In this document: piece by piece, positions 1-64,000 of the stretch | Layout: the number at the start of each line of letters is the position of its first letter | How positions within the stretch are numbered: position 1 is the stretch's first letter | From: Candidatus Lloydbacteria bacterium RIFCSPHIGHO2_02_FULL_50_18 | Lineage (GTDB): Bacteria; Patescibacteriota; Minisyncoccia; Phycocordibacterales; UBA6899 | Direction of reading: 5' to 3' | Length of the DNA: 64,000 nucleotides | NCBI GenBank assembly: GCA_001821395.1 | Contig: MHLM01000012.1 | Coordinates: 32,001-96,000, forward strand | Position numbers and translations under genes: made by a program | Notes under the pieces: generated by a model | Database searches by the model: none | Told to the model about the DNA's origin: nothing | The model's input: only the letters and a program-made list of their open reading frames with translations

Positions 1-47
1 TTGTTTCATATGCAAGCCTGTTTGGAAGTGTTTTGCCCCACTTCCGT

Positions 48-139
48 GGGAGAATCGAAGCCTTTTCCCTTATTTTTGAAGGATTCATATCCTGAAAAAA
101 TGGGAAATGGGCACTGAAACTGTAAGTTTCGATTCTCCC
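48..139. repeat. Structured repeat element, copy 1 (about 92 nt); the second copy is at 3191-3283
   Basis: About 75% identity to 3191-3283 over roughly 90 nt. A terminal inverted repeat GGGAGAATCGAA...TTCGATTCTCCC encloses conserved inner hairpins (GGATTCATATCC; TTCCC/GGGAA). Confidence 0.6.
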
Positions 140-143
140 TACC

Positions 144-312
144 CGCACTAGGAACGAGCGTGATAAAAGGCCCTTCATAGGGCTTTTTATCACCGAGTGA
201 CGACGTGCGGGAGGCTTTGCCTACGCGCACTAGGATGAACAACGAGCGTGATAAAAGGCCCTTCATAGGGCTTTTTATCACCGAGTGACGACGTGCGGGA
301 GGCTTTGCCTAC
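144..312. repeat. Tandem direct repeat, 2 units (81 and 87 bp), each containing the terminator-like hairpin AAAAGGCCCTTCATAGGGCTTTTT
   Basis: The units are near-identical, with a 6-nt insertion in unit 2; they could be aligned directly by eye. Confidence 0.8.
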
Positions 313-496
313 TCAGCAGTCATTTTTGATCAACTTGAGCTTTTGGTGTGCTGCTCACAAAGAATATACGTTTTTTATGAAATACAGGTAAATGCAAAGC
401 ATTTTCTCCTTAAAAAATTAAACGTCGGCAATAAAATATTTTTTCTGAAATTCGTCAATAATTCCTAAAATATGTGATTTTAAGCATTTTTTGAAC

Positions 497-545
497 TTAT
501 CCACACCTGCTGTGCATAAAAACTGTGGATAAGTCTGTGGAAAGT
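497..545. promoter_or_regulatory. DnaA-box cluster: TTATCCACA (497-505), inverted TGTGGATAA (524-532) and degenerate TGTGGAAAG, next to an AT-rich tract (about 366-480)
   Basis: Two perfect consensus DnaA 9-mers in inverted orientation 18 bp apart, with an AT-rich tract just upstream. Confidence 0.4.
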
Positions 546-706
546 GGGTATAAAGGACATTATAATGACTTTTATTATGTCCTTTAGGAATTTGATTGAG
601 GGCGGCGTTGTGCCGTTTCACGGAAAGCAAAGAATTAATGTTACTACGTAACAAATTAAGCAACAGTACAATATATCTGACTTGAATAACGTAAATTGGG
701 TTTCAC

Positions 707-1126
707 ATGAAACTGAATAGTGAGAAACTTGAAAAAATGGGACAAATTACTGAAAAACAGCAAATAGGGAGGACCGGAGAGGATATTGCATGCTTGTTTC
801 TCGTGAAACGTGGCTTTCAAATCGTTGAGCGTAATTTTTGGAAGAAGGTCGGTGAAATAGATATTATTTGCACAAAAGAGGAAAAATTTTACTTTGTTGA
901 AGTAAAAACGATCGTAAAAAGAGGTGTTTCACGTGAAATGAGCGATAATTATCGTCCAGAAGATAATCTGCATGCTCAAAAGATCGTTCGACTTGGAAGA
1001 GCAATTGATATTTACCTTGAAGAGCAAAATATTGATGGTGATTGGGAAATACTTGGGGTCATGATAATTATTGACCCAAAGACTAAGATTGCAAAAGTGT
1101 CGCTTTTGGAAAATTTCGCCTGGTAG
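707..1126 (+). CDS. yraN: UPF0102 / YraN family endonuclease-like protein
   Basis: GEDIA...GF.IVERN...GEIDII...FVEVK motifs typical of the YraN family; the true start may be M11 at 737. Confidence 0.7.
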   Translation: MKLNSEKLEKMGQITEKQQIGRTGEDIACLFLVKRGFQIVERNFWKKVGEIDIICTKEEKFYFVEVKTIVKRGVSREMSDNYRPEDNLHAQKIVRLGRAIDIYLEEQNIDGDWEILGVMIIIDPKTKIAKVSLLENFAW

Positions 1127-1403
1127 TCTTTTCACGTGAAACATAATGAACGAGAAGGATGACGGACCCAGGTCATAAGGTCGTTTTGTCTATTATGGGT
1201 GTTTCACGTGAAATCCTGCCTCAAATCTGTCTTGATCATCGCTTTGTTTTTGCGGTTTTATGTTTAGTGAAAGATAACTACAAAGTATAAATGAGCATAG
1301 CGCTGCTTGGGGATTACTCTTGAATTTTTTATGAGTATAATATGGAAAAGACAATCTTTATGAACAGGTTGCGTAGTTTAAAATTCTATGATATAATATT
1401 TCC

Positions 1404-1688
1404 ATGACTGATTCAAAACGCACCGAGTTGACACTGCATGCGATCGAGATCATTCACGGATCTCGTCTTTCAAGCGACGAGAAGATGATGCTTGAGGGGA
1501 GAATCCCGTTTATCTCTGATTCCATGCTTGAAATGTTTGTGCAGGTTTGCGATGAAGATCCGTTCGGCGTTGATGCAATCGTTAAAAATCTAAAGAAGAA
1601 ACTTGATGCAGGAGGGAATTTAAAACGATTGCATGAGATCGTAAAACAGGAGCGCAGGGAAATCGAAGATTCATTAGTCCTAGGATAA
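1404..1688 (+). CDS. Hypothetical acidic protein (94 aa)
   Basis: Intact ORF preceded by an AT-rich promoter-like region with TATAAT; no recognizable domain. Confidence 0.4.
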   Translation: MTDSKRTELTLHAIEIIHGSRLSSDEKMMLEGRIPFISDSMLEMFVQVCDEDPFGVDAIVKNLKKKLDAGGNLKRLHEIVKQERREIEDSLVLG

Positions 1689-1698
1689 TAAATTTTAT

Positions 1699-2835
1699 AT
1701 GAGCGAGAAAATTCAGCAACAGGCAGAAGACGGAGAGGTGCAGCAAATTTCTTCCTTGACTGACATTGATTCAAGCACTAGGACGACAAGCACCGAGGAA
1801 GGTGATGGCGTTGTCACGGGTGATATCGGTACATCAGAAACGGTTTTTCCGCAGTTTGGTACCGTCGGAGATGTGGGAGAAACCTATGAATTGACGAGTA
1901 ATTTTTCCGAACTCGGTGATCCGATGCAAACTCTGGAACGATCACAACTACTTTGGGATGCACTTGCGCCGGAGGTTGTTGATCGACTCCTCGCAGATTC
2001 TCCGTTTAGCAGCGAGGAATTTTTGGCACTACCTGATGCAGATAAGAATGCCGCGCTTAATATCGTTGAAGATAGCGCAGTCGCTGCTGCCATGGCGCAG
2101 GAAGCCCCATCCGCCCGTGTCGCAGTGGTTTCATCAGAACTTACCCTAGCTGACGATCAGTCGATCGCGGCGAAGTCGATGAGGTGGGGTCGGTCTCTCG
2201 GTGCCGCATTAATAGTGGGGCTTGGCGCAACCCTTGCGCCGGGTGTTGCAAGTGCCGGTGGTCATGATGATAATATTTTCAAGTCATTTGGAGATAGCAT
2301 CGTGCATGGAGTTAAAAGAGATGTGCGTGAGGCGGGGAGAGATAGCGGCGCGGTGTTGGGAGGGGTTGTGCGCATCATCATCGATCGTTCGGTAAATCAG
2401 ACAGCAGTGCAAATACTTGGAGCGGCCGGAGTGCCGGCACAGCAGGCCCCGGAGGAAGTTGTTGTTGTGCCGAGAAGTGTTCCTGGCGCGTATGGCGGCG
2501 GATACGGAGGTCAATACGAAGTACGCGGACGGAGTGCCGGCGAATACGAAGCGCATGGATACGGCGGTCGCGGAATGGAGAGCAGTGAGCGTATTCGCAT
2601 AAAACAGGATATTAACCGTCTCGTGTCACAAGAGAGGGCACTCACAATTCAGGCGGAAAATTCACGGAGAACGGTAATGCAAACTTACGCTCAGTTGAGC
2701 GGGAGCAGAAATGACCTGAGTCTTCGGGCAAGATATGATGCAGAGCGGAGCCAGTACGAATATACCGTGGGAATGATTAGGACTCTCCGGGGTCAGATCG
2801 GCGACCTGAGCGGTAGACTCAGTCAGACGCCATAA
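1699..2835 (+). CDS. Hypothetical acidic protein with a central hydrophobic segment, a GYGG-repeat region and a C-terminal coiled coil (378 aa)
   Basis: Long ORF ending in a terminator hairpin at about 2857-2890; the composition (TM-like GAALIVGLGATLAPGVASAGG, GYGGGYGG repeats) suggests a surface or secreted protein. Confidence 0.5.
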   Translation: MSEKIQQQAEDGEVQQISSLTDIDSSTRTTSTEEGDGVVTGDIGTSETVFPQFGTVGDVGETYELTSNFSELGDPMQTLERSQLLWDALAPEVVDRLLADSPFSSEEFLALPDADKNAALNIVEDSAVAAAMAQEAPSARVAVVSSELTLADDQSIAAKSMRWGRSLGAALIVGLGATLAPGVASAGGHDDNIFKSFGDSIVHGVKRDVREAGRDSGAVLGGVVRIIIDRSVNQTAVQILGAAGVPAQQAPEEVVVVPRSVPGAYGGGYGGQYEVRGRSAGEYEAHGYGGRGMESSERIRIKQDINRLVSQERALTIQAENSRRTVMQTYAQLSGSRNDLSLRARYDAERSQYEYTVGMIRTLRGQIGDLSGRLSQTP

Positions 2836-2856
2836 GGTGTTGATCAGCGTCTGGTG

Positions 2857-2890
2857 AAAAACATCCCATATTCGATGGGGTGTTTTTATT
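2857..2890 (+). terminator. Rho-independent terminator
   Basis: Hairpin AACATCCCAT...ATGGGGTGTT followed by TTTTTATT. Confidence 0.5.
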
Positions 2891-2956
2891 ATCGCAAACG
2901 AGATAGTTGCCCTAATTTGAATTTTAAGCTACTCTTGCGACACGACCGAAGTATAT

Positions 2957-3037
2957 CGGGGCGTGGTGTAATGGCTAACATGTCTGGTTTTCAGGATAGA
3001 GACCAGATGACAAGAGACAGCGTGACGTAGTGAGGAA
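2957..3037 (+). pseudogene. Partial tRNA-Pro copy: the 5' half duplicated with its upstream flank, an altered 15-nt anticodon loop and no T-arm
   Basis: 2948-2990 is near-identical to 3038-3080, but the downstream sequence does not fold into a T-arm or acceptor stem. Confidence 0.6.
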
Positions 3038-3046
3038 GAAGTATAT

Positions 3047-3119
3047 CGGGGCGTGGTGTAACGGCTAACATGTCTGGTTTGGGACCAGATGACTCCGGGT
3101 TCGAATCCCGGCGCCCCGA
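3047..3119 (+). tRNA. tRNA-Pro (anticodon UGG)
   Basis: Manual cloverleaf: 7-bp acceptor CGGGGCG/CGCCCCG, D-arm, anticodon stem TCTGG/CCAGA with loop TTTGGGA, T-arm CCGGG-TTCGAAT-CCCGG, discriminator A, and no encoded CCA. Confidence 0.85.
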
Positions 3120-3163
3120 CTAAATAAAGAAAAGACCTTCAAGGAGGTCTTTTCTTTATTTAG
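3120..3163. other. Perfect 18-bp-stem hairpin (CTAAATAAAGAAAAGACC / GGTCTTTTCTTTATTTAG)
   Basis: Read directly from the sequence immediately downstream of the tRNA. Confidence 0.7.
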
Positions 3164-3190
3164 TCGAAGGCGCGAGGAGCACAGCTCCGA

Positions 3191-3283
3191 GAGGGATTCG
3201 AAGCCCTTCTCCCATATTTATGAAGGATTCTTATCCTGAGTAAATGGGAAAGGGGTACTGACGCAGTAGGCGTCGAAATTCCC
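3191..3283. repeat. Structured repeat element, copy 2, fused to a duplicated 3' end of tRNA-Pro (TTCCCGGCGCCCCGACTAAATAAA at about 3275-3300)
   Basis: Aligns to 48-139. The tRNA 3'-terminal 24 nt is repeated about 160 bp downstream of the intact tRNA. Confidence 0.6.
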
Positions 3284-3412
3284 GGCGCCCCGACTAAATA
3301 AAAAAACTGCCTTTTGGCGGTTTTTTTATTAAATCTTCAAGATTGAAAATCACCTGCGGCGGTAAGGGTAGATCTCAGTTTTCAATGACTGAGAAGGCGT
3401 CATCGATAAAAA

Positions 3413-3430
3413 GTGTTTCACGTGGAACAC
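3413..3430. promoter_or_regulatory. 18-bp near-palindrome GTGTTTCACGTGGAACAC upstream of the che operon
   Basis: Belongs to the TTTCACGTGAAA motif family clustered at 700-1213; lies 50-90 bp upstream of the cheW start. Confidence 0.4.
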
Positions 3431-3476
3431 CTGCGAGCTCGCAATGAATAACTTCTCACGATAGAATGAGTTTCTT

Positions 3477-4058
3477 GTGAAGAATCCCGAATACGAAGAA
3501 GGTGGACATGATGAAAAAAAAGACCTATTCCTTTTTGAGTTGGACGGGGATCTTTACGCTGTACCCGTTGAACTCGTCGATCGAGTAATGAAAATACCTC
3601 CGATCACTCCGATCCCCAATGCGCCGGCGGCAATTGTTGGTATCTTCCACTTGCGCGGAAAGGTCGTTTTGACCCTCGACCTCTCAAGTCGTATGGGTAT
3701 TTCCAGAATGAAGCCCTTAAGTCAAAACTTTCTTTTTGTCGTGCGGTATAAAAATGATCAGTTCGCCATTTTGATCGATACACCTAAGGTCATTGTACAC
3801 ATCCCAGCGAGCGAAATTCATCGTCCCGACTCCATTCTTACGGCCCGATTATCACCGCAATATGTCCAGGGAACCTTCATGTTTCAGGAGGTAACAAAAG
3901 TGAAAGTCCCTAATCATTCGATCTTCATCGAGCATATTGGTGGGGTTGACCGGAGGCCTGAAGAAATTCCACCATCACTTCGACCGGTACTCCTCCTTGA
4001 CCTTGAGCGAGTCCTTGACCAGGAGGATCTTCAGCACATGTTTATTTCACAGGAGTAA
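3477..4058 (+). CDS. cheW: Chemotaxis coupling protein CheW
   Basis: CheW-like domain (FxLRGxVxxVLDL-like motifs); an alternative ATG start at 3509 has a GAAGGTGG ribosome-binding site. Confidence 0.8.
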   Translation: MKNPEYEEGGHDEKKDLFLFELDGDLYAVPVELVDRVMKIPPITPIPNAPAAIVGIFHLRGKVVLTLDLSSRMGISRMKPLSQNFLFVVRYKNDQFAILIDTPKVIVHIPASEIHRPDSILTARLSPQYVQGTFMFQEVTKVKVPNHSIFIEHIGGVDRRPEEIPPSLRPVLLLDLERVLDQEDLQHMFISQE

Positions 4059-4079
4059 AGTCTATGGTACAATTTTAGT

Positions 4080-4442
4080 ATGGCAAAGGATATAAAAATA
4101 CTTCTTGTTGATGACTCAGCTTTTATGCGTAAGGTATTGCGTGACATCTTTGAAAGTGCCGGATATACGAATTTCATAGAGGCGGGAAATGGAACAGAAG
4201 CGATCCAAAAATTCAGAACAGAGAAGCCCGATTTTATCTTTCTTGATATCATCATGCCTGACGTGAACGGTATGGATGTACTTCGTGAGATCGGGAGCGA
4301 AGCGAAGGTCATCGTCGTATCGGCGGTTGGACAAAAGGATGTGATCGAGCAGGCAAAAACACTTGGTGCACTCGATTACATCGTAAAGCCTTTTGATCGT
4401 GATCAGGTGCTCGAAAAGGCCCAGCGGCATTTCGGTCAGTAA
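4080..4442 (+). CDS. cheY: Chemotaxis response regulator CheY
   Basis: Single receiver domain with DD...D...K residues, 120 aa. Confidence 0.85.
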   Translation: MAKDIKILLVDDSAFMRKVLRDIFESAGYTNFIEAGNGTEAIQKFRTEKPDFIFLDIIMPDVNGMDVLREIGSEAKVIVVSAVGQKDVIEQAKTLGALDYIVKPFDRDQVLEKAQRHFGQ

Positions 4443-4456
4443 GTAGCCCGACACGC

Positions 4457-5566
4457 TTGGTCAAATGTTTCATGAATAGTCAACCAACCGAAAAGATCCG
4501 TGTACTTATTGCAGATGATTCTTTTTTTATACGCACCTATCTTCAGGAGGTATTGAAAGCAAGTGAATCGATCGAAGTCGTTGGGCTTGCTTCATCGGGA
4601 ATCGAAGTAGTTGAGTTGGCACGTAAATTAAAACCCCATGTGATCACGATGGATTATCACATGCCGGGAAAAAATGGAATTGAAGCAACCGCAGAGATTA
4701 TGCGTGATGATCACCCGCTTCCGGCAATCATCATGCTTTCTGCTTTCGAGGGGGATGATGGCGAACATGTTCGAAAGACCCTTTTGTCCACCGGTGCCCA
4801 TGTGATCGAAAAACCGTCGGGAGAAGTGTCTCTTGATATAGAAAAGATTGCACGCACTATCGTACAACGGATCGAGGAGGTCGGGTGGACCGAAGTACGC
4901 ATGCGACACTCCTTTGCCCGCATGAAACACACTAGGGAACGAAGCCTAAATGGGCAGGATCGCACACTGCCATTTTCGGGGGTTGTCGTGATCGGTGCGT
5001 CTACCGGTGGGCCATCCTTGGTTGAAGGTTTGATCAAGTCGTTTGATCAGTATCACGGAATTTCGATCGTGATAGTTCAGCACATGTCTGCATATTTTAC
5101 TTCGCTGTTTGCTGAGCGGCTCGGACACGTTACCTCATTCCGTGTTTATGAAGCAAAGAGCGGAGACGTTCTTCTTCCGAACGATGCCCTCGTTGTCCCC
5201 GGTGGTTCTTTTTTGTTACCTACTTCGCTACCGGGTTCCCCGATGTGCAGCTTTGATATTATCGAAAGTGAAACTCATGCACCGGAGGCGCAGATCGACA
5301 ATTCGATGCGCGCGATAGCCGCTTGTTACCAGGGACCAATCGCCGGCGTATTACTTTCCGGAATGGGAAATGACGGAGCCGTCGGACTGCACGCACTGCG
5401 ATTGCGTGGAGGACTTTGTCTTGCGCAGGATCCGGAAACAGCACCGGTGCGTTCTATGCCGGCGCATGCGATTGATAGCGGTGAGGCAGTCGGAGTGCGG
5501 ATAGAGGATATCCCCGAACGTATCATGAGTCATTTTCGTCGACCATCACCGTCACGGCTTGCGTGA
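4457..5566 (+). CDS. cheB: Protein-glutamate methylesterase CheB (receiver plus methylesterase domains)
   Basis: N-terminal receiver domain followed by a CheB methylesterase domain (GASTGGP, HM..F, GG motifs). Confidence 0.85.
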   Translation: MVKCFMNSQPTEKIRVLIADDSFFIRTYLQEVLKASESIEVVGLASSGIEVVELARKLKPHVITMDYHMPGKNGIEATAEIMRDDHPLPAIIMLSAFEGDDGEHVRKTLLSTGAHVIEKPSGEVSLDIEKIARTIVQRIEEVGWTEVRMRHSFARMKHTRERSLNGQDRTLPFSGVVVIGASTGGPSLVEGLIKSFDQYHGISIVIVQHMSAYFTSLFAERLGHVTSFRVYEAKSGDVLLPNDALVVPGGSFLLPTSLPGSPMCSFDIIESETHAPEAQIDNSMRAIAACYQGPIAGVLLSGMGNDGAVGLHALRLRGGLCLAQDPETAPVRSMPAHAIDSGEAVGVRIEDIPERIMSHFRRPSPSRLA

Positions 5567-7250
5567 TATAATCAACCATATGCCGTTGAACATGAATAAG
5601 TATAAGGATCTCTTCTGCGCGGAAGCAGAGGAGCAGCTTGCAATACTCTCTCGTTTATTGCTTGTGCTTGAGAAATCAACAAACCACATGGAATACCATG
5701 AGGAGTTAATGCGCAGCGCACACACCATCAAGGGTGCCGCTGCGACAATGGGGTATGCTTCAATGGCAGAACTTGCTCATGCGGTTGAAGATATTTTTCA
5801 TGCAGCCGAGCGGGGTGCCCTTGTGGTTGATACACGGATCATTACACTATTGCTCTCAGCGATCGACCTCATGACGCATTCACTCGCCTCGATCAAGAGT
5901 AGTGACGTTGAACTTCCCAGTAAGGAAGTTGTTGATAAATTGAAAAAAATTCTTGAAGAAAATGCCGGTGTACAGACCGTTGTTCCGCAAGAAAAAACCG
6001 GTACTGATGTTCAGCAATTGCATATCGTCACTCCGGATACCATCAAGGTTAGTGTCGAAAAACTCGATACATTAATGGGGCTATTTGAGGAAATGTTGAT
6101 GCTCAGACTGAAGGCAAATTCAATGATCGAGCCTGCTGTGGAATTTGTTCGGACGACGACTGACCCTGTATTGAAGCAGCAATTATTCTTCATTGCCGAG
6201 CTCGAGGCATTGTTTGCAGAACTTGCGCGGCTCATGACTGAGCATCAAGACGCTCTTCTTGCTATTCGCCTCGTTCCCCTTGAACAGATCTTCGGCCAGT
6301 TCCCTCGTATGGTGAGGGATCTGTCGGTGCGAGAAGAAAAAGCGATCGAATTTTTTGTTGAAGGTGGAGATATCGCCTTAGACCGTACCGTGATCGAGGG
6401 CCTTGGCGGTGCACTAGCGCATCTTCTTCGCAATGCGGTCGACCACGGGATCGTTTCACGTGGAACAATATCTCTTTCGGCGGTAAGGGAAAAGGGACGC
6501 GTACGGATCTTTGTGGAGGATTCGGGCGCCGGGATCGATTATGGGCGGGTCAAAGAGGTGGCAACGGCTCAAGGGGTAGGCACGAGTGAAGAGATCGCAC
6601 TTATGGGAAACGAACAGCTCGCAGAATTATTGTTTCATCAAAATATGTCGACCAACAAAGTGGTGACGGATATTTCGGGAAGAGGAGTTGGTCTTGCTGC
6701 GGTGCGCGGGTTTGCTGAGGATGTCGGAGGACGCGTTGAAGTCATTTCTCCCATTCCGGAAATAGGGAAGGGGACCCGCTTTGTTCTTGATCTTCCGATC
6801 TCTCTTGCAACAGTGCGCGTGCTCGTCGTGCAAGCACGAGGGTACACATTTGCGATACCTTTCGATCATGTCATTAAAACACTTCACTTTGAAACGCGGG
6901 AGGTCGGTGACGCGGCGCATCAGGAAACACTTTTTCTCGACGGGACATTGTTGCCGCTGATGCATCTCGATAAAATTCTCAAACTATCATACGGTTCCGC
7001 TCCATCTCCGGAACATTCTCGAACCGCGGTGTTGATCCGAACGGGAGAGAAAACATTTCTTCTCGAAGTAGATGCGTGCACGGGTGAACAAGACCTATTG
7101 ATCAAATCGCTTCCTCCGGTTCTCCGTAATAATAAGGGATTTTCAGGCTCAGCGCTTCTCCCGGACGGACGAACAATATTATTACTCGATGGCCATGGTT
7201 TACTCATACAAGCAATAGACGATATACTGAACACCCAATCATTATCTTAA
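5559..7250 (+). CDS. cheA: Chemotaxis histidine kinase CheA
   Basis: Hpt domain (HTIKGAAATMG), HATPase domain (HLLRNAVDHGI, GRGVGL) and a C-terminal CheW-like domain; overlaps the cheB stop by 8 nt. Confidence 0.9.
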   Translation: MRDIINHMPLNMNKYKDLFCAEAEEQLAILSRLLLVLEKSTNHMEYHEELMRSAHTIKGAAATMGYASMAELAHAVEDIFHAAERGALVVDTRIITLLLSAIDLMTHSLASIKSSDVELPSKEVVDKLKKILEENAGVQTVVPQEKTGTDVQQLHIVTPDTIKVSVEKLDTLMGLFEEMLMLRLKANSMIEPAVEFVRTTTDPVLKQQLFFIAELEALFAELARLMTEHQDALLAIRLVPLEQIFGQFPRMVRDLSVREEKAIEFFVEGGDIALDRTVIEGLGGALAHLLRNAVDHGIVSRGTISLSAVREKGRVRIFVEDSGAGIDYGRVKEVATAQGVGTSEEIALMGNEQLAELLFHQNMSTNKVVTDISGRGVGLAAVRGFAEDVGGRVEVISPIPEIGKGTRFVLDLPISLATVRVLVVQARGYTFAIPFDHVIKTLHFETREVGDAAHQETLFLDGTLLPLMHLDKILKLSYGSAPSPEHSRTAVLIRTGEKTFLLEVDACTGEQDLLIKSLPPVLRNNKGFSGSALLPDGRTILLLDGHGLLIQAIDDILNTQSLS

Positions 7251-7255
7251 GTATT

Positions 7256-7921
7256 ATGCCATCACTATTTCAACTCACAGAAAATGATAATGACCAGTTA
7301 CGAGAACTTGTAAATATCGGAGTTTCGCATGCCGGAGACACGTTGTCTTTGATGATGGGGAAACATATCACGGTAAGTATTCCGGGGATATCCGTACAAA
7401 GCGCATCCACTACGCTCTGTTTGCCGCAAGGTGATGAGGATCTCACCGTCTCAGTGTTGCTCCGCGTATACGGGTTAATTAATGGATATGTCTTTTTGTT
7501 TTTTCCGCGCACTGCCGCTCTCCGCTTGCTGCAAGTACTTTCAGGAAAGAGTATCAGCGATGTGCGCGCACTCGATCGATTCGACCGGTCAATATTTCAA
7601 GAACTAGGAAACGTGATCACCGGCGGTACGTTGAACGGACTATCAAAATTTCTCCACATCGAGATGCTTCACTCCGTCCCCAACGTTGTCGTGGATATGA
7701 GTGGTGCAATATTCAATTCCTTATCAGCATCGATGGTGAAGCAGCACGAGGAATTTCTTTCTCTTGATGTTTCGATCTGCATCGATTCTCCATCGAGCTC
7801 TGCTGTGTGTGTTGATAGCGAGGCCTCCGCTGCGCGCATGTATCTTTTTATGGGACCGGATGCCGTGGAGAGGATCCTTGCGATCACCAATGCGATGATC
7901 GGCAAAAAAAATGACCTATGA
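7256..7921 (+). CDS. cheC: CheC-family CheY-P phosphatase
   Basis: Two ExxN-type repeats (ELVNIGVSHAGDTLS; QELGNVITGG) typical of the CheC/FliY/CheX family. Confidence 0.7.
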   Translation: MPSLFQLTENDNDQLRELVNIGVSHAGDTLSLMMGKHITVSIPGISVQSASTTLCLPQGDEDLTVSVLLRVYGLINGYVFLFFPRTAALRLLQVLSGKSISDVRALDRFDRSIFQELGNVITGGTLNGLSKFLHIEMLHSVPNVVVDMSGAIFNSLSASMVKQHEEFLSLDVSICIDSPSSSAVCVDSEASAARMYLFMGPDAVERILAITNAMIGKKNDL

Positions 7922-8406
7922 GCAATACTATCGAAATACGGATTGCTGAGCTTTTTGTTGGTGATCAGTCGAATGTCATCATCACAAAGGGGGTCGGCTC
8001 ATGTATCGTGATCGTCCTCTATGATCGCCTCGTGCGCATCGGAGGGATGGCACATGCGATACTTCCAGAAGCGAGCATCGAGCATGCAGAGGTTGGTGTG
8101 CATGTGGATTTAGGAAAACGATTTGTGAAGTATGCGGATCTTGCAGTGGACACATTGATCGCTGATATGGAGTCATTGGGTGGAACACGGCAGCATCTTG
8201 TCGCAAAATTGATCGGAGGTGCGCATATGTTTGCGTTGCTTGAAGGTGATACGTTTGGTATCGGGTGGGAAAATACAGAAAGTGCACGCGCGCGATTGGT
8301 CCACCATGGAATACCGATTGAAACGGAGGTGGTAGGCGGAACGGTCGGTCGGAATGTACGTCTTGATTGTGCAACAGGCATCGTCGAGATTATCACGAAG
8401 GTTTAA
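7918..8406 (+). CDS. cheD: Chemoreceptor glutamine deamidase CheD
   Basis: GVGSCIVIVLYD and GMAHAILP motifs typical of the CheD family; start codon overlaps the cheC stop. Confidence 0.8.
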   Translation: MSNTIEIRIAELFVGDQSNVIITKGVGSCIVIVLYDRLVRIGGMAHAILPEASIEHAEVGVHVDLGKRFVKYADLAVDTLIADMESLGGTRQHLVAKLIGGAHMFALLEGDTFGIGWENTESARARLVHHGIPIETEVVGGTVGRNVRLDCATGIVEIITKV

Positions 8407-8472
8407 CCTGAAGGTATCCTCAGTCAACTCACGCTTCATTGAATTTTATCTATTTTGCTATACACTGGGCAA

Positions 8473-8994
8473 ATGCTCATCCGTCGTAACCCACTAACCC
8501 TTTTGTCCTTTGTGCTGTTCGTTATTGCTCTCTACTCTGCGGGCATGCTTTCTTCTTCAGCTCGTGTTACACATGAAACAACGATCCCCGAAAACCTTTT
8601 TTCTGTGAAACAGGGTGTTACTCAGGATGGAACGGTGTCTATTTCCGAGGTTTCACGGGTTCCCGCCGTCCCGATCTTTCTAAAGAGTGCGAATCATCCA
8701 CGAACACTGCGAGCATTTGTCGGACCAAGTCAGGGTGACAAAGCATCACTTTTTATAGAGTCGGTACTACCGCGTGGCTATTTTGTTATTTCAGGAGGTT
8801 ATACTGTTTCACAAGATTTCCCGACACTTTTATGGAATAACGCAGTGACACTTCAGTTTTACGGAACAAAAGAGAACAACGAGCAGCTCTACCGTATTCG
8901 TCTTAACGTGCATGCACTTACGGTTGATGCTTTGCCCGTTGATCCGACAGCAACCAGTAGCGATCCGACGGGGTATCGTGTGACGCCGGATTAA
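8473..8994 (+). CDS. Hypothetical membrane-anchored or secreted protein
   Basis: N-terminal signal/TM segment (LLSFVLFVIALYSAG); ORF-track start 8455 is a TTG, and the first ATG is at 8473. Confidence 0.5.
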   Translation: MLIRRNPLTLLSFVLFVIALYSAGMLSSSARVTHETTIPENLFSVKQGVTQDGTVSISEVSRVPAVPIFLKSANHPRTLRAFVGPSQGDKASLFIESVLPRGYFVISGGYTVSQDFPTLLWNNAVTLQFYGTKENNEQLYRIRLNVHALTVDALPVDPTATSSDPTGYRVTPD

Positions 8995-8998
8995 TACT

Positions 8999-9652
8999 AT
9001 GTCCGATATTCACCTTTGTTCCGATGCAGGATCAAAAAAAGCACGCGCGCTGTGCATGCTACGCAATCTGAAACTCCTGTTTCCTGACGCAAAAATGTTT
9101 TTGCAATTCAGCAACAATTGGGAGCTGCTCGTAGCCGTCGAGCTATCAGCACAATGCACCGATAAGAAGGTGAACGAGATCACCCCGGCGTTGTTTCAGA
9201 AGTATCCGACACTTGAGGACTACATTCGCGCCAAGCCAGTCGAGTTCGAACAAATGATCTTTCAGTCAGGATTTTATCGCAATAAGACGAAAAATATTCT
9301 CGCGGCGGCAAAAATAATTCACGATAAATTTGGGGGAAAAATTCCAAAAACAATGACGGAAATGTTATCGATTCCCGGCGTGGCAAGAAAGACCGCCAAT
9401 GTCGTATTGGGAAATGCGTATGGAATTGTGGAGGGTGTTGCTGTTGATACGCACGTGAAACGATTGGCATCTGTACTCGGTCTTTCTTCAGAAAAAGATC
9501 CGAATAAGATCGAGAAAGACCTCATGGCATTATTTCCAAAAAAAGAGTGGTTTTATCTTACCTATCTTTTGATTGAATTTGGTCGCACCTATTGCCCGGC
9601 GCGTAAACATGACCATGATGCATGCCGGGTACTTCTTGGTCTTAAGCATTGA
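8999..9652 (+). CDS. nth: Endonuclease III-like HhH-GPD DNA glycosylase
   Basis: HhH motif LxxIPGVARKTANVVL followed by a catalytic-region GxxxxD, and a Cys-containing C-terminus. Confidence 0.7.
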   Translation: MSDIHLCSDAGSKKARALCMLRNLKLLFPDAKMFLQFSNNWELLVAVELSAQCTDKKVNEITPALFQKYPTLEDYIRAKPVEFEQMIFQSGFYRNKTKNILAAAKIIHDKFGGKIPKTMTEMLSIPGVARKTANVVLGNAYGIVEGVAVDTHVKRLASVLGLSSEKDPNKIEKDLMALFPKKEWFYLTYLLIEFGRTYCPARKHDHDACRVLLGLKH

Positions 9653-9662
9653 GTAATAATAA

Positions 9663-11006
9663 TTATTTTACGAGATTGATGAGGGAAAGCAGTTCAAGCT
9701 TTTTGTCTTCCAGTATCATCGATGTATCACCCTCAATATTTAATCGTACAAGAGGTTCGGTGTTTGATGCGCGGAGAGAAAACCACCAATTGGGATAACT
9801 GATTTTGATACCGTCTAATGTGTCAAGTTTACCATCAGCATATTTTTCTTTCGTGATTGTAAAAAGTGCAGCAGAATTTTTTATTGCGAAATTCAATTCC
9901 CCGGAGTGTGCATAGCGACTGACATGTTGCACGAGTTCAGAAAGTTTTTTTCCTGATGACGCCATTATGTTCATTATGAGGATTGCGGGAAGTGCCCCCA
10001 TTTCTGCCGCATATCCGTTTTCCGTAAAATAATAATGGCCTGAAAGTTCTCCTGCAAATACTGCTCCTGTTTCGCGCATGTGCTTTTTAATATTTGCATG
10101 ACCAACCATGCATTCTTTCGCGATTCCACCTGCGGCTTCGATCTCTTCTTTTACTGTGCGCGATGAGCGAAGATCATAAAGTATTGTTGCACCTGGATGA
10201 CGTCGCAATACTTCCGGTGCAATGATCGCGGTGATGAGGTCCATCGGGACAGGATTTCCAAGTTCGTCGACAAAGCCAACACGGTCGGCATCACCATCAA
10301 ACGCAACTCCCATATCCGCCTTTTTTTCTTTTACTAGAAGAGAGAGTTCCTCGAGTGTTTCTGTGTTGAGAGGATTTGCTTCATGGGGGCACGTACCGGG
10401 AGCTTCTAGTGTGTCGTAAAGTGAGCCTACAATTTCAATATTTTTAATCTGATGAAAAATTGGAAGCTCAAGTACTCCCATTGCGTGAGCAGGGTCAAAT
10501 GCAAGTCGAAAATTCATGTCATGCAGATCCGCGAATGATAATAAAAAACTGTGATAGTCCGCAGTGATGGAGCGAGTCGTCATATTCCCCCTCTCCCCGT
10601 CTTTTTTAAAATTGGACTTCATCATGATGTCGCGAATGTCACTCAGCCCACTGTTGAGACCAAGCGGTATCGCATTTTCTTGACAGATCTTTAGTCCATT
10701 ATATTGACCTGGATTGTGTGATGCGGTAATCATTACGGCTCCATCAACAGAAAGGGTTGCTGATGCAAAATAGAGCATAGGAGTGGACACAAGTCCGAGG
10801 TCGATAATCGTACAGCCCTCATCCATCGCACCCCTGGTGAATGCGTCAAATAAAGAAGGGGAGGAGTCACGATTGTCACGTCCTACCGCAAGTGATTTTG
10901 CTCTTAGTTTTATAACCGTTGCGTGCCCGATTTTCTCGATAATTTCCTCGTTTAATTCTGAAGGATAAACGCCACGAATGTCATAGGATTTAAAGATATT
11001 GGTCAT
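9663..11006 (-). CDS. Phosphomannomutase / phosphoglucomutase
   Basis: YDIRG N-terminus, TASHNP active-site serine loop, and a four-domain PGM/PMM layout. Confidence 0.85.
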   Translation of the reverse strand: MTNIFKSYDIRGVYPSELNEEIIEKIGHATVIKLRAKSLAVGRDNRDSSPSLFDAFTRGAMDEGCTIIDLGLVSTPMLYFASATLSVDGAVMITASHNPGQYNGLKICQENAIPLGLNSGLSDIRDIMMKSNFKKDGERGNMTTRSITADYHSFLLSFADLHDMNFRLAFDPAHAMGVLELPIFHQIKNIEIVGSLYDTLEAPGTCPHEANPLNTETLEELSLLVKEKKADMGVAFDGDADRVGFVDELGNPVPMDLITAIIAPEVLRRHPGATILYDLRSSRTVKEEIEAAGGIAKECMVGHANIKKHMRETGAVFAGELSGHYYFTENGYAAEMGALPAILIMNIMASSGKKLSELVQHVSRYAHSGELNFAIKNSAALFTITKEKYADGKLDTLDGIKISYPNWWFSLRASNTEPLVRLNIEGDTSMILEDKKLELLSLINLVK

Positions 11007-11088
11007 ACAACCATTATATCGTTGTTTGGATATTGTAAAAGTTGTGCTTGTTGTCTCTCTGCCTTCAATCTGCTAGGATGTGCTCATT

Positions 11089-11159
11089 GCGGGATTAGTT
11101 TAGTGGCAAAATAGGAGTTTTCCAAACTCTTGTCGCCGGTTCGATTCCGGCATCCCGCA
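11089..11159 (+). tRNA. tRNA-Gly (anticodon UCC)
   Basis: Manual cloverleaf: acceptor GCGGGAT/ATCCCGC, anticodon stem GGAGT/ACTCT with loop TTTCCAA, T-arm GCCGG-TTCGATT-CCGGC, discriminator A. Confidence 0.8.
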
Positions 11160-11174
11160 CAGAAATGAGATTCA

Positions 11175-11206
11175 AAGAGCGCATTACTGCGCTCTTTGTA
11201 TTTTTG
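11175..11206 (+). terminator. Rho-independent terminator after tRNA-Gly
   Basis: AAAGAGCGCATTACTGCGCTCTTT followed by a T-run. Confidence 0.6.
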
Positions 11207-11467
11207 TGAACCACAGCGATGTTTCGCCAGCGGGTGAAACTGCAGGGTGGGGCCACGAATACTTACATTTTTTGTGCGAGTAGCTATAAAAAATCTAGTG
11301 ATTCGTGATCTGGGATACGAAACACTACCGATAGATGGTTGTTTTGTATGTGCGCGGAAGGCTGCCAGAATGACTTGGTCAGGGCTAAATCGGAAGGTTC
11401 TTCGACAACGACCGACTAATTTTTTCTTGTAACAGTGTTGCACGTATGGCGATGTCGGTTATATAGT

Positions 11468-12004
11468 ATGTTCATGCCAAAAAAAGAAAAGATCGGAAGC
11501 GACGGATATTCTGAGGAAATTTATGACGCTAAGCGTAATGAGCTTGAGGAGCTGGGAATTGCTTATCAGCCCCCGTCTCCGGAGCGAAATTCCGATGAAG
11601 AGTGGAAATCGCTCAACGATGAGGTCTCGCATGAGGCAAAGAAGATCATCGCAACACTCGATCGACTGAGTGCAAACGCAAAACGACTTGCCGAAAAAGA
11701 TGAGTTACATCGTGAATATCTTGGGCTGGTTCCGAGAGTAGAAGAGGCAAGAGAGGAGATCAAAAAAACTCTTGCAGAGGTTTCTGACACCGCCTCATTT
11801 GGGGTGGTGCGCGAGGCGGGGGAAGTACTGCGGATGGGCGATGAGCTTGAGGATGTATTACAAAGTGAATCGCCGGTTCAGCCGCGTTCACTCGTCAGAA
11901 TGCTTATCGAGGAGTTTTTAAATGCAAAAAAATACGTGTTGGGAAAATTGCGAAAGTGGCTCGGTTTGCAGCATCGGTATGGTGATCCGCTGCCTCCCGC
12001 TTGA
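11468..12004 (+). CDS. Hypothetical acidic coiled-coil protein
   Basis: Intact ORF whose first ATG is at 11468; ends just before a terminator. Confidence 0.5.
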   Translation: MFMPKKEKIGSDGYSEEIYDAKRNELEELGIAYQPPSPERNSDEEWKSLNDEVSHEAKKIIATLDRLSANAKRLAEKDELHREYLGLVPRVEEAREEIKKTLAEVSDTASFGVVREAGEVLRMGDELEDVLQSESPVQPRSLVRMLIEEFLNAKKYVLGKLRKWLGLQHRYGDPLPPA

Positions 12005-12023
12005 CGAATGCTTCTTGTACTAA

Positions 12024-12052
12024 AAAACCCGCCATAAGGCGGGTTTTTTAGT
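12024..12052. terminator. Bidirectional rho-independent terminator (AAAAAACCCGCCATAAGGCGGGTTTTTT)
   Basis: Perfect hairpin flanked by A and T runs, lying between convergent genes. Confidence 0.8.
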
Positions 12053-12070
12053 GTATGTTTGATTCACTGC

Positions 12071-12346
12071 TTATTCCTTGACGGCGTCCTTGAGTGCCTT
12101 TGCGGGGCGGAACTTAGGAACGCGCATTGCTGCGACCTTGATGGCCTCACCTGTGCGTGGATTGCGCGCAGTGCGTGCAGCACGAGTCTTCACGGACCAG
12201 ATGCCGAGGCCGGCAACCGAGACCTCGTCGCCCTTCTTGAGGGCTCCGGTGATCGTCTCGATCATCGTCTCAACAGCCTGCTCTGCAGCGACCTTTGTGC
12301 CGCCGAGCTTTTCGTGGACTGCCTCAACTATTGACTGCTTGTTCAT
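12071..12346 (-). CDS. hup: DNA-binding protein HU
   Basis: MNKQ..IV.A.....G.TK and GF....K..AR.ARNP.TGE signature; 91 aa from the MNKQ start. Confidence 0.9.
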   Translation of the reverse strand: MNKQSIVEAVHEKLGGTKVAAEQAVETMIETITGALKKGDEVSVAGLGIWSVKTRAARTARNPRTGEAIKVAAMRVPKFRPAKALKDAVKE

Positions 12347-12509
12347 CGTTTTCTGATTAGCAGATGCTAATAAATCTTTGTTATGTACGATCACTCGCAA
12401 TAACCCTGCATGCAGAGGTTTCTAGCCTCTATATATATTATATAGGAGCGGTACTTTCGCGCAACAGAGCCATTATTTTGCGGTGGATAACGGAATAAGT
12501 GTCAAAATA

Positions 12510-12538
12510 TTGACAAACATAAAGCAATATGCTAAAAT
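12510..12538 (+). promoter_or_regulatory. Sigma70-type promoter (TTGACA, 17-bp spacer, TAAAAT)
   Basis: Consensus -35 and -10 hexamers with a 17-bp spacer. Confidence 0.6.
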
Positions 12539-12544
12539 ATGACT

Positions 12545-12706
12545 ACGAGTGCGATCTCAGAAAATTGAGGAAAGAGTGAATCAAGAAATTTTTTACTCCA
12601 TGTCACTTCTCTTCAGCAGTATTAAGGATTTAATGGGTAATTATGCCCAGTCAGTAGTATAAAAAAGAGCAGCATTCCCGAAAAACCGCTAGACAAAGCG
12701 GTTTTT
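12545..12706 (+). ncRNA. Candidate small transcript of about 160 nt, either a small RNA or a short-ORF mRNA, bounded by a promoter and an intrinsic terminator
   Basis: Consensus promoter at 12510-12538 and a terminator hairpin AAAAACCGCTAGACAAAGCGGTTTTT at 12681-12706; only 20-29-aa ORFs lie inside. Confidence 0.35.
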
Positions 12707-12713
12707 CAACACA

Positions 12714-12741
12714 TTGACAAATCGCCCAAATCAGGTACAAT
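12714..12741 (+). promoter_or_regulatory. Sigma70-type promoter (TTGACA, 16-bp spacer, TACAAT)
   Basis: Consensus hexamers read directly from the sequence. Confidence 0.6.
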
Positions 12742-12770
12742 CACTGTAGGTCATGTAGATGGAGACATCC

Positions 12771-12875
12771 ATGGGAAACAACTGGATTGGATATTTGGCG
12801 ATAGGGTTTGTGGCATTGGTCGTGTGTTTTGGCGCTTGGGAGGCCTGGCGCGCATATCAGAAAAGACCGCGATAG
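12771..12875 (+). CDS. Unannotated small membrane protein (34 aa, MGNNWIGYLAIGFVALVVCFGAWEAWRAYQKRPR)
   Basis: GGAGA ribosome-binding site 7 nt upstream, a consensus promoter upstream, a single TM helix and a terminator hairpin at 12893-12917; it is not in the ORF track because it is shorter than the cutoff. Confidence 0.5.
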   Translation: MGNNWIGYLAIGFVALVVCFGAWEAWRAYQKRPR

Positions 12876-12892
12876 AATCTGGAGGAGCAGAA

Positions 12893-12917
12893 GCCGCTCG
12901 ACTGAGTGGCTTTTTTT
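12893..12917 (+). terminator. Rho-independent terminator
   Basis: GCCGCTCGACTGAGTGGC followed by TTTTTTT. Confidence 0.55.
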
Positions 12918-12960
12918 ATGCAGTATTCTTACTCCCTACCTACTACTTGATGCACTTTAA

Positions 12961-14490
12961 TTATCTCGCGTACTCGATGCAGCGCATCTCACGGATAACG
13001 GTTATCTTGATCTCCCCGGGATATTTCATTTCCTGCTCTATTTGAAGAGCGATATCTCGTGCGAGTGCATGTGCCTCAAGGTCACTGATTGTCTGCGGTG
13101 TAACGAAGACACGCATTTCGCGGCCAGCCTGAAGCGCGTAGGCTTTTTCTACGCCCGGTTTTGCGCAAGCAATCTTCTCAAGTTCCTCAAGTTTTTTGAG
13201 ATAATTCTCCACCGACGCGCGTCGCGCACCAGGTCTTCCTCCTGAGATCGCATCGGCAGTCTGCACGATGATCGATTCGATCGTTTCATAAGGATATTCC
13301 TCATGGTGGGATTGCATTGCCTTCACGATGCGCTCATCTGCACCGAATTTCGCTAAGATGCGCCGTCCGATCTCCACATGAGTTCCTTGCACTTCATGGT
13401 CAAGCGCCTTTCCGATGTCATGGAAGAGCGCCCCCGCTCGTGCTATCTGCACATTTGCACCCAACTCCTCCGCAAGCATGCCGGAAATATGAGCCATTTC
13501 AATGGAATGCTGAAGCACGTTCTGTCCGTAACTCGTACGGAAGTAAAGCCGTCCGAGAATAGAGACAAGACGGGGATCCATGTTGAGCACGCCGCATTCG
13601 TAGCATGCTTGTTCACCCTTCTCTTTGATGATCTTATTGATGTCGAGGCTGGCTTTTTCCACGAGTTCTTCGATCTTGGAAGGCTGAATGCGTCCGTCGA
13701 GAATAAGATTCTCGAGTGCAACACGTGCGATCTGCCGTCGCACCGGGTCAAATGCGGAAATGATGATCGTTCCCGGAGTGTCATCAACAATGAGTTCAAC
13801 ACCGGCAACGCGCTCGAAGGTGCGGATGTTGCGCCCTTCTTTGCCGATGATCTTACCTTTGATCTCATCGTTTGGAATATTGACCGCTGAGGTCATGATG
13901 TCACCGGCGGTTGACGCAGCGAGGCGTTGAATTGAGGTGGAAAGGATGTCTTTCGCGCGTCGGTCGAGCCGCTCGATGCCCTCGCGCTCCAGCTTTTGTA
14001 ATCGCACACGAAAATCTTCCTCGAACCGTTCGTCGATCTTTTTGACAAGGGCCTGCTTTGCTTCTTCCTCGGAGAGCCCCGCAACCTTCTCAAGTTCCTT
14101 CTCAACAAGCTGTTTCCGCTCTTCGATCGTTGTTTTGATGGCGCGGATCTCTTCTGCTTTTGCCTTGATATTGTCGACTTCCTTGTCGACGTCCTCTTGC
14201 TTTCGGTCGAGTGTTTCCTCCTTCTTTATGAGACGTTCTTCCGTTTTACGCCACTCGTGCTCCTTTTCCTTTTCCTGAGCACGCAATTCTTCGGCTTTTC
14301 TCTCCCCTTTTTTCTCTGATTCTTGAATGATCTTCTGCGCCTCTTCCTTTGCGGAAAGCAGCAATTGCTTGACCTCGATCTCGATCGTACCCTTTTTGCC
14401 TACAGTGAGAGCCCAGCGGATGACATATCCGGCGATAAGGCCGAAAATGCCGCTGCCCACACCAATGGCGATAACCATGGTGAAATCCAT
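12961..14490 (-). CDS. rny: Ribonuclease Y
   Basis: N-terminal TM helix, coiled coil, KH domain and HD domain (HSIEMAHISGMLAEELG, LFHDIGKA). Confidence 0.9.
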   Translation of the reverse strand: MDFTMVIAIGVGSGIFGLIAGYVIRWALTVGKKGTIEIEVKQLLLSAKEEAQKIIQESEKKGERKAEELRAQEKEKEHEWRKTEERLIKKEETLDRKQEDVDKEVDNIKAKAEEIRAIKTTIEERKQLVEKELEKVAGLSEEEAKQALVKKIDERFEEDFRVRLQKLEREGIERLDRRAKDILSTSIQRLAASTAGDIMTSAVNIPNDEIKGKIIGKEGRNIRTFERVAGVELIVDDTPGTIIISAFDPVRRQIARVALENLILDGRIQPSKIEELVEKASLDINKIIKEKGEQACYECGVLNMDPRLVSILGRLYFRTSYGQNVLQHSIEMAHISGMLAEELGANVQIARAGALFHDIGKALDHEVQGTHVEIGRRILAKFGADERIVKAMQSHHEEYPYETIESIIVQTADAISGGRPGARRASVENYLKKLEELEKIACAKPGVEKAYALQAGREMRVFVTPQTISDLEAHALARDIALQIEQEMKYPGEIKITVIREMRCIEYAR

Positions 14491-14763
14491 ATATGTAAAA
14501 ACCGTACCCTACATGACGGATTCGTGTGCGTGCGAAAAAATACGGATGTTCTTTAGGTTTCTTAGCGTAGGTCGGTGAAAGTCGAGAGCATCTGGAGATT
14601 TAAGTGCATACGAGTGGTGTAGGAGGAGGTTCAGATTACGTTGATAAATAACGATATTTCTTCAAATGTCAGTTTGCGTGCCTGCGTGAGATGGATACTG
14701 ACATTCTCAATGTATCAGATTGTCACATAAAGGCAAATTCGATAATGTATTTGGGGATATAAA

Positions 14764-14795
14764 TAAAAAACGACGCATAGTGCGCCGTTGTGGTT
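14764..14795 (-). terminator. Rho-independent terminator for the small membrane gene at 14813-15103
   Basis: On the minus strand, a hairpin CGGCGCACTATGCGTCG followed by a T-run. Confidence 0.5.
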
Positions 14796-14812
14796 GCTGA
14801 GCCCTCGTTTCG

Positions 14813-15103
14813 TCATGAAAGGTATCCCGCATACCAAGTAGTTGCAATAATCATCGCAAGTATTAGTGTTTTTACAAAATAGGTCTTCGATATGTCGCGA
14901 AGCGACGGATGCCAGAGAGCAAAAAACCCGACATAGAGCGCCCAGACCACAATTGCCACAGCAAGTGGAAGGGATCCAATTAGTCCGATTAGCAGGCTAA
15001 TGATCATGACGCGCATGGTCATATTTCTCTCTGAGTGACCGAAGATGATCGCTCCGCCGAGGCGATAGATAGCCTCAAGGCACGTGTAGAAAAACTCCTC
15101 CAT
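14813..15103 (-). CDS. Hypothetical small membrane protein (96 aa, 2-3 TM helices)
   Basis: Hydrophobic ORF with its own terminator. Confidence 0.5.
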   Translation of the reverse strand: MEEFFYTCLEAIYRLGGAIIFGHSERNMTMRVMIISLLIGLIGSLPLAVAIVVWALYVGFFALWHPSLRDISKTYFVKTLILAMIIATTWYAGYLS

Positions 15104-15170
15104 CTATTTCCCCTCTAAAAAACATCCCATGAATATTCTTTCATGGGATGTCTGTTATTGCAAGCAGTGG

Positions 15171-15767
15171 CTATTTGCTGTTCATTTTTGGTTTCAGCAC
15201 CTCATCGATGAGACCATACTTTTTGGACTCATCGGCAGACATGTAGTTGTCTCGGTCGGAGTCTTTTTCTATCTGATCAATGTTTTTTCCGGTGTTTTTG
15301 GCAAGAATACGATTTAAGTTCTCTTTGGTGCGAAGAATATGTTTCGCGGAAATAGCGATATCGGAGGCTTGTCCCTCGACGCCACCCATCACTTGATGGA
15401 TCATGACCTCAGCGTTCGGAAGTGCGAACCGCTTTCCCTTTGTACCGGAGGCGAGCAATACGGCCGCCATGCTTGCGGCGATGCCGACGCAGATCGTCGA
15501 AACATCAGGCTTGATATGATTCATCGTGTCATAGATCGCTAGTCCTGCGCTCACTGACCCGCCAGGGGAGTGAATATATAATTTAATGTCTTTCTTCGGG
15601 TCTTCTGACTCAAGAAAGAGCATTTGTGCAATGATGATATTGGCGGAATCATCATCAATAGCACCGGACATGAAAATGATACGCTCTTTTAAAAGACGTG
15701 AGTAAATATCATATGCGCGTTCGCCCATGGATGTTTTTTCGATGACCGTTGGAATGAGGTAGCCCAT
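15171..15767 (-). CDS. clpP: ATP-dependent Clp protease proteolytic subunit
   Basis: The S-H-D triad context [12 protein letters not shown] and MIHQ; the start was set at MGYLIP. Confidence 0.9.
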
Positions 15768-15821
15768 AGTTTGTAGGTTAGTTAGATAACGGGACCAATG
15801 TAGCACGCAAATCTTCCCTTG

Positions 15822-16553
15822 TCAAAATGCTTTCGTTCCAGCATTTTTGTTTTTTGCTGCAGCGATGAATGCCTGAAAAAGTCTTGTCGACGGTTCATCT
15901 AAGAGCTCTTCCGGATGCCATTGAACACCAATATAAAATGGATGACCCCGTAGTTCGACAGCCTCAATGAGTCCGTCACTGGTCGCACCAGAAGCGGTGA
16001 GTTTGTTAGACAGTCTTTTTATTCCCTGATGGTGAAGACTATTAGTCATAGCTTTCCCCCCTCCATATATTTGTGCGAGCAGCGACCCACTCTTGATTTC
16101 CACTTCGTGTGCGAGAAAGTTGCGTTTTTGACCATCGTGCATGTCGTGTGTGAGTGACCCTGAAAGATCCGTCGTGAGGTGTTGATAGAGTGATCCTCCG
16201 AGAGTAATATTCATTACTTGTAATCCACGACAGATCCCGAGAATTGGTATATTTTTTTCTTGAGCAAGGCGTGCCAGCGTTATCTCTACTCGGTCACGGT
16301 CCTGATCAACGTTGCATGTATGTTCATTTTTTTCTTCTCCGTATGTGTTGGGATCTACGTCATGACCGCCGGCAAGTAAAATTCCATCGATAGTAGAAAG
16401 TAGTTCTTGCAGTGTTTGATCGTCCGGACGTGCAACCATGATAGGGTTGCCACCCGCACGACAGATCGCTTCCGCATATGTTTGATTCAGCTTGTATATT
16501 ATCGGGCGTTGGTCATTTTGAGTAGCGAGCGGGATCAATATGTTTGGTATCAT
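15822..16553 (-). CDS. Class I glutamine amidotransferase-like hydrolase (gamma-glutamyl-GABA hydrolase / peptidase C26 family)
   Basis: GICRGLQ catalytic Cys motif and HH...E near the C-terminus; the start was set at MIPNILIP. Confidence 0.7.
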   Translation of the reverse strand: MIPNILIPLATQNDQRPIIYKLNQTYAEAICRAGGNPIMVARPDDQTLQELLSTIDGILLAGGHDVDPNTYGEEKNEHTCNVDQDRDRVEITLARLAQEKNIPILGICRGLQVMNITLGGSLYQHLTTDLSGSLTHDMHDGQKRNFLAHEVEIKSGSLLAQIYGGGKAMTNSLHHQGIKRLSNKLTASGATSDGLIEAVELRGHPFYIGVQWHPEELLDEPSTRLFQAFIAAAKNKNAGTKAF

Positions 16554-16615
16554 TATTTGTTGAGTATATGAAAACCCACGCTTTGTGTAAACGTGGGTCT
16601 GTGTGCGTAACGATA

Positions 16616-17149
16616 TCAATACCAGGCATGTCGCACCATCTGCGTATGCGATGGAGTGAACCAGTGGATATGTTCTTTGGCGTTTTCTCTCTTGAGGAAT
16701 GAGCGCATGCCCACATTGTCCGACTTGGTGTCGCAATAGAGAGGTAGTGCAAGCAGTGTGGCCAGCCACTTTGCGTTATCAAGCAGCATCGCGCCGTATC
16801 CATTTCCCCGTTCATCAAGAAGAATGATGAGCCTGCGAATGAATATTCCGCTCACTGATGCTTGTTGCACCCCATCAAAAACATATTGCTGTTCATACGC
16901 TGTAGGTTTTGCATTTTGGACGACAGAAACCCCGATACATCCAATTACTGCACCATTCGCATTTGTCATTGTTTTCTCGAGGCGTATCCGCGAGCGGAGA
17001 ACGAGAGTCCTTGCGTTGTATTGTTCCGTGTTTTTTATTTCCGCGAGAATATCCTTCAGATACGGCATGCCACCCATGGCATTTTTCATTTTTGTATCCG
17101 CAGTAAAAAGTTGACGAATACTTTCTATTTTTGAAAGGAGCACGAGCAT
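16616..17149 (-). CDS. Hypothetical protein, possibly a GNAT-like acetyltransferase
   Basis: RGNGYGAMLL resembles GNAT motif A; the assignment is weak. Confidence 0.35.
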   Translation of the reverse strand: MLVLLSKIESIRQLFTADTKMKNAMGGMPYLKDILAEIKNTEQYNARTLVLRSRIRLEKTMTNANGAVIGCIGVSVVQNAKPTAYEQQYVFDGVQQASVSGIFIRRLIILLDERGNGYGAMLLDNAKWLATLLALPLYCDTKSDNVGMRSFLKRENAKEHIHWFTPSHTQMVRHAWY

Positions 17150-17208
17150 TCTCCTCTATATTTTATTCTTTACGCACACTAACAACAGAAAAAACTTTCT
17201 GCAAGACC

Positions 17209-18276
17209 CTAGGAAATTTGAGACTCTAGGAATTCGAACACCTTTTCATTCGTAAGCAGCATGTGTACATAACTGTGAATGCGATCTTTTTCCGCTTCGG
17301 GGTAGCGTGCTTGAAGTGCTTTTACGTCACGCTCAATAAGTGTTTGGTCAGGTTCAATTTTTTCCGCATCGGCGATCTTTCCGACAAGGATCTGAATGAT
17401 CGCTCTTTTGATCGCATCAGGGCGCCAGTCTTTCCGCATGTCTTCTTTTGTTTTTTCAACTTTCTTTAAGTATCCCTCGATATCGAGTCCCATGCGCGCA
17501 ACATCCGCGGAAAATTCATCTTCCATACGCAAAAGCTCCTGGTCGATGATGATCTCGGGAAGTTCGATCTTCGTATCAGCGACGATCGCTTCCATGATGG
17601 CAATACGTTTTTTATCTTTTACTTCGCGCGACTTCTCGGTGAGCATGTTTTCCTGTAATTTCGCCCTGAGTTCCTCAAGGTTTTTGAACTCACCAAGCGT
17701 TGCCACGTACGCATCGTCTAATTCGGGGAGCGGTGCACTCTCATCAAATTCTTTTCCTTCACTCTCCGCTATGCTCTGTGCACGCATACGACGTATCTGT
17801 TCGAGGGTCTTCGTCATGTCTTCCTCGTTCACGGTGACCTCTGCTTTTGTCTTTCCCGCCTTCGCCGCAATCTTTTTGTAGTCGGGGAGTTCATACTCCG
17901 GAAATACGGCTGTTGTGATCGTGAACTCAAGGGGATTCCCTCGTGCGATCTTCGAGATGTGTATCTCCGGTCGTCCAAGTACGTCGATCTTCTCCGCGAC
18001 GACGATCGTCGGATATGCCCTACTGATCGAAATTTCCGCCATTTCCTCAAGGAGCGCAGCTTCCCCGATCTTGGTGATCAAGACCTTCTCAGGAACGTGG
18101 CCTTTCCGGAAGCCCGGAAGTTCGACGTCGGCACCGATACGCCTTATCGCTTCACTCTGCGTCGCGTCAAATTCGTCTGCACCGACAGATGTCTTTATTT
18201 CAATTCGTGAGCCTGATAATTTTTTGATCGCTACCGGATATGTTGTGTTGGTTTGTTGGTCCATAAGTGCGCGCAT
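17209..18276 (-). CDS. tig: Trigger factor
   Basis: N-terminal ribosome-binding domain with the GFRKGHVP signature and a PPIase-like middle region. Confidence 0.8.
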   Translation of the reverse strand: MRALMDQQTNTTYPVAIKKLSGSRIEIKTSVGADEFDATQSEAIRRIGADVELPGFRKGHVPEKVLITKIGEAALLEEMAEISISRAYPTIVVAEKIDVLGRPEIHISKIARGNPLEFTITTAVFPEYELPDYKKIAAKAGKTKAEVTVNEEDMTKTLEQIRRMRAQSIAESEGKEFDESAPLPELDDAYVATLGEFKNLEELRAKLQENMLTEKSREVKDKKRIAIMEAIVADTKIELPEIIIDQELLRMEDEFSADVARMGLDIEGYLKKVEKTKEDMRKDWRPDAIKRAIIQILVGKIADAEKIEPDQTLIERDVKALQARYPEAEKDRIHSYVHMLLTNEKVFEFLESQIS

Positions 18277-18358
18277 AGTAGCGTTTTTGCGGCATTTTCG
18301 CAAGCAAAAAACACGACATCGTGGGATGTCGTGTTTTTCAGCAAAGTGCACGCAACGA

Positions 18359-18658
18359 CTATATGCTATTTATGTCATTGAGCGAGTTGAGGTCTGTTGC
18401 CTCTAGATCCGCATCGATGGCGCTGATCTCGTCCGAGGTGCCTTGCACCTGGAACGCGGCTGTCGCAGTGTCGACCTCGGTGCTTGCCGCACCCGTCGTA
18501 TCCGAAGGGGTTGCTGCAGGCGATCCCGCGTCGTATTGCTGCATGAAGATGTACCAGCCGCCGACGAGGAGGGCGATGAGTAATGATAATCCGGCAATGA
18601 CGTTTCCTAACGTTCGGTGATGCCCCGCTAGTACGGGAATGTTTGTGTCTTGATCCAT
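18359..18658 (-). CDS. Hypothetical membrane-anchored protein (99 aa)
   Basis: A single N-terminal TM helix followed by an acidic tail. Confidence 0.45.
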   Translation of the reverse strand: MDQDTNIPVLAGHHRTLGNVIAGLSLLIALLVGGWYIFMQQYDAGSPAATPSDTTGAASTEVDTATAAFQVQGTSDEISAIDADLEATDLNSLNDINSI

Positions 18659-18667
18659 AGTGATGAA

Positions 18668-19450
18668 TTAATTAACTGTGGATGAAGCGGTGCTTGTAGC
18701 TGCAACCCCCTCGATCTTCACATTGGCTTTTAATGATACTATCGCCACGACAAGCGCCTTGTGTGCTGCGACGACGGCAATGCGGGCTTCCTCGAGGGCT
18801 TCACGGACCGGTTTGCCTGCGTCGCTCGGAGTTGTACTCCCGGTCATCGCATCAGCCTGAGTCGCCGCTCCCAATATTGAAGCTTCTGCTTTTGCGACTG
18901 CCGCTCTAGCCTCAGTAATCTTTGTTCGCGTGATTGCTACATTTGCAGTAGCGGAAGTAGTATCGACCCCTTTTTCTATGAGTTTTGCGATCCGTGAATC
19001 AACACGATCCGCTAATTTTTCGATGCGCTCGATCGCAGCATTCATGCGTCCGATCATTTGCCGAGCCATGCGTTTCAATATTTCGCTGCGGCGCTCTTCT
19101 TTGCGATCATTCATTTCCTGGCGCCGCTCGTCGATGCGCTCCTTGCGCTCCCCAAGAGGTGGCGTGCCACTCCCGATCAATCGGTCGCGTTCCTCCATTT
19201 CACGCTTGATCTGTGGAGGTAATGACCTCGTGCCACTGGCAACCATGCGCTCTTTTGTTGCGGGGGTACCGAGTGGTTGCGACCGCGTCGTCGTGGCACC
19301 ACGCGGGGGCAGCGGCATGACTCTTGGTAAATTGTTGCGCATCATTACCGGCGCAACGGTTGCTTCTTCAGATTGTTGCGCAAGCGCCGAAAGCGGGGTG
19401 CACAGTAAGAGTCCGAGGACACTGAATGAAATGAGTTGTGTTGTTTTCAT
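18668..19450 (-). CDS. Hypothetical secreted coiled-coil protein
   Basis: Signal peptide MKTTQLISFSVLGLLLCTPLSALA, then Arg/Glu-rich coiled coil and an Ala-rich C-terminus. Confidence 0.55.
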   Translation of the reverse strand: MKTTQLISFSVLGLLLCTPLSALAQQSEEATVAPVMMRNNLPRVMPLPPRGATTTRSQPLGTPATKERMVASGTRSLPPQIKREMEERDRLIGSGTPPLGERKERIDERRQEMNDRKEERRSEILKRMARQMIGRMNAAIERIEKLADRVDSRIAKLIEKGVDTTSATANVAITRTKITEARAAVAKAEASILGAATQADAMTGSTTPSDAGKPVREALEEARIAVVAAHKALVVAIVSLKANVKIEGVAATSTASSTVN

Positions 19451-19763
19451 AAAAAGTGTGGATAAATTAATACTAAAATTACTTTCTCCAGTATAGCAAA
19501 ACCCACACTTTTTGTGACGATACCGATCGCAACAGAGAAATTCAGCAAAATGAAAGCCATCCGACCACGCTTCTCCGCGGGGCATTCGCCTCCGCTGGTG
19601 TTCGGTAATAGTGCTTTATTGCCGACGTAGAGCGAGCGACCTAAAATTTCATCGAGTCTCTGCGAGTACTGAAATTTGGAAGTACTCTCTGTGGTGCGAA
19701 ATGAAAAAGTCTTCTTTTTCATTTCCGGGCGACCAATTTTTCTTAGCAGTATTCTGCTTTAGA

Positions 19764-19899
19764 AAAATGGAAGTACTCACCGTGGTGCCGAGGAGAGCTA
19801 AAAAAGGTTTAATACCCCGCGGCACAGCCCTAGACTCGCGCGAGGCTTTGCGAGCCCATCGCGAGTCCAGGGCTTGCCCTGGGGTTTAATACCTTTTAT
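19764..19899 (+). repeat. Repeat element A (about 136 bp), the inverted partner of 61154-61296
   Basis: About 97% identical to the reverse complement of 61154-61296. Contains an 11-bp direct repeat GGTTTAATACC flanking a GC-rich palindromic core; a partial terminal copy lies at 19679-19700. Confidence 0.85.
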
Positions 19900-19904
19900 T
19901 AAAC

Positions 19905-19935
19905 AAAACGTCCCCAATGTAACATTGGGGACGTT
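19905..19935. terminator. Bidirectional terminator (AAACGTCCCCAATGTAACATTGGGGACGTTT)
   Basis: Perfect 12-bp-arm palindrome downstream of hppA. Confidence 0.75.
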
Positions 19936-19957
19936 TGCGCGAAAAGATTGCCCGATA

Positions 19958-21961
19958 CTATTTTGCCATTAAGGCGACAAGGAGCAATGCAACAATGTTC
20001 AAAATCTTGATCATCGGATTGATTGCGGGTCCAGCAGTATCTTTATAAGGATCACCGACCGTGTCACCGGTTACTGCGGCCTTATGGGCATCACTGCCCT
20101 TGCCGCCAAAGTTCCCTTGCTCGATATACTTCTTTGCGTTGTCCCACGCACCTCCACCCGTGGTCATGGAAATTGCCACAAAGAGTCCAGTAACGATGCT
20201 TCCCACGAGGAGTCCACCGAGTGCCTCGGGGCCAAGCACGAACCAAACGATAACTGGAGCAAGCACAGGAATAAGTGCCGGAACGATCATTTCTTTCAGT
20301 GCAGCTGCGGTGACGATCTCAACTGCCTTGGAATAATCGGGTTTTCCGGTACCGTCCATGATTCCCTTGATCTCGCGAAATTGTCTGCGAACTTCTTCCA
20401 CAACGCTCCCCGCTGTTTTTCCGACAGCCTCCATGCAGAGTGCAGCGAAGTAGTAGGGAAGCATTCCTCCGATAAAGAGTCCGACGATAACGTACGGGTC
20501 CCCGAGCTCAAAGACCAATTTGTGACCGATGGCCTCAAACTCCTGCGTGTATGATGCAAAAAGAACGAGTGCCGCAAGTCCTGCTGAGCCGATCGCATAA
20601 CCTTTGGTTACCGCCTTCGTGGTGTTTCCCACGGCATCGAGAGGGTCAGTGATCGCACGTACTGACTCAGGAAGTTCTGCCATTTCCGCAATCCCTCCGG
20701 CATTGTCGGTGATTGGACCGAATGTGTCGATTGCGATGATAACTCCAGCGATAGAGAGCATGCTCATTGCGGCAACTGCGATGCCGTAGATTCCGGCGAA
20801 GGAGTGCGCAATTAAAATTCCCCCCACGATTGCAATGACGGGGAGTGCCGTTGCCTTCATCGAGATTGCCAGTCCTTGGATGACGTTTGTCCCATGTCCT
20901 GAGGTCGACGCCTTCGCTATCGACTGAACTGGTGCGTGGTTTGTGCCAGTGTAGTAGTCAGTAATGACGACAAGCAATCCGGTTACCACAAGACCAACGA
21001 GCGCCGCGATGAAAAGATTAATGGTTGGCCATGATCCGTTGTCGGTCATGAGCATATTTGTGACAGGGTAAAACGCGGCGGCTGATACAATCCCAGATAC
21101 GATGAGCGCCTTATAAAGCGCGCCCATGATATTTTGTGATTTACCGAGTTTGACGAACCACGTCCCTATAATTGATGCGATGATGGAAACTCCGCCGAGC
21201 ACAAGGGGGAACACGACCGCATTGGGAAAGTTGGGGAACATGAGTTCTCCGAGCAGCATCGCTGCGATTGATGTCACTGCATATGTTTCGAATAGGTCTG
21301 CTGCCATTCCTGCGCAGTCTCCGACGTTGTCTCCGACGTTGTCTGCAATGACCGCGGGATTTCGTGGATCATCTTCAGGGATACCTGCCTCTACTTTTCC
21401 AACCAAGTCCGCACCCACATCGGCTGCTTTGGTAAAAATTCCACCACCCAATCGGGCAAAGACAGATATCAAACTCGCACCAAAGCCAAGTCCGATAAGT
21501 GACTTTACATCACCAGTCCACCAAAAGAAGACGGTCAACGAAAGAAGCGCGAGTCCAACCACCATGAGGCCGGTGACGGCACCACCGCGAAATGCGACGG
21601 ATAGCGCGGGTGCTAATCCACCCTTTGCTGCCTCCGCTGTTCGGACGTTGGAGCGCACTGATACGTTCATTCCAATATACCCTGCAATGGCAGATGAAAC
21701 TGCACCAACGAGAAACCCTATTCCCGTAGTAATATCAAGAAAGTACGAGAGCAATCCAAATATGATGAGCGCTATTGGCGCAATCGCTTTGTATTGCTTA
21801 TTGAGGAACGCCTCTGCACCGATACGAATGGCACCCGATATCTCTTGCATGCGTGCGCTTCCCGCACTCATGCTCAAGATGCTTTTTGCAGTCCATAGAC
21901 CATAGAGAATGGCCAACAGAGAACTTGCTATTGCGAACAGAATATAATTACTCATATACAT
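19958..21961 (-). CDS. hppA: Membrane-bound proton/sodium-translocating pyrophosphatase
   Basis: [20 protein letters not shown] and [19 protein letters not shown] signatures; roughly 16 TM helices. Confidence 0.9.
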
Positions 21962-22050
21962 CTTTATACTATTTTTAATAATGAGATTTCCAAAGATTAT
22001 CGCTATTTTACCTACAAAGCACATGCTCGCGCAATACGCGAATGTGACCG

Positions 22051-23397
22051 CTAGTTATTGTCGGTGTTCGTATTTTCCTCGACAACCTCTTTGTCTTCTG
22101 CGGCCTCCTCCGCCTCGGTAACAAGCTCAGTGTTTGGCTCTCCGGCTGACTCGTCGGATGCGATGAATTCCGCCACTTCTTCCTCGGGAGTACTCATTGG
22201 TTCAGCAATCGCTCCCGGTGTCCCCGCATAGGCCTCCCCTTCGGTTGATTTGATGTCGATACGGAATCCCGTAAGTTTTGCGGCAAGGCGTACATTCTGT
22301 CCGCCGCGTCCGATCGCAAGGGAGAGCTGATCAGAGGTAACTTCCACGGTCGCATGTCGTTCTTCTTTGTTGACGATCACACTGCGAACCTTTGCCGGAG
22401 AAAGGGCGTCTGAAATGAATTTTTCGATATCGGGTGACCATTCAATGACATCGATCTTCTCTCCCGCAAGTTCGGAGATGACCGTTGCGACACGTACCCC
22501 GCGTTGTCCGACGCACGAACCAACAGGATCGATGTGTGGATCGTTTGAATACACCGCAATCTTCGTGCGGGATCCCGCTTCACGCGCGATCTCTTTCAGT
22601 TCGACTACGCCGGTGGATACTTCAGGTGCTTCGATCGCAAAGAGTGCGCGAACAAAGTTTGGATGGGCGCGTGAGAGTCGAAGATTAATCCCTCGCGGTG
22701 ATTCCTCAACACTATAGAGGTAACTACGCAAACGTTCTCCGGTACGATAACGCTCCCCCGGGATCTGGTCTTCATATGACAGCAGTCCTGGTGCGCGCCC
22801 AAGGTCAATAAAGATATTTCCGCGCTCGATGCGCTGGACGATACCCGTCACGATCTCCTCTCCCTTTTGTGCGAATTCGTCTAAGACCGAAGACTTCTCA
22901 GCCTCACGGATCTTTTGGATGATCACCTGCTTTGCGGTCTGAGCGGCAATTCGGCCGTAATCATCCTTTGCTTCGAGATTAAAGACGAGCTCTTCGCCAA
23001 GCTCCGCGTCTTTTTTGATGAGTCGCGCATCTTCGATCATGATGTGATGCTCAGGATTGAAGCGCACGCGCGTGTCGATGTCTCCCTCTCCCTCAGCGCC
23101 GACGATCGGCTCGGGTGCGGAAACGAACGGACGCACTGGAGCATCATCTTCTTCCTCCTCTCCCTCGATCGGCTGGCGCACCATCGTGTCGTCGACGACG
23201 ATCTTTACCTGCTCAAAGTCCGTCTTTCCGGTGTCCATGTCGAGTCTTGCGCGCACGATCTGCCCCTTTTTGCCGTAGTCTTTCTTGTATGCGGCAGCAA
23301 GCGCAGCCTCGATGGCGTCGATGATCTTTTCCTTCGAGATACCGCGCTCCTCCTCAAGCTGCTCTAGAGCCGACTTCATTGTTTTTAGATCCAACAT
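22051..23397 (-). CDS. nusA: Transcription termination/antitermination factor NusA
   Basis: NusA N-terminal, S1 and KH domains, with an acidic C-terminal tail. Confidence 0.9.
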
Positions 23398-23518
23398 ATA
23401 TAGTACGAATTATGAATAACTGGTAATTCATGGTTTCCCTTAAATAGGAAAAATTAAAACAGCGTACCGTAGTACCCTGTTTATGATGATTGAATGCTAG
23501 CAAGGGGAGTGATTCCCG

Positions 23519-23944
23519 TCAATGCTTGATCCCGGTTGCGTGATTCTTCTCCGATTTTTTGGCTGAACCATTCTTCTGCACTACGAATTCGGGTGCAAAT
23601 ACGAAATGTTCCCGCTTTTCACCGCATCTCGGACATTTGTACGCGACGCCATAGCTGCGGACATGAGTGTTGAGTCTGTCGGGTCTTCCTCCGAGCCACT
23701 TCAGCTCATATTCTGTATCCGGAGGCAGCGCACCGGAGACCCCAGAGATCACCCCCCTCGCGATGTAGTGCTTATTACTCATAAGGCACTCGCGTTGCTC
23801 CAATATCGTGACCTTGTCCCCGACCTTTGCAACGGCGGCTTCGACCGGCAGTTTTTCGCATGCCTCGCACGCTTTTTTGGATGAATACGCCGTTTTACAC
23901 GTTTTGCAAATATAGGTTGTGACGATCTTCCTCTTCGCTTTCAT
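23519..23944 (-). CDS. Hypothetical zinc-ribbon protein (141 aa)
   Basis: CxxC...CxxC...CPRC motifs. It occupies the position usually held by rimP upstream of nusA. The ORF-track N-terminal extension was rejected because a clean ATG with context lies at 23944. Confidence 0.5.
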   Translation of the reverse strand: MKAKRKIVTTYICKTCKTAYSSKKACEACEKLPVEAAVAKVGDKVTILEQRECLMSNKHYIARGVISGVSGALPPDTEYELKWLGGRPDRLNTHVRSYGVAYKCPRCGEKREHFVFAPEFVVQKNGSAKKSEKNHATGIKH

Positions 23945-24041
23945 GTTCTGACCCCCCTTATGATGAACGACTTTTTGCATCATACACGCAATTATCGGTG
24001 TTGCAACGGGTAATCCTTGATATAATGAATCAAGCAAATTT

Positions 24042-25793
24042 ATGCTCGTCCAAGAAAGCAAATTAAAGAAATTTATTCTCGATTCCGGGCTCACATCACG
24101 GTCGGAGATCCTTGCCGCCGAGAAAGATGCCGAGAAGGAAGGTGGGAGTATCGGAGATGTATTAGTGAAGCAGGGCAAAATATCCTCTGATGACCTGCGC
24201 CGTGTCCAGGCATATATTCTCGGCATTCCATTTGTGGATCTGCGCGGGCAGAAGATCGATTTTGCCATCCTTTCATTGATCCCCGAGCCGATTGCACGCA
24301 AGCACAATATCGTCGCATTTCGAAAAACGGATTCCGGTCTTGAGGTCGCAATGCTTGACGTTGATGATCTTGAGGCGATCGACTTTGTGCGTAAAAAGGT
24401 GGGGTTACGTATTCTCCCGCGATTGACGGATCAAGAGTCGGTAAAGGGATCATTGCTGCAGTATCAAAAATCTCTGAAGGCGGAGTTTGGTGACCTCATT
24501 CAGCAAGAAGCACAGTCGATACAAATGCTTGCCGAAGATGAAGATAATCCTGCGTCAGAAAAAGATCTGAAGAAACTCGCGGAAGACCTTCCTGTGGTGC
24601 GTATTGTTGATACGCTCTTGAATCATGCCATCATTCAGTCAGCGTCCGACATTCATATTGAACCGATGGAAAATCAATTGCTGGTGCGCTATCGCATCGA
24701 CGGTATTCTTCACGATGCCATGGTGCTTCCACGAAATTCTGCACCGGGTATTACCGCGCGTATCAAGGTGCTTTCGAATTTAAAATTGGATGAAAAGCGG
24801 TTGCCTCAGGACGGACGGTTCAAGATCCAATTGAACAATGAGAAGGTCTCTTTTCGTGTCTCGACGCTTCCGACACATCATGGAGAGAAGACGGTTATGC
24901 GTCTTTTGCGCGAATCATCAGGAGGTTTCTCGCTTGAATCATTGGGTTTTCACGGGCAGGGACTTGAGGCGCTCCATTCGGCGATGAATCAGCACGTCGG
25001 AATGCTGCTCGTGACCGGGCCGACCGGTTCCGGTAAGACAACGACGCTCTATACATTGCTCGATATCCTGAATACTCCCGATGTGAACATCTCCACCATT
25101 GAGGATCCCGTTGAGTATCAGATGCCGCGTATCAATCAGACACAAGTGAAGCCGGAGATCGGCCTCACCTTTGCCATGGGGTTACGCGCACTCCTTCGCC
25201 AGGACCCCGATATCATCATGGTGGGAGAGATCCGCGACGGTGAGACAGCCTCACTTGGAATCAATGCCGCGCTTACGGGACATTTAGTGCTGTCGACCCT
25301 GCATACGAATTCCGCCGCCGGAACATTACCGCGTTTCATTGATATGGGCGCAGAGCCGTTCCTCATCATCTCAACGGTGAACGTCATCATCGGACAACGG
25401 CTCGTACGTAAGTTGTGCGCCACGAAAGAGAAATATAATCTCTCAAAGGCGGAGCTTGATGCATTAGGGAAAAAGGCAAACCTCGATATCGTCCTCGCTT
25501 CACTCAAGGAGGAGGGGATAGTAGCAAAAGATATAGCGTGGGCGGATGTCCCGTTTTATAAAGCGAAACCTTCCCCTGAATGTGATGAGGGCTATAAGGG
25601 GCGTCTGAGTATTCATGAAGTGCTACACATGTCGTCGGGGATCCGTGAACTTGCCGTCGCAAGTGCATCTGCAGAAAAGATCGAGATACAGGCGCGCAAA
25701 GAAGGGATGCTGACGATGCTTGAAGACGGGATATTCAAGGCAGCCCAAGGACTCACGTCCATCGAAGAAGTCTATAGAGTAGTCAGCGAGTGA
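24042..25793 (+). CDS. pilB: Type IV pilus assembly ATPase PilB (GspE family)
   Basis: GSPII_E N-terminal domain, Walker A GPTGSGKTTT, and Asp and His boxes. Confidence 0.9.
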   Translation: MLVQESKLKKFILDSGLTSRSEILAAEKDAEKEGGSIGDVLVKQGKISSDDLRRVQAYILGIPFVDLRGQKIDFAILSLIPEPIARKHNIVAFRKTDSGLEVAMLDVDDLEAIDFVRKKVGLRILPRLTDQESVKGSLLQYQKSLKAEFGDLIQQEAQSIQMLAEDEDNPASEKDLKKLAEDLPVVRIVDTLLNHAIIQSASDIHIEPMENQLLVRYRIDGILHDAMVLPRNSAPGITARIKVLSNLKLDEKRLPQDGRFKIQLNNEKVSFRVSTLPTHHGEKTVMRLLRESSGGFSLESLGFHGQGLEALHSAMNQHVGMLLVTGPTGSGKTTTLYTLLDILNTPDVNISTIEDPVEYQMPRINQTQVKPEIGLTFAMGLRALLRQDPDIIMVGEIRDGETASLGINAALTGHLVLSTLHTNSAAGTLPRFIDMGAEPFLIISTVNVIIGQRLVRKLCATKEKYNLSKAELDALGKKANLDIVLASLKEEGIVAKDIAWADVPFYKAKPSPECDEGYKGRLSIHEVLHMSSGIRELAVASASAEKIEIQARKEGMLTMLEDGIFKAAQGLTSIEEVYRVVSE

Positions 25794-26069
25794 CGGGCAT
25801 TCTCGCGGATTATTTCGTTGAAAGCTTGCGAGGCTCATTCACCGTACTCAGAAGTACGCCTCATATCGCTTCGCGCTTTCGCCTCGTACTCCATCGAGAA
25901 TACCAATCACTCTATTCGGCTAAATCTGGCGTCTATATTTGTTAGCGGCCCACTGCCCGTCCTTCCTAGCTTTCGTTTCGCATCAAGATCATTCACTCAC
26001 TCGGGAACAGCGAATGAATGATTTTGCGTTTTATTTGTGAAAAGAGTAGAACTACAAAGGAACAATTGA

Positions 26070-26375
26070 ATGAAATTTCACATGAAACTTATTCGTGACA
26101 AGATACCCGGCATCGCTCATGCAAAGGGTGAACAGCTGCAGTGCCATAAGGCGGATCCCGCAGAATATCGCTATCATCTTCGAGAAAAGATTCTTGAAGA
26201 GGTTCATGAATTTCGTGAGTCTGGAGAGGCAGAGGAATTAGCTGATATTCTGGAGGTTGTACGGGCGATAGCAAATGAGCGCGGTTTATCGATGCGCAAT
26301 CTTTATCTCCTTCGTGATAAAAAGCGCCGAGCACGGGGAGGATTTGACGGACGGATCATTTGGCAAAATGAGTAG
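26070..26375 (+). CDS. MazG-like nucleotide pyrophosphohydrolase (PRA-PH-like small protein)
   Basis: KLIRDKIP N-terminus and EELADILEV motif typical of small all-alpha NTP pyrophosphohydrolases. Confidence 0.55.
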   Translation: MKFHMKLIRDKIPGIAHAKGEQLQCHKADPAEYRYHLREKILEEVHEFRESGEAEELADILEVVRAIANERGLSMRNLYLLRDKKRRARGGFDGRIIWQNE

Positions 26376-26527
26376 ATCGAGCAAGTCGGCTTGTAGGATC
26401 GGACATCGTGTCCGGTCTTTTGTTATTGCCCATGAGAATGCCATGAGTTTCGGTCACGACCATGCGCGAGTAAGGAGTGTGGAAAAGCGTGTCACGCAGA
26501 CTATTTTCCTATATAATAAAATGAACT

Positions 26528-27745
26528 ATGCCCAAGTACACCTATAAAGCACAATTGCTCGCAACTGGTAGTGAGATGGAAGGAACCGCAGAAGCAGCGG
26601 ATAAATTTGAACTTGCAAAGAATATAAAGATGGAAGGAAAACTTCTTCTTAGCGCAACCGAGCTCTCCGATTCACCCTGGAACATGGACAAGATCAACGC
26701 CTTGCTGACGAAGGTTGACCTGCGTGAAAAGATCTTGTTTGCGCGCAATATGGCGACGATGATCCAGGCAGGACTTCCTCTTTCACGAGCATTGCAGATC
26801 TTTGTGAAACAAACGAAGAATCCGAAGTTTCGTACGGTATTGAGCTCCATCATCGAAGACATTAATAAAGGCACTTCTTTTTCCGATGCCATGGGAAAAT
26901 TCGAAGATATTTTTCCGGCCGTCTTCATTTCAATGGTACGTGCAGGTGAGGAATCCGGCGGACTCGTTGAGGCGCTCAATGTTGTTGGCGGACAGATGGA
27001 AAAGACCTATACGATAAAGAAAAAAGTAAAAGGCGCAATGATGTATCCTGGGATCGTCCTCATCGTCATGCTTGCGGTGGGGGTGCTGATGATGATCTAC
27101 GTTGTTCCCGGACTTGCGGCAGGGTTCAAGGAGGCCGGCGCTGAATTGCCCCCCCTGACAAAGGCCATCGTGGCTATAAGTGATTTTCTGCAGAATGACC
27201 TCCTCCTCGCATTGCTCGGTGTCGCCGGTGTCACTGCAGCATTCTGGTGGTACAAGCGCACGACGCTCGGTTCTCGTTCCATTGACTGGCTAGTAATCCG
27301 CCTCCCTGTTTTTGGTAAATTGATCAAGGAGTTCAACTCCGCACTTGCTACTCGTACGCTGTCATCACTCATATCTGCGGGGGTGGATATCGTCCATGCG
27401 ATCGAGATCACCCAAGACGTGCTCGGTAATATCTTTTATAAAGAAACGCTAGAACAGGCGAAGATTAATGTGCAGAAAGGAGTCCCTCTTTCCCAGGTGT
27501 TCATCGAAAATAATGAGATCTACCCGGTCATGGTGGGAGACATGATGGAGGTTGGGGAAGAGACCGGACAGCTCTCGGGAATGCTGCTCAAGATCGCGAC
27601 GTTCTATGAAGAAGAGGTTAGTCAGGCGACCGAGGACATGTCAAAGCTCATCGAACCGCTGCTCATGGCCATCATCGCCGTCTTTGTCGGCATTTTCGCG
27701 GTCGCAATGATCACCCCCATGTACTCGATGATGCAAAATATCTAA
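26528..27745 (+). CDS. pilC: Type IV pilus platform protein PilC (GspF family)
   Basis: Two T2SS-F repeats and three TM segments, 405 aa. Confidence 0.85.
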   Translation: MPKYTYKAQLLATGSEMEGTAEAADKFELAKNIKMEGKLLLSATELSDSPWNMDKINALLTKVDLREKILFARNMATMIQAGLPLSRALQIFVKQTKNPKFRTVLSSIIEDINKGTSFSDAMGKFEDIFPAVFISMVRAGEESGGLVEALNVVGGQMEKTYTIKKKVKGAMMYPGIVLIVMLAVGVLMMIYVVPGLAAGFKEAGAELPPLTKAIVAISDFLQNDLLLALLGVAGVTAAFWWYKRTTLGSRSIDWLVIRLPVFGKLIKEFNSALATRTLSSLISAGVDIVHAIEITQDVLGNIFYKETLEQAKINVQKGVPLSQVFIENNEIYPVMVGDMMEVGEETGQLSGMLLKIATFYEEEVSQATEDMSKLIEPLLMAIIAVFVGIFAVAMITPMYSMMQNI

Positions 27746-27885
27746 GCATTTATTTGTATTATCGTTTCATGAGGTGTGACGACGGAGGATGCATGCGGAG
27801 GGGGCGGACATGCTGCGGTGCTTCGGTCTCGCGGTGATCGTTGGATTTTCGGCAAACGAAAATATTTTAGGCGACATTTCGAATT

Positions 27886-28359
27886 ATGCTCAATTCACAA
27901 CACACAACTCGCGGAGTGACACTCGTTGAAATATTGCTGGTGATCGCAATCACGATACTGCTTGCGTCTGTCGTGCTTTCTTCGTTTGGACAATATCGGT
28001 TGCGGCAGAGTCTCGCAGGTTCGATCGAAAGCGTGCTCGCGGCAATAAGCGCGGCACATCTGAATACCATTTCTTCAAAAAATGACAGTCCTTATGGGGT
28101 CAATCTCAAGCCTGACGAGGCGATCTATTTTGCCGGTGATTCTTATCCGGGAGATACCGATCCCGCTAATATTCATTACGTGCTACCGGCGACGATCGAG
28201 ATCGCAAATGTCAGTCTTAATGGTGGTGATACAAAAATATATTTTAAGAAGCTTATGGGGGCTACCGACAATTATGGAACATTTGATATTCGCGCAAAAA
28301 CAAGCACCGGCGTAGGTACGACAGTGACGATCTATCAGACCGGGGCGACATCCATCTGA
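27886..28359 (+). CDS. Type IV pilin, likely the major pilin (157 aa)
   Basis: Class III signal followed by a hydrophobic helix (RG|VTLVEILLVIAITILLA); it is the first and shortest pilin of the locus. Confidence 0.7.
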   Translation: MLNSQHTTRGVTLVEILLVIAITILLASVVLSSFGQYRLRQSLAGSIESVLAAISAAHLNTISSKNDSPYGVNLKPDEAIYFAGDSYPGDTDPANIHYVLPATIEIANVSLNGGDTKIYFKKLMGATDNYGTFDIRAKTSTGVGTTVTIYQTGATSI

Positions 28360-28373
28360 TTGTTCATATAAAT

Positions 28374-28943
28374 ATGATGAAACTCAAACACACAAAGACA
28401 GCAGTAAGAGCAGCACTGAATGGAGGCAGCTTCTTCCTCACTTGCCGTCCGTCGCGATGCCGTCGAGGTCCGACATCGGGATTTTCCATCGTTGAGATCA
28501 TTCTTGGTATCGGAATGCTGACAACGGCACTCGTTGCTGTTTCAGCGTACTATATAAGGCTGCTCACCGTCAGTGAGTTGACTACCGAGCACATTCAGTC
28601 AGGGTTCTTGCTTGAGGAGGGGGTTGAGGTTATGAAGCTGTTGCGTGACGAGAGTTGGTCGACAACAATCGCCCCACTTTCCACTACGACGACGTACTAT
28701 TTGTCCTGGAATGGAACGAAGTGGACAGCGACAACAACAAAGCAGGTCATAGAGAATATTTTCACACGCTCATTGGAGATCAGTGACGTGAATCGTGACA
28801 ATGTAACCTACAATATTGATCCTACGGGTACATATGATCCTGGAACTAAGAAGGTCACCGTGAGTATTGGATGGCAGAGAAGAGGCGGGAACGTCGCTAC
28901 CGACACGGCGCAAACTTACATCATGAACCTTTTTAATAATTAG
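28374..28943 (+). CDS. Pilin-like protein (minor pilin)
   Basis: G|FSIVEIILGIGML motif; the leader before the cleavage site is unusually long at about 36 aa. Confidence 0.55.
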   Translation: MMKLKHTKTAVRAALNGGSFFLTCRPSRCRRGPTSGFSIVEIILGIGMLTTALVAVSAYYIRLLTVSELTTEHIQSGFLLEEGVEVMKLLRDESWSTTIAPLSTTTTYYLSWNGTKWTATTTKQVIENIFTRSLEISDVNRDNVTYNIDPTGTYDPGTKKVTVSIGWQRRGGNVATDTAQTYIMNLFNN

Positions 28944-28944
28944 T

Positions 28945-29478
28945 ATGATCTTTTTACGAAACAATTCGGACAGGACACAGAGCAGGGGCTTCACTCTTGT
29001 TGAAATGGTCCTTTATATTGGACTGTTCGTATTGCTTTCAACGATGTCGATGACTGCGCTCTTTCAGACGGTTAGGGCTTTCAACGAACTACGGGTATCC
29101 CGCGATATCGATGATTCTGCAGTAAAGATCATGGAGCGACTGACGCGCGATATTAAGAGCTCGACATCTGTCGATCTTGCAAACAGCACCTTTGGGTCAT
29201 CTCCGGGAAGGTTGACGCTATTAACGGTCAATGCCTCAGGAACACCCCTCACCGTCGAATACTATGTCTCAGGTTCCATATTGAGCATAAGAGAGAACGG
29301 CGTCGACAGAGGAGCGCTTATGTCTGCTCGTACGAACATCGATGCATTGGTATTTTATTACATCAGCTCGGGCCCAACATTTGGAATAAAAACAGAATTG
29401 CACATTTCATCGACGCGCGGAAAGGCCGGCGAGGTGGATGATTTCTACGATACCAGTGTCCTACGGGGATCGTATTAA
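28945..29478 (+). CDS. Pilin-like protein (minor pilin)
   Basis: RG|FTLVEMVLYIGLFVLL prepilin N-terminus. Confidence 0.65.
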   Translation: MIFLRNNSDRTQSRGFTLVEMVLYIGLFVLLSTMSMTALFQTVRAFNELRVSRDIDDSAVKIMERLTRDIKSSTSVDLANSTFGSSPGRLTLLTVNASGTPLTVEYYVSGSILSIRENGVDRGALMSARTNIDALVFYYISSGPTFGIKTELHISSTRGKAGEVDDFYDTSVLRGSY

Positions 29479-29483
29479 CGCTT

Positions 29484-31340
29484 ATGAAGATATTTTTTAT
29501 GCAAATTCGCTCACGATCCGCACATATGTTTTCTCATGCAAGTCAGACGAGGGGTGCCGCGCTCATTATCTTGGTCTTCTTTTTTATCTCGATATCTCTC
29601 GCGATCATTCAAACCGCTACCATCGGTGCTCTTGTCGAACTTCGGACCTATCGCACGATTGCGAGCTCTAAGGCCGCGTACGCCGCCGCCGAGGCGGGCG
29701 TTGAAGATATTTTTTACCGCACGATAAATAGTAAGCCCGTCCCAGTAAGCGAGTCACTCACATTGGACGGGGCAACGGCCAGCGTGGGAGTGGCGCCTAT
29801 TTCGGCGTCCCAGAGTGATGTGTATGTCGTCGGCACGGCTGGTAACGGCGAAGTACGCAAGCTGTATCTGTCGATATCGAAGAACAGAACGGCTTCGTTT
29901 TCCTACGGCGCACAGGTCGGAGAGGGCGGGATTATCATGGATAACAACGTGGATATCGATGGTATGGGTCTTGCAAATGGTGATATTTACTCGAACGGTC
30001 AGGTTGTCGGCGGTACGAATGTCCACGTGATGGGTAACGTTATTTCATCATCCAGTTTGTTCGCTGACCAGATCGCAAGTTCCACGTTGTGTGAGAGTGA
30101 TGAGGCTGTCGGCAAAACAAATCCGCGCATTGATTATGCGCAAAGCTTTATGCTCTCTACTACGACGGCGAGCATTGACCTTGCCAGTGTCTCGCTCTAC
30201 ATCAAGCGGAATAATGGTCCGACCGGCGCGAATATTCGCATTACCGCAGATGATAGCGGTAAGCCGTCAACGGTCGCTCTCGCTACTCAACCGCTTCCAT
30301 ATTCAAGTGTCGCCACTACTTACGGATGGGTGACGGTCAGCTTTGCGACACCCGCCACGCTTGACCCCGGGACATTGTACTGGATCGTTCTTGACGCGAC
30401 GCAGAATGCGTCAAAGTATTGGTATTGGTGCAGGAGTAACGCCGACAATTATGCAACCGGTACCCCGGCCTACAAGCTCGACAGTTCTACGTCCGGTGCG
30501 TGGACGGCGGTATCGGGTGATATGGCGTTTGGAACGACATTTGGCGGCGGTATCAGTAAGATCGATGATGTTGACGTCCTTGGTATCGCTAAGGCCGATA
30601 CGATAACAGATTCGCATATTCACAGTGATGCTTACTACAAGACCATCTCCGATTCGACCGTCGACGGGGCGTCCTATGCCGGAACACCGACTCCTCCATA
30701 TGTCCCACTTCCGATCTCGAGTTCGACGATCACACAGTGGGAGGGCGATGCCGCTAGTGGTGGTATCATAAGCGGTGATTGTGGCGTTGGCGGCATCGCG
30801 GCATGCAACACGTTTCCCCTCTCTCTCGGGCCGAAGCGGATCAACGGCAACCTCGTCGTTGATAATGGAGCAGTGCTGACCGTCACTGGGACGATCTATG
30901 TTACCGGGAATGTCGTCATTGATAATGGCGGATCGATCCGTTGCGCATTCGGCTTCATGGGTAATAGCTGTATCATCATCGCAGATGGCCATATCAGTGT
31001 ATCCAACAATGCGACCTTCGGCGGATCCGGAGTGTCCGGAAGTTTTATCATGTTACTGTCAACAAAGGAGGGCTGTCTGGGGACAAGCGGCACCGGCTGC
31101 GCTACAAATTTTAGCGCAATAGGAATAAAGAATAATGTTACCGGTGCGCTCTTCTATACCAGTAGATCGCTTATCGATATTTCGAATCAGGCTACCGTGA
31201 CTGCGGTTGTCGGGTATATGCTTATGCTGCAAAACGGATCCGGAATCATGTATGATCCGCTGGTTGCGAACATCTCATTTGCGCCGGCCACGAGTGGAGT
31301 AACCGGCGCCTGGAATGCAGTTCGCTGGAATGAATATTGA
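29484..31340 (+). CDS. Large pilus-associated protein with a PilX-like N-terminus (618 aa), Gly/Thr/Ser-rich and predicted beta-rich
   Basis: N-terminal hydrophobic helix AALIILVFFFISISLAIIQTAT followed by long low-complexity G/T/S/N-rich repeats. Confidence 0.5.
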   Translation: MKIFFMQIRSRSAHMFSHASQTRGAALIILVFFFISISLAIIQTATIGALVELRTYRTIASSKAAYAAAEAGVEDIFYRTINSKPVPVSESLTLDGATASVGVAPISASQSDVYVVGTAGNGEVRKLYLSISKNRTASFSYGAQVGEGGIIMDNNVDIDGMGLANGDIYSNGQVVGGTNVHVMGNVISSSSLFADQIASSTLCESDEAVGKTNPRIDYAQSFMLSTTTASIDLASVSLYIKRNNGPTGANIRITADDSGKPSTVALATQPLPYSSVATTYGWVTVSFATPATLDPGTLYWIVLDATQNASKYWYWCRSNADNYATGTPAYKLDSSTSGAWTAVSGDMAFGTTFGGGISKIDDVDVLGIAKADTITDSHIHSDAYYKTISDSTVDGASYAGTPTPPYVPLPISSSTITQWEGDAASGGIISGDCGVGGIAACNTFPLSLGPKRINGNLVVDNGAVLTVTGTIYVTGNVVIDNGGSIRCAFGFMGNSCIIIADGHISVSNNATFGGSGVSGSFIMLLSTKEGCLGTSGTGCATNFSAIGIKNNVTGALFYTSRSLIDISNQATVTAVVGYMLMLQNGSGIMYDPLVANISFAPATSGVTGAWNAVRWNEY

Positions 31341-31442
31341 TGGAGCTCGTAAGTGTTTTAGCGCGGAGTATCCCGGAGGCGTCTTTATTTGGTGTTTACG
31401 TTCATCGCCCGTTATACTGCAGATGAACATTCATATTGCATC

Positions 31443-33254
31443 ATGAAGTCATTTTTATCTTTTAACCAGCGACAAGACCAGGGGCTATCACTTATTGAGA
31501 CAGTGATTGGCGCTGCGCTTTTTGCTTTTATTTCGATGATGCTCGCTACTACCTATCAACGGGTCTTTGTCGTTGCGCGGGCGGCGCAGGAACGAGTGGA
31601 TGCGATCGCGCTTGCGAACGCGCAATTTGAAATTGTGCGTAATCTTTCTTATGCAAATGTCGGTACGGTGGGTGGAATTCCCAATGGGGTACTTCCGCAG
31701 GTGAGGACACTCATGAGCGGTGGAAAAACCTTCGTAGCTACGACGACGGTGCGAAATATTGACCTGCCGTTTGATGGTACTGCGGGGGGTGTTCCGGACG
31801 ACCTCTCTCCCGCAGACAATAAGCTCGTGGAAATGGAAGTGACCTGTACAAGTTGCAAAAATTTTCGACCGCTCATCTTCACCACCTCCGTCGGTCCGAG
31901 AGACCTGGAGAATGTATCAACGAATGGCTCCCTCTTTGTGAGGGTGCTTGATGCGAGCGGTGCTCCTGTCCCGGGTGCTACTGTTAAAGTAGTGAACAAT
32001 AGTTTCGTTCCCGCGATCAGTATCATCGATGTGACCAACGCATCGGGAATGCTGCAGATCATTGATGCTCCCCCCGATGTAAAATCATATGAGATCACCG
32101 TGAGTAAGTCCGGATATTCTTCAGAGCAAACGTATGGACCACCCGTGATCAATCCTGTGAAACCTCACGCAACGGTCATTGCACAGACGGTAACACAGCT
32201 TACTTTTGCGATCGATCGTATCGCGACGCTCAACATCTCAAGCGTATCTCCATCCTGTGTTCCTATTACTAATGCACAATTTGAGCTTACCGGATCAAAG
32301 CAGGTATCCTCGCCACCCGGCAAGCCAAAGCACGATAAATTTTTTAGTACTGATGCCTCCGGGCTTAACGTGCTCAATGATATTGAGTGGGATTCGTATG
32401 TTCTGACCGCTACTTCTGCTGCGTATGAGATGGCCGGAGTAACTCCACTTTTTCCATTTGCTGTCGTTGCAGGCTCAGTTCAAGACATACAACTCGTTAT
32501 GGTTCCGAAGGATACTCCCTCTGTCGTGGTGACAGTGATAGATTCGGGGACGGGACTTCCTATCACGGGAGCCACTGTCACAATAGACGATGGCGTTCAT
32601 CCCGCCATGGTGGAGACGACCGGACGAGGGTACATACGCCAGACTGATTGGTCCGGAGGAGGAGCACAAGAGGCAGATGTCGATCAGACGCAATATTGGG
32701 CACATGATGGGAACGTCGACCCGCTCACTACCCCCGGGGAGGTACGGCTTAAGGATATCCTTGGTTCGTATCCTTTGAATGGTTATCTTGAGTCATCGAC
32801 ATTTGATACGGGAGCGCCGGCGAATTTTTTCCAATTTACTTTTCAGCCGACCGTACAACCGACAGACCCGATAGTAGGGGATTCAAAGGCGGAGTTTCAG
32901 ATCGCCACCGGGAATGCTACTTCATCCTGGACATATCTTGGACCGGATGGAACTCCAGATACTTTTTATACATCAACGACAACGGACATTGCGGCTGCAA
33001 ATGATGGAAAGCGGTATTTGCGCTACAAGATGTTTCTTGGTACTGCTTCGACAACACTCACTCCGAGTATTTCAGATATTCAGTTCACCTTCACTTCGTC
33101 TTGTGTCCCTCCAGGGCAGGTCATCTTTCATGGACTGGCGAATGGAGTTGCTGCGCTCTCTGTTGCTGCCTTGGGATATACCGCAGATTCAAGCACTGTG
33201 GTCGTTGATTCGGCTACTCCATGGCAAGAAGTAGTAGTAACTCTTTCCCCTTAA
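31443..33254 (+). CDS. Large pilin-like protein (about 603 aa) with carboxypeptidase-regulatory-like repeats
   Basis: QGLSLIETVIGAALFAFISMML prepilin-like N-terminus; repeated VxVxDxxGxPxxGATV segments. Confidence 0.5.
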   Translation: MKSFLSFNQRQDQGLSLIETVIGAALFAFISMMLATTYQRVFVVARAAQERVDAIALANAQFEIVRNLSYANVGTVGGIPNGVLPQVRTLMSGGKTFVATTTVRNIDLPFDGTAGGVPDDLSPADNKLVEMEVTCTSCKNFRPLIFTTSVGPRDLENVSTNGSLFVRVLDASGAPVPGATVKVVNNSFVPAISIIDVTNASGMLQIIDAPPDVKSYEITVSKSGYSSEQTYGPPVINPVKPHATVIAQTVTQLTFAIDRIATLNISSVSPSCVPITNAQFELTGSKQVSSPPGKPKHDKFFSTDASGLNVLNDIEWDSYVLTATSAAYEMAGVTPLFPFAVVAGSVQDIQLVMVPKDTPSVVVTVIDSGTGLPITGATVTIDDGVHPAMVETTGRGYIRQTDWSGGGAQEADVDQTQYWAHDGNVDPLTTPGEVRLKDILGSYPLNGYLESSTFDTGAPANFFQFTFQPTVQPTDPIVGDSKAEFQIATGNATSSWTYLGPDGTPDTFYTSTTTDIAAANDGKRYLRYKMFLGTASTTLTPSISDIQFTFTSSCVPPGQVIFHGLANGVAALSVAALGYTADSSTVVVDSATPWQEVVVTLSP

Positions 33255-33316
33255 GAACCTCGCTTTTGGGGTATAATGATGCCATATATGATGTCCGCTT
33301 TCCGGTCGCATATTCC

Positions 33317-33979
33317 ATGCTCATGAAATTTACAATACTCAGAACATCTATTACGTCTTATGGGTTTACGCTCATTGAGGCAATCGTTGCAATAGGGATC
33401 ATGACCTTGATCGGTGGAGGTATTGTCGCCTTTCAAAAAAGTGTCATAGTAAATTCAAAAGTGCTTCAAGGTACACTAGTCTCTCAGCAACAGGTCCGGA
33501 AAACCTTCTCAACCTTTTCTGCCGAGCTTCGTTCAGCGAGTCCCTCGGTAAATGGCTCTTACGCGATCGAATCAGTGAGCACTTCGTCGATCGTTTTCTA
33601 TTCAAATATTGATAATGATGCAACGGTCGAACGTGTGCGTTATTTTTACGCTACATCAACAATAGGGAGCACTGTGCTCAATGTGTTGAAAAAGGGTGTC
33701 ACAAGACCGATCGGCGCTGTCTACACCACTGCGCCTGAGACGATCACCACAATTGTTTATGACGTAAAAAATTCTTCCACTACTCCAATTTTTACCTATT
33801 TTGATTCTGCGTATAGCGGGGTCGCCTCCTCGACTGCTCCACTCGCACAACCTGTTCCGATCGCTGAGGTTCGTCTCGTTAAAATGTCACTCGCTATCGA
33901 CCCGAATGCGTCACGGTCGCCCATTTATCAGACCTATGAGACGCAGGTATCCATCCGCAACCTTAAGGACAATCTATGA
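33317..33979 (+). CDS. Pilin-like protein (minor pilin)
   Basis: YGFTLIEAIVAIGIMTLIGGG prepilin N-terminus. Confidence 0.6.
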   Translation: MLMKFTILRTSITSYGFTLIEAIVAIGIMTLIGGGIVAFQKSVIVNSKVLQGTLVSQQQVRKTFSTFSAELRSASPSVNGSYAIESVSTSSIVFYSNIDNDATVERVRYFYATSTIGSTVLNVLKKGVTRPIGAVYTTAPETITTIVYDVKNSSTTPIFTYFDSAYSGVASSTAPLAQPVPIAEVRLVKMSLAIDPNASRSPIYQTYETQVSIRNLKDNL

Positions 33980-35448
33980 AAAAAAACTTTGCGCGCATCT
34001 CTTTTTCTCGCGGTGGCATATTGATCCAGGTCATTGCATTTATGTCCATCGGCATGGTCATCCTTTCGGGGTTCGTCGGTTGGGGAATCATGTCCTCTCG
34101 TGTTGCACGGCACACTGAGGCGCGTGAGCAGGTCTTTGAGATTGCCGAGTCGGGCATCGATTATTACCGTTGGCACTTGGCGCACGCTGATACTGATTAT
34201 CAAGATGGCACTGGGGTGGCAGGTCCTTATGTTCATGATTTTAATGATAAGAATGGAGTCAAGATCGGGACATTCACACTCGATATCACTGCACCCCCAA
34301 CAGGTTCAACGCTGGTCGTCGTGAAGTCAACCGGGGCATTGCTTTCTGATCCGACAATGACACGGACAATCCAAGCTAAATTTGCTAAACCATCCTTCGC
34401 GAAGTATGCACTCGTGACCGATTCCGATGTGTGGGAGGACGCTGTGGAGATATTTGGCCCCTACCATTCAAATGGCGGAGTGCACTTTAGTAACGTCGTC
34501 GCGCACAATGTCGTGACCAGTGCACAAAGAAATTACATTGATCCGGATTTTGGGGGAAATCGTTGGGGTGTTTACACGAGTAAATCTATTGTCGGATATC
34601 CCACCGGAGATCCAAATTATCCGAGCGCATACCCTGTTCGCAATGATGTCTTTGTTGCCGGCCGTACTATTAGCGTGCCGGCGGTTGATTTTGCCGGCAT
34701 GATGTCGGATCTGTCGACGATCAGAACGAATGCACAGACGAGTGGCCGTTATTATGCGCCATCGGGTGCTTTCGGGTATCATATCAAGCTCAAGAATACT
34801 GATAAGTTCGATATCTGGACAGTTACAGCAAAAACTCCTTCACCGAATGGCAGCTGTAAGAGTAACTATTTATCGCAAGACACGCATGGCGGCATGTGGA
34901 GTATTTCGGCTGAGACCGTCCTCGCGTCAAATGTGGATGTACCAACAAATGGACTCATCTTTACTGAAGACGATGTGTGGGTCGAAGGACTGATCGATAC
35001 TGCGCGTGTAACGGTCGCAGCAGCGCGATTTCCCGATAATGCGGCAAATCGAGCAAGCATTATTGTGAATAATGATCTGCTCTATACGAGTACGACAACG
35101 GGAACGGACGTTATTGGGCTTATCGCACAGGGCTATCTGCGTGTTGGCTATGCAAGCGCGGATGACCTTGAGATCGATGCGGCCCTTATCGCACAATCGG
35201 GCGCAATTTGGAGAGATTTTTACTATCAACCTAATTGTGGGGCCTCATCGAAGCGTACGAAGATCACGACGTTTGGTTCATTGATCAGCAATCAGCGATA
35301 CACTTTTTCTTGGTCCTGCGGTGCCAGTTGTACTTCCGGGTATGCGACACAGGTTTCCAATTACGATGTGAATTTGCTTTACGCTCCTCCTCCATCGTTT
35401 CCGCTCACTACCGACAAATATCAGGTGCTCTCCTGGGATGAGATTTAA
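33976..35448 (+). CDS. Large pilus assembly / minor pilin-like protein (PilX-like N-terminus, 490 aa)
   Basis: N-terminal TM helix, then beta-rich sequence; start codon overlaps the preceding stop. Confidence 0.5.
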   Translation: MKKNFARISFSRGGILIQVIAFMSIGMVILSGFVGWGIMSSRVARHTEAREQVFEIAESGIDYYRWHLAHADTDYQDGTGVAGPYVHDFNDKNGVKIGTFTLDITAPPTGSTLVVVKSTGALLSDPTMTRTIQAKFAKPSFAKYALVTDSDVWEDAVEIFGPYHSNGGVHFSNVVAHNVVTSAQRNYIDPDFGGNRWGVYTSKSIVGYPTGDPNYPSAYPVRNDVFVAGRTISVPAVDFAGMMSDLSTIRTNAQTSGRYYAPSGAFGYHIKLKNTDKFDIWTVTAKTPSPNGSCKSNYLSQDTHGGMWSISAETVLASNVDVPTNGLIFTEDDVWVEGLIDTARVTVAAARFPDNAANRASIIVNNDLLYTSTTTGTDVIGLIAQGYLRVGYASADDLEIDAALIAQSGAIWRDFYYQPNCGASSKRTKITTFGSLISNQRYTFSWSCGASCTSGYATQVSNYDVNLLYAPPPSFPLTTDKYQVLSWDEI

Positions 35449-35533
35449 AAATAGATGATGCGCAATATTTGATGGAAGGAGTATCTCTTACTCTCTGGTT
35501 ATCCGGGCTCATTATCGGTTATAATGTTTAACA

Positions 35534-36292
35534 ATGAAATTCATCATTGGAAATTGGAAGATGTTTCCCGCTTCACCCTCCGAGGCAAAGACGATATTTA
35601 GTGGGATCAAGAAGAGCATGAGGGGTGTGACGCATGCGAAAGTGATCATCTGCCCGCCTTCACTGTATGTGGCGCAACTCGCCCTACTTGCCGCAAAAAC
35701 AAAGATCCAGATTGGCGGACAAAATTGCTTTAAGGAAGATGAGGGTGCCTATACTGGCGAGACGTCGCCAAGGGCATTGCGCGCGGTTGGTGCGACGCAT
35801 GTCATTCTTGGTCATTCGGAGCGGAGAGCAATGGGTGAGACGGACTCGGACATTTCGGAAAAGATGTCCGCAGTGATCCGAAATAAACTGACCGTTATCC
35901 TTTGCGTTGGAGAAAAGGCGCGTGATGAACACGGCGGATATTTCAACGAGGTGAGCACAGAGCTGCGCTCTTCTTTGCTCGCGTTTCCCAAGAATGAAGC
36001 GAAACGACTGATCGTAGCGTATGAGCCGATATGGGCGATCGGATCAAGGGCGAAGCGCGTTGCGACCCCCGCGGACTTTCGAGAGATGAGTATCTTGATT
36101 CGCAGAACCCTGACCGAATATTTTGGGAAAAAAGATGCCTTTGCCGTCCCGATACTCTACGGCGGTTCGGTCGATGATCATAATGCTGAGGGTTTTTTGA
36201 AAGAGGGCGGAGCAGACGGGCTGCTTATCGGACGAGTCAGTCTTGACCCCGAGAAGCTTGGCATGATCATCCGCAGTGCGAATACTATTTAA
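35534..36292 (+). CDS. tpiA: Triosephosphate isomerase
   Basis: GNWKM, ILGHSERR and YEPIWAIG motifs. Confidence 0.9.
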   Translation: MKFIIGNWKMFPASPSEAKTIFSGIKKSMRGVTHAKVIICPPSLYVAQLALLAAKTKIQIGGQNCFKEDEGAYTGETSPRALRAVGATHVILGHSERRAMGETDSDISEKMSAVIRNKLTVILCVGEKARDEHGGYFNEVSTELRSSLLAFPKNEAKRLIVAYEPIWAIGSRAKRVATPADFREMSILIRRTLTEYFGKKDAFAVPILYGGSVDDHNAEGFLKEGGADGLLIGRVSLDPEKLGMIIRSANTI

Positions 36293-36301
36293 TTTACCAC
36301 T

Positions 36302-37435
36302 ATGATCATTCTTCCTCATGTGACCGATGCATCCGACCTTTCAGGAAAACGCGTTCTCCTGCGTCTCGATCTCAATGTCCCGATCGAAGGCGGCGAGATC
36401 CGCGATCCGTATCGCATTGAAAAATCACTGCAGACGCTGAATTATTTGCGGGCACAGAACGCACGCATCGTGATCATCAGTCACATCGGAAAAGGCGACC
36501 CGGAAGACACGCTCGCTCCGGTCGCCAGATATCTGAATACAAAGTTCCCCACCACGTTTCTTTCCCGGCTTGAAAGTTCTGAAAATGAACGGCTGACCAA
36601 GGAAATGGAGGACGGTGACGTTGTCATCGTTGAGAATCTTCGGCACAGCAAGGGAGAAGAAAAAAATGACTCGCAGTTTGCGGCATATTTAGCGACCCTT
36701 GGAGACGTGTACGTGAATGATGCCTTTTCTGTGTCCCATCGTGCCCACGCTTCAGTGGTGGGGGTTCCCGCTTTGCTTCCGCATTATGCGGGGATACAAA
36801 TACGTGAAGAGGTCGAAAGAATCGCAGTCGCTTTTAAACCCGCGCGTCCATTCTTGTTCATTGTTGGTGGCGCAAAGATCTCGACAAAGATGCCTCTCCT
36901 CAAAAAATTCATTGGTATTGCTGACCATATTTTTGTCGGTGGTGCTAATGTGAACAACCTGCTCAAGTCAAAGGGGTATGAGATCGGTACATCAGTATAT
37001 GACAAAGATGTGGACGGCGACCTTACGGAGCTCCTCGAAAGTAACCGCTTGATCCTGCCGATCGATGTTGTGGTAAAGAATGATGCGGGGTCCGAGGTTC
37101 GCCCCGTCAATCAGGTGAATTCGGGAGACATGATCGTCGATATCGGTCCGGAGACGATCAAGTATCTGGAGGGAGTCGTTGGGTCTGCACAGCTTATCGT
37201 TTGGAATGGGCCTCTCGGATTTTACGAGCAAGGTTTTACTGAGGCAACCAGAGAGCTCATCTCCCTCGTTTCCGGAAGTCGCGCGACTTCTCTCGTTGGC
37301 GGAGGCGATACGGTCGCCCTTATTGATGAAATGGGCGCAATTGATAATTTTTCATTCGTCTCTACCGGAGGTGGTGCAATGCTCGACTTTCTCGCGAACG
37401 AAACATTACCGGGAATCGAGGCATTGCAAAAGTAA
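36302..37435 (+). CDS. pgk: Phosphoglycerate kinase
   Basis: VLLRLDLNVP N-terminal motif and a two-domain PGK layout. Confidence 0.9.
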   Translation: MIILPHVTDASDLSGKRVLLRLDLNVPIEGGEIRDPYRIEKSLQTLNYLRAQNARIVIISHIGKGDPEDTLAPVARYLNTKFPTTFLSRLESSENERLTKEMEDGDVVIVENLRHSKGEEKNDSQFAAYLATLGDVYVNDAFSVSHRAHASVVGVPALLPHYAGIQIREEVERIAVAFKPARPFLFIVGGAKISTKMPLLKKFIGIADHIFVGGANVNNLLKSKGYEIGTSVYDKDVDGDLTELLESNRLILPIDVVVKNDAGSEVRPVNQVNSGDMIVDIGPETIKYLEGVVGSAQLIVWNGPLGFYEQGFTEATRELISLVSGSRATSLVGGGDTVALIDEMGAIDNFSFVSTGGGAMLDFLANETLPGIEALQK

Positions 37436-37556
37436 TACTTGGCCGGACTTTTGTCTGCAGTAAGGGCACCCGAAGAAGCTTCGAGTGTCTTTACATTTGT
37501 GATAAAACGCTATAGTTTTAGCGAGGATGTAAGATTGATTTTTAAAGGAGCGAATA

Positions 37557-38768
37557 ATGCATGATCATGGTCTTGGAATAAATACTCCGATCTACCCTTC
37601 CGTGACTTTTGGGGTAAGCGACCCGGGTAAACCGGCGGAGTATTTCGCAAACGGTATTCCCGAAGGCAAATATTTGTATGGACGCTTTGGGCACCCCAAC
37701 TATGCTGATTTACGCGAGCGTTTGTCACTCATAGAGGGCGGCGAAGATGCACTCCTCTTTGGGAGTGGCATTGCGGCGACGTTTACGCTCTTTTTTGCGA
37801 TGCTTGCTGTTGGTGATCATATTGTTGTATCGAGCCGTATCTACGGCGGCACACGCGGACAGCTTGCTATGCTTGCAGACAAACTTCATCTTAAGGTGAG
37901 TGTGGTCGACATACTCGACATGAATGCAGTGCGTAAGGCATGTACCAAAAACACCAAGTTGTTGTTTGTTGAAGCGCAATCGAATCCTGAGGTCGTGTTT
38001 GCTGACATTCCCAAACTCGCATCTATTTGTCACACTGAAAAAAGAAAAATTCTTTTGGTGGTGGACAACACGTTCACCATACTTGTTGTGCGCCCACTTG
38101 CACTTGGTGCCGACGTGGTGATGCATAGCCTGACGAAATATGTGAATGGGCGCTCTGATGCGATGGGCGGTGCATTGATAGGCAAAAAGGAACTGCTGCA
38201 GAGTATTGCACACCCGGGAACCGGCGAAGCGTCGCTCATTGGCGCGTTGCTCCATCCGCCGGTAGCGCAGGAAATGGCCGAGCGGCTCTATCAGATCGAA
38301 GATCGGGTACGCGAAGCCGGTGTGAGGGCGAAGTATCTTGCAGAACGCTTCCGTGCACGCGGACTTTCGGTGCATTATCCGACTTCGTGCCCCATGAAGC
38401 ATCGACATTTCGGAGATGACCGGGAGTCATGTTACGGCGGTGTATTTTCGGTCCATTTTCCTTCCGTAGAGGAAGGTGTGCGCTTCGTTGATCTTGCCTG
38501 CGCCGAGATGCTTGATGACCCGATGCTCGGAAAATATCCGCTCTCAACCCCTATGGTTTCATTGGGGAGTGCGCATACGTACGTATGGTGCGCCACCGAA
38601 GCATATGTGCAAAGCACGGTGACAAAGTGGAAATCGCTTCCATTTTCACGGGTGCCGTTCGGCTCAGTGCGCATCGCCGTCGGCTATGCGGGTGACAGGA
38701 CCCTCATGCTTAATGGTTTCGATAAGGTGCTTTATGAATTGGGTTATTTTCGATCAAAAGCTCATTAA
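37557..38768 (+). CDS. PLP-dependent transsulfuration enzyme (cystathionine gamma-synthase / beta-lyase / methionine gamma-lyase family)
   Basis: HSLTKYVNGRSD motif containing the PLP-lysine; Cys/Met metabolism PLP fold. Confidence 0.75.
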   Translation: MHDHGLGINTPIYPSVTFGVSDPGKPAEYFANGIPEGKYLYGRFGHPNYADLRERLSLIEGGEDALLFGSGIAATFTLFFAMLAVGDHIVVSSRIYGGTRGQLAMLADKLHLKVSVVDILDMNAVRKACTKNTKLLFVEAQSNPEVVFADIPKLASICHTEKRKILLVVDNTFTILVVRPLALGADVVMHSLTKYVNGRSDAMGGALIGKKELLQSIAHPGTGEASLIGALLHPPVAQEMAERLYQIEDRVREAGVRAKYLAERFRARGLSVHYPTSCPMKHRHFGDDRESCYGGVFSVHFPSVEEGVRFVDLACAEMLDDPMLGKYPLSTPMVSLGSAHTYVWCATEAYVQSTVTKWKSLPFSRVPFGSVRIAVGYAGDRTLMLNGFDKVLYELGYFRSKAH

Positions 38769-38803
38769 AAGAACATCCCCACATAATGTGGGGATTTTTT
38801 ATC
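38768..38803. terminator. Bidirectional terminator (AAAAGAACATCCCCACATAATGTGGGGATTTTTT)
   Basis: Perfect hairpin between convergent genes. Confidence 0.8.
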
Positions 38804-38812
38804 ACCGCTCGG

Positions 38813-39226
38813 TCATTTGAATTCCTGCGTGATGATATCTTTGATGGTCTCAATTTCTCCGGTCTGATACGGATTTCCATGCCAGTGTGCGTGCCCGTCA
38901 TCATTGAATCGAGGAATGATGTGCGCGTGCAGATGAAAGACCAGTTGCCCCGCGGCAGTTTCATTGTTGATCCCGATATTGATCCCGTCAGCAGCGACCG
39001 CCTGTTTTATTTTTGGAGCAAGGATACGTACAGTGTCCATGACATGTTGGAATACCGACTGAGGTACCGTGTAGATATTTTGATGATGTTCCTTTGGTAC
39101 GACAAGCGTATGCCCGCGGTTGATCGGATGGATGTCAAGAAATGCAAAAGTAAACTCATCCTCATAGATCTTTAGCGATGGAACCTCGCCGTTCACGATC
39201 TTGCAAAAAAGGCAATCGGTTTCCAT
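38813..39226 (-). CDS. HIT-family (histidine triad) nucleotide hydrolase
   Basis: HxHxHxx motif (HLHAHII) and N-terminal CxFC. Confidence 0.85.
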   Translation of the reverse strand: METDCLFCKIVNGEVPSLKIYEDEFTFAFLDIHPINRGHTLVVPKEHHQNIYTVPQSVFQHVMDTVRILAPKIKQAVAADGINIGINNETAAGQLVFHLHAHIIPRFNDDGHAHWHGNPYQTGEIETIKDIITQEFK

Positions 39227-39229
39227 ATG

Positions 39230-39568
39230 CTAAAATACTGATTTTACTCTGTTTATAGTAAGATATTTTCCGAGTACATCGTGGATATGCTTGAGTTTTG
39301 CGGAGCTGTATTTGAAGCGCTTGTTGTTTGCTGCGTCCTTTTCAATATCGGCAACTTCTGCGGGCGACACCTGGGCCCAACCGTACCGCATGTCATTCGG
39401 GGTATCGGGATCCATCGCATCGTCGAGGTCTTCCATGATCTCGTCGACCTCGAAAGAGGTTAATTTATCGGCTGAATGCCCGAAGGGAGCATTTGCTAGC
39501 TCTCCGCGAATAAAATGCAGCTCTTCTTTTGTGATCCCGTTCGGTCGTATCGGTCCAAATAGTGACAT
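39230..39568 (-). CDS. Hypothetical acidic protein (112 aa)
   Basis: Intact ORF immediately upstream of, and co-oriented with, the HIT gene. Confidence 0.45.
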   Translation of the reverse strand: MSLFGPIRPNGITKEELHFIRGELANAPFGHSADKLTSFEVDEIMEDLDDAMDPDTPNDMRYGWAQVSPAEVADIEKDAANNKRFKYSSAKLKHIHDVLGKYLTINRVKSVF

Positions 39569-39659
39569 AGTAAATGCGTAAGCGAATATACCTATAGTAT
39601 ATACGGTGTAACGTTCATCGGGTAGGTCAACTTGGGTTTTCTGCTTTCATGGTGTTACT

Positions 39660-41336
39660 ATGCCTCCTATGAATGACCTTTCCTGCTTGCACCCGCTCAC
39701 ACATCTGCTTTTAGAAAATCGACAGATCATTGACCCCTTGGAAAAACAACGATTTCTTTTTCCTGATTATGAACGGGACGGTAATGATCCCTTCCTCATG
39801 CTGAACATGGAGCGCGCAGTCGACCGCATTTTTCTTGCGATGACAAATAATGAAACGATCATGATCTATGGAGATTATGATTGCGACGGCATTCCCGGTT
39901 CGGTGCTTTTGCATGATCTTTTTAAAAAGATCGGGTACGCACCTGTTCAAAATTATATTCCGCACCGCCATCTTGAGGGATATGGGTTGAACAAGGAAGC
40001 GGTTACGCAGTTCGCAAAAGACGGCATCGCGCTCGTCATTACGGTTGATTGCGGCATCACCGACGTGGAAGAGGTTGCACTCGCGAATGAATTAGGTGTC
40101 GACGTGATCGTGACCGATCACCATCTTCCTCAGGTGATACTCCCACCCGCTTATACGATATTGAATTCGAAGCAAGTTGATGATACCTACCCTGACAATA
40201 TGTTGTGCGGCGCCGGGGTGGCATTCAAGCTAGCACAGGCAATACTCTTGCGCGGAAAGTTTGCGCATATCGGTCAAGGCTGGGAAAAGTGGCTGCTCGA
40301 TATGGCGGGGCTCTCGACGATCACTGACATGGTACCGCTCCGTAAGGAAAATCGCATGCTCGCATATTATGGGTTGAAAGTGTTGCGTCGATCACCTCGT
40401 CCCGGCCTTCAGGCTCTGCTCAAAGATGCGGGTACACTGCAGGCACAGCTCACTGAGGAAGATGTCGGATTTACCATCGGACCACGCATCAATGCGGCCT
40501 CTCGGATGGATGTACCGTTGCGCGCCTTTGAATTACTGGCGACCAACGATGCTATTCTTGCAAAAGAACGTGCAAAGTTTTTGGGTGATCTGAATGATGA
40601 ACGGAAGAGCGAGGTTGCGCGCATGGTCAAGGAGGCAAAACATCGCCTGAAGGAGCGGGTGCTTCGCGAGGTCATCGTGATAGGGAATCCGAACTGGCGC
40701 GTCGGTGTTGTCGGTATCGTTGCGAATCAGATCGCGACGGAATATGACCGTCCGACATTCGTGTGGGGAAAGAGCGGATCGCATGACCTCAAAGGATCAT
40801 GCCGCTCGGATGGTCGGGTGAATCTCGTTGAATTGATGTGCGCCGTTGATCCTGGCATCTTTATCGATCGCGGTGGGCATGAATTTTCCGGAGGATTTTC
40901 AGTGACGCCGGAGCATATTCACACGCTTGAAGATCATCTGGTCGCGGCACATGCAACGATAGCAAAAAAAGAAAAACCGGAGCACGCATATGTGATCGAT
41001 GCTGAATTAACGATCGCAGAAGTGAATGAGCGCACGTATACCGCCATCGCACTTCTTGCCCCGTTCGGCGTTGGGAACCCCAAGCCCCATTTTTTCTTTC
41101 GGCAAGTTGTCGTGCGTGACGTCGGGTTATTCGGCAAAGAAAAAAACCATTTAAAACTCACACTTGCTGATGACGCAGGAAAGACCGCGCAAGCGATAGG
41201 ATTTTTTATGACTGCAGAAAGTTTTGTGTCGGCTGATATTCATGATGGAAAGAAAGTCGACCTTGTTGCTACATTCGAGAAATCGTACTTTCGTGGTCGT
41301 CCGGAATTGCGGCTCAGGATCGTTGATATCTCGTGA
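39660..41336 (+). CDS. recJ: Single-stranded-DNA-specific exonuclease RecJ
   Basis: DHH motifs (DYDCDGI, DHH) and DHHA1 domain. Confidence 0.85.
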   Translation: MPPMNDLSCLHPLTHLLLENRQIIDPLEKQRFLFPDYERDGNDPFLMLNMERAVDRIFLAMTNNETIMIYGDYDCDGIPGSVLLHDLFKKIGYAPVQNYIPHRHLEGYGLNKEAVTQFAKDGIALVITVDCGITDVEEVALANELGVDVIVTDHHLPQVILPPAYTILNSKQVDDTYPDNMLCGAGVAFKLAQAILLRGKFAHIGQGWEKWLLDMAGLSTITDMVPLRKENRMLAYYGLKVLRRSPRPGLQALLKDAGTLQAQLTEEDVGFTIGPRINAASRMDVPLRAFELLATNDAILAKERAKFLGDLNDERKSEVARMVKEAKHRLKERVLREVIVIGNPNWRVGVVGIVANQIATEYDRPTFVWGKSGSHDLKGSCRSDGRVNLVELMCAVDPGIFIDRGGHEFSGGFSVTPEHIHTLEDHLVAAHATIAKKEKPEHAYVIDAELTIAEVNERTYTAIALLAPFGVGNPKPHFFFRQVVVRDVGLFGKEKNHLKLTLADDAGKTAQAIGFFMTAESFVSADIHDGKKVDLVATFEKSYFRGRPELRLRIVDIS

Positions 41337-41349
41337 TATAGTAGTAGAC

Positions 41350-42111
41350 ATGAAAGGACCGAAACCCGATCTCGACAATAGCGCACAGCGGACACATCTC
41401 CTCTTTACCGACGGAAGTTCACTTGGTAATCCCGGCTCGGGCGGGTGGGGCGCGGTGCTCGTCATTGACGGAAACCAGGTGGTCGAGTTGGGTGGACATG
41501 AAAAACATACAACGAACAACAGCATGGAACTCCTTGCGCTCATCAAAGGGCTCGAGAGACTTTCTGAGGAATCAGGAGAAGTAACGATCTTTACTGATTC
41601 AAAATACGTACATAAGGGAGCGACGGAGTGGTCGCATGGGTGGAAGGTGCGGGGGTGGAAAACGATGGCAAAGACTGAGGTGGGGAATCGCGATCTCTGG
41701 GAGGTTGCACTCTCCCTTCTCGATGATCGAAAGAAATTTGGAACTGAAAAGTGGGTTCATGTCCCCGGGCATTCGGGTATTGTTGGAAACGAACGTTGTG
41801 ATGTGATCGCAACAGGGTTTGCAAAAGAAGAAGAGGTACCGCTTTTCCAGGGAACGCTTGGAGATTATGCGGTCGACATCTTGAATATTGCGGTTGATGA
41901 AAAGAAGTCAGAAGCACGCTCGGTTGCACGCGCGCATTCGCGTGCAAAAGCATATTCGTACCTTTCACTTGTCGGAGGCGTAGCAAAGCGTCACCTCACT
42001 TGGGGGGAATGCGAAGGACGCGTGAAGGGGAAGTCGGGAGTAAGATACAAAAAAACGCTCTCATCTTCCGATGAAAGCGCGATACTTCGCTCCTGGGGGG
42101 CCTCGCTCTAG
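41350..42111 (+). CDS. rnhA: Ribonuclease HI with a C-terminal hybrid-binding-domain-like extension
   Basis: Catalytic DEDD residues (TDGS, MELLA, TDSKY, NERCD); the C-terminal roughly 45 aa matches the HBD consensus YxxxxGxxxGIxxxWxECxxxVxGxxGxxYKxF. Confidence 0.8.
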   Translation: MKGPKPDLDNSAQRTHLLFTDGSSLGNPGSGGWGAVLVIDGNQVVELGGHEKHTTNNSMELLALIKGLERLSEESGEVTIFTDSKYVHKGATEWSHGWKVRGWKTMAKTEVGNRDLWEVALSLLDDRKKFGTEKWVHVPGHSGIVGNERCDVIATGFAKEEEVPLFQGTLGDYAVDILNIAVDEKKSEARSVARAHSRAKAYSYLSLVGGVAKRHLTWGECEGRVKGKSGVRYKKTLSSSDESAILRSWGASL

Positions 42112-42437
42112 TTGTCAAATGGTTCCTCCGCAAATGGCTGCTCTCTCGATTCTCCCTTCAGGTAGCGAACCCAACCTTTGATCGCTGACGCGACAAGGAG
42201 GTGCTCGGTTGGGGACATGTGCATACCGTCTTCACTCTGGTCGGGAATGCCCTCATTATATGCATTCACGACGATATCGCTGATCTCGCCCGTTGGCAGA
42301 GTATCAAAACAGTCTTTGCACACCGCCATAATACCGCCTTCTGGGCAGGTCGGGACTGTTTTTGGGAGGCATTGCTTGCCGTTATTTACGCTATACCACT
42401 CGTATCCACAGTGGCCACATGTACCGAATTGGGTCAT
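42108..42437 (-). CDS. Hypothetical Cys-rich (zinc-binding?) protein (109 aa)
   Basis: CxxC...C...CxxxxxxxC...CxxC pattern. Confidence 0.45.
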   Translation of the reverse strand: MTQFGTCGHCGYEWYSVNNGKQCLPKTVPTCPEGGIMAVCKDCFDTLPTGEISDIVVNAYNEGIPDQSEDGMHMSPTEHLLVASAIKGWVRYLKGESREQPFAEEPFDN

Positions 42438-42521
42438 GATGATTACTCCTTTTGTTGATGAACTGGATGAACTACATTATATCACAAAATTACAATTACG
42501 CAAGTAACGAAAATATTAAAC

Positions 42522-44093
42522 TTGGGTAATATTTTTTTTGTGCCGCCATTAAAAGCATTTTTTCAATATCCGCTCATTGCCCTCCTTGTCGGAGTGGGTA
42601 TCGCACCGCTGTTCTCAGCATCTCGACCCCTTATTATCTTTTTACTCCTTCTTTCCGTTTCACTATTGCTGCTCGCGCTTGTTTATCGGCGCAAGGAATT
42701 TCTCTATGTGGTCATTCTCCTCTTATTCGCATTACTCGGTATATTGCGCTATGTGTTTTGGAGAGAGGCGCCCCTCGATCCACTTGTTGAGACAGCGATC
42801 GGAAGTGTGGTTGAGATTAACGGTATGGTCGATGATGAACCTGACATTCGAGAGGGCAGTACGAATCTTCTCGTTTCCATGCGCACGCTTCACCTCACCG
42901 CTACTTCCTCCCTAGTATATGGCCGACTGCAGGTTTCCGTAGCTCGTTATCCCGAGTATCGCTATGGCGACCTGGTCCGCATTAAGGGGAAACTCATGCG
43001 ACCTGAAAAATTCGTTAAAGACGACGGTCGCGTTTTTGATTACCCGTCATATCTCGCGGTAAAAGGTGTTCATTATCAGGTCCCTTTTTCTGTCGTCACT
43101 CGGGAGGATCGTAATGAAGGAAATACAATACTCGGAATGCTTTTTACGATGAAGCATGAGTTTCTCGGGGTATTAAGCACGCTTTTTCCGGAGCCGCACA
43201 ATGCGTTACTTGGAGGGTTGCTCCTTGGGGGGAAGCAGTCGCTGGGTGATGCTTGGCAAGATGTTTTTCGCAGGGCCGGAATTGTGCACGTCGTAGTCCT
43301 CTCCGGGTACAACATGACCATTGTTTCGGAATGGCTGGTGAAGCTGTCTAGTTTTATGGGTTTTTATGGAAGCTTGTCTGTCGGCGGAGTTGGTATCATA
43401 TTGTTTGCGCTCATGGCCGGCGCCGGTGCAACGGTGCTCCGGGCGGCAACCATGGCACTCATTGCGCTCTTGGCGCGTGCAACGGGGCGAACGTATACAA
43501 TGGGTCGCGCACTCCTTATCGCGGGCGTGTGTATGGTCCTGCAAAATCCGAGCATCCTTGTTTCCGATCCCTCTTTTCAGCTTTCATTCCTCGCTTCCCT
43601 CGGCCTTATCTTTGTCACTCCGGTGCTTGAAGCGCGCACGAGACTTTTTGTGCGCTTCCCTGTTTGGCGAGAAATTTTTCTTTCAACCCTTGCGACACAG
43701 ATTATGGTATTGCCGTTGCTACTGTCGCAGACGGGGATGCTTTCCCTCGTCGCCCTTCCGGTCAACATGCTGGTACTTCCCATCATTCCGCTTACGATGT
43801 TATTCGGCTTCCTCGCCGGTGTCATCACGGTCATCGTTCCATCAATCGGGTTCATCGCCGCGATTCCCGCCCATGTATTATTGGCGTGGATCCTTTCCGT
43901 GGCCTCATCCGCGGTGCGCATTCCCTATGCTTCGGTCTCACTCACTCTTTCCTCCGGCGTCATGCTTGCTGTCTATCTGCTGCTTACGTTGTTTCTTTGG
44001 CGTGCACATGCTTCTTTTCTTCGGGTAGATCGAGCAGTAATTCCGCAGTCACCTCTTTTGAGTTTAGCAAACGATAAAAAAGAAAAAGAATGA
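42522..44093 (+). CDS. comEC: ComEC/Rec2 DNA-uptake channel protein (DUF4131 plus competence domain; no beta-lactamase domain)
   Basis: Polytopic protein with the ComEC signature LLGGLLLGGKQSLGDAWQDVFRRAGIVHVVVLSG; ends without a metallo-beta-lactamase domain. Confidence 0.75.
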   Translation: MGNIFFVPPLKAFFQYPLIALLVGVGIAPLFSASRPLIIFLLLLSVSLLLLALVYRRKEFLYVVILLLFALLGILRYVFWREAPLDPLVETAIGSVVEINGMVDDEPDIREGSTNLLVSMRTLHLTATSSLVYGRLQVSVARYPEYRYGDLVRIKGKLMRPEKFVKDDGRVFDYPSYLAVKGVHYQVPFSVVTREDRNEGNTILGMLFTMKHEFLGVLSTLFPEPHNALLGGLLLGGKQSLGDAWQDVFRRAGIVHVVVLSGYNMTIVSEWLVKLSSFMGFYGSLSVGGVGIILFALMAGAGATVLRAATMALIALLARATGRTYTMGRALLIAGVCMVLQNPSILVSDPSFQLSFLASLGLIFVTPVLEARTRLFVRFPVWREIFLSTLATQIMVLPLLLSQTGMLSLVALPVNMLVLPIIPLTMLFGFLAGVITVIVPSIGFIAAIPAHVLLAWILSVASSAVRIPYASVSLTLSSGVMLAVYLLLTLFLWRAHASFLRVDRAVIPQSPLLSLANDKKEKE

Positions 44094-44637
44094 CAAAGGC
44101 AACGAGTGCGAGGATGACCCCGTACGACTTCCACACTTCCGTGCTTTTGCCGAAGAAATATCCGATGCTGATGAACATGAGCGACCAGATCCATGAAGAG
44201 AGGAGCATGAGGGATGCAAATACTCCGCGATGGACACGTCCGAGGGCCGCGGGAATAGGGACAAACACCTTAATAGCCGGGAGGAGTTTTCCTATAAAAA
44301 GGAACCAAAGACCTTTTTTCCTGAACACGATCTCTACTCTTTTAATATCCGCTTTTCGAAACATGCCGAATTTTTCCACATAGTGCAGTCCGCGTGCGCG
44401 GACGATCTCGTAGAGCAATATGTTTCCCACTGTGTTTCCCAGTGCACCGATGATCGATGCTGGAATGATCCCCAGATAGCCCGTACTCACAAAATAGCCC
44501 ACCAAGATATAGAGAATTTGGCTTGAGGGAAAGGAAAGTGCTCCGTTCGTCACCATGAGTCCGAAGATGCCCAAATAACTAAAACCGATGATTATTGCTT
44601 CGGTGTTCATTGGGACATTATAACCTAGTGTAGACAC
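43984..44637 (-). CDS. DedA-family membrane protein
   Basis: DedA/SNARE-associated signature (G.....P.....LYILVG...G); overlaps the comEC 3' end convergently by about 110 nt. Confidence 0.7.
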   Translation of the reverse strand: MSTLGYNVPMNTEAIIIGFSYLGIFGLMVTNGALSFPSSQILYILVGYFVSTGYLGIIPASIIGALGNTVGNILLYEIVRARGLHYVEKFGMFRKADIKRVEIVFRKKGLWFLFIGKLLPAIKVFVPIPAALGRVHRGVFASLMLLSSWIWSLMFISIGYFFGKSTEVWKSYGVILALVAFVILFLFYRLLNSKEVTAELLLDLPEEKKHVHAKETT

Positions 44638-44763
44638 GATTGTTCTTTCAAGGACTTTACATATTATAATTAATATGTTCTGGTGTGAAACTACTTGTCA
44701 GTCACTCGCTGCTCCTTATGATGAAAGTAGTAATAGTTTTTTGTCAATTTCAAGGAGACCGAT

Positions 44764-45438
44764 ATGGCTACTCAGAAATCTGGTAATACGGAATACTTAC
44801 TCTTGCTTCGGACATTCATTGTGCATGCAGTAGGTATCATGCTCATGTTCTTTAGCTACAAGATGGGTTGGCTGCAGAAGGTTATCTCAACCGACACGCT
44901 GTATATCTCTCGCGTGATCATCTTGCTTGGTGTGTTCACACTCGTGATGGGCACTATCAAAGTATGGACTTTTACCAAAGAGCTCAATGTTGCTAGAGAT
45001 GCGACGAAGCGTTTTCGTAGCGGCGGGAAAAGGGCGGTACTCGACCTGCTTTCCGGAAGCAACTCGCGCACTGAAGAATTCGTTAAGCTCAGCATTGATG
45101 CAGGCGCAGAAAATCGTAGCGGTGTAGTGCGTGCATATGTGATGAAACTTGAGCGTAAGGCATCGTCGCTTGATCACTTTCTTGAGATATTGCCCATGCT
45201 CGGACTATTCGGCACGGTCGTTGGTATCATTTCCGCATTCGGCGCACTTGACCCATTGGCACTCGATAAAAGCGGACCCTTGGCGCTCCCGGGATTTATG
45301 ATCGCGCTTATCACGACGGCGGTCGGCATCTGCTTCACCGTGTGGTTCATCTTCATCAGAATGCTGATCGGTGACGGTGTGGGGCAGCTCACTGAAACAC
45401 TGCTCGCGCTTCCTCTCGAGGGAGAAAAAGATGAATGA
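44764..45438 (+). CDS. MotA/TolQ/ExbB-family proton channel protein
   Basis: C-terminal LPMLGLFGTVVGIISAF...ALITTAVGICFTV signature with three TM helices. Confidence 0.65.
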   Translation: MATQKSGNTEYLLLLRTFIVHAVGIMLMFFSYKMGWLQKVISTDTLYISRVIILLGVFTLVMGTIKVWTFTKELNVARDATKRFRSGGKRAVLDLLSGSNSRTEEFVKLSIDAGAENRSGVVRAYVMKLERKASSLDHFLEILPMLGLFGTVVGIISAFGALDPLALDKSGPLALPGFMIALITTAVGICFTVWFIFIRMLIGDGVGQLTETLLALPLEGEKDE

Positions 45439-46051
45439 TTTCAAGTTAAGGATCTCCCGTGCATCAAAGACGATCTTGGGCGATGTTGTCTTCAATATGC
45501 TCATGGTCTTTGCACTGCTGTTCATCGTCCTTCCGCATAGTCCCAAAAAGGAAGAATCGAAGAACGAGGCGGTGAAATCCGCAGGCGACATGATGGTCGA
45601 GATCCATTGGCCGGATAAGGTCGATATCGATATCGATCTCTGGACCAAGTCTCCTGACGATGATCGTCCTGTCGGGTACTCGAATCGTGCAGGGAAGACA
45701 TTCAATCTGTTGCGTGACGATCTGGGGGGGTCAAACGATTCCACTGATCGTAATTTTGAGATGGCATATACGCGCGGACTACCCGCCGGTGAATACATCA
45801 TCAATATCCACTATTTCGTTAACCGTGAACCAGGTTCACCCGGTGATGTACCCGTGGATGTCGTCATCAGTACGAAGGCGGGTGACTCCGGCGGAATGAA
45901 GCAGATCATTACGCGAAGGGCAACGTTGCGCGTTTTGGGTGAAGAGATCACCGTCGTACGATTTGTCATTCGAGAAAATGGTGAATTCGACGAGCAAAGT
46001 GTCAATGATTTTTTTCAGGAGCTACGAGCATGGGTACTACCACCACAATAA
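45431..46051 (+). CDS. ExbD/TolR-like protein with an extended periplasmic domain
   Basis: N-terminal LGDVVFNMLMVFALLFIV resembles the ExbD TM helix; the C-terminus is longer than canonical ExbD; ATGAATGA start/stop overlap with the upstream gene. Confidence 0.45.
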   Translation: MNDFKLRISRASKTILGDVVFNMLMVFALLFIVLPHSPKKEESKNEAVKSAGDMMVEIHWPDKVDIDIDLWTKSPDDDRPVGYSNRAGKTFNLLRDDLGGSNDSTDRNFEMAYTRGLPAGEYIINIHYFVNREPGSPGDVPVDVVISTKAGDSGGMKQIITRRATLRVLGEEITVVRFVIRENGEFDEQSVNDFFQELRAWVLPPQ

Positions 46052-46650
46052 CGCTTTACGCGGTGCTCGTCGCACTCCTTGGATTTGCGTTGGCTTCCGT
46101 CGCGATCTGGTCTCGGCGAGAACTCCGTATGCGTCTGTTCGCCGTCCTGCTTGCGATCGTGGCGGCTCCGGTCTTCTGGTTCGCCTTTTCGCAGTTGCCG
46201 GGGAAACCCGACAGCATAAGCGCCGAGGAATTTCGTGAGCACTATCGGTGCGCGAGAATCACTCCGGTGAAGATCATCGAACGTGTCGGCATCTTTATCC
46301 TTGCTGAAAAGATTCGCACAAAAGAACCCGAGTACCTTTTTGTTCTCTGGAACATGAGACTCGCGTCATCGCTTCAAAAAAGCATGCGTGTCGCAAAGTT
46401 GAATGGCGCCGGTTCGATCATCTACGGCTCTGCATCATGTCAGAATGATGACGAAGAAGGCGGTGGCAACGGTAAGGGAAAGAAAAAGAATGGCAAGAAA
46501 GGGAAACCCAGAATGCAACAGCCCGGAAGTTCCGGACAAGAGCAAGATGGTGGAGACGGTTTCACGTTCTATCCTGACCCCGTTCCTCCCATGCCGGAGA
46601 AGAATTACGGACCACTCTATGAAGGTCCGATCGCGATGCCGGAACGATAA
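46030..46650 (+). CDS. Hypothetical membrane protein with a Gly/Lys-rich, Pro-rich C-terminus
   Basis: Two N-terminal TM helices; overlaps the upstream gene; followed by a terminator at 46667-46700. Confidence 0.5.
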   Translation: MGTTTTITLYAVLVALLGFALASVAIWSRRELRMRLFAVLLAIVAAPVFWFAFSQLPGKPDSISAEEFREHYRCARITPVKIIERVGIFILAEKIRTKEPEYLFVLWNMRLASSLQKSMRVAKLNGAGSIIYGSASCQNDDEEGGGNGKGKKKNGKKGKPRMQQPGSSGQEQDGGDGFTFYPDPVPPMPEKNYGPLYEGPIAMPER

Positions 46651-46666
46651 TAGTACGGCAGAACAA

Positions 46667-46700
46667 GACACCCCCGAATATTCGGGGGTGATTTTTTTTT
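46667..46700 (+). terminator. Rho-independent terminator (GACACCCCCGAATATTCGGGGGTG followed by T9)
   Basis: Perfect hairpin and T-run. Confidence 0.8.
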
Positions 46701-46719
46701 ATATACTGATCATCGTTGA

Positions 46720-47610
46720 TCATTTTTTTCCGCAAGCAGGAACGCTTTGGGAATTTTGCTGCAAATACTCTGAGGGATTGGCGTAAGACATTTGCGTCGG
46801 AACGCCTCTCATCATGATGATCGCCACAACTTGCCCGACAACAGCACCGGTTGCGACCGACACGAGCGGTCCGCCGGAGTTTCCTGGAAGGATCGGCGCG
46901 GTGAACTGGATCTTCGGTGCCCCCTTTTTGCCCGTTTCTTTGTCTTGTGGAACAAAGTCGAGATTGCTGATGAAGCCCGGAGTCATGAAATTCATGTTGC
47001 CAAGCGGCGAGCCAATCGTGAGCACCTCTGCTCCCTCGCGGTAGCTTCCCGGTGCAGCGATCTTCAAATGGGGGAGCGATCCGCCGGGGTGCTCGACGCA
47101 CATGACCGCGATATCGTTTTCTTTGTCCAGCTTGACTAGCTTTGCTCTGAAGACTTTTGTGAACGATTGATTGACCAAGAGACAGAATGTGTCTTTTTTG
47201 CCTTCTTCCCGAAGCGCTGCTTCTTTTTGGCGTCCGACTTCTTTATCCACGGCTTCCTGACTTTTGGGTTCTTCGTTGCTGTTGCCTGTGCAGAAATTTG
47301 TGCCTTCGACGACGTGCACGTTCGTCAGTATGAGGCCGTCTGCGCGCACGGCAAATGCGGAGCCATTAGCGGTTTCAGCATGCATGGCATCAAGAAATGT
47401 GGCATCCCGAAGTTTCTCGACGTCGTCGGTATCCGGAAAGACACTGTAACTTGCGGCACGAGTCTGGACAATGACCTTGTGTCGCTGCATGTCAGCAAGC
47501 ATGATCGCATTTGTTTTTACCATTGATGTTCCGACGCCGTTGTCGTTACATCCGGAAAGACCGCTAAATGCGGCGGTGAGCAAGAGAAGTGCGGTACGAG
47601 CAATCATCAT
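46720..47610 (-). CDS. Trypsin-like serine protease lipoprotein (S1C/HtrA-like without an obvious PDZ domain)
   Basis: Lipobox LSGC; LTNVHVVEG (His) and GNSGGPLV (Ser) motifs. Confidence 0.75.
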   Translation of the reverse strand: MMIARTALLLLTAAFSGLSGCNDNGVGTSMVKTNAIMLADMQRHKVIVQTRAASYSVFPDTDDVEKLRDATFLDAMHAETANGSAFAVRADGLILTNVHVVEGTNFCTGNSNEEPKSQEAVDKEVGRQKEAALREEGKKDTFCLLVNQSFTKVFRAKLVKLDKENDIAVMCVEHPGGSLPHLKIAAPGSYREGAEVLTIGSPLGNMNFMTPGFISNLDFVPQDKETGKKGAPKIQFTAPILPGNSGGPLVSVATGAVVGQVVAIIMMRGVPTQMSYANPSEYLQQNSQSVPACGKK

Positions 47611-47830
47611 TGTTCTCCTCGTGTGAAATGAACTCTATTATCAGACTAGCGAGTGAGCGTATTCTGTCAATGATATTTTGTTATTTTGATGTTTAAGACC
47701 ATAGAAGTGCCTATTGCGGTCAATTGAATAAGTAACAATGAACTGTTACCTGAAACAGTATTGTCCAGCAGCGTTTTCGTTGAGTGTCAACAGTGCATCG
47801 CCATCAGACCCGCGGTAGTCTCAGTAGAGG

Positions 47831-49036
47831 ATGATCTTTGATGGGGGGTGTACTGTAATGAAATTGCCACTTAATCGACCAAAGGATTTGCAAAAAAGGG
47901 ACGAATGCCCAATGTCCGCAGAAGAATCGGAGGCACTCAATAAGCCACTTACGCAAGCCATTGTAGTTGAGGTTGTTGAGATGCTTGTCGCGAGGGCTGA
48001 CCGAAGAGAGCTTGCGCTCAGGCGCGAAAAACGTCGTTCCACAATTTGGAAGTGGGGCACATTTCTTTTTATGTGTACTCTTGCCCCGCTTATTTTTTGG
48101 GGTTGGTTTGGACAAGATTCATCAGAGCCGGTTCAAGTGATCTCAGATCCGATCCGTACGATTGCGCTTACTGGTAAGGGAGGGATTGCTCATGTCGCCT
48201 TTATCCCAATCAGCGGAAGTATCGACGGAGACAGGCACGGTGCTCCGGGTCTTGAAAACACCGAGTGGTATGTGGAAAATGCGCTCAAGCTTGCGGAGAA
48301 GCAAGAGAATATTTCTGCGATCATTTTGAATATCACCTCATATGGGGGTGATGCAGTCGCGAGCGCTCATGGGTATCGCATGATCAAGAAATTTCGTGAG
48401 CGGACAAAAATTCCGGTCATCGCTTTTATTTCGCACTATGCGTATTCCGGTGGGTACTATCTTGCGCTGGGTGCGAATGAGATTGTCGTTGATCCTGATG
48501 CAAATATCGGAAGTGTCGGCGTCATTATGTCGTGGTTCAACACTGCATCGATCGGTAAAGTATTTGATGTAGGAGAGGTCAAGATCGCGACAGGCCCGCT
48601 CAAGTCTTGTATCGGACAGTGGGTTGAATTGACTCCTGCATGCCGTGCGGGATTTGCCCGGAGTATTGACGTGGCATTTAAGGGATTTCTTGGTGCGATG
48701 TCTGATTCACGTGATATTCCTCTCTCTACATTGATCAAGGAGTCACGCTCGAATACCGGTCGCTCAAATGGTGGAACGTTTGCAGCAGAGGATGCAGTTG
48801 CACGGAAGATGGCTGATCGCGTCGAGGACGAAGACCAGCTTGAGGAAAGAATTGCTGCCGATATTGCAAAAAAACATCCGGAATTCAAGAGCGTTGAATT
48901 TATTCAGTACGACATGAAGCTTAGCGTGCTTGCCGAATTGTCAGGCGCCACGAAGAAATCGATTCAAGGCGTGTCGCGCTTCATGGATGCGCTCTCCTCC
49001 ATGGTTAATGCTCGTGCCATGATGCGTGCGGAATAA
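47831..49036 (+). CDS. sppA: Signal peptide peptidase SppA (S49 family)
   Basis: ClpP/crotonase fold with the S49 signature ISHYAYSGGYYLALGANEIVVDP. Confidence 0.75.
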   Translation: MIFDGGCTVMKLPLNRPKDLQKRDECPMSAEESEALNKPLTQAIVVEVVEMLVARADRRELALRREKRRSTIWKWGTFLFMCTLAPLIFWGWFGQDSSEPVQVISDPIRTIALTGKGGIAHVAFIPISGSIDGDRHGAPGLENTEWYVENALKLAEKQENISAIILNITSYGGDAVASAHGYRMIKKFRERTKIPVIAFISHYAYSGGYYLALGANEIVVDPDANIGSVGVIMSWFNTASIGKVFDVGEVKIATGPLKSCIGQWVELTPACRAGFARSIDVAFKGFLGAMSDSRDIPLSTLIKESRSNTGRSNGGTFAAEDAVARKMADRVEDEDQLEERIAADIAKKHPEFKSVEFIQYDMKLSVLAELSGATKKSIQGVSRFMDALSSMVNARAMMRAE

Positions 49037-49045
49037 TATAAAACC

Positions 49046-49075
49046 GGTACTCGTACCGGTTTTTTTTATAAAAAA
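49046..49075 (+). terminator. Rho-independent terminator (AAAACCGGTACTCGTACCGGTTTTTTTT)
   Basis: Perfect hairpin and T-run. Confidence 0.8.
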
Positions 49076-49108
49076 ACACGCACAGGTAGTGCGTGTGTGT
49101 TTGGTACA

Positions 49109-49774
49109 TTACGTAAGATGCGCGGTGTCGTTTAATCTAAGAATGACCCATCCTTCTCCTGTTTCGGAAAAATTGGTCCGCACCTTGTGTGTAAGGATGG
49201 AAAACCCGGTGTTATCGAAACGGAATTGATACGCGTTGAGATCGTGCGATGTGAGGCTCTCCCCGCGCTGTGTTGCCGCAACAAAGAACGTCGCGAATAC
49301 CCCATGTGTGACAAGCGCGATGTGTTCATCAGGAAGCGCGAGGAGATAGGTGATCCCTGCGAGTGCTCGCGCTTTCATCATTGAGAACGTTTCGCCGTCT
49401 CCGTAGATAAAGTCCGGATCATGAAAATGATCACGTCCCTCCATGTGAATAATGGACGCACCGGGGTCAGTTGTCAGTTTCCCCCGGATCACGCTTGGGT
49501 GTCGCCGTTCGACGAAGAGAGGCGAGTGGGTCGGCGCGAGACCGATCGCACCTCCGATCGCTCCGGCAGTTTGCACCGCACGGTCATCGGTGCTGGTGAT
49601 GAGTTTTGTGATCGGATAGCGCATGTGTTCACGTGCGAGTCTTGCCGCAAGTGCTTCCGCTTGTGCTTCACCGCGCTTCGTCAGTGGTTCCGTGTTGTGC
49701 TGGAATCGTCCGTCCACGTTTGAACCTGTTTCTCCATGACGGATGATATACAACGTCTTTTGTTTACTGCTCAT
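49109..49774 (-). CDS. Histidine phosphatase family protein (phosphoglycerate-mutase-like)
   Basis: LYIIRHGETGSN N-terminal RHG motif. Confidence 0.75.
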   Translation of the reverse strand: MSSKQKTLYIIRHGETGSNVDGRFQHNTEPLTKRGEAQAEALAARLAREHMRYPITKLITSTDDRAVQTAGAIGGAIGLAPTHSPLFVERRHPSVIRGKLTTDPGASIIHMEGRDHFHDPDFIYGDGETFSMMKARALAGITYLLALPDEHIALVTHGVFATFFVAATQRGESLTSHDLNAYQFRFDNTGFSILTHKVRTNFSETGEGWVILRLNDTAHLT

Positions 49775-49937
49775 GGTACGAGTACCTCCTGTTGGTGCAC
49801 CTCCGCGGGGCAGAGATGAGCGCTACTATGAATGAACCACTGCTAGGACAATAGCCGTTTTATCGAGCCGGTGCAAACAGCAGTGATATTGTGTCTCAAG
49901 ACCCTACGACGAATTCTTCGTGAGTTGGAGTCAGTTG

Positions 49938-49995
49938 TGGATAGCTGCCCATAGCTCCCTCAGTCCTGATCTTATACACAGATTATACACAGAGT
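49938..49995. promoter_or_regulatory. DnaA-box-like repeats: tandem TTATACACA (two copies) plus TGTGGATAG
   Basis: CTTATACACAGATTATACACAGAG matches the TTATNCACA consensus twice in tandem. Confidence 0.35.
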
Positions 49996-50058
49996 TTTCC
50001 ACAAGATAAAAAAGTCCGCACATTGTGCGGACTGAAGTGTCGGTTAAAAGACCGTCTT

Positions 50059-51105
50059 CTATTTTGTCTTTCTTGCTTTTGAGACCCCACTCACGCTGCC
50101 CCTCACGAGTGTCGATTGATGGATCGCATCCGCGAACAGCATGTCGATGGGTAGATGCGTCAGCCAAGTCTTGTTGCGCTCGTAGTACAGAGGATCTCTC
50201 GGAAGTGTTTCCGTAACGATCACTTTCATACCACTTTGCGCGAACTTATCCTCGGCGGCGGATATTCCTGTCACCTTATCGAGTTTTGCACTGAAGATCG
50301 GATGTGTCGCCATCAGTGTTACCGTTGCCGCACCTTTATCGAACAACATTTTTCCGGCCTTGAGTGCGGTACCACCCGTATCGATCATGTCTTCACTTAT
50401 CCAAACATGTTTTCCTTCGACACTCGGACCGGTTCCATATGCCATTCCCTCAACTTCGTTGGCTGAGACGCGATCTTTGTCGATGATGCCGAACGGTATC
50501 GGTTCAGGAAGTCCGATCGCCTCCGCAGCGTTCCGCGCAAAGGCACGGACGCGCTTACCTCCTCCGACATCAGCGGCGATCGCAACGATGTCTTTTGCTT
50601 CCGGGTGCTTTGCGAGGAAATACGGGAGAAATATCTTTTCGCCGAAGAGGTTGTCAAACGGTCCCGGAAAGAATCCCTGTATCTGGTCCGCATGCAGGTC
50701 AAGTGCGAATAATCTTCGCACTCCCTGAAAGGCAAGCAGGTTCGCGAGAAGCGCCGCGGTGATTGGTTCGCGCGGTTTCTTGCGGTCTTGGCGGGCATTG
50801 GCAAAGTATGGAAGCACGTTGCTGACCGAGTCGGCATCAGCACGCCGAAGCGCATCGTTCACCTGAAGCAGCTCCCAGATACCCTTATTGATATCCGGAT
50901 AAAATGAGTGAATGAAGTAGACGTGCGTGTTGCGTATCGACTCGGGGATGAATGCCTTGAATTCGCCGTCTGCGAACTCGTCATAGCGAACAGTGAGCAA
51001 TTTTCCGCAATCAACCCCTCGCGCCTTCAATGACTGATGTATTGGTTCGGCGACATAGGCCATTCTCGGCGAGGTGAGGATCGTGATCGCCTTTGTTTTG
51101 GGCAT
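50059..51105 (-). CDS. prs: Ribose-phosphate pyrophosphokinase (PRPP synthetase)
   Basis: DLHADQIQGFF and the PRPP-binding loop IAADVGGGKR. Confidence 0.85.
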   Translation of the reverse strand: MPKTKAITILTSPRMAYVAEPIHQSLKARGVDCGKLLTVRYDEFADGEFKAFIPESIRNTHVYFIHSFYPDINKGIWELLQVNDALRRADADSVSNVLPYFANARQDRKKPREPITAALLANLLAFQGVRRLFALDLHADQIQGFFPGPFDNLFGEKIFLPYFLAKHPEAKDIVAIAADVGGGKRVRAFARNAAEAIGLPEPIPFGIIDKDRVSANEVEGMAYGTGPSVEGKHVWISEDMIDTGGTALKAGKMLFDKGAATVTLMATHPIFSAKLDKVTGISAAEDKFAQSGMKVIVTETLPRDPLYYERNKTWLTHLPIDMLFADAIHQSTLVRGSVSGVSKARKTK

Positions 51106-51224
51106 GAAAACTCCTTATAGAGAATAGTTGAAAGAACTGACGCTGGAACCATAACACGCATCAGCGATTTTGTGAAGTGAAGCCAATTCTTTACGACATC
51201 CTTCTCCTGACGTAGTCTCATCAA

Positions 51225-52100
51225 ATGGCACAAGGGTCATTTCTTTTTTGGGTGCGGCGTCACCCATTCCTGCTGATCATATTATTGCTCGTACTTCTTG
51301 ATATTGTCTTGATATGCGGTCTTTTTGTGCGCGAACACCCGGTCCTACGCGTTTCTTTTCTTGATGTCGGGCAGGGCGATGCCGTGCTCATAGAAGCTCC
51401 GAACGGAAATCAGTTGCTCTACGATGCCGGCCCTCCATCCGGTGCAGCACTTCGCGCTTTGTCACGCGAGATGTCATTTTTGGATCGTTCCATTGATGTC
51501 GTGGTGTTATCACATCCCGACGCGGATCATATCGGCGGTTTTCCTGAAATATTCAAACGTTATCGGGTCGGAGCAGTCATTGAACCTCATGTTTCTTCAG
51601 CAACGGGTGTCTACGATGCAACGGAGAAGGCGATTGAGAATGAGCGTAGCGCTCACTTCGTTGCGAAGAGGGGGATGCAGATTGAACTCGGCGATGGTGT
51701 CGTTCTCGATATTCTTTATCCCGATGCCGATCTCCCCGGCGCCGATACCAACAGCGCTTCTGTCGTGATGCTTCTGCATTATGGTGCAACGGCCTTTCTC
51801 CTTTCCGGCGATCTCCCGCAGAAAGAAGAAGAGCAGATCGCAAGAGCATTTGGCGAACGATTGCATGCGCAAGTGCTCAAGCTCGGGCATCATGGGTCAC
51901 GGACCTCAACAAGTCCGTATTGGCTCGCAGCCATTGACCCTGAAACAGTCATCATTTCCGCCGGTCTGAACAATCGCTATGGGCATCCGCATAAAGAGGT
52001 ACTGGAGCTGCTTGAAAAAATAAGTATCCCGTATCTTACTACCTTTAAAGAAGGAACCGTTTCATACGAAAGCGATGGCGAAACCGTGTCCAGAGACTAG
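51225..52100 (+). CDS. Metallo-beta-lactamase-fold protein of the ComEC-associated type, with an N-terminal TM anchor
   Basis: FLDVGQGDAVLIE, VLSHPDADHIGG and KLGHHGSRTS motifs, the same as the C-terminal domain of full-length ComEC. Confidence 0.75.
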   Translation: MAQGSFLFWVRRHPFLLIILLLVLLDIVLICGLFVREHPVLRVSFLDVGQGDAVLIEAPNGNQLLYDAGPPSGAALRALSREMSFLDRSIDVVVLSHPDADHIGGFPEIFKRYRVGAVIEPHVSSATGVYDATEKAIENERSAHFVAKRGMQIELGDGVVLDILYPDADLPGADTNSASVVMLLHYGATAFLLSGDLPQKEEEQIARAFGERLHAQVLKLGHHGSRTSTSPYWLAAIDPETVIISAGLNNRYGHPHKEVLELLEKISIPYLTTFKEGTVSYESDGETVSRD

Positions 52101-52287
52101 CTTAAAAAATACATAGGGCCACCCTATGTATAAAATATAGGTATATTTTTCAACGTTCTCTTGTGTGCTAGGGGCGTCGCCCGCGCAAATCGGTGAGATG
52201 GAGAGAATGGGGTTGTGCTATTTATTAAACTGTGATATAATATATCCGCGTTTGTTTGTTCTTTAATTTACTTATGGAGGTGCCATC

Positions 52288-53067
52288 ATGGCCCAAACTC
52301 TCGGTTCTCTCAATGCGAGTGTCCGCAAGGTCACTCTGCAGTTTTCAATGTCACATGGAAATCAGGTCCCCCGCTGGGTGACGTGGATCAAGCCCGAATG
52401 TTTCGCTGAGCGTAGCCTGCGCAAGGCAGCCGCTGTTCCTGGAGAACAATTCTTGATCCCGGAAAACGATGCATCGGGTCGTGGTGTCAACGATGTCAGT
52501 TTGATTTATGTCGTCGATGACCTTATTGCTGCCGGTTTCACGCTTGTTGAGGCGATCGCTCAGGAGCGTTCTTCCAACAAGGCCGGTGCCCCGGCTTATG
52601 CGATGGTGCGGTATTCATTCTATCGGAATGAACTTGCCAAACATTCATCGGACTTCCTACAAAATATGGCGAACATTGTTCGTGATCTTCAAGAATTCCT
52701 CGAACTCGCTCTGTGGCGCGTGCGGGGCTTCAGAAATCTGTATTTTCAGGAAGATGGCACAGTGATGGACGGTGCGTATGGCATCTCCGTCAATATGGAG
52801 GCGCGAAACCCGCTCTTTGTCGGAAATGACATGACAAAGCCGCAGGTTCGCTGGCAAAAAGATGCTAACGGCGATCGCGTGGGCGATGCCCCTCTTCCGG
52901 TCGTTCCGGGGTCCTATGTCAGCGTCATCGACAACGAGGTCAGTCTCTGCGTCGAGCAATCAGCCGAGGTTTCCGACGCTGAGATGCTCGATAGTCAGGG
53001 TCGCACATGGTCGCAGGTGCTGCGCGAAGAAGATCAAGTGCGTGAAGCATTGTTTGCACAATCGTAA
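52288..53067 (+). CDS. Hypothetical protein (259 aa), monocistronic
   Basis: TATAAT-containing upstream region, a GGAGG ribosome-binding site and a strong terminator at 53080-53108; no recognizable domain. Confidence 0.55.
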   Translation: MAQTLGSLNASVRKVTLQFSMSHGNQVPRWVTWIKPECFAERSLRKAAAVPGEQFLIPENDASGRGVNDVSLIYVVDDLIAAGFTLVEAIAQERSSNKAGAPAYAMVRYSFYRNELAKHSSDFLQNMANIVRDLQEFLELALWRVRGFRNLYFQEDGTVMDGAYGISVNMEARNPLFVGNDMTKPQVRWQKDANGDRVGDAPLPVVPGSYVSVIDNEVSLCVEQSAEVSDAEMLDSQGRTWSQVLREEDQVREALFAQS

Positions 53068-53079
53068 TTTACGTTACAC

Positions 53080-53108
53080 ACACGCCTCCTTCGGGAGGCG
53101 TTTTTCTT
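53080..53108 (+). terminator. Rho-independent terminator (CGCCTCCTTCGGGAGGCG followed by TTTTT)
   Basis: Perfect hairpin and T-run. Confidence 0.8.
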
Positions 53109-53180
53109 TAACCGAACGATTCCTATTGTTTTAGGTTTTTGCAACAAAAAACATCCGTGAGGATGTTTTTCTACTTTTGT

Positions 53181-53411
53181 CTACTTGGCCTTTAATTCAA
53201 GATGTTTGCTTGCCTTCATGCAGCGCGTGCAGATCTTGATGCGTCCCCCTGAAAGTCCAGATGCGGTCTTCGCGAGCGCGACCCATTGCAGATTCGGATA
53301 TTTACGGCGGTCACCGCTTGGGTTGAACTTGGTCGCACGGATACGGTTCGAATAGCCCCCTGCCATTTTGGAGCCCTTGTCGCAAAGTTTACATACATTT
53401 GATGATGCCAT
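53181..53411 (-). CDS. rpmB: 50S ribosomal protein L28
   Basis: CxxC...GN.VSH.....R.F.PNL...CTRC pattern; about 76 aa from the MASSNV start. Confidence 0.8.
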   Translation of the reverse strand: MASSNVCKLCDKGSKMAGGYSNRIRATKFNPSGDRRKYPNLQWVALAKTASGLSGGRIKICTRCMKASKHLELKAK

Positions 53412-53487
53412 ATGGTTTTTCCCTCCCCGCACATTACTTTCGTGCTTAGAGTTTGGTGACCGCCATGCTATCATGGGAGCTAATCAC

Positions 53488-54108
53488 ATGCAAGACGTCG
53501 ACCTCATCCAGACTATTTTTTCTATAGCGATCCTTATTTTTTCCGTCGTTGCGCACGAAGTGTCTCACGGCTATATGGCTCAATACCTCGGAGATCCAAC
53601 CGCACGGCTGGCGGGTCGACTAACCATGAACCCACTGCGGCATATCGACCCGATAGGGTCAATCTTGGTTCCGCTCATCACACTCTTGATTCCACCCCAT
53701 TTCGTTTTTGGATGGGCGAAGCCGGTACCCTATAATCCATACAATCTCCGTGATCAAAAATGGGGGGATTCCAAGGTCGCACTCGCCGGGCCGCTCACGA
53801 ACCTCGCTATCGCCTTTATTTTTGGACTGTTTATCCGCTTCGGAGGCGACCTCTTTTCCGGATCAATGATAACCATCATGCATCTTATTGTGTATATCAA
53901 TATCCTTCTCGCGGTGTTCAATCTCGTTCCGATCCCGCCGTTTGATGGTTCAAAAGTGGTCTTGAATGCACTACCACTGCGCCGGCGCTATATCGGCGAC
54001 TACTTACAGCGCTATTCGCTCCTACTGCTCGTCATTTTTGCATTTTTCCTTTGGGGGCCATTTTTGCAGCTTATTGATCTGATTTACTCACTATTCGTCG
54101 GTCTTTGA
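53488..54108 (+). CDS. Site-2 protease family (M50) zinc metalloprotease
   Basis: HEVSHG HExxH motif within a TM helix; polytopic membrane protein. Confidence 0.75.
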   Translation: MQDVDLIQTIFSIAILIFSVVAHEVSHGYMAQYLGDPTARLAGRLTMNPLRHIDPIGSILVPLITLLIPPHFVFGWAKPVPYNPYNLRDQKWGDSKVALAGPLTNLAIAFIFGLFIRFGGDLFSGSMITIMHLIVYINILLAVFNLVPIPPFDGSKVVLNALPLRRRYIGDYLQRYSLLLLVIFAFFLWGPFLQLIDLIYSLFVGL

Positions 54109-54250
54109 TCGAATTCGGGCGCTTAAATGCTCGACCTCCTCACGAAAGGTTGCACTTTTCCACCTCTTATAGTAGATTACCGCTACCTAGCCGTACTCCA
54201 TAAGCGCGTGCGATCAGGATCACAAATTTCATTTATCGAATATTTAAGTT

Positions 54251-54667
54251 ATGCCAACGATCAACCAACTCGTAAAAAGCAGCAGAAAGCAGGTCGCCCA
54301 AAAATCGAAGGCGATTGCGATGGGTCGCGGTTTCAACTCGATCCAGAATCGACCGATCTTTTACAATTCCCCGTTTAAGCGTGGTGTTTGTACGAAGGTG
54401 ACGACCATGACTCCCCGCAAGCCGAACTCCGCTATCCGAAAGATCGCACGTGTACGCCTCACGAATGGCATGGAGGTCACTGCCTACATCCCGGGAATCG
54501 GACACAAGCTCCAGGAGCACTCAGTGGTCATCGTGCGCGGCGGCCGCGTGAAGGACCTTGGTCTTCGCTATCATATCGTTCGCGGACGACTCGATGCTAC
54601 CGGTGTGGACAAGCGCCAGCAGGGCCGCTCGTTGTACGGTGCAAAGCGTGCAGAGGTGAAGAAGTAG
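54251..54667 (+). CDS. rpsL: 30S ribosomal protein S12
   Basis: MPTINQLV N-terminus and [16 protein letters not shown] motif; carries an insertion of about 14 aa relative to the typical 124 aa. Confidence 0.95.
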
Positions 54668-54751
54668 TAGTATTCAAGTCTTTACAGAAACTAATATCGC
54701 ACTGGAGTACCGACGACTTGCGGGAAAGACCAGTCGAACAAATAAAACAAT

Positions 54752-55222
54752 ATGCGCGGACCAGTAAAGAATCGTAATATCCGAAAGCCGGATGCAAAGT
54801 ATCATTCAGTAGAAGTTTCGACACTCATCAACTACGTGATGTGGGAAGGAAAAAAGACCATCGCAACGACGGTCGTTTATGATGCACTTGAGCTCATCAA
54901 AACTCAGCTAAAAGTAGAGGACCCTATCGAAGTCTACAAGGAAGCACTGCGCAACGCCGGACCGATCATGGAAATTCGTTCACGCCGCGTCGGTGGCGCC
55001 AATTATCAGGTTCCCCGTGAGGTCCGACCCGAGCGCCGCATCTTCCTCGCGCTGCGCTGGATCATCGATGCCGCTCGCTCAAAGAAGGGAGCCGGAATGG
55101 CCAAGAAGCTTGCCGATGAGATCATCTCCGCTTCAAAGAACGAGGGTGAAGCTATCAAGAAACGTGAGAATGTGCACAAGATGGCGGAAGCGAACAAAGC
55201 CTTCGCGCACTTCGCCTGGTAA
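54752..55222 (+). CDS. rpsG: 30S ribosomal protein S7
   Basis: Collinear S7 sequence at the usual position after rpsL. Confidence 0.95.
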   Translation: MRGPVKNRNIRKPDAKYHSVEVSTLINYVMWEGKKTIATTVVYDALELIKTQLKVEDPIEVYKEALRNAGPIMEIRSRRVGGANYQVPREVRPERRIFLALRWIIDAARSKKGAGMAKKLADEIISASKNEGEAIKKRENVHKMAEANKAFAHFAW

Positions 55223-55497
55223 AAATTTTGTAATTCTGGCGCCCTTCGCGCTTGACTTTGAACGCGAGTCCGACGAACGTACTATGAGGAGTACGTCCGC
55301 ACGGACATCGCATTCTTGCCGCGCGCGAATTGCATCCAGAATAACAAAATTTTTCGTATCGGCTGCAAAATGCAGCAAATAAAATTCCCTCGAAAGGGGA
55401 ATTTTAATTTTACTAAATCGCGTTGCGGACGTAGTGTTTTATGTTATGGTGACGGAAGATCGTTCAAATTTAATGGAGGAGTGCGTTATGTCCAAGA

Positions 55498-56075
55498 ATT
55501 CTTGTGTCACCGTCATCTACCCGAAATCAATTCCAGTGAATAATGGAGCGGAGAATTGTTTTCTCCTTGGGCCCTGCACAAACGCGCCGCCATATCACGA
55601 GGATGTTATTGATATTTTTGCCCGACTCGCGAGAGAAGACAAAAAAATGATCTCCTTGCGCATCAATTGCCCGAAGCGAGAAGGGGAGATGGTCCGTGCG
55701 CTTGATGTTGTTGCTCCTCCCGCAGAGATCCATCATACCTATGCCCGTCAGCGGGAATGGGAGTTCGAGACTCAGGAGAGTGCCGCATTTTCTGCCGGTC
55801 TCTTGTTCTGTTTCGTTAAGCAGGGGAATAATGCTGTTCCCGAGAAGGTCTACGGAGCGATCACCCAAGTGGAGTTTGGCTATTGGCTTGCGCGGGCATC
55901 GGTCGATAGGCGCATACGCATCGCGTATTACTCTGATGGGATATACAACCACCAACTCCGCGTGCTCCTCCATGACATTGAGCGTCTTGCACCATGGCTT
56001 CTCCCGATGCATACTTCGTTTGAGTCATTGTGTGCGCAGTCGCTCGCATGGGCCAAGCAAGGCCCCTCAAAATAG
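55498..56075 (+). CDS. Hypothetical protein (192 aa) inside the str operon
   Basis: GGAGGA ribosome-binding site before ATG 55498; terminator at 56093-56117; no recognizable domain. Confidence 0.5.
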
Positions 56076-56092
56076 TCCATCAAGCAAGCAAT

Positions 56093-56117
56093 ACGAACCG
56101 ATCCTCGGTTCGTTTTT
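56093..56117 (+). terminator. Rho-independent terminator (ACGAACCGATCCTCGGTTCG followed by TTTTT)
   Basis: Perfect hairpin and T-run. Confidence 0.75.
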
Positions 56118-56192
56118 CATTGCAATTTGTGATTCTTAGCCATATTTTCCCGCTTTTTTGTCAAGGTTAAACCTTGACATTGATATATAAAG

Positions 56193-56225
56193 AAAAAACC
56201 TCCGATGAGTCGGAGGTATTTTTAC
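56193..56225. terminator. Bidirectional terminator (AAAAAACCTCCGATGAGTCGGAGGTATTTTT)
   Basis: Perfect hairpin flanked by A and T runs, downstream of the minus-strand gene pair. Confidence 0.75.
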
Positions 56226-56434
56226 GTTTGTTTGCTTGGAACTTTTTCTACTCGGTCGCGAGAGTAGTGCCCGTCAAGCCCGGGAATGTCCGTTGAAGTG
56301 CATACGTTGCTTCCATCACAGTGCCGGACAATGTAGATATTGCCGACCGTGAGCGGTAACGTACGCGATGTTTGCCCCGTTGGCTTCGAAAGCAATTTGA
56401 CTCGGTCATTCGAGCGCAGTGTTTGATCAGACAT
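56222..56434 (-). CDS. Hypothetical small protein (70 aa), downstream member of an overlapping gene pair
   Basis: ATG overlaps the stop of the 116-aa gene (CATGTCTGA) and has a GGAGGA ribosome-binding site 9 nt upstream. Confidence 0.5.
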   Translation of the reverse strand: MSDQTLRSNDRVKLLSKPTGQTSRTLPLTVGNIYIVRHCDGSNVCTSTDIPGLDGHYSRDRVEKVPSKQT

Positions 56435-56777
56435 GAGCATCCTCCATAAATAGATCCGTTTCCGGGGTGATCCCAATACTTTTGATGATCTGCCCGTTGT
56501 CACTCCGTTCGTTCAGGGTGAAACATACCGTTGCAGTACTGTATCCCACGTGACACTTGCTCAGTTTTCCGAGTAATTTGCCTTGCGCGTAGGCGCTGAC
56601 TGTTTTACCGGTGAGCGTGCAAAGTGCAGTGAGATATTGGTCGTTGCGTGCATGGCCCAAGGCTACCGCACTTAGCTCTTTTGCCAACGGATGTCCCATT
56701 TTATTGAGTACATTGACGGCATTTCGGTATTGTTCCTCACGGTACTTGTGGAGTACGTAGGGAATGGGGAATTGCAT
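56427..56777 (-). CDS. Hypothetical protein (116 aa), upstream member of an overlapping gene pair
   Basis: Strong ribosome-binding site AAGGAGAGGCAA before the ATG; no recognizable domain. Confidence 0.5.
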   Translation of the reverse strand: MQFPIPYVLHKYREEQYRNAVNVLNKMGHPLAKELSAVALGHARNDQYLTALCTLTGKTVSAYAQGKLLGKLSKCHVGYSTATVCFTLNERSDNGQIIKSIGITPETDLFMEDAHV

Positions 56778-56856
56778 TTGCCTCTCCTTGTTTTGATTTT
56801 GAACTCCTGTGTAAAACTATACATAAGATATTGTTCTTGTAAAGATTCTTTGCAGG

Positions 56857-56885
56857 TTGCTCAAAAGGGGAGTTTTCTATATAGT
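56857..56885 (+). promoter_or_regulatory. Putative sigma70 promoter (TTGCTC, 17-bp spacer, TATAGT) for fusA, followed by a leader hairpin at about 56895-56925
   Basis: Hexamers with a 17-bp spacer; a terminator-like hairpin AACGCCATTAAGTGCCCTTTGTGGCGTTTTT lies in the leader. Confidence 0.4.
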
Positions 56886-56975
56886 AACGCCATTAAGTGC
56901 CCTTTGTGGCGTTTTTGTTTACGCGGCAGTTCGCGTTACGGGGAAGATCATTTATTCGTTTTTTATTCACTTTTT

Positions 56976-59123
<2,148 letters not shown>

Positions 59124-59146
59124 ATATATTTCTCGTAGATAAATAA

Positions 59147-59182
59147 AAGCGATCATTATTTAATGGTCGCTTTTATTTTTGC
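59147..59182 (+). terminator. Rho-independent terminator after fusA
   Basis: AAGCGATCATTATTTAATGGTCGCTT hairpin followed by a T-run. Confidence 0.65.
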
Positions 59183-59194
59183 TATACTATATCC

Positions 59195-59746
59195 ATGTAC
59201 GATGATGAAGATGATGACGACGAAGACGAGGGTGAAATAGGGCTTGATGCAGAAACAGTGCGACGCGAAGAGGCCGAGGTCGTGCAGGGGAAAGCATCCC
59301 GTGCTTTTTATGATGACCTCGCAAAAAAAGAAGATGATCGTCACAATGCGATGCGTCTTGACATGCAACAGCGCGCACTTGCCGCGGGTGAACTCCGTCA
59401 AAAATTACGCAATAAAGAAACCGAGCTGCACGCGCTCCAACTCAAGATCACTATTGAGGAAGACCGTATCGATTATGAAAAAAAGAAAGCGTACCGTCTT
59501 GGAGGAGGTGAATCTATCGCTACGGGAGATGGAGCAACACGATCTGTCCCGATCCCCATACTCTCAAAAGATGTTGACGCTAAGGATGCTGATCAAGAAT
59601 TTTCGGTAGAACACGCTGAAATACACATCAAGCAATTGCAGAGTGAAAAATTGGAGCTTGAAAAGGTGTTGAGCGGAATGAAGGAGCATTTGAATGAAGA
59701 AGAGCGTGCGTTGTCACAACTTCAGCATCAACTCGTTCGCATGTAA
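59195..59746 (+). CDS. Hypothetical acidic coiled-coil protein (183 aa; N-terminal poly-Asp/Glu)
   Basis: Intact ORF with biased composition and predicted coiled coil. Confidence 0.45.
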   Translation: MYDDEDDDDEDEGEIGLDAETVRREEAEVVQGKASRAFYDDLAKKEDDRHNAMRLDMQQRALAAGELRQKLRNKETELHALQLKITIEEDRIDYEKKKAYRLGGGESIATGDGATRSVPIPILSKDVDAKDADQEFSVEHAEIHIKQLQSEKLELEKVLSGMKEHLNEEERALSQLQHQLVRM

Positions 59747-59777
59747 TGGCGTTCTTCTTTTTGTTGCATGATATAAT

Positions 59778-61043
59778 TTGGTCATGCCCGAAGATGAAGC
59801 CAACCAATCCTCAGCCGCATCCGGGAGTCTAGGCGGTCTTCCCGATAGTGTAGCTCCTTCGGCCAGCGTGGAACCAAAAATAATTTCATCACCAGCACCA
59901 ATGGTCTCCTCTGTTGTGTTACCCGTGGCGAATCCTATCGATCCTGCGGCGACAGAGAGTTCCGCAAATAATGAGAAGCATCTGCTACTCATTGCGCATC
60001 TATTGAATCAGGTTCGCATCAAAAAGTCTGAGATAGGTGCTGCTCGCGATAAGATGGGTCAATTGGGGCGCGAGAGCGCGCAATTGCAAACCGAAATGCA
60101 CCATATTGAGCAAGACGTGCGCCGTGTTGAGGGAGAGTTGTACCAGGTCAAGCTTGATGCCAATAAGCAAGAGAGCACGTCAAAAGGAGAGCAGGTTGGC
60201 ATGAACGATAAAGATACGGAACTGAAAAGGCGGAGCGATGGCATCGCGAGGCTCGAGCGAGATATCGATAAATTGAAGCAAGCGATCGCCGAGCGAGAGC
60301 AACGAATAGCTGAGATAAAAACTGAAAATAGTTCACTTGCGAAATCAAAGGAGGACCTCAGGCGAAAGATCGAGCTCGAACTTGCAGGCATCAGGGTCAA
60401 GGCCGAAAAAGCACGCGAGAAGGAAACCGCGATACGGCGCATAAAACAAGATCATGAACGGAAAAAGATGGAGATCTTTCACAAGAAGAGTGCGCCTGTT
60501 GACCGCTTACACTCAGCTCTAGATAACCAGCGGGAGGTTTCCCGACTGGAGTCCGACCTGCGGCATATTGAGCAGGAACTGTCGCGCACAGAGGGCGAGC
60601 TCCGTCTTATCGAAACGAGTGAGCACCAAGAAGAGAATACATCAAGGGTGGATCAGGGTGAGATGCGCAATAGGGATATGGTGATCTATAAAACAGGAGA
60701 TGAGGTTGTTAAGCTCGGCAGAGAGATAGGGCGGCTGAACGTTGAGATTGCCGAGAAGGAAAGTGAGATAGCAAAGCTGGGCGGTGAAGGTCAGGAGTTG
60801 AGAAAGGGAAGAGAGGAGTTACGGCGACGGTATGAACTCGAGCATTTTAGTGCAAACTCAGGATTTACGCTTGCGCATGAGAAAGAGCTTCAGCTCTCTC
60901 GTTTTAAGCAGGGATTTCTTTTGAAGGAGGATAAGATCAAAAAGAACGAACATGCGCAAATACAACTACGCCATGACCTCATCTCCCTTGAGCAAGATCT
61001 GGCAACGGTTGAAGCAGAATTGCGTCATGCTAACAGTGCATAG
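59778..61043 (+). CDS. Hypothetical long coiled-coil protein (421 aa)
   Basis: Heptad-rich sequence with Glu/Arg/Lys/Leu repeats; SMC-like or tropomyosin-like composition. Confidence 0.45.
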   Translation: MVMPEDEANQSSAASGSLGGLPDSVAPSASVEPKIISSPAPMVSSVVLPVANPIDPAATESSANNEKHLLLIAHLLNQVRIKKSEIGAARDKMGQLGRESAQLQTEMHHIEQDVRRVEGELYQVKLDANKQESTSKGEQVGMNDKDTELKRRSDGIARLERDIDKLKQAIAEREQRIAEIKTENSSLAKSKEDLRRKIELELAGIRVKAEKAREKETAIRRIKQDHERKKMEIFHKKSAPVDRLHSALDNQREVSRLESDLRHIEQELSRTEGELRLIETSEHQEENTSRVDQGEMRNRDMVIYKTGDEVVKLGREIGRLNVEIAEKESEIAKLGGEGQELRKGREELRRRYELEHFSANSGFTLAHEKELQLSRFKQGFLLKEDKIKKNEHAQIQLRHDLISLEQDLATVEAELRHANSA

Positions 61044-61153
61044 CTCTTGATGTGTAACACACTCTGCCGTCACGGGAGACGAACTCTTGCGGGGAAATCT
61101 AAGGACAACGTCAGGTGATGATATGGTTGTGCTTCGATAGTTTATTGTTCAGT

Positions 61154-61296
61154 AAAAGGTATTAAACCCCAGGGCAAGCCCTGGGCTCGCGATGGGCTCG
61201 CAAAGCCTCGCGCGAGTCTAGGGCTGTGCCGCAGGGTATTAAACCTTTTTTAGCTCTCCTCGGCACCACGGAGAGTACTTCATTTTTTTATGTTCA
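61154..61296 (-). repeat. Repeat element B, the inverted copy of 19764-19899
   Basis: Reverse complement is about 97% identical to element A; a partial terminal copy lies at 61381-61397. Confidence 0.85.
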
Positions 61297-61343
61297 GAAT
61301 ATTATCTTAACCTATGCTATAGCATAGGTTAAGATAATATTCT
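61296..61343. repeat. 48-bp perfect palindrome (AGAATATTATCTTAACCTATGCTA | TAGCATAGGTTAAGATAATATTCT)
   Basis: Checked base by base: 24-nt arms with no spacer. Confidence 0.9.
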
Positions 61344-61494
61344 TGATGTAGATATACATGTGTACACTTTTTTAATCGCACCACGAGAGTACTTCCATTC
61401 TTCTAAGGTGGAGTACCACCAAGAAGAATTGGTCGCTCGATGAAATCGCTCTACATCGGCAATAAAAAAACGAACCCGAGGGTTCGTTTTGTCT

Positions 61495-62235
61495 TCATTC
61501 AGTGTGCTGGCGCATTTTTCGCGCTTCGGCAACAAGTCGCTCGAGCGTGTCCGTTGCGATATGGTTTACCATCTCCGATTCAGTCATTGTGGTCGTATCG
61601 ATGAGTTGGATCTGCGGATATTTCGGCGAAAGTTCTTCATGCATCGTCCGATAGCGGTCCACGAGTTTGCGGATCGACGCGGGGTTCGATGTCTCACCGA
61701 GCTTGTCCGAGAGTGCGATACGTTGTCCGCGGCGCATTGCTTCTTCAGGTTCACATACCACGACATAGGAGGCGATGATACGGTCTACCCAAAAACGCAG
61801 CAGGAAGAATTGCTGGATGAGTTCACGCTCTTCACCGGAGAGCAGTCCCTTGTCTTGCCAGTACATCATCCACGCGTACGGGTCAAAGATCGAACGATCA
61901 AAGATCACCACATCGTAAGCATGACCATGTGTGTAGTCGATGACCATCTCGAGCGCATAGAGTGCGGTGCGGATGTTGTATTCCGGAGTCGTACGCGGAA
62001 TATGTCCGATTACTTCGGCGCCTTCTTGCGGAATGTGCACGCGCAATCCTCTGCGTTTCAAGAATTTATAAAGTTCCTTGATGCAGGTCGTTTTTCCCGA
62101 ATCCGGAGAACCGGTGAATTCGATAAGGAATGGGCGTGGCAAGAATGTACCTCCGTAACGCACGTCCGTTCGCAGGTATCCGTGCAGCATGTCCGCCATG
62201 AGTTCGAGGCGGGCAATGTCGATGGTTTTTGACAT
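61495..62235 (-). CDS. Deoxynucleoside-kinase-like P-loop kinase
   Basis: Walker A FTGSPDSGKTT and a DRS motif (VVIFDRSIFD) typical of the dNK/dCK/TMPK fold; followed by a terminator on the minus strand at about 61460-61493. Confidence 0.5.
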   Translation of the reverse strand: MSKTIDIARLELMADMLHGYLRTDVRYGGTFLPRPFLIEFTGSPDSGKTTCIKELYKFLKRRGLRVHIPQEGAEVIGHIPRTTPEYNIRTALYALEMVIDYTHGHAYDVVIFDRSIFDPYAWMMYWQDKGLLSGEERELIQQFFLLRFWVDRIIASYVVVCEPEEAMRRGQRIALSDKLGETSNPASIRKLVDRYRTMHEELSPKYPQIQLIDTTTMTESEMVNHIATDTLERLVAEARKMRQHTE

Positions 62236-62288
62236 GAAATACTCTCTTTCTTTTGAAAAAGTACCAAGCTGTGTTTTACTATACCTGA

Positions 62289-62882
62289 ATGATGCTCAAA
62301 AATAATACTATACAAACAGGGCCCCGTATTGTGGGCTTTGACATGGATGGGGTGATCATCAACCATGCTCCGAATAAGATCATGCTTGCAAAGCGTTATG
62401 CCGTAACACTGCGTCCCGAGGAGACGCACTCGGAACTCCTGCCCGGCAAATTCCCCCGCGAGGAGTATCTTGCCTTCCAGAATATGCTTTATGGTAATTC
62501 GGATTTTGCGCTTTCGGCACCGCTCATGCTCGGTGCATTCGATGTTTTGCACGAGATGAAAGATCGTGGCATCCCCTTCGTGCTGATATCCCGCCGCAGG
62601 GAACCCGAAAATGCCATCAGACTTCTTAAGGAGCGCAAATTGTGGGGCGACTTTTTTACCGAAGCAAATGCTTTTTTTGTCGGCACACCGGAAGAAAAGA
62701 ATGTCGCAAGCGTACGAGAGGGCGTCACTCATTTCTTTGATGATGAGCGTAAGGTGTTGCGCGCCATACCGGACGTGAAAAGGAGATTTCTCTTTGATTC
62801 ACTTCGCCAATTCAATGATGAAGATGAGTTTGAGCGTGTATTTGATTGGAAAATGCTCCGTCAGATCGTTTTTGAGGAATAG
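62289..62882 (+). CDS. HAD-superfamily 5'(3')-deoxyribonucleotidase-like hydrolase
   Basis: N-terminal FDMDGVI (DxDGV motif I), a K in the middle region and a late DD (FFDDE). Confidence 0.5.
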   Translation: MMLKNNTIQTGPRIVGFDMDGVIINHAPNKIMLAKRYAVTLRPEETHSELLPGKFPREEYLAFQNMLYGNSDFALSAPLMLGAFDVLHEMKDRGIPFVLISRRREPENAIRLLKERKLWGDFFTEANAFFVGTPEEKNVASVREGVTHFFDDERKVLRAIPDVKRRFLFDSLRQFNDEDEFERVFDWKMLRQIVFEE

Positions 62883-62956
62883 GACAAAACGCGGAAGGTG
62901 CATAAGTCGCTTTGAAGGCTGCGGGGGTCTGATACGATGAAGATGAGGAACCTCTT

Positions 62957-63544
62957 ATGACCATTATGCACGAAGAAGGAATAGTCCTTGGGTTTGATCT
63001 CGACGGGGTCATCATCGACCACACGCAAAATAAAATGCTGATCGCTTCGCGCTACGGTATTGAATTAAGTCCAAAAGATACTCACGCCGAGCACATGGGT
63101 ACGCATTTTACTCCTGAACTCTATCGCGTGATCAAATCCCAGCTTTATGATTCAACTGCGCTCGCGCTCGAGGCTCCTTTGATGGCGGGAGCTTTCGCGA
63201 CATTGGCAAAACTCCGCGAACAAGGGATCCCATATTTCCTCGTTTCGCTTCAGAAGAATCCCATGCATGCTGCGCATTTGCTCGAAGAGCGGGGTTTGTG
63301 GGGTACGTACTTCACTCCCGAGAATACGTTATTCGCACGGAATGCTGATGAAAAGCATGCACTCGCGGCGCAGATCGGTGTCACCCACTTCATTGATGAT
63401 GAACCAAATATCCTCGACGTGATGATCTCGATCCCGAACCGTATATTATTTGATGCGCGCGGACTGTTTCCCGAAAAAACTGACTATTGCCATGTAGAGA
63501 GCTGGAGTGAGCTTGCTGAAACACTGGGAATGGCGAATCGTTAG
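62957..63544 (+). CDS. HAD-superfamily 5'(3')-deoxyribonucleotidase-like hydrolase, a tandem paralog of 62289-62882
   Basis: FDLDGVIIDH motif I and FIDDE; collinear similarity of roughly 40% to the upstream gene. Confidence 0.5.
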   Translation: MTIMHEEGIVLGFDLDGVIIDHTQNKMLIASRYGIELSPKDTHAEHMGTHFTPELYRVIKSQLYDSTALALEAPLMAGAFATLAKLREQGIPYFLVSLQKNPMHAAHLLEERGLWGTYFTPENTLFARNADEKHALAAQIGVTHFIDDEPNILDVMISIPNRILFDARGLFPEKTDYCHVESWSELAETLGMANR

Positions 63545-63654
63545 CCTCGTACCAGTATCTCAGGTTCATTTTTGCGCTTTGTGGATTTTATGTTATGTTT
63601 TTTCATACGCTGTGAATACCGCGCGTAAGTTCTTTTGAATAAAGGAGTTCGAGT

Positions 63655-63966
63655 ATGACTGAGGCATTGCCTTCTTGTCGGGACATGCTGTGTGACGCGT
63701 TTGTCCGTGAATTTGATGAATTGCCGACAGATTCGATCTGGCTGGTAAGCAAGATAGGTTCCGAATTCGCGCTGTCCTCCGCGACGTCGATCGCTTTTAA
63801 GGAGTGGCTTCGACAACATCAGGGATTTTTCAGTAAATTTCCCCGCAGATATTGTGACTGGAAACGGAGCGATGTGCTGCGGTCGTCAAAGATCATCTCC
63901 GCTTACCGATCGACTTTTTACGTATACATCCTGCCCGATGAGCTAAAGACTTTTCCGGAGTCATGA
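63655..63966 (+). CDS. Hypothetical protein (103 aa)
   Basis: AAGGAG ribosome-binding site 7 nt upstream of the ATG. Confidence 0.45.
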   Translation: MTEALPSCRDMLCDAFVREFDELPTDSIWLVSKIGSEFALSSATSIAFKEWLRQHQGFFSKFPRRYCDWKRSDVLRSSKIISAYRSTFYVYILPDELKTFPES

Positions 63967-64000
63967 GCATTCCCCGTACCTTTTTGTGTTTCAACACCGA

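What the first reader, a model, noticed from the sequence alone, without database searches (positions are those of the whole stretch)
48..3300. Two copies of a structured ~95-nt element bracket a 3-kb region that ends in tRNA-Pro with a duplicated 3' end
Elements at 48-139 and 3191-3283 share sequence and secondary-structure features: a 10-12-bp terminal stem plus conserved inner hairpins GGATTCNTATCC and TTCCC/GGGAA. Copy 2 is fused to a 24-nt repeat of the tRNA-Pro 3' end (3275-3300 versus 3096-3120). A second partial tRNA-Pro copy, the 5' half plus its flank, sits 90 bp upstream at 2948-3037. Duplicated tRNA ends are the classic scar of tRNA-targeted site-specific integration or excision, and the conserved hairpins could equally be a small RNA gene family. 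The bracketed region holds the yraN gene, two uncharacterized acidic genes, DnaA boxes and the tandem repeats.
Basis: seen in the sequence. Interest (0 to 1): 0.55.

Follow-up and report, generated by a model that had tools for sequence, protein, structure and literature searches.

The report
tRNA-linked structured repeat family in Patescibacteria
The two ~95-nt elements are real members of a previously undescribed family of structured repeats that sit just behind tRNA genes in Patescibacteria and are built on a copy of that tRNA's own 3' end, much like the poorly understood tRNA-linked repeats of E. coli.

Summary
Both copies (47-140 and 3190-3284) score 100-110 bits with a covariance model, and nothing else in the 64 kb matches. 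They do not bracket an island. The yraN region between them is conserved core genome in four relatives.

Each copy belongs to the tRNA gene upstream of it. Copy 2 follows tRNA-Pro. Copy 1 follows a tRNA-Gly about 270 nt before the window start and ends in 21 nt of that tRNA. A third copy follows tRNA-Arg.

About 20 further copies occur in Patescibacteria only, each behind one of 13 different tRNAs (9 amino acids). The 5' arm is the Watson-Crick complement of the neighbour's T loop, T stem and acceptor 3' strand. The 3' arm repeats them. A conserved P2/P3 core with strong covariation sits between the arms.

E. coli tRNA-linked repeats (RtT RNA) have the same architecture, but there is no sequence homology.

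Best reading: a trailer RNA co-transcribed with the tRNA and processed through its borrowed tRNA end. Its function is unknown. A mobile-cassette reading is not excluded, because arrays, order swaps and losses occur among relatives.

This is a new variant of a known but unexplained kind.

The parts
24..45 (+). P0 hairpin of copy 1 (GGAAGTG / CACTTCC). It sits where the D and anticodon arms of a tRNA would be. The acceptor 5' copy expected upstream of it has decayed in this copy.
   Evidence: Across the family P0 stems differ in sequence but stay Watson-Crick paired.
47..140 (+). Copy 1 core. The P1 5' arm is GGGAG (the tRNA-Gly T-stem 5' strand) plus AATCGAA (complement of the T loop TTCGATT). 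Then come the P2 long hairpin, the P3 hairpin and the P1 3' arm.
   Evidence: cmsearch 100.2 bits; fold z = -6.6; alignment A4 and RNAalifold.
128..148 (+). X* of copy 1: a 21-nt exact repeat of the 3' end of tRNA-Gly(GCC), covering T loop, T-stem 3' strand, acceptor 3' strand, discriminator and one more base. That tRNA lies outside the window at L002 9026-9099.
138..312 (+). Two 88-bp tandem units without a core. Each starts in a copy of the tRNA-Gly acceptor 3' strand (CCTAC[C/G]CGCAC), holds a terminator-like hairpin, and has GTGCGGG (the complement of CCCGCAC) before the next copy. Topology is the same as the element, minus the core.
   Evidence: D2, D11. Copy number is 1 or 2 in different metagenome contigs.
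2948..3037 (+). Partial 5' copy of tRNA-Pro with its 9-nt flank. Its anticodon-arm-like hairpin has an enlarged loop (TCTGG-TTTTCAGGATAGAGA-CCAGA, about 2983-3011). It lies in the tRNA-Pro leader.
   Evidence: D5, D6. The hairpin alone is conserved upstream of tRNA-Pro in L044 and L045.
3047..3120 (+). tRNA-Pro(TGG), the gene to which copy 2 is tied.
   Evidence: ARAGORN and Rfam.
3117..3166 (+). T1: a perfect 22-bp palindrome that starts in the last bases of tRNA-Pro. Its inner part is GACCT-TCAAGG-AGGTC followed by TTTTCTTTATTT, so it is read as the first terminator. It is conserved in L043.
   Evidence: (I3). The simple terminator scan did not call it, because the stem runs into the T tract.
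3176..3188 (+). P0 hairpin of copy 2 (GGAGC-ACA-GCTCC).
3190..3284 (+). Copy 2 core: P1 5' arm GGG + ATTCGAA (complement of the T loop TTCGAAT), then P2, P3 and the P1 3' arm.
   Evidence: cmsearch 110.2 bits; 95.8% identical to the orthologous copy in L011.
3280..3302 (+). X* of copy 2: a 23-nt exact repeat of the tRNA-Pro 3' end plus 8 nt of its flank.
   Evidence: (D4).
3292..3335 (+). T2: a second terminator-like hairpin (CTGCC-TTTT-GGCGG followed by TTTTTTTATT). With T1 it gives the order tRNA, T1, element, T2.
   Evidence: (I4).
3318..3372 (+). Decayed remnant of a second core type ('type 2', motif CACCTGCGGCGGTA at 3351-3364). This type is intact behind tRNA-Arg and tRNA-Pro in L045.

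Best explanation
What it is. The element is the Patescibacterial counterpart of the tRNA-linked repeats (TLRs) of E. coli. It is a module of about 135-185 nt lying directly behind a tRNA gene on the same strand, usually after that gene's first terminator.

How it is built. Write X for the tRNA's T loop + T-stem 3' strand + acceptor 3' strand. The module is a shell made from X with a conserved core inside. The 5' arm is the Watson-Crick complement of X. It is interrupted by a variable hairpin, P0, at the place where the D and anticodon arms leave a tRNA. The 3' arm is a direct repeat of X. The arms pair into an acceptor/T-stem-like helix. The conserved three-way junction (P1, P2, P3) replaces the T loop.

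Proposed working (inferred).
1. The module is transcribed from the tRNA promoter by read-through of terminator T1 and ends at T2.
2. It folds. Its borrowed tRNA end lets the enzymes that trim the tRNA cut it out and stabilise it. This organism encodes RNase Y, an RNase Z-like protein and a CCA-adding enzyme; RNase P was not looked for.
3. The product is a small RNA whose level follows tRNA-operon transcription.
4. The P2/P3 core is the functional part, probably a binding site for a protein or an RNA. Its partner is unknown.
5. Arrays of modules grow, shrink and reshuffle by recombination between the repeated tRNA ends.

Shown here: the anatomy, the matching to the neighbouring tRNA, the covariation, the strand that folds, the distribution and the array dynamics. 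Inferred: transcription, processing and function.
For: 1. Family and position. About 20 distinct copies, all in Patescibacteria, lie 32-241 nt downstream of a tRNA on the same strand. The tRNAs are Pro-TGG, Pro-GGG, Gly, Arg-TCG, Arg-GCG, Val-TAC, Val-GAC, Ala, Ser, Trp and Leu.

2. The shell matches the neighbour. The 3' flank scores 9.1 of 12 against the T-stem and acceptor 3' strands of its own tRNA, against 4.4 +/- 1.1 for other tRNAs. The 5' arm scores 9.9 of 12 against 6.2 +/- 1.2. The 7 nt before GAA are the exact complement of the neighbour's T loop in 17 of 17 loci the script anchored correctly. For the three loci it mis-anchored, reading the printed sequences by eye gives the same result, so 20 of 20 across five T-loop variants: TTCGATT, TTCGAAT, TTCGAGT, TTCGACT, TTCAAGT.

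3. Structure. 97.2% of cells are paired against 82.6% in shuffles, and at most 58% with slid partners. 18 of 24 pairs have compensatory changes. G.U cells (11 or more) lie almost only on the tRNA-sense strand. Full units fold as outer stem + P0 + P1/P2/P3 with z = -5.7 to -6.7.

4. Constraint. Cores at orthologous loci are 83-96% identical while flanks are at the random level of 4-43%. In the sample chosen by CheW synteny, 4 of 6 Pro loci keep an intact core of 92 bits or more.

5. Precedent. E. coli TLRs carry 18-19 bp of the upstream tRNA or rRNA 3' end. [quoted passage not shown] The Rfam RtT consensus has a terminal stem GgGaaGGAU/AUCCuuCcC, which is the complement of the tRNA-Tyr end paired to the repeat. 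That is the same design as P1 here.

6. Layout in the window. The order tRNA-Pro, T1, element, T2 is present. In the Pro-GGG loci only 17 nt and no terminator separate tRNA and element.

7. Enzymes. RNase Y, a Lactamase_B (RNase Z-like) protein and a CCA-adding enzyme are encoded in or next to the window.
Against: There is no expression data.

A strong terminator usually stands between tRNA and element, and no promoter of its own is evident. Transcription would therefore depend on read-through.

The acceptor-like outer stem decays in many copies, including copies 1 and 2 in the window. Whole elements are lost or broken in some relatives: L043; L044 at the Gly site; L017 at the Arg site; L045 by an insertion. 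The element is therefore dispensable at any single locus.

The structure is equally stable as single-stranded DNA.

The conservation estimate rests on copies found with a strict sequence pattern, so it is biased towards intact copies.

The function of E. coli tRNA-linked TLRs is itself unknown.
Confidence: 0.5

Rival explanations
1. A non-autonomous mobile DNA cassette. The single strand folds so that the complement arm and the repeat arm form a duplex identical to the 3' end of the target tRNA gene. A host recombinase acting in trans inserts it behind that tRNA. Successive insertions build arrays. This is comparable to the folded attP of phage CTX-phi or to integron attC sites.
For: Four positions are informative because the tRNA has a G.U pair there: Ala G3.U70 and G49.U65, Arg U2.G71, Leu G49.U65. 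At all four the 5' arm carries the Watson-Crick complement of the 3' strand rather than the tRNA's own 5' base.

Arrays exist, and the intact copy is next to the tRNA while decayed copies lie distal: L021 110 vs 40.5 bits, L014 108.8 vs 27.1, and L044.

Module order differs between relatives. The standard core comes before the type-2 core in the window and after it in L045. The element comes before the inverted-repeat segment in L017 and after it in the window.

There is presence/absence among relatives (L043; L017 at the Arg site). The net length difference between L043 and the window is 174 nt, equal to the repeat period.

Copies with the same P3 variant (ACGC/GCGT) lie behind Pro, Ala and Arg tRNAs, each with a fully different matched shell.

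The fold is stable as DNA.
Against: No recombinase, transposase or any shared protein lies near the copies.

There are no copies in viral contigs, phage records or plasmids.

No long form with cargo was seen.

L043 keeps terminator T1 next to the tRNA. An exchange within X predicts that the native flank sits after the distal repeat.

Intact cores are retained at orthologous loci across 58-80% protein identity. This is unusual for decaying insertions, though re-insertion could mimic it.

No mechanism is known that would re-template both arms for each new tRNA.
Confidence: 0.25
2. The duplicated tRNA ends are scars of integrase-mediated integration or excision, and the two copies mark the ends of a 3-kb inserted region.
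For: Direct repeats of tRNA 3' ends of 21-23 nt lie downstream of tRNA genes. A XerC-like tyrosine recombinase gene lies about 5 kb upstream of the window.
Against: The two copies repeat the ends of two different tRNAs, Gly and Pro.

The region between them is syntenic core genome in L017, L011, L044 and L045.

Only 50-240 nt, with no genes, lie between each tRNA and its repeat.

An att duplication explains neither the inverted arm nor the conserved, covarying core.

The XerC-like gene is conserved in position in L017 and looks like a housekeeping gene.
Confidence: 0.03
3. A tRNA mimic that works as such. The RNA is recognised, perhaps charged, by the cognate aminoacyl-tRNA synthetase or by EF-Tu. 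Alternatively it acts as a decoy or sponge for factors that bind that particular tRNA.
For: Intact copies reproduce both the acceptor stem and the T stem of the cognate tRNA, and some end in CCA (L013, L037).
Against: The Ala copy has A3-U70 instead of the G3.U70 identity pair.

The T loop is paired and the D and anticodon arms are absent.

The acceptor stem is the first part to decay, while the core persists.
Confidence: 0.07
4. A neutral by-product. Palindrome extension by template switching at tRNA terminators, plus tandem duplication, generates complement-and-repeat patterns with no function.
For: The 88-bp units at 138-312 show the same topology without any core and vary in copy number. 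The long palindrome (tRNA end, terminator, complement) is what snap-back copying would give.
Against: This cannot explain a 70-nt core that is 83-96% conserved with compensatory changes across genomes, or the conserved P0 hairpin placed exactly at the acceptor/T boundary.
Confidence: 0.1

Closest known systems
E. coli tRNA-linked repeats (TLRs), including RtT RNA of the tyrT operon (Rfam RF00391) and the rrn-linked sRNAs RrA/RrB/RrF
   Same: They sit directly downstream of a tRNA or rRNA gene in the same transcription unit. Their 3' end repeats 18-19 bp of the 3' end of that gene. One to five lie per locus, at several loci (PMC8144298). A terminal stem forms between a complement of the tRNA end and the repeat (RtT consensus; sequence). 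The rrn-linked ones have the dual-terminator layout and are expressed by read-through. Tandem arrays occur.
   Different: There is no sequence or covariance-model similarity: RtT is found four times in the E. coli control locus and not at all here. The core is different. Here the complement arm extends over the whole T loop and the whole acceptor strand. A P0 hairpin gives a full tRNA-like shell. Several core subtypes share one frame. The host is Patescibacteria, not Enterobacteria.
att-site duplications of integrative elements at tRNA genes (P4-type integrases, genomic islands)
   Same: There is a direct repeat of the T loop-to-3' end segment of a tRNA gene downstream of the intact gene.
   Different: Here there is no integrase and no cargo, and only 50-240 nt lie between the repeats. 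There is also an inverted copy of the same segment and a conserved structured core. The native flank is not displaced to the distal repeat in the comparison with L043.
Folded single-strand recombination sites (CTX-phi attP(+), integron attC). Recalled from established knowledge, not tested here.
   Same: A single strand folds into a duplex that imitates the target site, with extrahelical parts and a variable central region. Arrays arise by successive insertion. One strand is the active one.
   Different: No recombinase is linked. The target is a tRNA end, not dif or attI. No free form has been observed. The direct repeat is about 20 nt long.
tRNA-like domains of non-tRNA RNAs (tmRNA, YrlA/Y RNA, mascRNA, viral tRNA-like structures)
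   Same: There is an acceptor/T-stem-like coaxial helix used as a handle for tRNA-processing enzymes.
   Different: Those RNAs keep a real T loop and are single-copy genes with a fixed sequence. Here the T loop is paired and replaced by a junction, and the stems change with the neighbouring tRNA. No Rfam match was found.

Membership tests
tRNA-linked repeats (TLR) as defined for E. coli (PMC8144298, citing Egan and Landy 1978 and Rudd 1999) | Located immediately downstream of a tRNA or rRNA gene, on the same strand and in the same operon | tested here: met
   All copies with an identifiable tRNA lie 32-241 nt downstream on the same strand.
tRNA-linked repeats (TLR) as defined for E. coli (PMC8144298, citing Egan and Landy 1978 and Rudd 1999) | About 18-19 bp at the 3' end identical to the 3' end of the upstream gene | tested here: met
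   Copy 1 has 21 nt, copy 2 has 15 nt of the tRNA plus 8 nt of flank, and 12-16 nt are shared in several other loci. The third copy has decayed to 8 nt. Cognate tRNAs score 9.1 of 12 against 4.4 for non-cognate tRNAs.
tRNA-linked repeats (TLR) as defined for E. coli (PMC8144298, citing Egan and Landy 1978 and Rudd 1999) | Several loci per genome and one to several units per locus | tested here: met
   Three loci lie within 13 kb in this organism. Four copies behind four tRNAs on three contigs (L014, L017, L020) belong to one MAG. Tandem units occur in L021, L014, L044 and L045.
tRNA-linked repeats (TLR) as defined for E. coli (PMC8144298, citing Egan and Landy 1978 and Rudd 1999) | Transcribed with the upstream gene and released by processing | not testable with these tools
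   No expression data are available. Only the layout tRNA, T1, element, T2 is seen.
Rfam RtT RNA (RF00391) | Match to the covariance model | tested here: not met
   No RtT match at E <= 10 in window 1-3500 or around an intact copy in L022. The same search finds four copies at 133-137 bits in the E. coli tyrT locus.
tRNA gene (RF00005 / ARAGORN) | Cloverleaf with D arm, anticodon arm and T loop | tested here: not met
   Neither tool calls the elements. The D and anticodon arms are replaced by one hairpin, and the T loop is paired.
Integrated element with tRNA att sites | Integrase and cargo between attL and attR | tested here: not met
   Only 50-240 nt without an ORF lie between the tRNA and the repeat. 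No protein is shared between non-syntenic loci.
Integrated element with tRNA att sites | An empty site in relatives, bounded exactly by the repeat, with the native flank after the distal repeat | tested here: inconclusive
   L043 lacks the element and is 174 nt shorter, which is one repeat period. However, its terminator matches T1 (33 of 35 nt by eye count), the terminator on the tRNA side, not T2.
MITE (miniature inverted-repeat transposable element) | Fixed terminal inverted repeats and a short target-site duplication independent of context | tested here: not met
   The arms change with the neighbouring tRNA instead of being fixed. The repeat is always the tRNA end.
Folded single-strand recombination site (CTX-phi attP, integron attC) | A cognate tyrosine recombinase and a free circular form | not testable with these tools
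   Only a XerC-like gene lies 5 kb upstream. No circular or junction sequences were available.

The most novel reading that the evidence does not exclude
The module is a self-propagating cassette whose two arms are re-templated from whichever tRNA gene it lands behind. That would make it a mobile element, or an RNA-derived element, that targets tRNA ends programmably through a folded single-strand intermediate, without any mobility gene of its own. The near-identical cores, including the same P3 variant, found behind Pro, Ala and Arg tRNAs with completely different and perfectly matched shells would then record recent retargeting events.
Probability: 0.18. Interest if true: 0.85.

Novelty: new variant of a known kind. 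Interest (0 to 1): 0.58.

Why it matters
tRNA-linked repeats were first described in E. coli in 1978, and the tRNA-linked ones still have no known function (PMC8144298).

A second family with the same design now exists in Patescibacteria, a phylum far from E. coli with very small genomes. It is not homologous to the E. coli repeats. Its design is the complement of the tRNA end, then a core, then a repeat of the tRNA end. This says the design itself is selected or mechanistically favoured. It is not an enterobacterial accident.

The family adds:
- a strongly covarying candidate structured RNA that is absent from Rfam;
- a clear rule, that the arms track the neighbour's T loop, T stem and acceptor, which any model of origin must explain;
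- natural variants (core subtypes, arrays, losses) that make the two open questions testable by comparison. The questions are whether the borrowed tRNA end is a processing handle, and how the arms get matched.

Practical point: the repeats break metagenome assemblies at tRNA loci. Many contigs end there.

Tried and rejected
- Known RNA families. Rfam at gathering and at E <= 10 gave only tRNAs and chance miRNA-like hits on the terminator palindrome.
- Hammerhead or another small ribozyme. Considered by eye from the junction sequences. The core motifs do not fit, and Rfam has no hit.
- Peptide coding in the core. The short frame MKDSYPE is not kept, because compensatory changes alter it (read).
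- Promoter inside the element. No consistent -35/-10 pair.
- Phage or plasmid origin. No match in viral contigs (two patterns), phage records or plasmids.
- Linked protein. All-against-all tblastx of the loci found none shared by non-syntenic loci.
- Group I intron in a tRNA. The paper 10.1101/2025.07.03.662931 concerns long introns in anticodon loops and is not relevant here.
- Riboswitch or leader for the downstream gene. The downstream genes differ (cheW, cca, yraN, a secreted protein).
- Chance pattern hits discarded: L016, L028, L029, L032, L033, L038.
- Two gene look-ups failed because the start codons I chose were not the called ones.
- The simple terminator scan missed T1 and T2 because their stems run into the T tracts. 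They are argued from the sequence.

Full report

Yes. The segments at 48-139 and 3191-3283 align at 78-85% identity. The motif GAAGGATTCNTATCCTGA occurs exactly twice in 64 kb against 0.17 expected. Both copies fold much better than shuffled controls, with z = -6.6 and -4.2.

A covariance model built later from 18 family members scores them at 100.2 and 110.2 bits. It finds no other copy on that strand in the window.

tRNA-Pro(TGG) is at 3047-3120. Its last 15 nt plus 8 nt of flank recur at 3280-3302, fused to copy 2. The 5' part of the tRNA with 9 nt of flank recurs at 2948-2990 at 98% identity. Rfam has no family for the element.

**2. What the window alone hides**

The same organism is present on many Rifle-groundwater contigs. 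NCBI names it a Candidatus Lloydbacteria bacterium, so it belongs to the Patescibacteria. One contig, L002, extends 9.3 kb upstream of the window.

On it, tRNA-Gly(GCC) lies about 270 nt before window position 1, and tRNA-Arg(TCG) lies on the other strand. Copy 1 ends in TTCGATTCTCCCTACCCGCAC (128-148), an exact 21-nt repeat of the tRNA-Gly 3' end. A third copy follows tRNA-Arg on its strand (L002 8695-8787, 80.6 bits).

So every copy is tied to the tRNA gene just upstream of it. The two window copies do not form a pair.

**3. The 3-kb region is not an island**

L017, L011, L044 and L045 come from relatives whose proteins are 50-80% identical to those of the window. All keep the order cca, tRNA-Arg, tRNA-Gly, yraN, 94-aa gene, coiled-coil gene, tRNA-Pro, cheW operon.

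**4. The family**

A degenerate pattern scan of one genome per species found 11 true copies. All are in Patescibacteria MAGs labelled Lloydbacteria, Paceibacterota, UBA6023 or Saccharibacteria. A metagenome scan added more. The model found divergent and tandem copies.

Wherever a tRNA is detectable it lies 32-241 nt upstream on the same strand. The tRNAs are Pro-TGG, Pro-GGG, Gly, Arg-TCG, Arg-GCG, Val-TAC, Val-GAC, Ala, Ser, Trp and Leu. Nothing was found in viral contigs, phage records or plasmids.

**5. Anatomy**

Write X for the tRNA's T loop + T-stem 3' strand + acceptor 3' strand. An intact unit (for example L022, L017, L019, L021) reads, in order:

- the tRNA, ending in X
- terminator T1
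- the complement of the acceptor 3' strand
- 2 nt
- hairpin P0
- 3 nt
- the complement of the T-stem 3' strand
- the complement of the T loop
- GAA
- P2, a long hairpin with a GA/GA internal loop
- (U)ACUG
- P3, 4 bp with an NGUAR loop
- X*, a repeat of X

Full units fold as outer acceptor-like stem + P0 + P1/P2/P3, with z = -5.7 to -6.7.

The matching to the neighbouring tRNA is quantitative:

- 3' side: 9.1 of 12 for the cognate tRNA against 4.4 +/- 1.1 for others.
- 5' side: 9.9 of 12 against 6.2 +/- 1.2.
- T-loop complement: exact in 17 of 17 correctly anchored loci. It also reads as exact in the three loci the script mis-anchored (L018, L044, L045-Arg). That gives 20 of 20 over five T-loop variants.

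Four positions are informative because the tRNA has a G.U pair there. At all four the 5' arm carries the Watson-Crick complement of the 3' strand, not the tRNA's own 5' base. The arm is therefore an inverted copy of X, not a copy of the tRNA's 5' half. In the Ala copy the alanine identity pair G3.U70 is lost.

In copies 1 and 2 of the window the outermost (acceptor) part of the 5' arm has decayed.

**6. Structure and strand**

On the model-fitted alignment of 21 distinct sequences, 97.2% of cells pair. The figure is 82.6% in shuffles and at most 58% with slid partners. 18 of 24 pairs show changes on both sides. RNAalifold on an independent MAFFT alignment gives the same helices.

G.U cells (11 or more) lie on the tRNA-sense strand, with almost no A.C cells. 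The folding strand is therefore the sense strand.

P0 stems differ in sequence between copies but stay perfectly paired.

The fold is as stable with DNA parameters as with RNA parameters. Folding cannot tell RNA from single-stranded DNA.

**7. Conservation and turnover**

Between orthologous loci the core is 83-96% identical, as conserved as the tRNA, while flanks are at the random level. That sample was selected by a sequence pattern and so is biased towards intact copies.

An unbiased sample chosen through CheW synteny gives the following.

| Locus | Source | Score or state |
|---|---|---|
| Pro | window | 110 bits |
| Pro | L011 | 108.7 bits |
| Pro | L044 | 109 bits |
| Pro | L046 | 92.7 bits |
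| Pro | L045 | 49.7 bits, broken by a 55-nt insertion |
| Pro | L043 | core absent |
| Gly | window | 100 bits |
| Gly | L017 | 93.7 bits |
| Gly | L045 | 48 bits |
| Gly | L044 | 19 bits |
| Arg | window | 80.6 bits |
| Arg | L017 | none |
| Arg | L045 | a different core type |

L043 is the closest relative, with CheW 87% identical. It is 174 nt shorter between tRNA-Pro and cheW, exactly the repeat period. Its terminator nevertheless matches T1 rather than T2, so the boundary is ambiguous.

Arrays occur, with the intact unit next to the tRNA and broken units distal (L021, L014, L044).

A second core type carries the motif CACCTGCGGCGGTA and shares the P1/GAA/P3 frame. It precedes the standard core in L045 and follows it, decayed, in the window at 3318-3372.

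Behind tRNA-Gly, the element comes before a 190-nt inverted-repeat segment in L017 and after it in the window.

The 88-bp tandem units at 138-312 have the same repeat-complement-repeat topology without a core. They vary between one and two copies among contigs.

**8. Comparison with what is known**

The closest known objects are the tRNA-linked repeats of E. coli. According to PMC8144298:

- there are 22 units at ten loci;
- the tRNA-linked ones have no known function;
- the repeat is proposed to be the signal for 3' processing.

I fetched the tyrT locus. Rfam finds four RtT units there, and the RtT consensus has a terminal stem in which a complement of the tRNA-Tyr end pairs with the repeat. 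That is the same design as P1 here.

The same searches find no RtT similarity in the window or around an intact copy. This is therefore an analogous family, not a homologous one.

It goes beyond the E. coli design in four ways:

- the complement arm covers the whole of X;
- P0 completes a tRNA-like shell;
- several core subtypes share one frame;
- the host phylum is different.

**9. How it most likely works**

I favour, at about 0.5, a trailer RNA.

- It is transcribed from the tRNA promoter through T1 and stopped at T2. That layout is present for copy 2, and the Pro-GGG loci have no terminator between tRNA and element.
- It is then cut out and stabilised because its arms rebuild the acceptor/T-stem helix and trailer of the neighbouring tRNA.
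- RNase Y, an RNase Z-like protein and a CCA-adding enzyme are encoded here.
- The conserved P2/P3 core would be the working part. Its partner is unknown.

Transcription, processing and function are all inferred.

The main rival, at about 0.25, is a non-autonomous DNA cassette that inserts behind tRNAs as a folded single strand.

- For it: the inverted-copy rule, the array polarity, the order swaps and the losses.
- Against it: no enzyme, no free form, no cargo, and the T1 result in L043.

The island or integrase-scar reading is contradicted by synteny. A true tRNA mimic is unlikely because identity elements and the T loop are lost. A purely neutral by-product cannot explain the covarying core.

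**10. Verdict**

The "bracketed region" interpretation is rejected. The "small structured RNA/element family" interpretation is supported and sharpened.

This is a new, non-homologous variant of the old and unexplained class of tRNA-linked repeats. Interest is moderate to good (0.58). It offers a strong new structured motif, an unusual rule of neighbour-matched arms, and a comparative handle on an open question. It has no demonstrated function.

Noticed in passing
window 697-713, 793-809, 923-939, 1126-1142, 1198-1214, 3412-3428, 6453-6466: The palindrome GTTTCACGTGAAAC occurs 7 times in the window with at most 1 mismatch, against 0 expected. Five copies cluster around yraN, and one overlaps its start codon. 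One lies upstream of cheW. Similar sites lie upstream of cheW in L043-L045 and near yraN in L017. It is probably a binding site for a regulator.
   Followed up: partly
window 497-532; also 49936-50003: Three DnaA-box-like 9-mers lie within 36 bp between tRNA-Gly and yraN, and the same arrangement is conserved in L017 (about 6425-6450). A second cluster of four near-consensus boxes lies near 50 kb. Which of the two, if either, is the replication origin was not resolved; GC skew is positive over most of the window.
   Followed up: partly
window 2983-3011 (within 2948-3037); L044 about 3124-3152; L045 about 4420-4450: The tRNA-Pro leader holds a hairpin that copies the tRNA's anticodon stem but has a 15-nt loop (TTTTCAGGATAGAGA). 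The hairpin is conserved in relatives with only about 60% CheW identity. The longer 5'-half copy (acceptor and D arm, 98% identical) is specific to the window lineage.
   Followed up: partly
L037 about 4700-4790; L013 about 740-1050 (minus strand): Tandem 5'-half pseudo-copies with enlarged anticodon loops lie upstream of tRNA-Pro(GGG). This parallels the 5'-half copy upstream of tRNA-Pro(TGG) in the window.
   Followed up: no
window 3318-3372 (motif 3351-3364); L045 1108-1190 and 4632-4720; L013 3403-3416: There is a second core type ('type 2', CACCTGCGGCGGTA) with the same P1/GAA/P3 frame but a different P2. It is intact in L045 behind tRNA-Arg and tRNA-Pro and decayed in the window downstream of copy 2.
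   Followed up: partly
L014 7052-7149; L013 5464-5545: A third core subtype is found behind tRNA-Leu (L014). The L013 copy has a Leu-like X* but no intact tRNA upstream.
   Followed up: partly
window 11206-11225; L017 about 5545-5565 (minus strand): The motif GTGAACCACAGCGAT[A/G]TTTC follows the terminator of tRNA-Gly(TCC) in the window and that of tRNA-Arg in L017. About 60 nt of partly similar sequence follow in each case. This may be another small element linked to tRNA trailers. tRNA-Gly(TCC) has no copy of the main element.
   Followed up: no
L002 9100-9290 (upstream of the window); L017 6040-6250: A segment of about 190 nt is bounded by 17-bp inverted repeats (GTTGAGTGAAGCGGAA / TTCCGCCTCACTCAAC). 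It contains a long terminator-like palindrome and a decayed copy of the tRNA-Gly T arm and acceptor strand (CTTACCCGCAT). It lies on opposite sides of the element in the two genomes.
   Followed up: partly
L021 about 555-610; L045 about 4776-4832: The same insertion of about 55 nt (CGACCAAGAAAATAATGAGC...GTGGTGAA) interrupts P2 of a standard core at two different tRNA loci in two different genomes. It is either a nested mini-insertion or another P2 variant.
   Followed up: no
window 138-312; L001, L007: The 88-bp tandem unit is present twice in the window and in most contigs, but once in L001 and L007. This is strain-level copy-number variation.
   Followed up: yes
window 12961-14490 (-), 51225-52100 (+); L001 7234-8721 (-): Genes for RNase Y, a Lactamase_B-family protein (a possible RNase Z) and a CCA-adding enzyme lie in or next to the window. 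The cca gene starts about 60 nt downstream of the third copy. No integrase, transposase or reverse transcriptase was seen among the genes annotated for most of the 64 kb window. A XerC-like gene lies 5 kb upstream of the window.
   Followed up: partly
L043 start, L046 start, L027, L030, L023, L034: Many metagenome contigs begin or end inside or next to the element or the tRNA. The repeats apparently break assemblies at these loci.
   Followed up: no

What the first reader, a model, noticed from the sequence alone, without database searches (positions are those of the whole stretch)
366..600. AT-rich tract plus two perfect inverted DnaA boxes: a candidate DnaA-binding region or origin-like element
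TTATCCACA (497-505) and TGTGGATAA (524-532) are perfect consensus DnaA boxes in inverted orientation. A degenerate TGTGGAAAG lies next to them, about 110 bp of AT-rich sequence lies just upstream, and an imperfect palindrome GGACATTATAATGACTTTTATTATGTCC lies at 558-585. There is no dnaA or dnaN gene nearby, so this may be an oriC displaced from dnaA, a DnaA-regulated promoter, or a plasmid or phage-type origin remnant linked to the adjacent repeats.
Basis: partly seen in the sequence, partly recalled or inferred. Interest (0 to 1): 0.5.

Follow-up and report, generated by a model that had tools for sequence, protein, structure and literature searches.

The report
DnaA-box cluster beside parS, not the origin
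The two perfect DnaA boxes are real and belong to a conserved DnaA-binding module next to the chromosome's parS (centromere) sites in a Candidatus Lloydbacteria genome, but the replication origin of this genome lies about 40 kb away at dnaA-dnaN, so this is a secondary regulatory DnaA site and not oriC.

Summary
Bases 497-553 carry five DnaA-box-like 9-mers, two of them perfect. It is the densest such cluster in 111.6 kb of this genome, and no shuffle reaches it. A 76% AT tract lies upstream.

The origin reading fails for this genome. I walked left on the same assembly contigs and found rnpA-yidC | dnaA-dnaN 38-41 kb upstream of the window. Strand-corrected GC3 skew changes sign there (7 of 7 genes to the left are negative). 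It stays positive from dnaA through the finding to +64 kb.

The element is still not a chance promoter. A 40-nt core, AAAC-TGTGGATAA-ctc-TGTGGAyAg-TGTTGATAA-AGGACA, is conserved upstream of yraN in 22 other Paceibacteria. A parS-like site follows within about 200 bp in 21 of 24 loci. In the window, eight parS-like sites lie at 699-8580 and none lies elsewhere.

Best reading: a non-origin, origin-proximal DnaA-box cluster at the promoter and parS edge of the yraN unit. It resembles the B. subtilis DnaA-box clusters and the Caulobacter centromere DnaA sites.

One open twist remains. In 14 more distant relatives the skew switch falls at the homologous module, with no dnaA within 10 kb.

The parts
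366..496 (.). AT-rich tract (75.6% AT) upstream of the boxes. It is specific to this lineage and is not aligned in relatives.
   Evidence: the flanks of the core are not conserved in alignment A1
497..505 (+). Perfect DnaA box TTATCCACA, inverted relative to the array. It is not conserved in the nearest relative, L029.
511..519 (-). DnaA box with 1 mismatch (TGTGCATAA as read on the + strand). It is the first box of the direct array, and a TGTGCAAAA counterpart is present in Yonathbacteria-like relatives.
524..532 (-). Perfect DnaA box (TGTGGATAA on the + strand). This is the anchor box, invariant in 22 of 23 aligned genomes.
536..553 (-). Two weaker phased boxes, TGTGGAAAG (536-544) and TGGGTATAA (545-553). 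Their starts lie 12 and 21 nt after the anchor box. The conserved positions are TG...A.A and TGT..AT.AA.
551..586 (.). Inverted pair of the TAAAGGACA motif (AAGGACA at 553-559, TGTCCTT at 578-584). The first copy sits at a fixed +29 from the anchor box in nearly all relatives. No binding factor is known.
538..566 (+). Best sigma-70-like promoter match of bases 1-1500 (TGGAAA-17-TATAAT, 10 of 12), overlapping the weak boxes. This is a prediction only. The TATAAT is not conserved in L029.
699..714 (.). First parS-like palindrome, GGTTTCACATGAAACT (3 mismatches to TGTTTCACGTGAAACA), 175 nt after the anchor box. It contains the yraN start codon.
707..1126 (+). yraN (UPF0102/PF02021), the first gene downstream. 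It carries parS-like sites inside it at 795-810 and 925-940.
1128..1215 (.). Two more parS-like sites (1128-1143 and 1200-1215) just after yraN. Further sites lie at 3414-3429, 6452-6467 and 8565-8580.
49936..50003 (-). Second module-like DnaA-box array, read on the - strand as TGTGGAAAA-ctc-TGTGTATAA-tc-TGTGTATAA-gatc-AGGACT plus one inverted box. It lies about 190-240 nt upstream of a histidine-phosphatase gene (49774..49109, - strand).

Best explanation
This is a conserved DnaA-box cluster that lies near the origin but is not the origin. It is not the site where this chromosome unwinds.

Proposed mechanism (inferred): the invariant perfect box (524-532) would anchor DnaA. Two to three weaker boxes in the same orientation, at 9-13-nt phasing (511-519, 536-544, 545-553), would let a short cooperative DnaA oligomer form. 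That complex would sit on the promoter region of the yraN transcription unit, about 150 bp from the first of a cluster of parS sites.

Position (shown): the real oriC is the dnaA-dnaN region about 40 kb to the left. Forks therefore pass through the module from left to right and then cross the parS sites.

Likely function (inferred): DnaA occupancy here would couple initiator level to expression of, or ParB loading at, the parS/yraN unit, and would hold DnaA close to the origin. The B. subtilis oriC-proximal DnaA-box clusters work this way.

Shown: the sequence architecture, its conservation, its coupling to parS, its position relative to dnaA, and the absence of a strand-polarity switch. Inferred: DnaA binding, oligomer formation, and the regulatory consequence.
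For: (1) Cluster density is far above chance. The score is 10, against a maximum of 6 in 200 shuffles.

(2) A 40-nt core is conserved while its flanks are not. It appears in 22 GTDB loci whose YraN is only 38-50% identical, and in L029. It always has the same orientation relative to the next gene. This holds even where a methyltransferase gene is inserted before yraN.

(3) A parS-like site lies 85-190 nt downstream of the anchor box in 21 of 24 loci. In the 111.6-kb composite, all 7 sites with 2 or fewer mismatches lie at +795 to +8565.

(4) The window's own genome was extended with exact overlaps to -47.6 kb. dnaN is at -40805..-39705, dnaA at -39453..-38104, and rnpA-yidD-yidC-jag run divergently. 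GC3 skew of the + strand is -0.070 left of the dnaA-dnaN spacer (7 of 7 genes negative), +0.093 between dnaA and the module (33 genes, same sign for genes on both strands), and +0.062 to the right (60 genes). The cumulative minimum is at dnaN/dnaA.

(5) The dnaA-dnaN spacer carries its own boxes. It ends ...ACACATATCCACAGG-cg-AT-rich just before dnaN. Relatives have TTATCCACAAATCCACAGG followed by ATA ATA GTA ATA ATA and AT-rich DNA. From my own knowledge, this is the layout of the B. subtilis unwinding module (boxes 6/7, trios, AT-rich). The module's definition is in PMC8287927.

(6) In a relative's 110-kb contig, dnaA (with 5 boxes in the dnaA-dnaN spacer) is 40.0 kb from the module, and skew is uniform across the module.

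(7) The best promoter match overlaps the weak boxes. A second, similar array lies in the same orientation upstream of another gene.
Against: - DnaA binding is not demonstrated.
- The TATAAT of the predicted promoter is not conserved in the nearest relative, so the promoter-operator part is weak.
- No ParB gene was found in the 111.6 kb held, so calling the palindromes parS rests on their match to the universal consensus and on their clustering.
- Only 8 kb (7 genes) is available left of dnaA.
- In 14 more distant relatives the polarity switch falls at the homologous module. The same element may therefore be, or sit next to, an origin elsewhere.
Confidence: 0.62

Rival explanations
1. It is the chromosomal replication origin (oriC) of this genome, displaced from dnaA. 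DnaA bound at the boxes would melt the adjacent AT-rich tract.
For: - A dense box cluster lies next to the least stable 130 bp of the window.
- The direct boxes, read as TTATCCACA, point toward the AT tract, as in known unwinding modules.
- A parS cluster is adjacent.
- Genes diverge here.
- In 14 distant relatives the pooled GC3 skew switches sign at the homologous module, with no dnaA within 10 kb. A control of 26 unrelated loci shows no such step.
Against: - In this genome the + strand GC3 skew is positive on both sides: +0.093 over the 38 kb to the left and +0.062 over the 64 kb to the right. The only origin-type sign change is at dnaA-dnaN, 40 kb away.
- The nearest relative, L029, also shows no switch over 20 kb to the left.
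- The AT tract is not conserved.
- No convincing run of DnaA-trios follows the boxes. The scan is permissive and does not discriminate.
- The dnaA-dnaN spacer has the canonical layout.
Confidence: 0.05
2. It is a retired or auxiliary origin. In this reading an ancestral parS-linked oriC still fires in other Paceibacteria, but here it lost the unwinding function to the dnaA-dnaN site and survives as a DnaA-binding element.
For: - The skew switch falls at the module in distant relatives.
- One Paceibacteria dnaA locus (L115) has no DnaA boxes and no skew switch.
- In L022/L012 the module, yraN, dnaA and dnaN are contiguous, with a clean switch.
- The dnaA-dnaN spacer of this genome contains TGAGGATAAgtcTGTGGAAAT, nearly the same tandem as the module's TGTGGATAAgtcTGTGGAAAG.
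Against: - No relative was shown to have both a box-free dnaA locus and a module at the switch in the same genome.
- Flanks are only 10 kb and per-locus skew is noisy.
- L126 and L031/L033 show that the dnaA-linked origin is widespread in the group.
- Strong conservation of the core in genomes where it is not the origin argues for a present function rather than a relic.
Confidence: 0.2
3. It is a DnaA site that belongs functionally to the centromere, as in Caulobacter. DnaA bound next to parS would help or time ParB-parS segregation, or would bound ParB spreading, with no role in transcription.
For: - The distance from the anchor box to the first parS is kept at about 85-190 nt even when the downstream gene differs.
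- The cited precedent is Mera et al. [quoted passage not shown] In Caulobacter, parS is 8 kb from ori.
Against: - ParB and ParA genes were not found in the held sequence.
- The second module-like array at 49.9 kb has no parS near it.
- parS sits at or near the start codon of the downstream gene, so coupling to parS and coupling to the gene start cannot be separated.
Confidence: 0.1
4. It is a remnant of a plasmid or phage replication origin, or of an integrated element, linked to the adjacent repeats.
For: - A duplicated 3' fragment of tRNA-Gly lies at 125-148 and a tandem 88-bp repeat at 153-312, just upstream.
- A tyrosine recombinase gene lies 5 kb to the left.
Against: - The module is at the same chromosomal site in 23 genomes, most with an intact tRNA-Gly directly upstream and no repeats.
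- There is no match to plasmid or phage records.
- No replication initiator or phage genes are adjacent.
Confidence: 0.02

Closest known systems
oriC-proximal DnaA-box clusters (DBCs) of Bacillus subtilis (Okumura et al. 2012, PMC3245932)
   Same: Both are intergenic clusters of consensus DnaA boxes outside oriC but near it. In B. subtilis they are proposed to bind DnaA and restrain initiation, some regulate neighbouring genes, and they interact functionally with Spo0J/Soj, the ParB/ParA system.
   Different: Here the array is short (3-5 boxes in 57 bp). It is physically joined to a parS site and to a second conserved motif (AAGGACA). It is conserved across a CPR clade. No functional data exist.
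DnaA binding at the Caulobacter crescentus centromere (Mera, Kalogeraki & Shapiro 2014, cited in PMC6667618 and PMC11151105)
   Same: In both cases DnaA sites lie in the parS region, which is separate from the origin (8 kb in Caulobacter, about 40 kb here). Forks from ori must pass the centromere.
   Different: The phylum differs, and here the boxes are perfect consensus sites in a phased array. The Caulobacter paper itself could not be read, so I know its site details only from its title and from citing papers.
oriCII / gidA-upstream DnaA boxes of Pseudomonas aeruginosa (PMC13438810)
   Same: A DnaA-box cluster near the origin that is not the firing origin. It controls transcription of an adjacent operon tied to chromosome segregation (abstract).
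   Different: The regulated genes there are gidAB-parAB, whereas here the downstream gene is yraN. I read only the abstract.
Canonical oriC with the basal unwinding system (DnaA boxes, spacer, DnaA-trios, AT-rich; PMC8287927)
   Same: Tandem boxes in TTATCCACA orientation lead toward AT-rich DNA.
   Different: There is no strand-polarity switch and no clear trio run. The element is not next to dnaA/dnaN, and the AT tract is not conserved. This genome has a better match at its dnaA-dnaN spacer.
E. coli datA / DARS
   Same: Non-origin DnaA-box clusters that modulate DnaA activity (reviews PMC5742627 and PMC4585315, abstracts seen).
   Different: Those elements need IHF or Fis sites and specific box geometry. 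I did not test for these here.

Membership tests
Bacterial chromosomal origin (oriC) | Cluster of DnaA boxes | tested here: met
   Five boxes in 57 bp, two of them perfect. This is the top cluster in 111.6 kb.
Bacterial chromosomal origin (oriC) | Strand-composition polarity switches from negative to positive at the site | tested here: not met
   The + strand GC3 skew is +0.093 to the left and +0.062 to the right. The switch and the cumulative minimum are at dnaN/dnaA, about 40 kb to the left.
Bacterial chromosomal origin (oriC) | Adjacent unwinding element: DnaA-trios and a conserved AT-rich DUE next to the boxes | tested here: inconclusive
   An AT-rich tract is present but is not conserved. 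The trio scan found only GTT TTT ATG, which is part of the next box, and the criterion is too permissive to discriminate.
Bacterial chromosomal origin (oriC) | Replication starts here (marker frequency, 2D gels, autonomous replication) | not testable with these tools
   No read data or experiments were available.
Non-origin DnaA-box cluster (B. subtilis DBC type) | Three or more DnaA boxes in an intergenic region outside oriC | tested here: met
Non-origin DnaA-box cluster (B. subtilis DBC type) | Origin-proximal location | tested here: met
   The module is 38.6 kb from the dnaA start and 40 kb from the dnaA-dnaN spacer, and 40.0 kb in the L025 contig. Genome size is unknown.
Non-origin DnaA-box cluster (B. 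subtilis DBC type) | DnaA bound in vivo, and an effect on initiation timing or on neighbouring gene expression | not testable with these tools
   This needs ChIP or footprinting and genetics.
parS centromere sites | 16-bp palindrome matching TGTTTCACGTGAAACA, in several copies near the origin | tested here: met
   Eight sites with 3 or fewer mismatches lie at 699-8580 and none elsewhere in 111.6 kb. Exact 16/16 matches occur in relatives L015, L026 and L027.
parS centromere sites | A ParB protein encoded in the genome | tested here: inconclusive
   No ParB motif was found in the 111.6 kb or in related loci. There were no ParB domains among the annotated ORFs. The rest of the genome was not available.
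DnaA-regulated promoter | DnaA boxes overlap a functional promoter of the downstream gene | tested here: inconclusive
   A consensus match, TGGAAA-17-TATAAT, lies at 538-566 but is not conserved in L029. Orientation relative to the next gene is conserved in 23 of 23 loci.

The most novel reading that the evidence does not exclude
The DnaA-box/AAGGACA/parS module may be a second, centromere-linked origin element of Paceibacteria. In this reading it is the active oriC in many relatives, where skew switches at the module, no dnaA lies within 10 kb, and at least one dnaA locus has no boxes. In the Lloydbacteria/Yonathbacteria branch, firing would have moved to the dnaA-dnaN site about 40 kb away. 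The clade would then show evolutionary hopping of the origin between two DnaA-box clusters, with the window's copy kept as a silenced or regulatory origin.
Probability: 0.25. Interest if true: 0.75.

Novelty: new variant of a known kind. Interest (0 to 1): 0.45.

Why it matters
Replication control in candidate-phyla-radiation bacteria is essentially unstudied. To my knowledge this module has not been described; my one literature search on CPR origins found nothing specific.

The module gives a concrete, conserved cis-element, about 60 bp plus a parS site about 150 bp away. It physically links the initiator DnaA to the chromosome's centromere sites. It can be tested with purified DnaA and ParB.

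It is also a warning for automated origin prediction. The densest cluster of perfect DnaA boxes, with an AT-rich flank and parS next to it, is not the origin in this genome. An origin finder that weights box density and AT content could pick it.

If the skew pattern in the distant relatives holds up, the clade would be a natural system for studying how an origin moves between DnaA-box clusters.

Tried and rejected
- Plain GC skew over the window plus 9.4 kb upstream was ambiguous, because it follows gene strand. I replaced it with third-codon-position skew split by gene strand.
The look-up by its cluster-member id found nothing.
- The one metagenome scan, with the L029 UvrD protein, returned only relatives at 54% identity or less (one partial match at 71%). 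It did not extend the flank.
- A guessed DnaA hit (P0215) turned out to belong to another organism. It was useful only as a contrast.
- A BUS/DnaA-trio scan following the published rule did not discriminate between the module and the true origin spacer.
- Rfam gave only two tRNAs at gathering thresholds. There was nothing credible in bases 1-1500 at E up to 1.
- There was no similarity to plasmid or phage records.
- ParB motif searches and Pfam/NCBIfam scans of unannotated ORFs found no ParB.
- Homologues of the genes flanking the second box cluster were absent from all held loci, so its conservation could not be tested.
- AAGGACA as a general promoter element was rejected. There are only 3 copies in 64 kb, and 2 of them are in the module.

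Full report
**What is in the sequence**

Three weaker boxes join them: TGTGCATAA at 511-519, TGTGGAAAG at 536-544 and TGGGTATAA at 545-553. Four of the five boxes form a head-to-tail array with starts 13, 12 and 9 nt apart. The box at 497 is inverted relative to that array.

The window holds 3 perfect boxes against 0.40 expected. On a simple weighted score, 497-553 is the densest DnaA-box cluster in 111.6 kb of this genome. It scores 10, and the best of 200 local shuffles scores 6.

The upstream tract 366-496 is 75.6% AT, against 51.2% for the window. It is the least stable 130-bp stretch of the window, though several intergenic regions come close.

The 'imperfect palindrome' is an inverted pair of the motif TAAAGGACA (arms 551-565 and 572-586). 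As single-stranded DNA it folds at -8.7 kcal/mol, z = -4.9.

**Context**

- The gene downstream is yraN (707-1126, UPF0102/PF02021).
- After it come two unannotated ORFs, tRNA-Pro and a che gene cluster.
- The same DNA occurs on public contigs, identical over 11,038 bases apart from one 88-bp repeat copy.
- Upstream lie a CCA-adding enzyme gene (- strand), tRNA-Arg (- strand) and tRNA-Gly (+ strand). A duplicated 3' fragment of tRNA-Gly lies at window 125-148, and the tandem 88-bp repeat, which carries a terminator hairpin, at 153-312.
- The organism is a Candidatus Lloydbacteria MAG (Parcubacteria/Paceibacterota, CPR). Its PNPase is OGZ06219.1 and its locus tags are A2845_*.

**The boxes belong to a conserved module**

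A scan of GTDB species genomes with the YraN protein returned 22 loci, with YraN 38-50% identical. In 20 of the 22 a perfect TGTGGATAA lies 150-920 nt upstream of yraN, always on the yraN strand.

Aligned on that box, 23 genomes share a roughly 40-nt core, AAAC-TGTGGATAA-CTMTGTGGATAnTGTTnATAAAGGACA. Seventeen columns are invariant, and the flanks are unconserved.

The nearest relative found is L029, whose PNPase is 85% identical. It reads TGTGGATAAcTGTGGATAAgtcTGTGGAGAGTGGGTATAAAGGACA. The array and the AAGGACA are therefore kept, but the window's inverted perfect box is not.

Where a methyltransferase gene sits between the module and yraN, the module stays upstream of that gene. In many relatives an intact tRNA-Gly lies directly upstream of the module. 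In the window's genome, about 340 bp, the tRNA fragment, the repeats and the AT tract intervene. That makes the AT tract lineage-specific.

**A parS cluster is joined to the module**

The repeated palindrome around yraN matches the universal parS consensus TGTTTCACGTGAAACA. This identification is from my own knowledge of parS. Relatives L015, L026 and L027 have exact 16/16 copies.

The window has eight sites with 3 or fewer mismatches, at 699, 795, 925, 1128, 1200, 3414, 6452 and 8565. The 12-nt core is found 8 times against 0.38 expected.

In 21 of 24 loci a parS-like site lies 85-190 nt after the anchor box. I estimate the chance expectation for such a site in a given 105-nt interval at about 4e-4.

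No ParB signature was found in any sequence held. The parS reading therefore rests on the consensus match and the clustering.

**Is it the origin? A direct test in the window's own genome**

Plain GC skew was uninformative because it tracks gene strand. I therefore used G/C skew at third codon positions, expressed on the + strand and split by gene strand.

I extended the window leftward on the same assemblies:
- L119 lies on the same ENA contig as L001.
- L120, L123 and L124 come from other assemblies of the same population.
- The joins are overlaps of 1.1-13.4 kb with 0-1 mismatch.

The composite runs from window coordinate -47,575 to +64,000. It contains dnaN (-40805..-39705) and dnaA (-39453..-38104) on the - strand. 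Divergent from them are rnpA, yidD, yidC and jag on the + strand. This is the classic origin neighbourhood.

| Segment (window coordinates) | Genes | Pooled + strand GC3 skew |
|---|---|---|
| Left of the dnaA-dnaN spacer | 7 (all negative) | -0.070 |
| dnaA to the module | 33 | +0.093 (+0.087 for + strand genes, +0.095 for - strand genes) |
| Right of the module, to +64 kb | 60 | +0.062 |

The cumulative curve has its minimum at dnaN/dnaA and rises through the module without a kink.

The dnaA-dnaN spacer has one perfect box, three one-mismatch boxes and further weaker ones. It starts with TGAGGATAAgtcTGTGGAAAT, close to the module's TGTGGATAAgtcTGTGGAAAG. It ends ...ACACATATCCACAGGcgTAATTAATATAATTAGTATTTATATATAGCAAT directly before dnaN.

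In relatives that end reads TTATCCACAAATCCACAGG, then ATA ATA GTA ATA ATA, then AT-rich DNA. From my own recollection of the B. subtilis sequence, this is the box 6/7, trio and AT-rich layout of its basal unwinding system. The definition of that system is in PMC8287927.

The origin of this genome is at dnaA-dnaN, about 40 kb from the finding.

**Relatives show two configurations**

(a) Origin at dnaA, module elsewhere.
- In the 110-kb contig that holds L025, dnaA is 40.0 kb from the module. It has the rpmH-rnpA-yidC | dnaA-dnaN arrangement and 5 boxes in the dnaA-dnaN spacer.
- The skew switch is at dnaA and not at the module.
- L033 (the genome of L014) and L126 look the same at dnaA.
- The Yonathbacteria-like loci L014, L016, L020, L021, L023 and L025, and also L029, show no step at the module.

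(b) Module contiguous with dnaA.
- In L022 and L012 the module, yraN, dnaA and dnaN are contiguous, with a clean switch.

(c) Switch at the module, no dnaA nearby.
- In 14 more distant relatives there is no dnaA within 10 kb.
- Their pooled + strand GC3 skew is -0.08 to -0.10 over the 10 kb left of the module and +0.06 to +0.12 to the right.
- Genes on either strand mostly share those signs. One bin, the + strand genes within 3 kb to the left, is slightly positive at +0.026.
- In 26 unrelated control loci, left and right skews correlate (r = 0.77), and none steps from below -0.05 to above +0.05.
- One Paceibacteria dnaA locus (L115) has no DnaA box in its flanking spacers and no switch.

The homologous module may therefore coincide with the origin in some lineages. 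Flanks of 10 kb and noisy per-locus values do not prove it, and no single genome was shown to have both properties.

**How it most likely works**

Shown:
- an invariant consensus box followed by two or three phased weaker boxes in one orientation;
- a second fixed motif (AAGGACA) 29 nt from the anchor;
- a parS site about 150 nt further on;
- conserved orientation toward the next gene;
- a position about 40 kb inside a replichore, so that forks from oriC traverse module, then parS, then yraN, co-directionally.

Inferred:
- DnaA nucleates on the perfect box and spreads cooperatively over the weak boxes.
- The resulting complex overlaps the best sigma-70-like promoter match (TGGAAA-17-TATAAT at 538-566).
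- It therefore couples DnaA level to transcription across the first parS and yraN, while also holding DnaA near the origin.

Points in favour of an operator-type role:
- A looser second array (49936-50003) has the same box order and AGGAC tail.
- It lies in the same orientation, about 190-240 nt upstream of a histidine-phosphatase gene and just after the prs terminator.
- It is the second-densest cluster in the composite.

The tight box-to-parS spacing argues equally for a centromere-related role. The two cannot be separated with sequence alone.

**Comparison with known systems**

The closest functional analogues are:
- the six oriC-proximal DnaA-box clusters of B. subtilis, which restrain initiation and act together with Spo0J/Soj (PMC3245932);
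- DnaA binding at the Caulobacter centromere, 8 kb from ori (Mera et al. 2014, as cited in PMC6667618);
- the DnaA-regulated gidAB-parAB promoter in 'oriCII' of P. aeruginosa (PMC13438810).

The element fails one defining test of oriC, the polarity switch. It meets the sequence-level tests for a non-origin DnaA-box cluster. I therefore file it as a new variant of that kind. What is new is the fixed composite of box array, AAGGACA and parS, and its conservation across a CPR clade. I found no paper on CPR origins or DnaA sites in the one literature search I made on that topic.

**Limits**

- DnaA and ParB binding are inferred.
- Only 8 kb is known left of dnaA.
- Genome size is unknown.
- The promoter is a consensus match only.
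- The factor for AAGGACA is unknown.
- The conservation of the second array could not be tested.

Noticed in passing
window 699-714, 795-810, 925-940, 1128-1143, 1200-1215, 3414-3429, 6452-6467, 8565-8580: A cluster of eight parS-like palindromes (TGTTTCACGTGAAACA, 1-3 mismatches), with none elsewhere in 111.6 kb. One contains the yraN start codon and two lie inside the yraN coding sequence. The same clustering around yraN is seen in all 22 relatives.
   Followed up: yes
window 49936-50003 (- strand): A second module-like DnaA-box array, TGTGGAAAA-ctc-TGTGTATAA-tc-TGTGTATAA-gatc-AGGACT plus an inverted TGTGGATAG. It lies between the prs terminator and a histidine-phosphatase gene and is the second-densest box cluster in the composite. 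Its conservation in relatives could not be tested.
   Followed up: partly
window 125-148 and 153-312; L001 9114-9187: A 3' fragment of tRNA-Gly(GCC) is duplicated about 340 bp downstream of the intact gene. It is followed by a tandem 88-bp repeat, each copy carrying a terminator-like hairpin. The repeat has two copies in the window and in most assemblies but one copy in L001. This looks like an old integration scar at tRNA-Gly, and a tyrosine recombinase gene lies 5 kb to the left.
   Followed up: partly
L014, L016, L020-L023, L025 and others, -5 kb to +0.1 kb from the anchor box; window 553-559 and 578-584: The 7-mer AAGGACA/TGTCCTT occurs in groups of two to four at several places left of the module in relatives. 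Some groups fall inside the exo-endo-phosphatase and CCA-enzyme ORFs. One copy is always 29 nt after the anchor box. The motif is absent from the dnaA loci L031 and L033. No known binding factor comes to mind.
   Followed up: partly
L115 (ENA ERZ27245926 k141_44698), dnaA at 5197-6546: A Paceibacteria dnaA-dnaN locus with no DnaA box (1 mismatch or fewer) in either flanking spacer. The + strand GC3 skew is positive on both sides, so the origin of that organism is not at dnaA.
   Followed up: partly
window 3477-8406: A chemotaxis-type gene cluster (CheW, CheY-like receiver, CheB, CheA, CheC/CheX, CheD) in a CPR genome, with type IV pilus or type II secretion ATPase and platform genes at 24042-27745. 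No receptor or CheR was looked for.
   Followed up: no
composite, window coordinates about -35,000 to -20,000 (L119, L120, L123): A T4SS-like or pilin gene cluster (PrgI-like, TraC-like, VirB4/TraG P-loop ATPase, T4SS_pilin proteins) lies between the origin (rnpA-yidC side) and the module. The same cluster flanks dnaA in L031, L033 and L126.
   Followed up: no
L127 (E. coli K-12 NC_000913.3, 3295394-3296399): In E. coli, yraN lies immediately upstream of diaA, the gene for the DnaA initiator-associating protein. The uncharacterised YraN family is therefore linked to DnaA-related elements in two very distant lineages. This is only a lead.
   Followed up: partly
L001 9205-9270 (about 150 bp left of window position 1): A long, nearly perfect palindrome (gcaaatcgtgaaatagcaaaaataacgagatatctcgttatttttgctatttcacgatttg) lies directly after tRNA-Gly, inside the segment bounded by the tRNA-Gly 3' duplication.
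   Followed up: no

What the first reader, a model, noticed from the sequence alone, without database searches (positions are those of the whole stretch)
700..1213. Cluster of the 12-bp palindrome TTTCACGTGAAA around yraN, with related sites upstream of the che operon and inside cheA
Three perfect copies (927-938, 1130-1141, 1202-1213) and one single-mismatch copy overlapping the yraN start codon (GTTTCACATGAAAC, 700-713) occur within 500 bp. Extended near-palindromes of the same motif, GTTTCACGTGGAACA, occur at 3413-3430 (50-90 bp upstream of cheW) and at 6452-6469. A specific 12-mer is expected about 0.004 times in 64 kb, so this is a genuine motif, most likely the operator of a dimeric regulator with a CACGTG core.
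Basis: seen in the sequence. Interest (0 to 1): 0.5.

Follow-up and report, generated by a model that had tools for sequence, protein, structure and literature searches.

The report
Chromosome centromere (parS) sites beside origin
The repeated palindrome is the well-known bacterial centromere site parS, where the ParB protein loads to segregate the chromosome; it sits here next to the probable replication origin of an uncultured Parcubacteria (candidate phyla radiation) bacterium, so it is an ordinary element in an unstudied lineage.

Summary
There are three perfect TTTCACGTGAAA copies (0.02 expected), and they belong to a family of eight 14-16-bp copies at 699, 795, 925, 1128, 1200, 3414, 6452 and 8565. 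The interpretation needs correcting. The motif is the core of the chromosomal parS consensus TGTTNCACGTGAAACA. Seven sites match the 16-mer with at most 2 mismatches (0 expected). Site 3414-3429 is, on the other strand, the optimal B. subtilis parS. All eight sites lie in the first 8.6 kb of the 64-kb window. They sit beside a DnaA-box cluster (497-545), a 24%-GC stretch, a gene-orientation switch and the turning point of the GC skew, which together mark the probable oriC. In about 100 loci from related Parcubacteria the same sites cluster on yraN, 70-130 times denser within 0.5 kb than beyond 3 kb. One lineage has yraN-dnaA-dnaN. The che-linked sites are not conserved in the closest syntenic relative, which argues against a che operator. 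The main gap is that no ParB or ParA gene was found in the roughly 83 kb I could read from this organism. The one new detail is that yraN carries parS sites in its coding sequence, read as Val-Ser-x-Glu-Thr, with codon choice fixed at the DNA level.

The parts
699..714 (.). Degenerate parS-like site GGTTTCACATGAAACT (3 mismatches to the 16-mer) that overlaps the yraN start codon
   Evidence: Relatives carry a parS 36-142 bp upstream of the aligned start of yraN.
795..810 (.). Weak parS-like site TGTTTCTCGTGAAACG inside yraN, with an A-to-T change at core position 7. It encodes the conserved YraN peptide F-L-V-K, so it may partly be a by-product of coding.
   Evidence: The same FLVK-encoding variant is found in L016 and L028.
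925..940 (.). parS site TGTTTCACGTGAAATG inside yraN (perfect 12-bp core), read as V-S-R-E
   Evidence: The position is conserved in yraN of relatives. Codon bias shows selection at the DNA level.
1128..1143 (.). parS site CTTTTCACGTGAAACA, 2 bp after the yraN stop codon
   Evidence: L008 has a site just downstream of yraN.
1200..1215 (.). parS site TGTTTCACGTGAAATC in the 277-bp, 35%-GC spacer after yraN
3414..3429 (.). Best parS site, TGTTTCACGTGGAACA (1 mismatch). Its reverse complement is TGTTCCACGTGAAACA. It lies 47 bp upstream of the first possible cheW start.
   Evidence: It is identical to the optimal B. subtilis parS (PMC8299390). It is not conserved in L008.
6452..6467 (.). parS site CGTTTCACGTGGAACA inside cheA, read as I-V-S-R-G-T
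   Evidence: It is absent at the homologous codons of L008 cheA.
8565..8580 (.). parS-like site TGTTACACATGAAACA (2 mismatches) inside ORF 8455-8994
   Evidence: L008 has TGTTTCACCTGAAACA at the equivalent distance from yraN, +7.9 kb.
497..545 (.). DnaA-box cluster: TTATCCACA (497, + strand), TTATGCACA (511, - strand), TTATCCACA (524, - strand), and a 2-mismatch box at 537-545. This is the probable DnaA-binding part of oriC.
   Evidence: A perfect box 150-280 bp upstream of yraN, often with a second box about 21 bp away, is conserved in most relatives.
360..496 (.). AT-rich stretch (24% GC against 48.8% for the window), a candidate DNA-unwinding element
707..1126 (+). yraN (UPF0102 family), the gene that carries or is flanked by the core parS cluster
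   Evidence: PF02021 hit. Homologues in relatives carry parS sites.

Best explanation
The palindromes are chromosomal parS sites, the centromere-like loading sites of the ParB (Spo0J) partition protein. By analogy with characterised ParABS systems (inferred, not tested here), a ParB dimer recognises each 16-bp palindrome through its helix-turn-helix domain. It then binds CTP, closes into a clamp and slides onto flanking DNA. The resulting partition complex covers the origin-proximal region, which here would include yraN, tRNA-Pro and the che operon. ParA then moves that complex apart after replication, and SMC is loaded from it. Five sites within 520 bp around yraN form the core centromere, about 170 bp from the DnaA boxes of the probable oriC. 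Three more sites lie 2.7, 5.7 and 7.9 kb downstream. What is shown: the sequence identity to parS, the statistical excess, the origin-proximal clustering, the conservation across relatives, and DNA-level selection on the sites inside yraN. What is inferred: ParB binding and the whole downstream mechanism.
For: 1. Seven matches to TGTTTCACGTGAAACA with at most 2 mismatches, against 0 in shuffles. An eighth copy has 3 mismatches.
2. The published chromosomal parS consensus is TGTTNCACGTGAAACA, found in Firmicutes, Actinobacteria, Proteobacteria and others, with most sites in the ori domain (PMC7022226). Site 3414-3429 equals the optimal B. subtilis parS on the other strand (PMC8299390).
3. All eight sites lie in window 699-8580. 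There are none in the remaining 55 kb, the 9.4 kb upstream or the 9.5 kb downstream.
4. Origin signature next to the cluster: three DnaA boxes within 36 bp; a 24%-GC stretch; upstream genes mostly on the - strand and downstream genes on the + strand; a cumulative G-C minimum between -6.4 and -0.4 kb followed by a steady rise to +72 kb.
5. In 22 GTDB relatives there are 50 sites in 317 kb. Density is 1.35 per kb within 0.5 kb of yraN, against 0.01-0.02 per kb beyond 3 kb (chance 0.0003 per kb). In 80 metagenome relatives there are 62 sites in 1.13 Mb, mostly within a few kb of yraN where that gene is on the locus.
6. The gene order is yraN-dnaA-dnaN in L023 and L013.
7. Val-Ser-x-Glu-Thr motifs in YraN use GTT in 21 of 21 cases, TCA in 16 of 21 and GAA in 20 of 21. 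Elsewhere in the same genes these codons account for 40%, 18% and 68%. The DNA arms GTTTCA/GAAAC are therefore what is conserved.
Against: No ParB or ParA gene was found in the roughly 83 kb readable for this organism. This covers a GERR motif scan, tblastn with the PDB-verified Spo0J and M. xanthus ParB sequences, and the Pfam tables. Almost none was found in 1.6 Mb of relatives' origin-proximal loci. The exception is an orphan ParB-family protein in L042 that passes TIGR00180 (61.7 bits against a 58.45 cut-off) but has no other relative in the 5.8-billion-protein index. The rest of the genome could not be read. None of the eight sites is a perfect 16-mer. Site 795 has a core mismatch and could be a coding by-product. 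The oriC assignment is inferred: dnaA is not next to yraN in this organism, and a second DnaA-box cluster lies at 49936-50003. No binding data exist.
Confidence: 0.9

Rival explanations
1. This is the first reader's reading: the sites are operators of a dedicated dimeric transcription factor that controls yraN and the che operon.
For: One copy overlaps the yraN start codon (700-713) and one lies 47 bp upstream of the first possible cheW start. Palindromes with a CACGTG core are typical of dimeric binders.
Against: Four or five of the eight copies are inside coding sequence. The 16-bp sequence is the universal parS. The cheW-upstream and cheA sites are missing in the syntenic relative L008, while the yraN cluster is kept. 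In relatives the motif follows yraN and the DnaA boxes, whatever the downstream genes are. The consensus scan found no promoter-like site near 3414.
Confidence: 0.03
2. The sites are parS with a second job. ParB bound at 699-714 and 3414-3429 would also dampen transcription of yraN and the che operon, as reported near some parS sites in Pseudomonas aeruginosa and Streptococcus pneumoniae.
For: These sites sit at the yraN start and in the cheW leader. Abstracts report ParB repressing promoters next to parS3 and parS4 in P. aeruginosa when ParB is in excess (PMC5521831), and the ParB-parS system modulating competence development in S. pneumoniae (PMC4488948).
Against: The che-linked site is not conserved in L008. 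At native levels B. subtilis Spo0J does not silence genes next to parS (PMC7333895). Nothing here tests expression.
Confidence: 0.15
3. There is no dedicated function. The copies would be a by-product of coding constraints (V-S-R-E-T and F-L-V-K peptides) or remnants of a small dispersed repeat.
For: Sites 795, 925 and 6452 lie in frame as FLVK or VSRE/VSRG. The FLVK peptide is conserved in YraN.
Against: Three copies (1128, 1200, 3414) are intergenic. Copies share no more than 17 nt. Codon choice inside VS.ET motifs is far from the genes' own usage, with GTT in 21 of 21 cases against 40% elsewhere. The observed excess over chance is several thousand-fold.
Confidence: 0.01
4. The sites are origin-associated but are read by a protein other than canonical ParB, for example a ParB paralogue such as Noc, or a lineage-specific origin-binding factor.
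For: No canonical ParB was seen in the origin-proximal DNA of this organism or its relatives. Many relatives' sites keep the arms GTTTCA/GAAAC but vary in the central 3-4 bp.
Against: The consensus over 50 relatives' sites is TGTTTCACGTGAAACA at every position. That is parS, not the Noc site ATTTCCCGGGAAAT (as I recall it). ParB genes are often not next to parS. Only a small part of each genome could be read.
Confidence: 0.05

Closest known systems
Bacillus subtilis parS / Spo0J (ParB) centromere sites
   Same: The 16-bp palindrome is the same, and 3414-3429 read on the other strand is the optimal B. subtilis site TGTTCCACGTGAAACA. There are several copies (B. subtilis has 10, of which 8 are in the ori domain). 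Several are inside genes, and they are origin-proximal.
   Different: Here at least five copies are packed into 520 bp, within about 200 bp of the DnaA boxes. B. subtilis sites are spread over a much larger ori domain (from my own knowledge). No ParB or ParA gene was seen near the origin here, whereas soj-spo0J is origin-proximal in B. subtilis (from my own knowledge).
Caulobacter crescentus and Myxococcus xanthus parS clusters
   Same: Multiple closely spaced parS sites form one centromere near the origin (5 of 5 and 22 of 22 in the ori domain). The M. xanthus consensus TGTTCCACGTGGAACG shows the same T/C and A/G variation seen at 3414 and 6452.
   Different: In those species the cluster lies beside the parAB operon (from my own knowledge). 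Here it is centred on yraN, and parAB was not found nearby.
Pseudomonas aeruginosa parS and half-parS sites
   Same: Full sites near oriC are accompanied by extra heptamer half-sites. Here 14 of 21 GTTTCAC heptamers fall in the first 11.3 kb of the window.
   Different: In P. aeruginosa, half-sites are bound genome-wide and ParB affects transcription (abstracts). Nothing of that kind was tested here.
Noc-binding site (NBS) of Firmicutes
   Same: It is a 14-16-bp palindrome read by a ParB-family protein, with related arms (ATTTC...GAAAT).
   Different: The NBS core is CCCGGG rather than CACGTG (from my own knowledge), and NBS sites are spread over the chromosome and are scarce near the terminus. 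The sites here have the parS core and cluster near the origin.

Membership tests
Chromosomal parS (ParABS centromere site) | A 16-bp palindrome that matches TGTTNCACGTGAAACA | tested here: met
   Seven sites have at most 2 mismatches and one has 3. The consensus comes from PMC7022226. One site is identical to the optimal B. subtilis parS.
Chromosomal parS (ParABS centromere site) | The copies are far more frequent than chance and are concentrated in the origin-proximal region | tested here: met
   Shuffles give 0 expected against 7 found. All sites lie within 8.6 kb of a DnaA-box cluster, an AT-rich stretch, the GC-skew turn and the gene-orientation switch. There are none in the other roughly 74 kb read. 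The oriC itself is inferred, not proven.
Chromosomal parS (ParABS centromere site) | The sites are conserved at the same locus in related genomes | tested here: met
   18 of 22 GTDB relatives have at least 1 site within 1.5 kb of yraN, and 14 of 22 have at least 2. More examples are, such as L038 with 6 sites in 650 bp.
Chromosomal parS (ParABS centromere site) | A cognate ParB (GERRxRA box, HTH; PF02195/TIGR00180) is encoded in the same genome | tested here: inconclusive
   None was found in the roughly 83 kb accessible for this organism. The rest of the genome could not be read. One relative (L042) encodes a ParB-family protein that passes TIGR00180, but it is an orphan.
Chromosomal parS (ParABS centromere site) | A partner ParA (Soj) ATPase is present | tested here: inconclusive
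There was one ParA-like hit in relative L070. Some ParB-parS systems lack ParA, for example S. pneumoniae.
Chromosomal parS (ParABS centromere site) | ParB binds the sites and spreads from them (ChIP-seq, EMSA, CTP-dependent clamping) | not testable with these tools
   This needs an experiment.
   Four or five of the eight sites are intragenic. The cheW-upstream and cheA sites are absent in syntenic L008. No promoter-like match lies near 3414.
Noc-binding site | The palindrome has a CCCGGG core (ATTTCCCGGGAAAT, recalled from memory) | tested here: not met
   The core in the window sites is CACGTG, with CACATG at 699 and 8565 and CTCGTG at 795. Among 50 relatives' sites, position 7 is A in 40 and position 10 is T in 45.
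Dispersed repeat or MITE | The copies share extended flanking similarity beyond the motif | tested here: not met
   The longest shared stretch is 17 nt, GGTGTTTCACGTGAAAT, at 923 and 1198.

The most novel reading that the evidence does not exclude
In this Parcubacteria lineage the centromere is built into, and around, one small gene, yraN. That gene lies directly beside the DnaA boxes of oriC, and parS sites are kept in its variable loops as Val-Ser-x-Glu-Thr codons by selection on the DNA. It also does not exclude a functional coupling between yraN (a predicted nuclease-fold protein) and the centromere.
Probability: 0.07. Interest if true: 0.6.

Novelty: new member of a known kind. Interest (0 to 1): 0.17.

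Why it matters
As a finding it is ordinary. parS has been known since 1998 (from my own knowledge), and its consensus is nearly universal. It has three practical uses here.

1. It marks, together with the DnaA boxes, the probable replication origin and centromere of an uncultured candidate-phyla-radiation genome. That helps MAG orientation, skew-based completeness checks and growth-rate estimates from coverage.

2. It shows that the canonical ParB recognition sequence is conserved unchanged in Parcubacteria. My full-text searches found no paper addressing parS or ParB in this group.

3. The conserved placement of parS inside yraN coding sequence is a clean example of a DNA-level signal overriding synonymous codon choice.

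Tried and rejected
1. DnaA boxes. I first asked whether the half-palindrome could be a variant DnaA box. CGTGAAACA differs from the relaxed box TGTGNAWAA at 2 positions. I dropped this once the full 16-mer matched parS and true DnaA boxes were found separately at 497-545.

2. The hunt for ParB and ParA.
- Six-frame GERR, ENxQR and Walker motif scans.
- tblastn with Spo0J, whose residues 21-218 are verified identical to PDB 6SDK, with M. xanthus ParB, and with Soj from memory.
- Pfam on ten window ORFs.
- The gene tables of four contig look-ups (two further look-ups found no record, and one search likewise).
- None of these found a ParB or ParA in this organism.
- A metagenome scan with the neighbouring PNPase gave 80 relatives' loci, but not the organism's own longer contig.
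- The only ParB-family hit (L042) was used as a query against the 5.8-billion-protein index and returned only itself. It could not lead me to this organism's ParB.

3. Contig walking. I considered walking the contig further upstream by unlocking PNPase through a homologue search. I rejected this because close relatives (L032 and L038, 84-85% PNPase identity) already show no ParB in the 10 kb beyond pnp.

4. Rfam on window 1-12000 found only the two tRNAs.

5. The consensus promoter scan gave nothing useful near the che-proximal site.

6. Livny et al. 2007 (PMC2168934) is not held in the library, so I cite reviews instead.

Full report
OBSERVATION

- TTTCACGTGAAA occurs exactly three times, at 927, 1130 and 1202. 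Shuffles give 0.02, and none of 100 reached 3.
- GTTTCACATGAAAC at 700-713 overlaps the ATG (707) of a 139-aa ORF that hits Pfam UPF0102/YraN.
- The extended near-palindromes at 3413-3430 and 6452-6467 are present. The first lies 47 bp before the first possible cheW start. The second is inside cheA.
- Two further copies were missed, at 795-810 and 8565-8580.
- A repeat finder groups all eight into one 14-nt family. No two copies share more than 17 nt, so this is a short motif and not a piece of a larger repeat.

WHAT IT IS

TTTCACGTGAAA is the core of the chromosomal parS site.
- With the 16-mer TGTTTCACGTGAAACA and at most 2 mismatches there are 7 matches, against 0.00 expected. All lie between 795 and 8580. 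Site 699-714 has 3 mismatches.
- A review gives TGTTNCACGTGAAACA as the conserved chromosomal parS of most bacteria. It lists B. subtilis (10 sites, 8 in the ori domain), C. glutamicum, C. crescentus, M. xanthus (TGTTCCACGTGGAACG) and others (PMC7022226).
- The reverse complement of window 3414-3429 is TGTTCCACGTGAAACA. Balaguer et al. call this the optimal B. subtilis parS (PMC8299390).

WHERE IT SITS

The organism is an uncultured member of Patescibacteria/Parcubacteria. The nearest GTDB genomes are Candidatus Yonathbacteria, Paceibacterota and related MAGs, with YraN 38-50% identical. Identical genes occur in groundwater-type metagenome assemblies.

Several features point to an origin of replication about 170 bp upstream of the first parS copy.
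- Three DnaA boxes lie within 36 bp: TTATCCACA at 497 and 524, and a one-mismatch box at 511. A weaker fourth box follows.
- A 137-bp stretch of 24% GC precedes them, against 48.8% for the whole window.
- Genes upstream are mostly on the minus strand, and genes downstream on the plus strand.
- In a composite of the contig from -9.4 to +73 kb, the cumulative G-C count reaches its minimum between -6.4 and -0.4 kb. It then climbs almost without interruption to +72 kb.
- A second DnaA-box cluster at 49936-50003 does not coincide with any skew turn.

No parS-like site (at most 2 mismatches) occurs in the other 55 kb of the window, in the 9.4 kb upstream, or in the 9.5 kb downstream. Multiple parS copies confined to the origin-proximal region is the expected distribution. 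I rate the oriC assignment at about 0.7. It is inferred, and dnaA is not adjacent in this organism.

RELATIVES

- In 22 loci from GTDB genomes that carry a YraN homologue there are 50 parS-like sites in 317 kb. Chance would give about 0.08.
- Density is 1.35 per kb within 0.5 kb of the centre of yraN. It is 0.31 per kb at 0.5-1.5 kb, and 0.01-0.02 per kb beyond 3 kb.
- The position-by-position consensus of these 50 sites is TGTTTCACGTGAAACA. The sites were selected for at most 2 mismatches to that sequence, so this is not independent evidence.
- Most loci also have a perfect DnaA box 150-280 bp upstream of yraN, often with a second box about 21 bp away.
- In one lineage (L023 Candidatus Yonathbacteria, and the closely related L013) the gene order is yraN-dnaA-dnaN, confirmed by Pfam.
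- A further 80 loci found through the neighbouring pnp gene hold 62 sites in 1.13 Mb. These lie mostly within a few kb of yraN where that gene is present. L038 has six sites in 650 bp and L094 has six in 1.2 kb.
- The yraN/DnaA-box/parS module is therefore a conserved feature of this clade.

THE CHE SITES

The closest syntenic relative, L008, has the order yraN, p94, cheW and cheA.
- It keeps the yraN cluster: seven sites with at most 4 mismatches between 9870 and 10506.
- It also keeps a site at the same distance as window 8565.
- It has nothing upstream of cheW.
- At the cheA position it has different codons, GIVKSGT instead of GIVSRGT.

The link to che is therefore lineage-specific, which argues against a che operator. 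A side effect of ParB binding on yraN or che transcription cannot be excluded. Such effects are reported in P. aeruginosa and S. pneumoniae (abstracts). However, B. subtilis Spo0J at native levels does not silence genes next to parS (PMC7333895).

A SMALL NEW POINT

Inside yraN the parS is read in frame as Val-Ser-Arg-Glu-Thr (GTT TCA CGT GAA ACA).
- Across 38 yraN homologues I ascertained the peptide pattern VS.ET at the protein level only, and found 21 instances. Some genes carry two or three, in variable-length loops.
- Their codons are GTT in 21 of 21 cases, TCA in 16 of 21 and GAA in 20 of 21. For the same amino acids elsewhere in these genes the figures are 40%, 18% and 68%.
- The DNA arms GTTTCA and GAAAC are therefore selected as such. 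The centre of the palindrome is more variable in some relatives.
- The site at 795 encodes the conserved peptide FLVK and has a core mismatch. I treat it as doubtful.

THE GAP

I could not find the reader protein.
- There is no ParB or ParA in the window or in the flanking contig pieces. The Spo0J query was checked against PDB 6SDK, where residues 21-218 are identical.
- In 1.6 Mb of relatives' loci only one ParB-family ORF appeared, in L042. It passes TIGR00180 with 61.7 bits against a 58.45 cut-off, and carries PF02195 and PF17762.
- That ORF found only itself in the 5.8-billion-protein index, so it looks like an orphan, possibly from a mobile element.
- All this DNA is origin-proximal. It shows only that parAB is not close to oriC in this clade. 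The rest of the genome was out of reach with the tools' caps.
- I found no paper dealing with parS or ParB in the candidate phyla radiation.

VERDICT

- This is a canonical, already well-understood element (parS) in a lineage where it had not been pointed out.
- Confidence that these are parS sites is about 0.9.
It is wrong in kind: the site is a centromere, not an operator.
- Interest is low.

Noticed in passing
window 45-145 and 3188-3292; L001 8768-8872 (minus strand); L008 12532-12636: A conserved element of about 95 nt follows tRNA-Gly(GCC), tRNA-Pro(UGG) and tRNA-Arg(UCG). It starts with the reverse complement of that tRNA's T-arm. It has a conserved core (...GAAGCCCTTCTCCCAT...ATGGGAAAGGGGTACTG...) and ends in a direct copy of the tRNA's 3' end. 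RNAalifold on 4 copies gives a three-way junction in which 10 of 33 pairs are kept through changes on both sides. There is no Rfam match. It is absent after tRNA-Gly(UCC) at 11089. It may be a structured RNA co-transcribed with tRNAs, or a scar of an element that targets tRNA genes.
   Followed up: partly
window 153-312: Two perfect tandem copies (72 nt identical, 88-nt period), each with a terminator-like hairpin. The metagenome contig L001 is about 90 bp shorter between the window start and yraN, which fits a single copy, so copy number probably varies between strains.
   Followed up: partly
window 2948-2990 versus 3038-3080: The 5' half of tRNA-Pro plus 9 upstream bases is duplicated 90 bp upstream of the intact tRNA-Pro gene at 3047-3120 (98% identical). 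The tRNA 3' end plus a terminator is duplicated again at 3280-3330. This suggests past insertion or recombination at this tRNA.
   Followed up: no
window 49936-50003: A second cluster of four DnaA-box-like 9-mers (TGTGGATAG, TTATACACA twice, TTTTCCACA) lies between two minus-strand genes, a histidine phosphatase and prs. It does not sit at a GC-skew turn. It may be a DnaA titration or regulatory site.
   Followed up: partly
L023 10004-13608 (and L013): In Candidatus Yonathbacteria RIFCSPLOWO2_01_FULL_43_27 the gene order is yraN-dnaA-dnaN, with DnaA boxes on both sides of yraN. In the window organism and in all the other relatives' loci held, dnaA is not within 10 kb of yraN.
   Followed up: yes
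L042 about 1000-2012 (protein P0001): A ParB-family protein (GERRVRA box; PF02195 and PF17762; passes TIGR00180) lies about 4 kb from pnp in one relative. In the 5.8-billion-protein index it matches only itself.
   Followed up: partly
window 3477-8406 and about 24000-28000: This is a compact che operon: CheW, a CheY-like response regulator, CheB, CheA, CheC/CheX and CheD. Type IV pilus or type II secretion genes (T2SSE/MshEN, T2SSF) lie about 20 kb away. No flagellar gene, MCP or CheR appeared in the Pfam-annotated parts. This hints at chemosensory control of pili in a Parcubacteria genome.
   Followed up: no
window 1404-1688 and 1699-2835: Two genes with no Pfam family lie directly downstream of the parS cluster, of 94 aa and 378 aa. 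The 378-aa protein has Gly/Tyr-rich repeats. The 94-aa protein is 63% identical in L008 at the same position.
   Followed up: no
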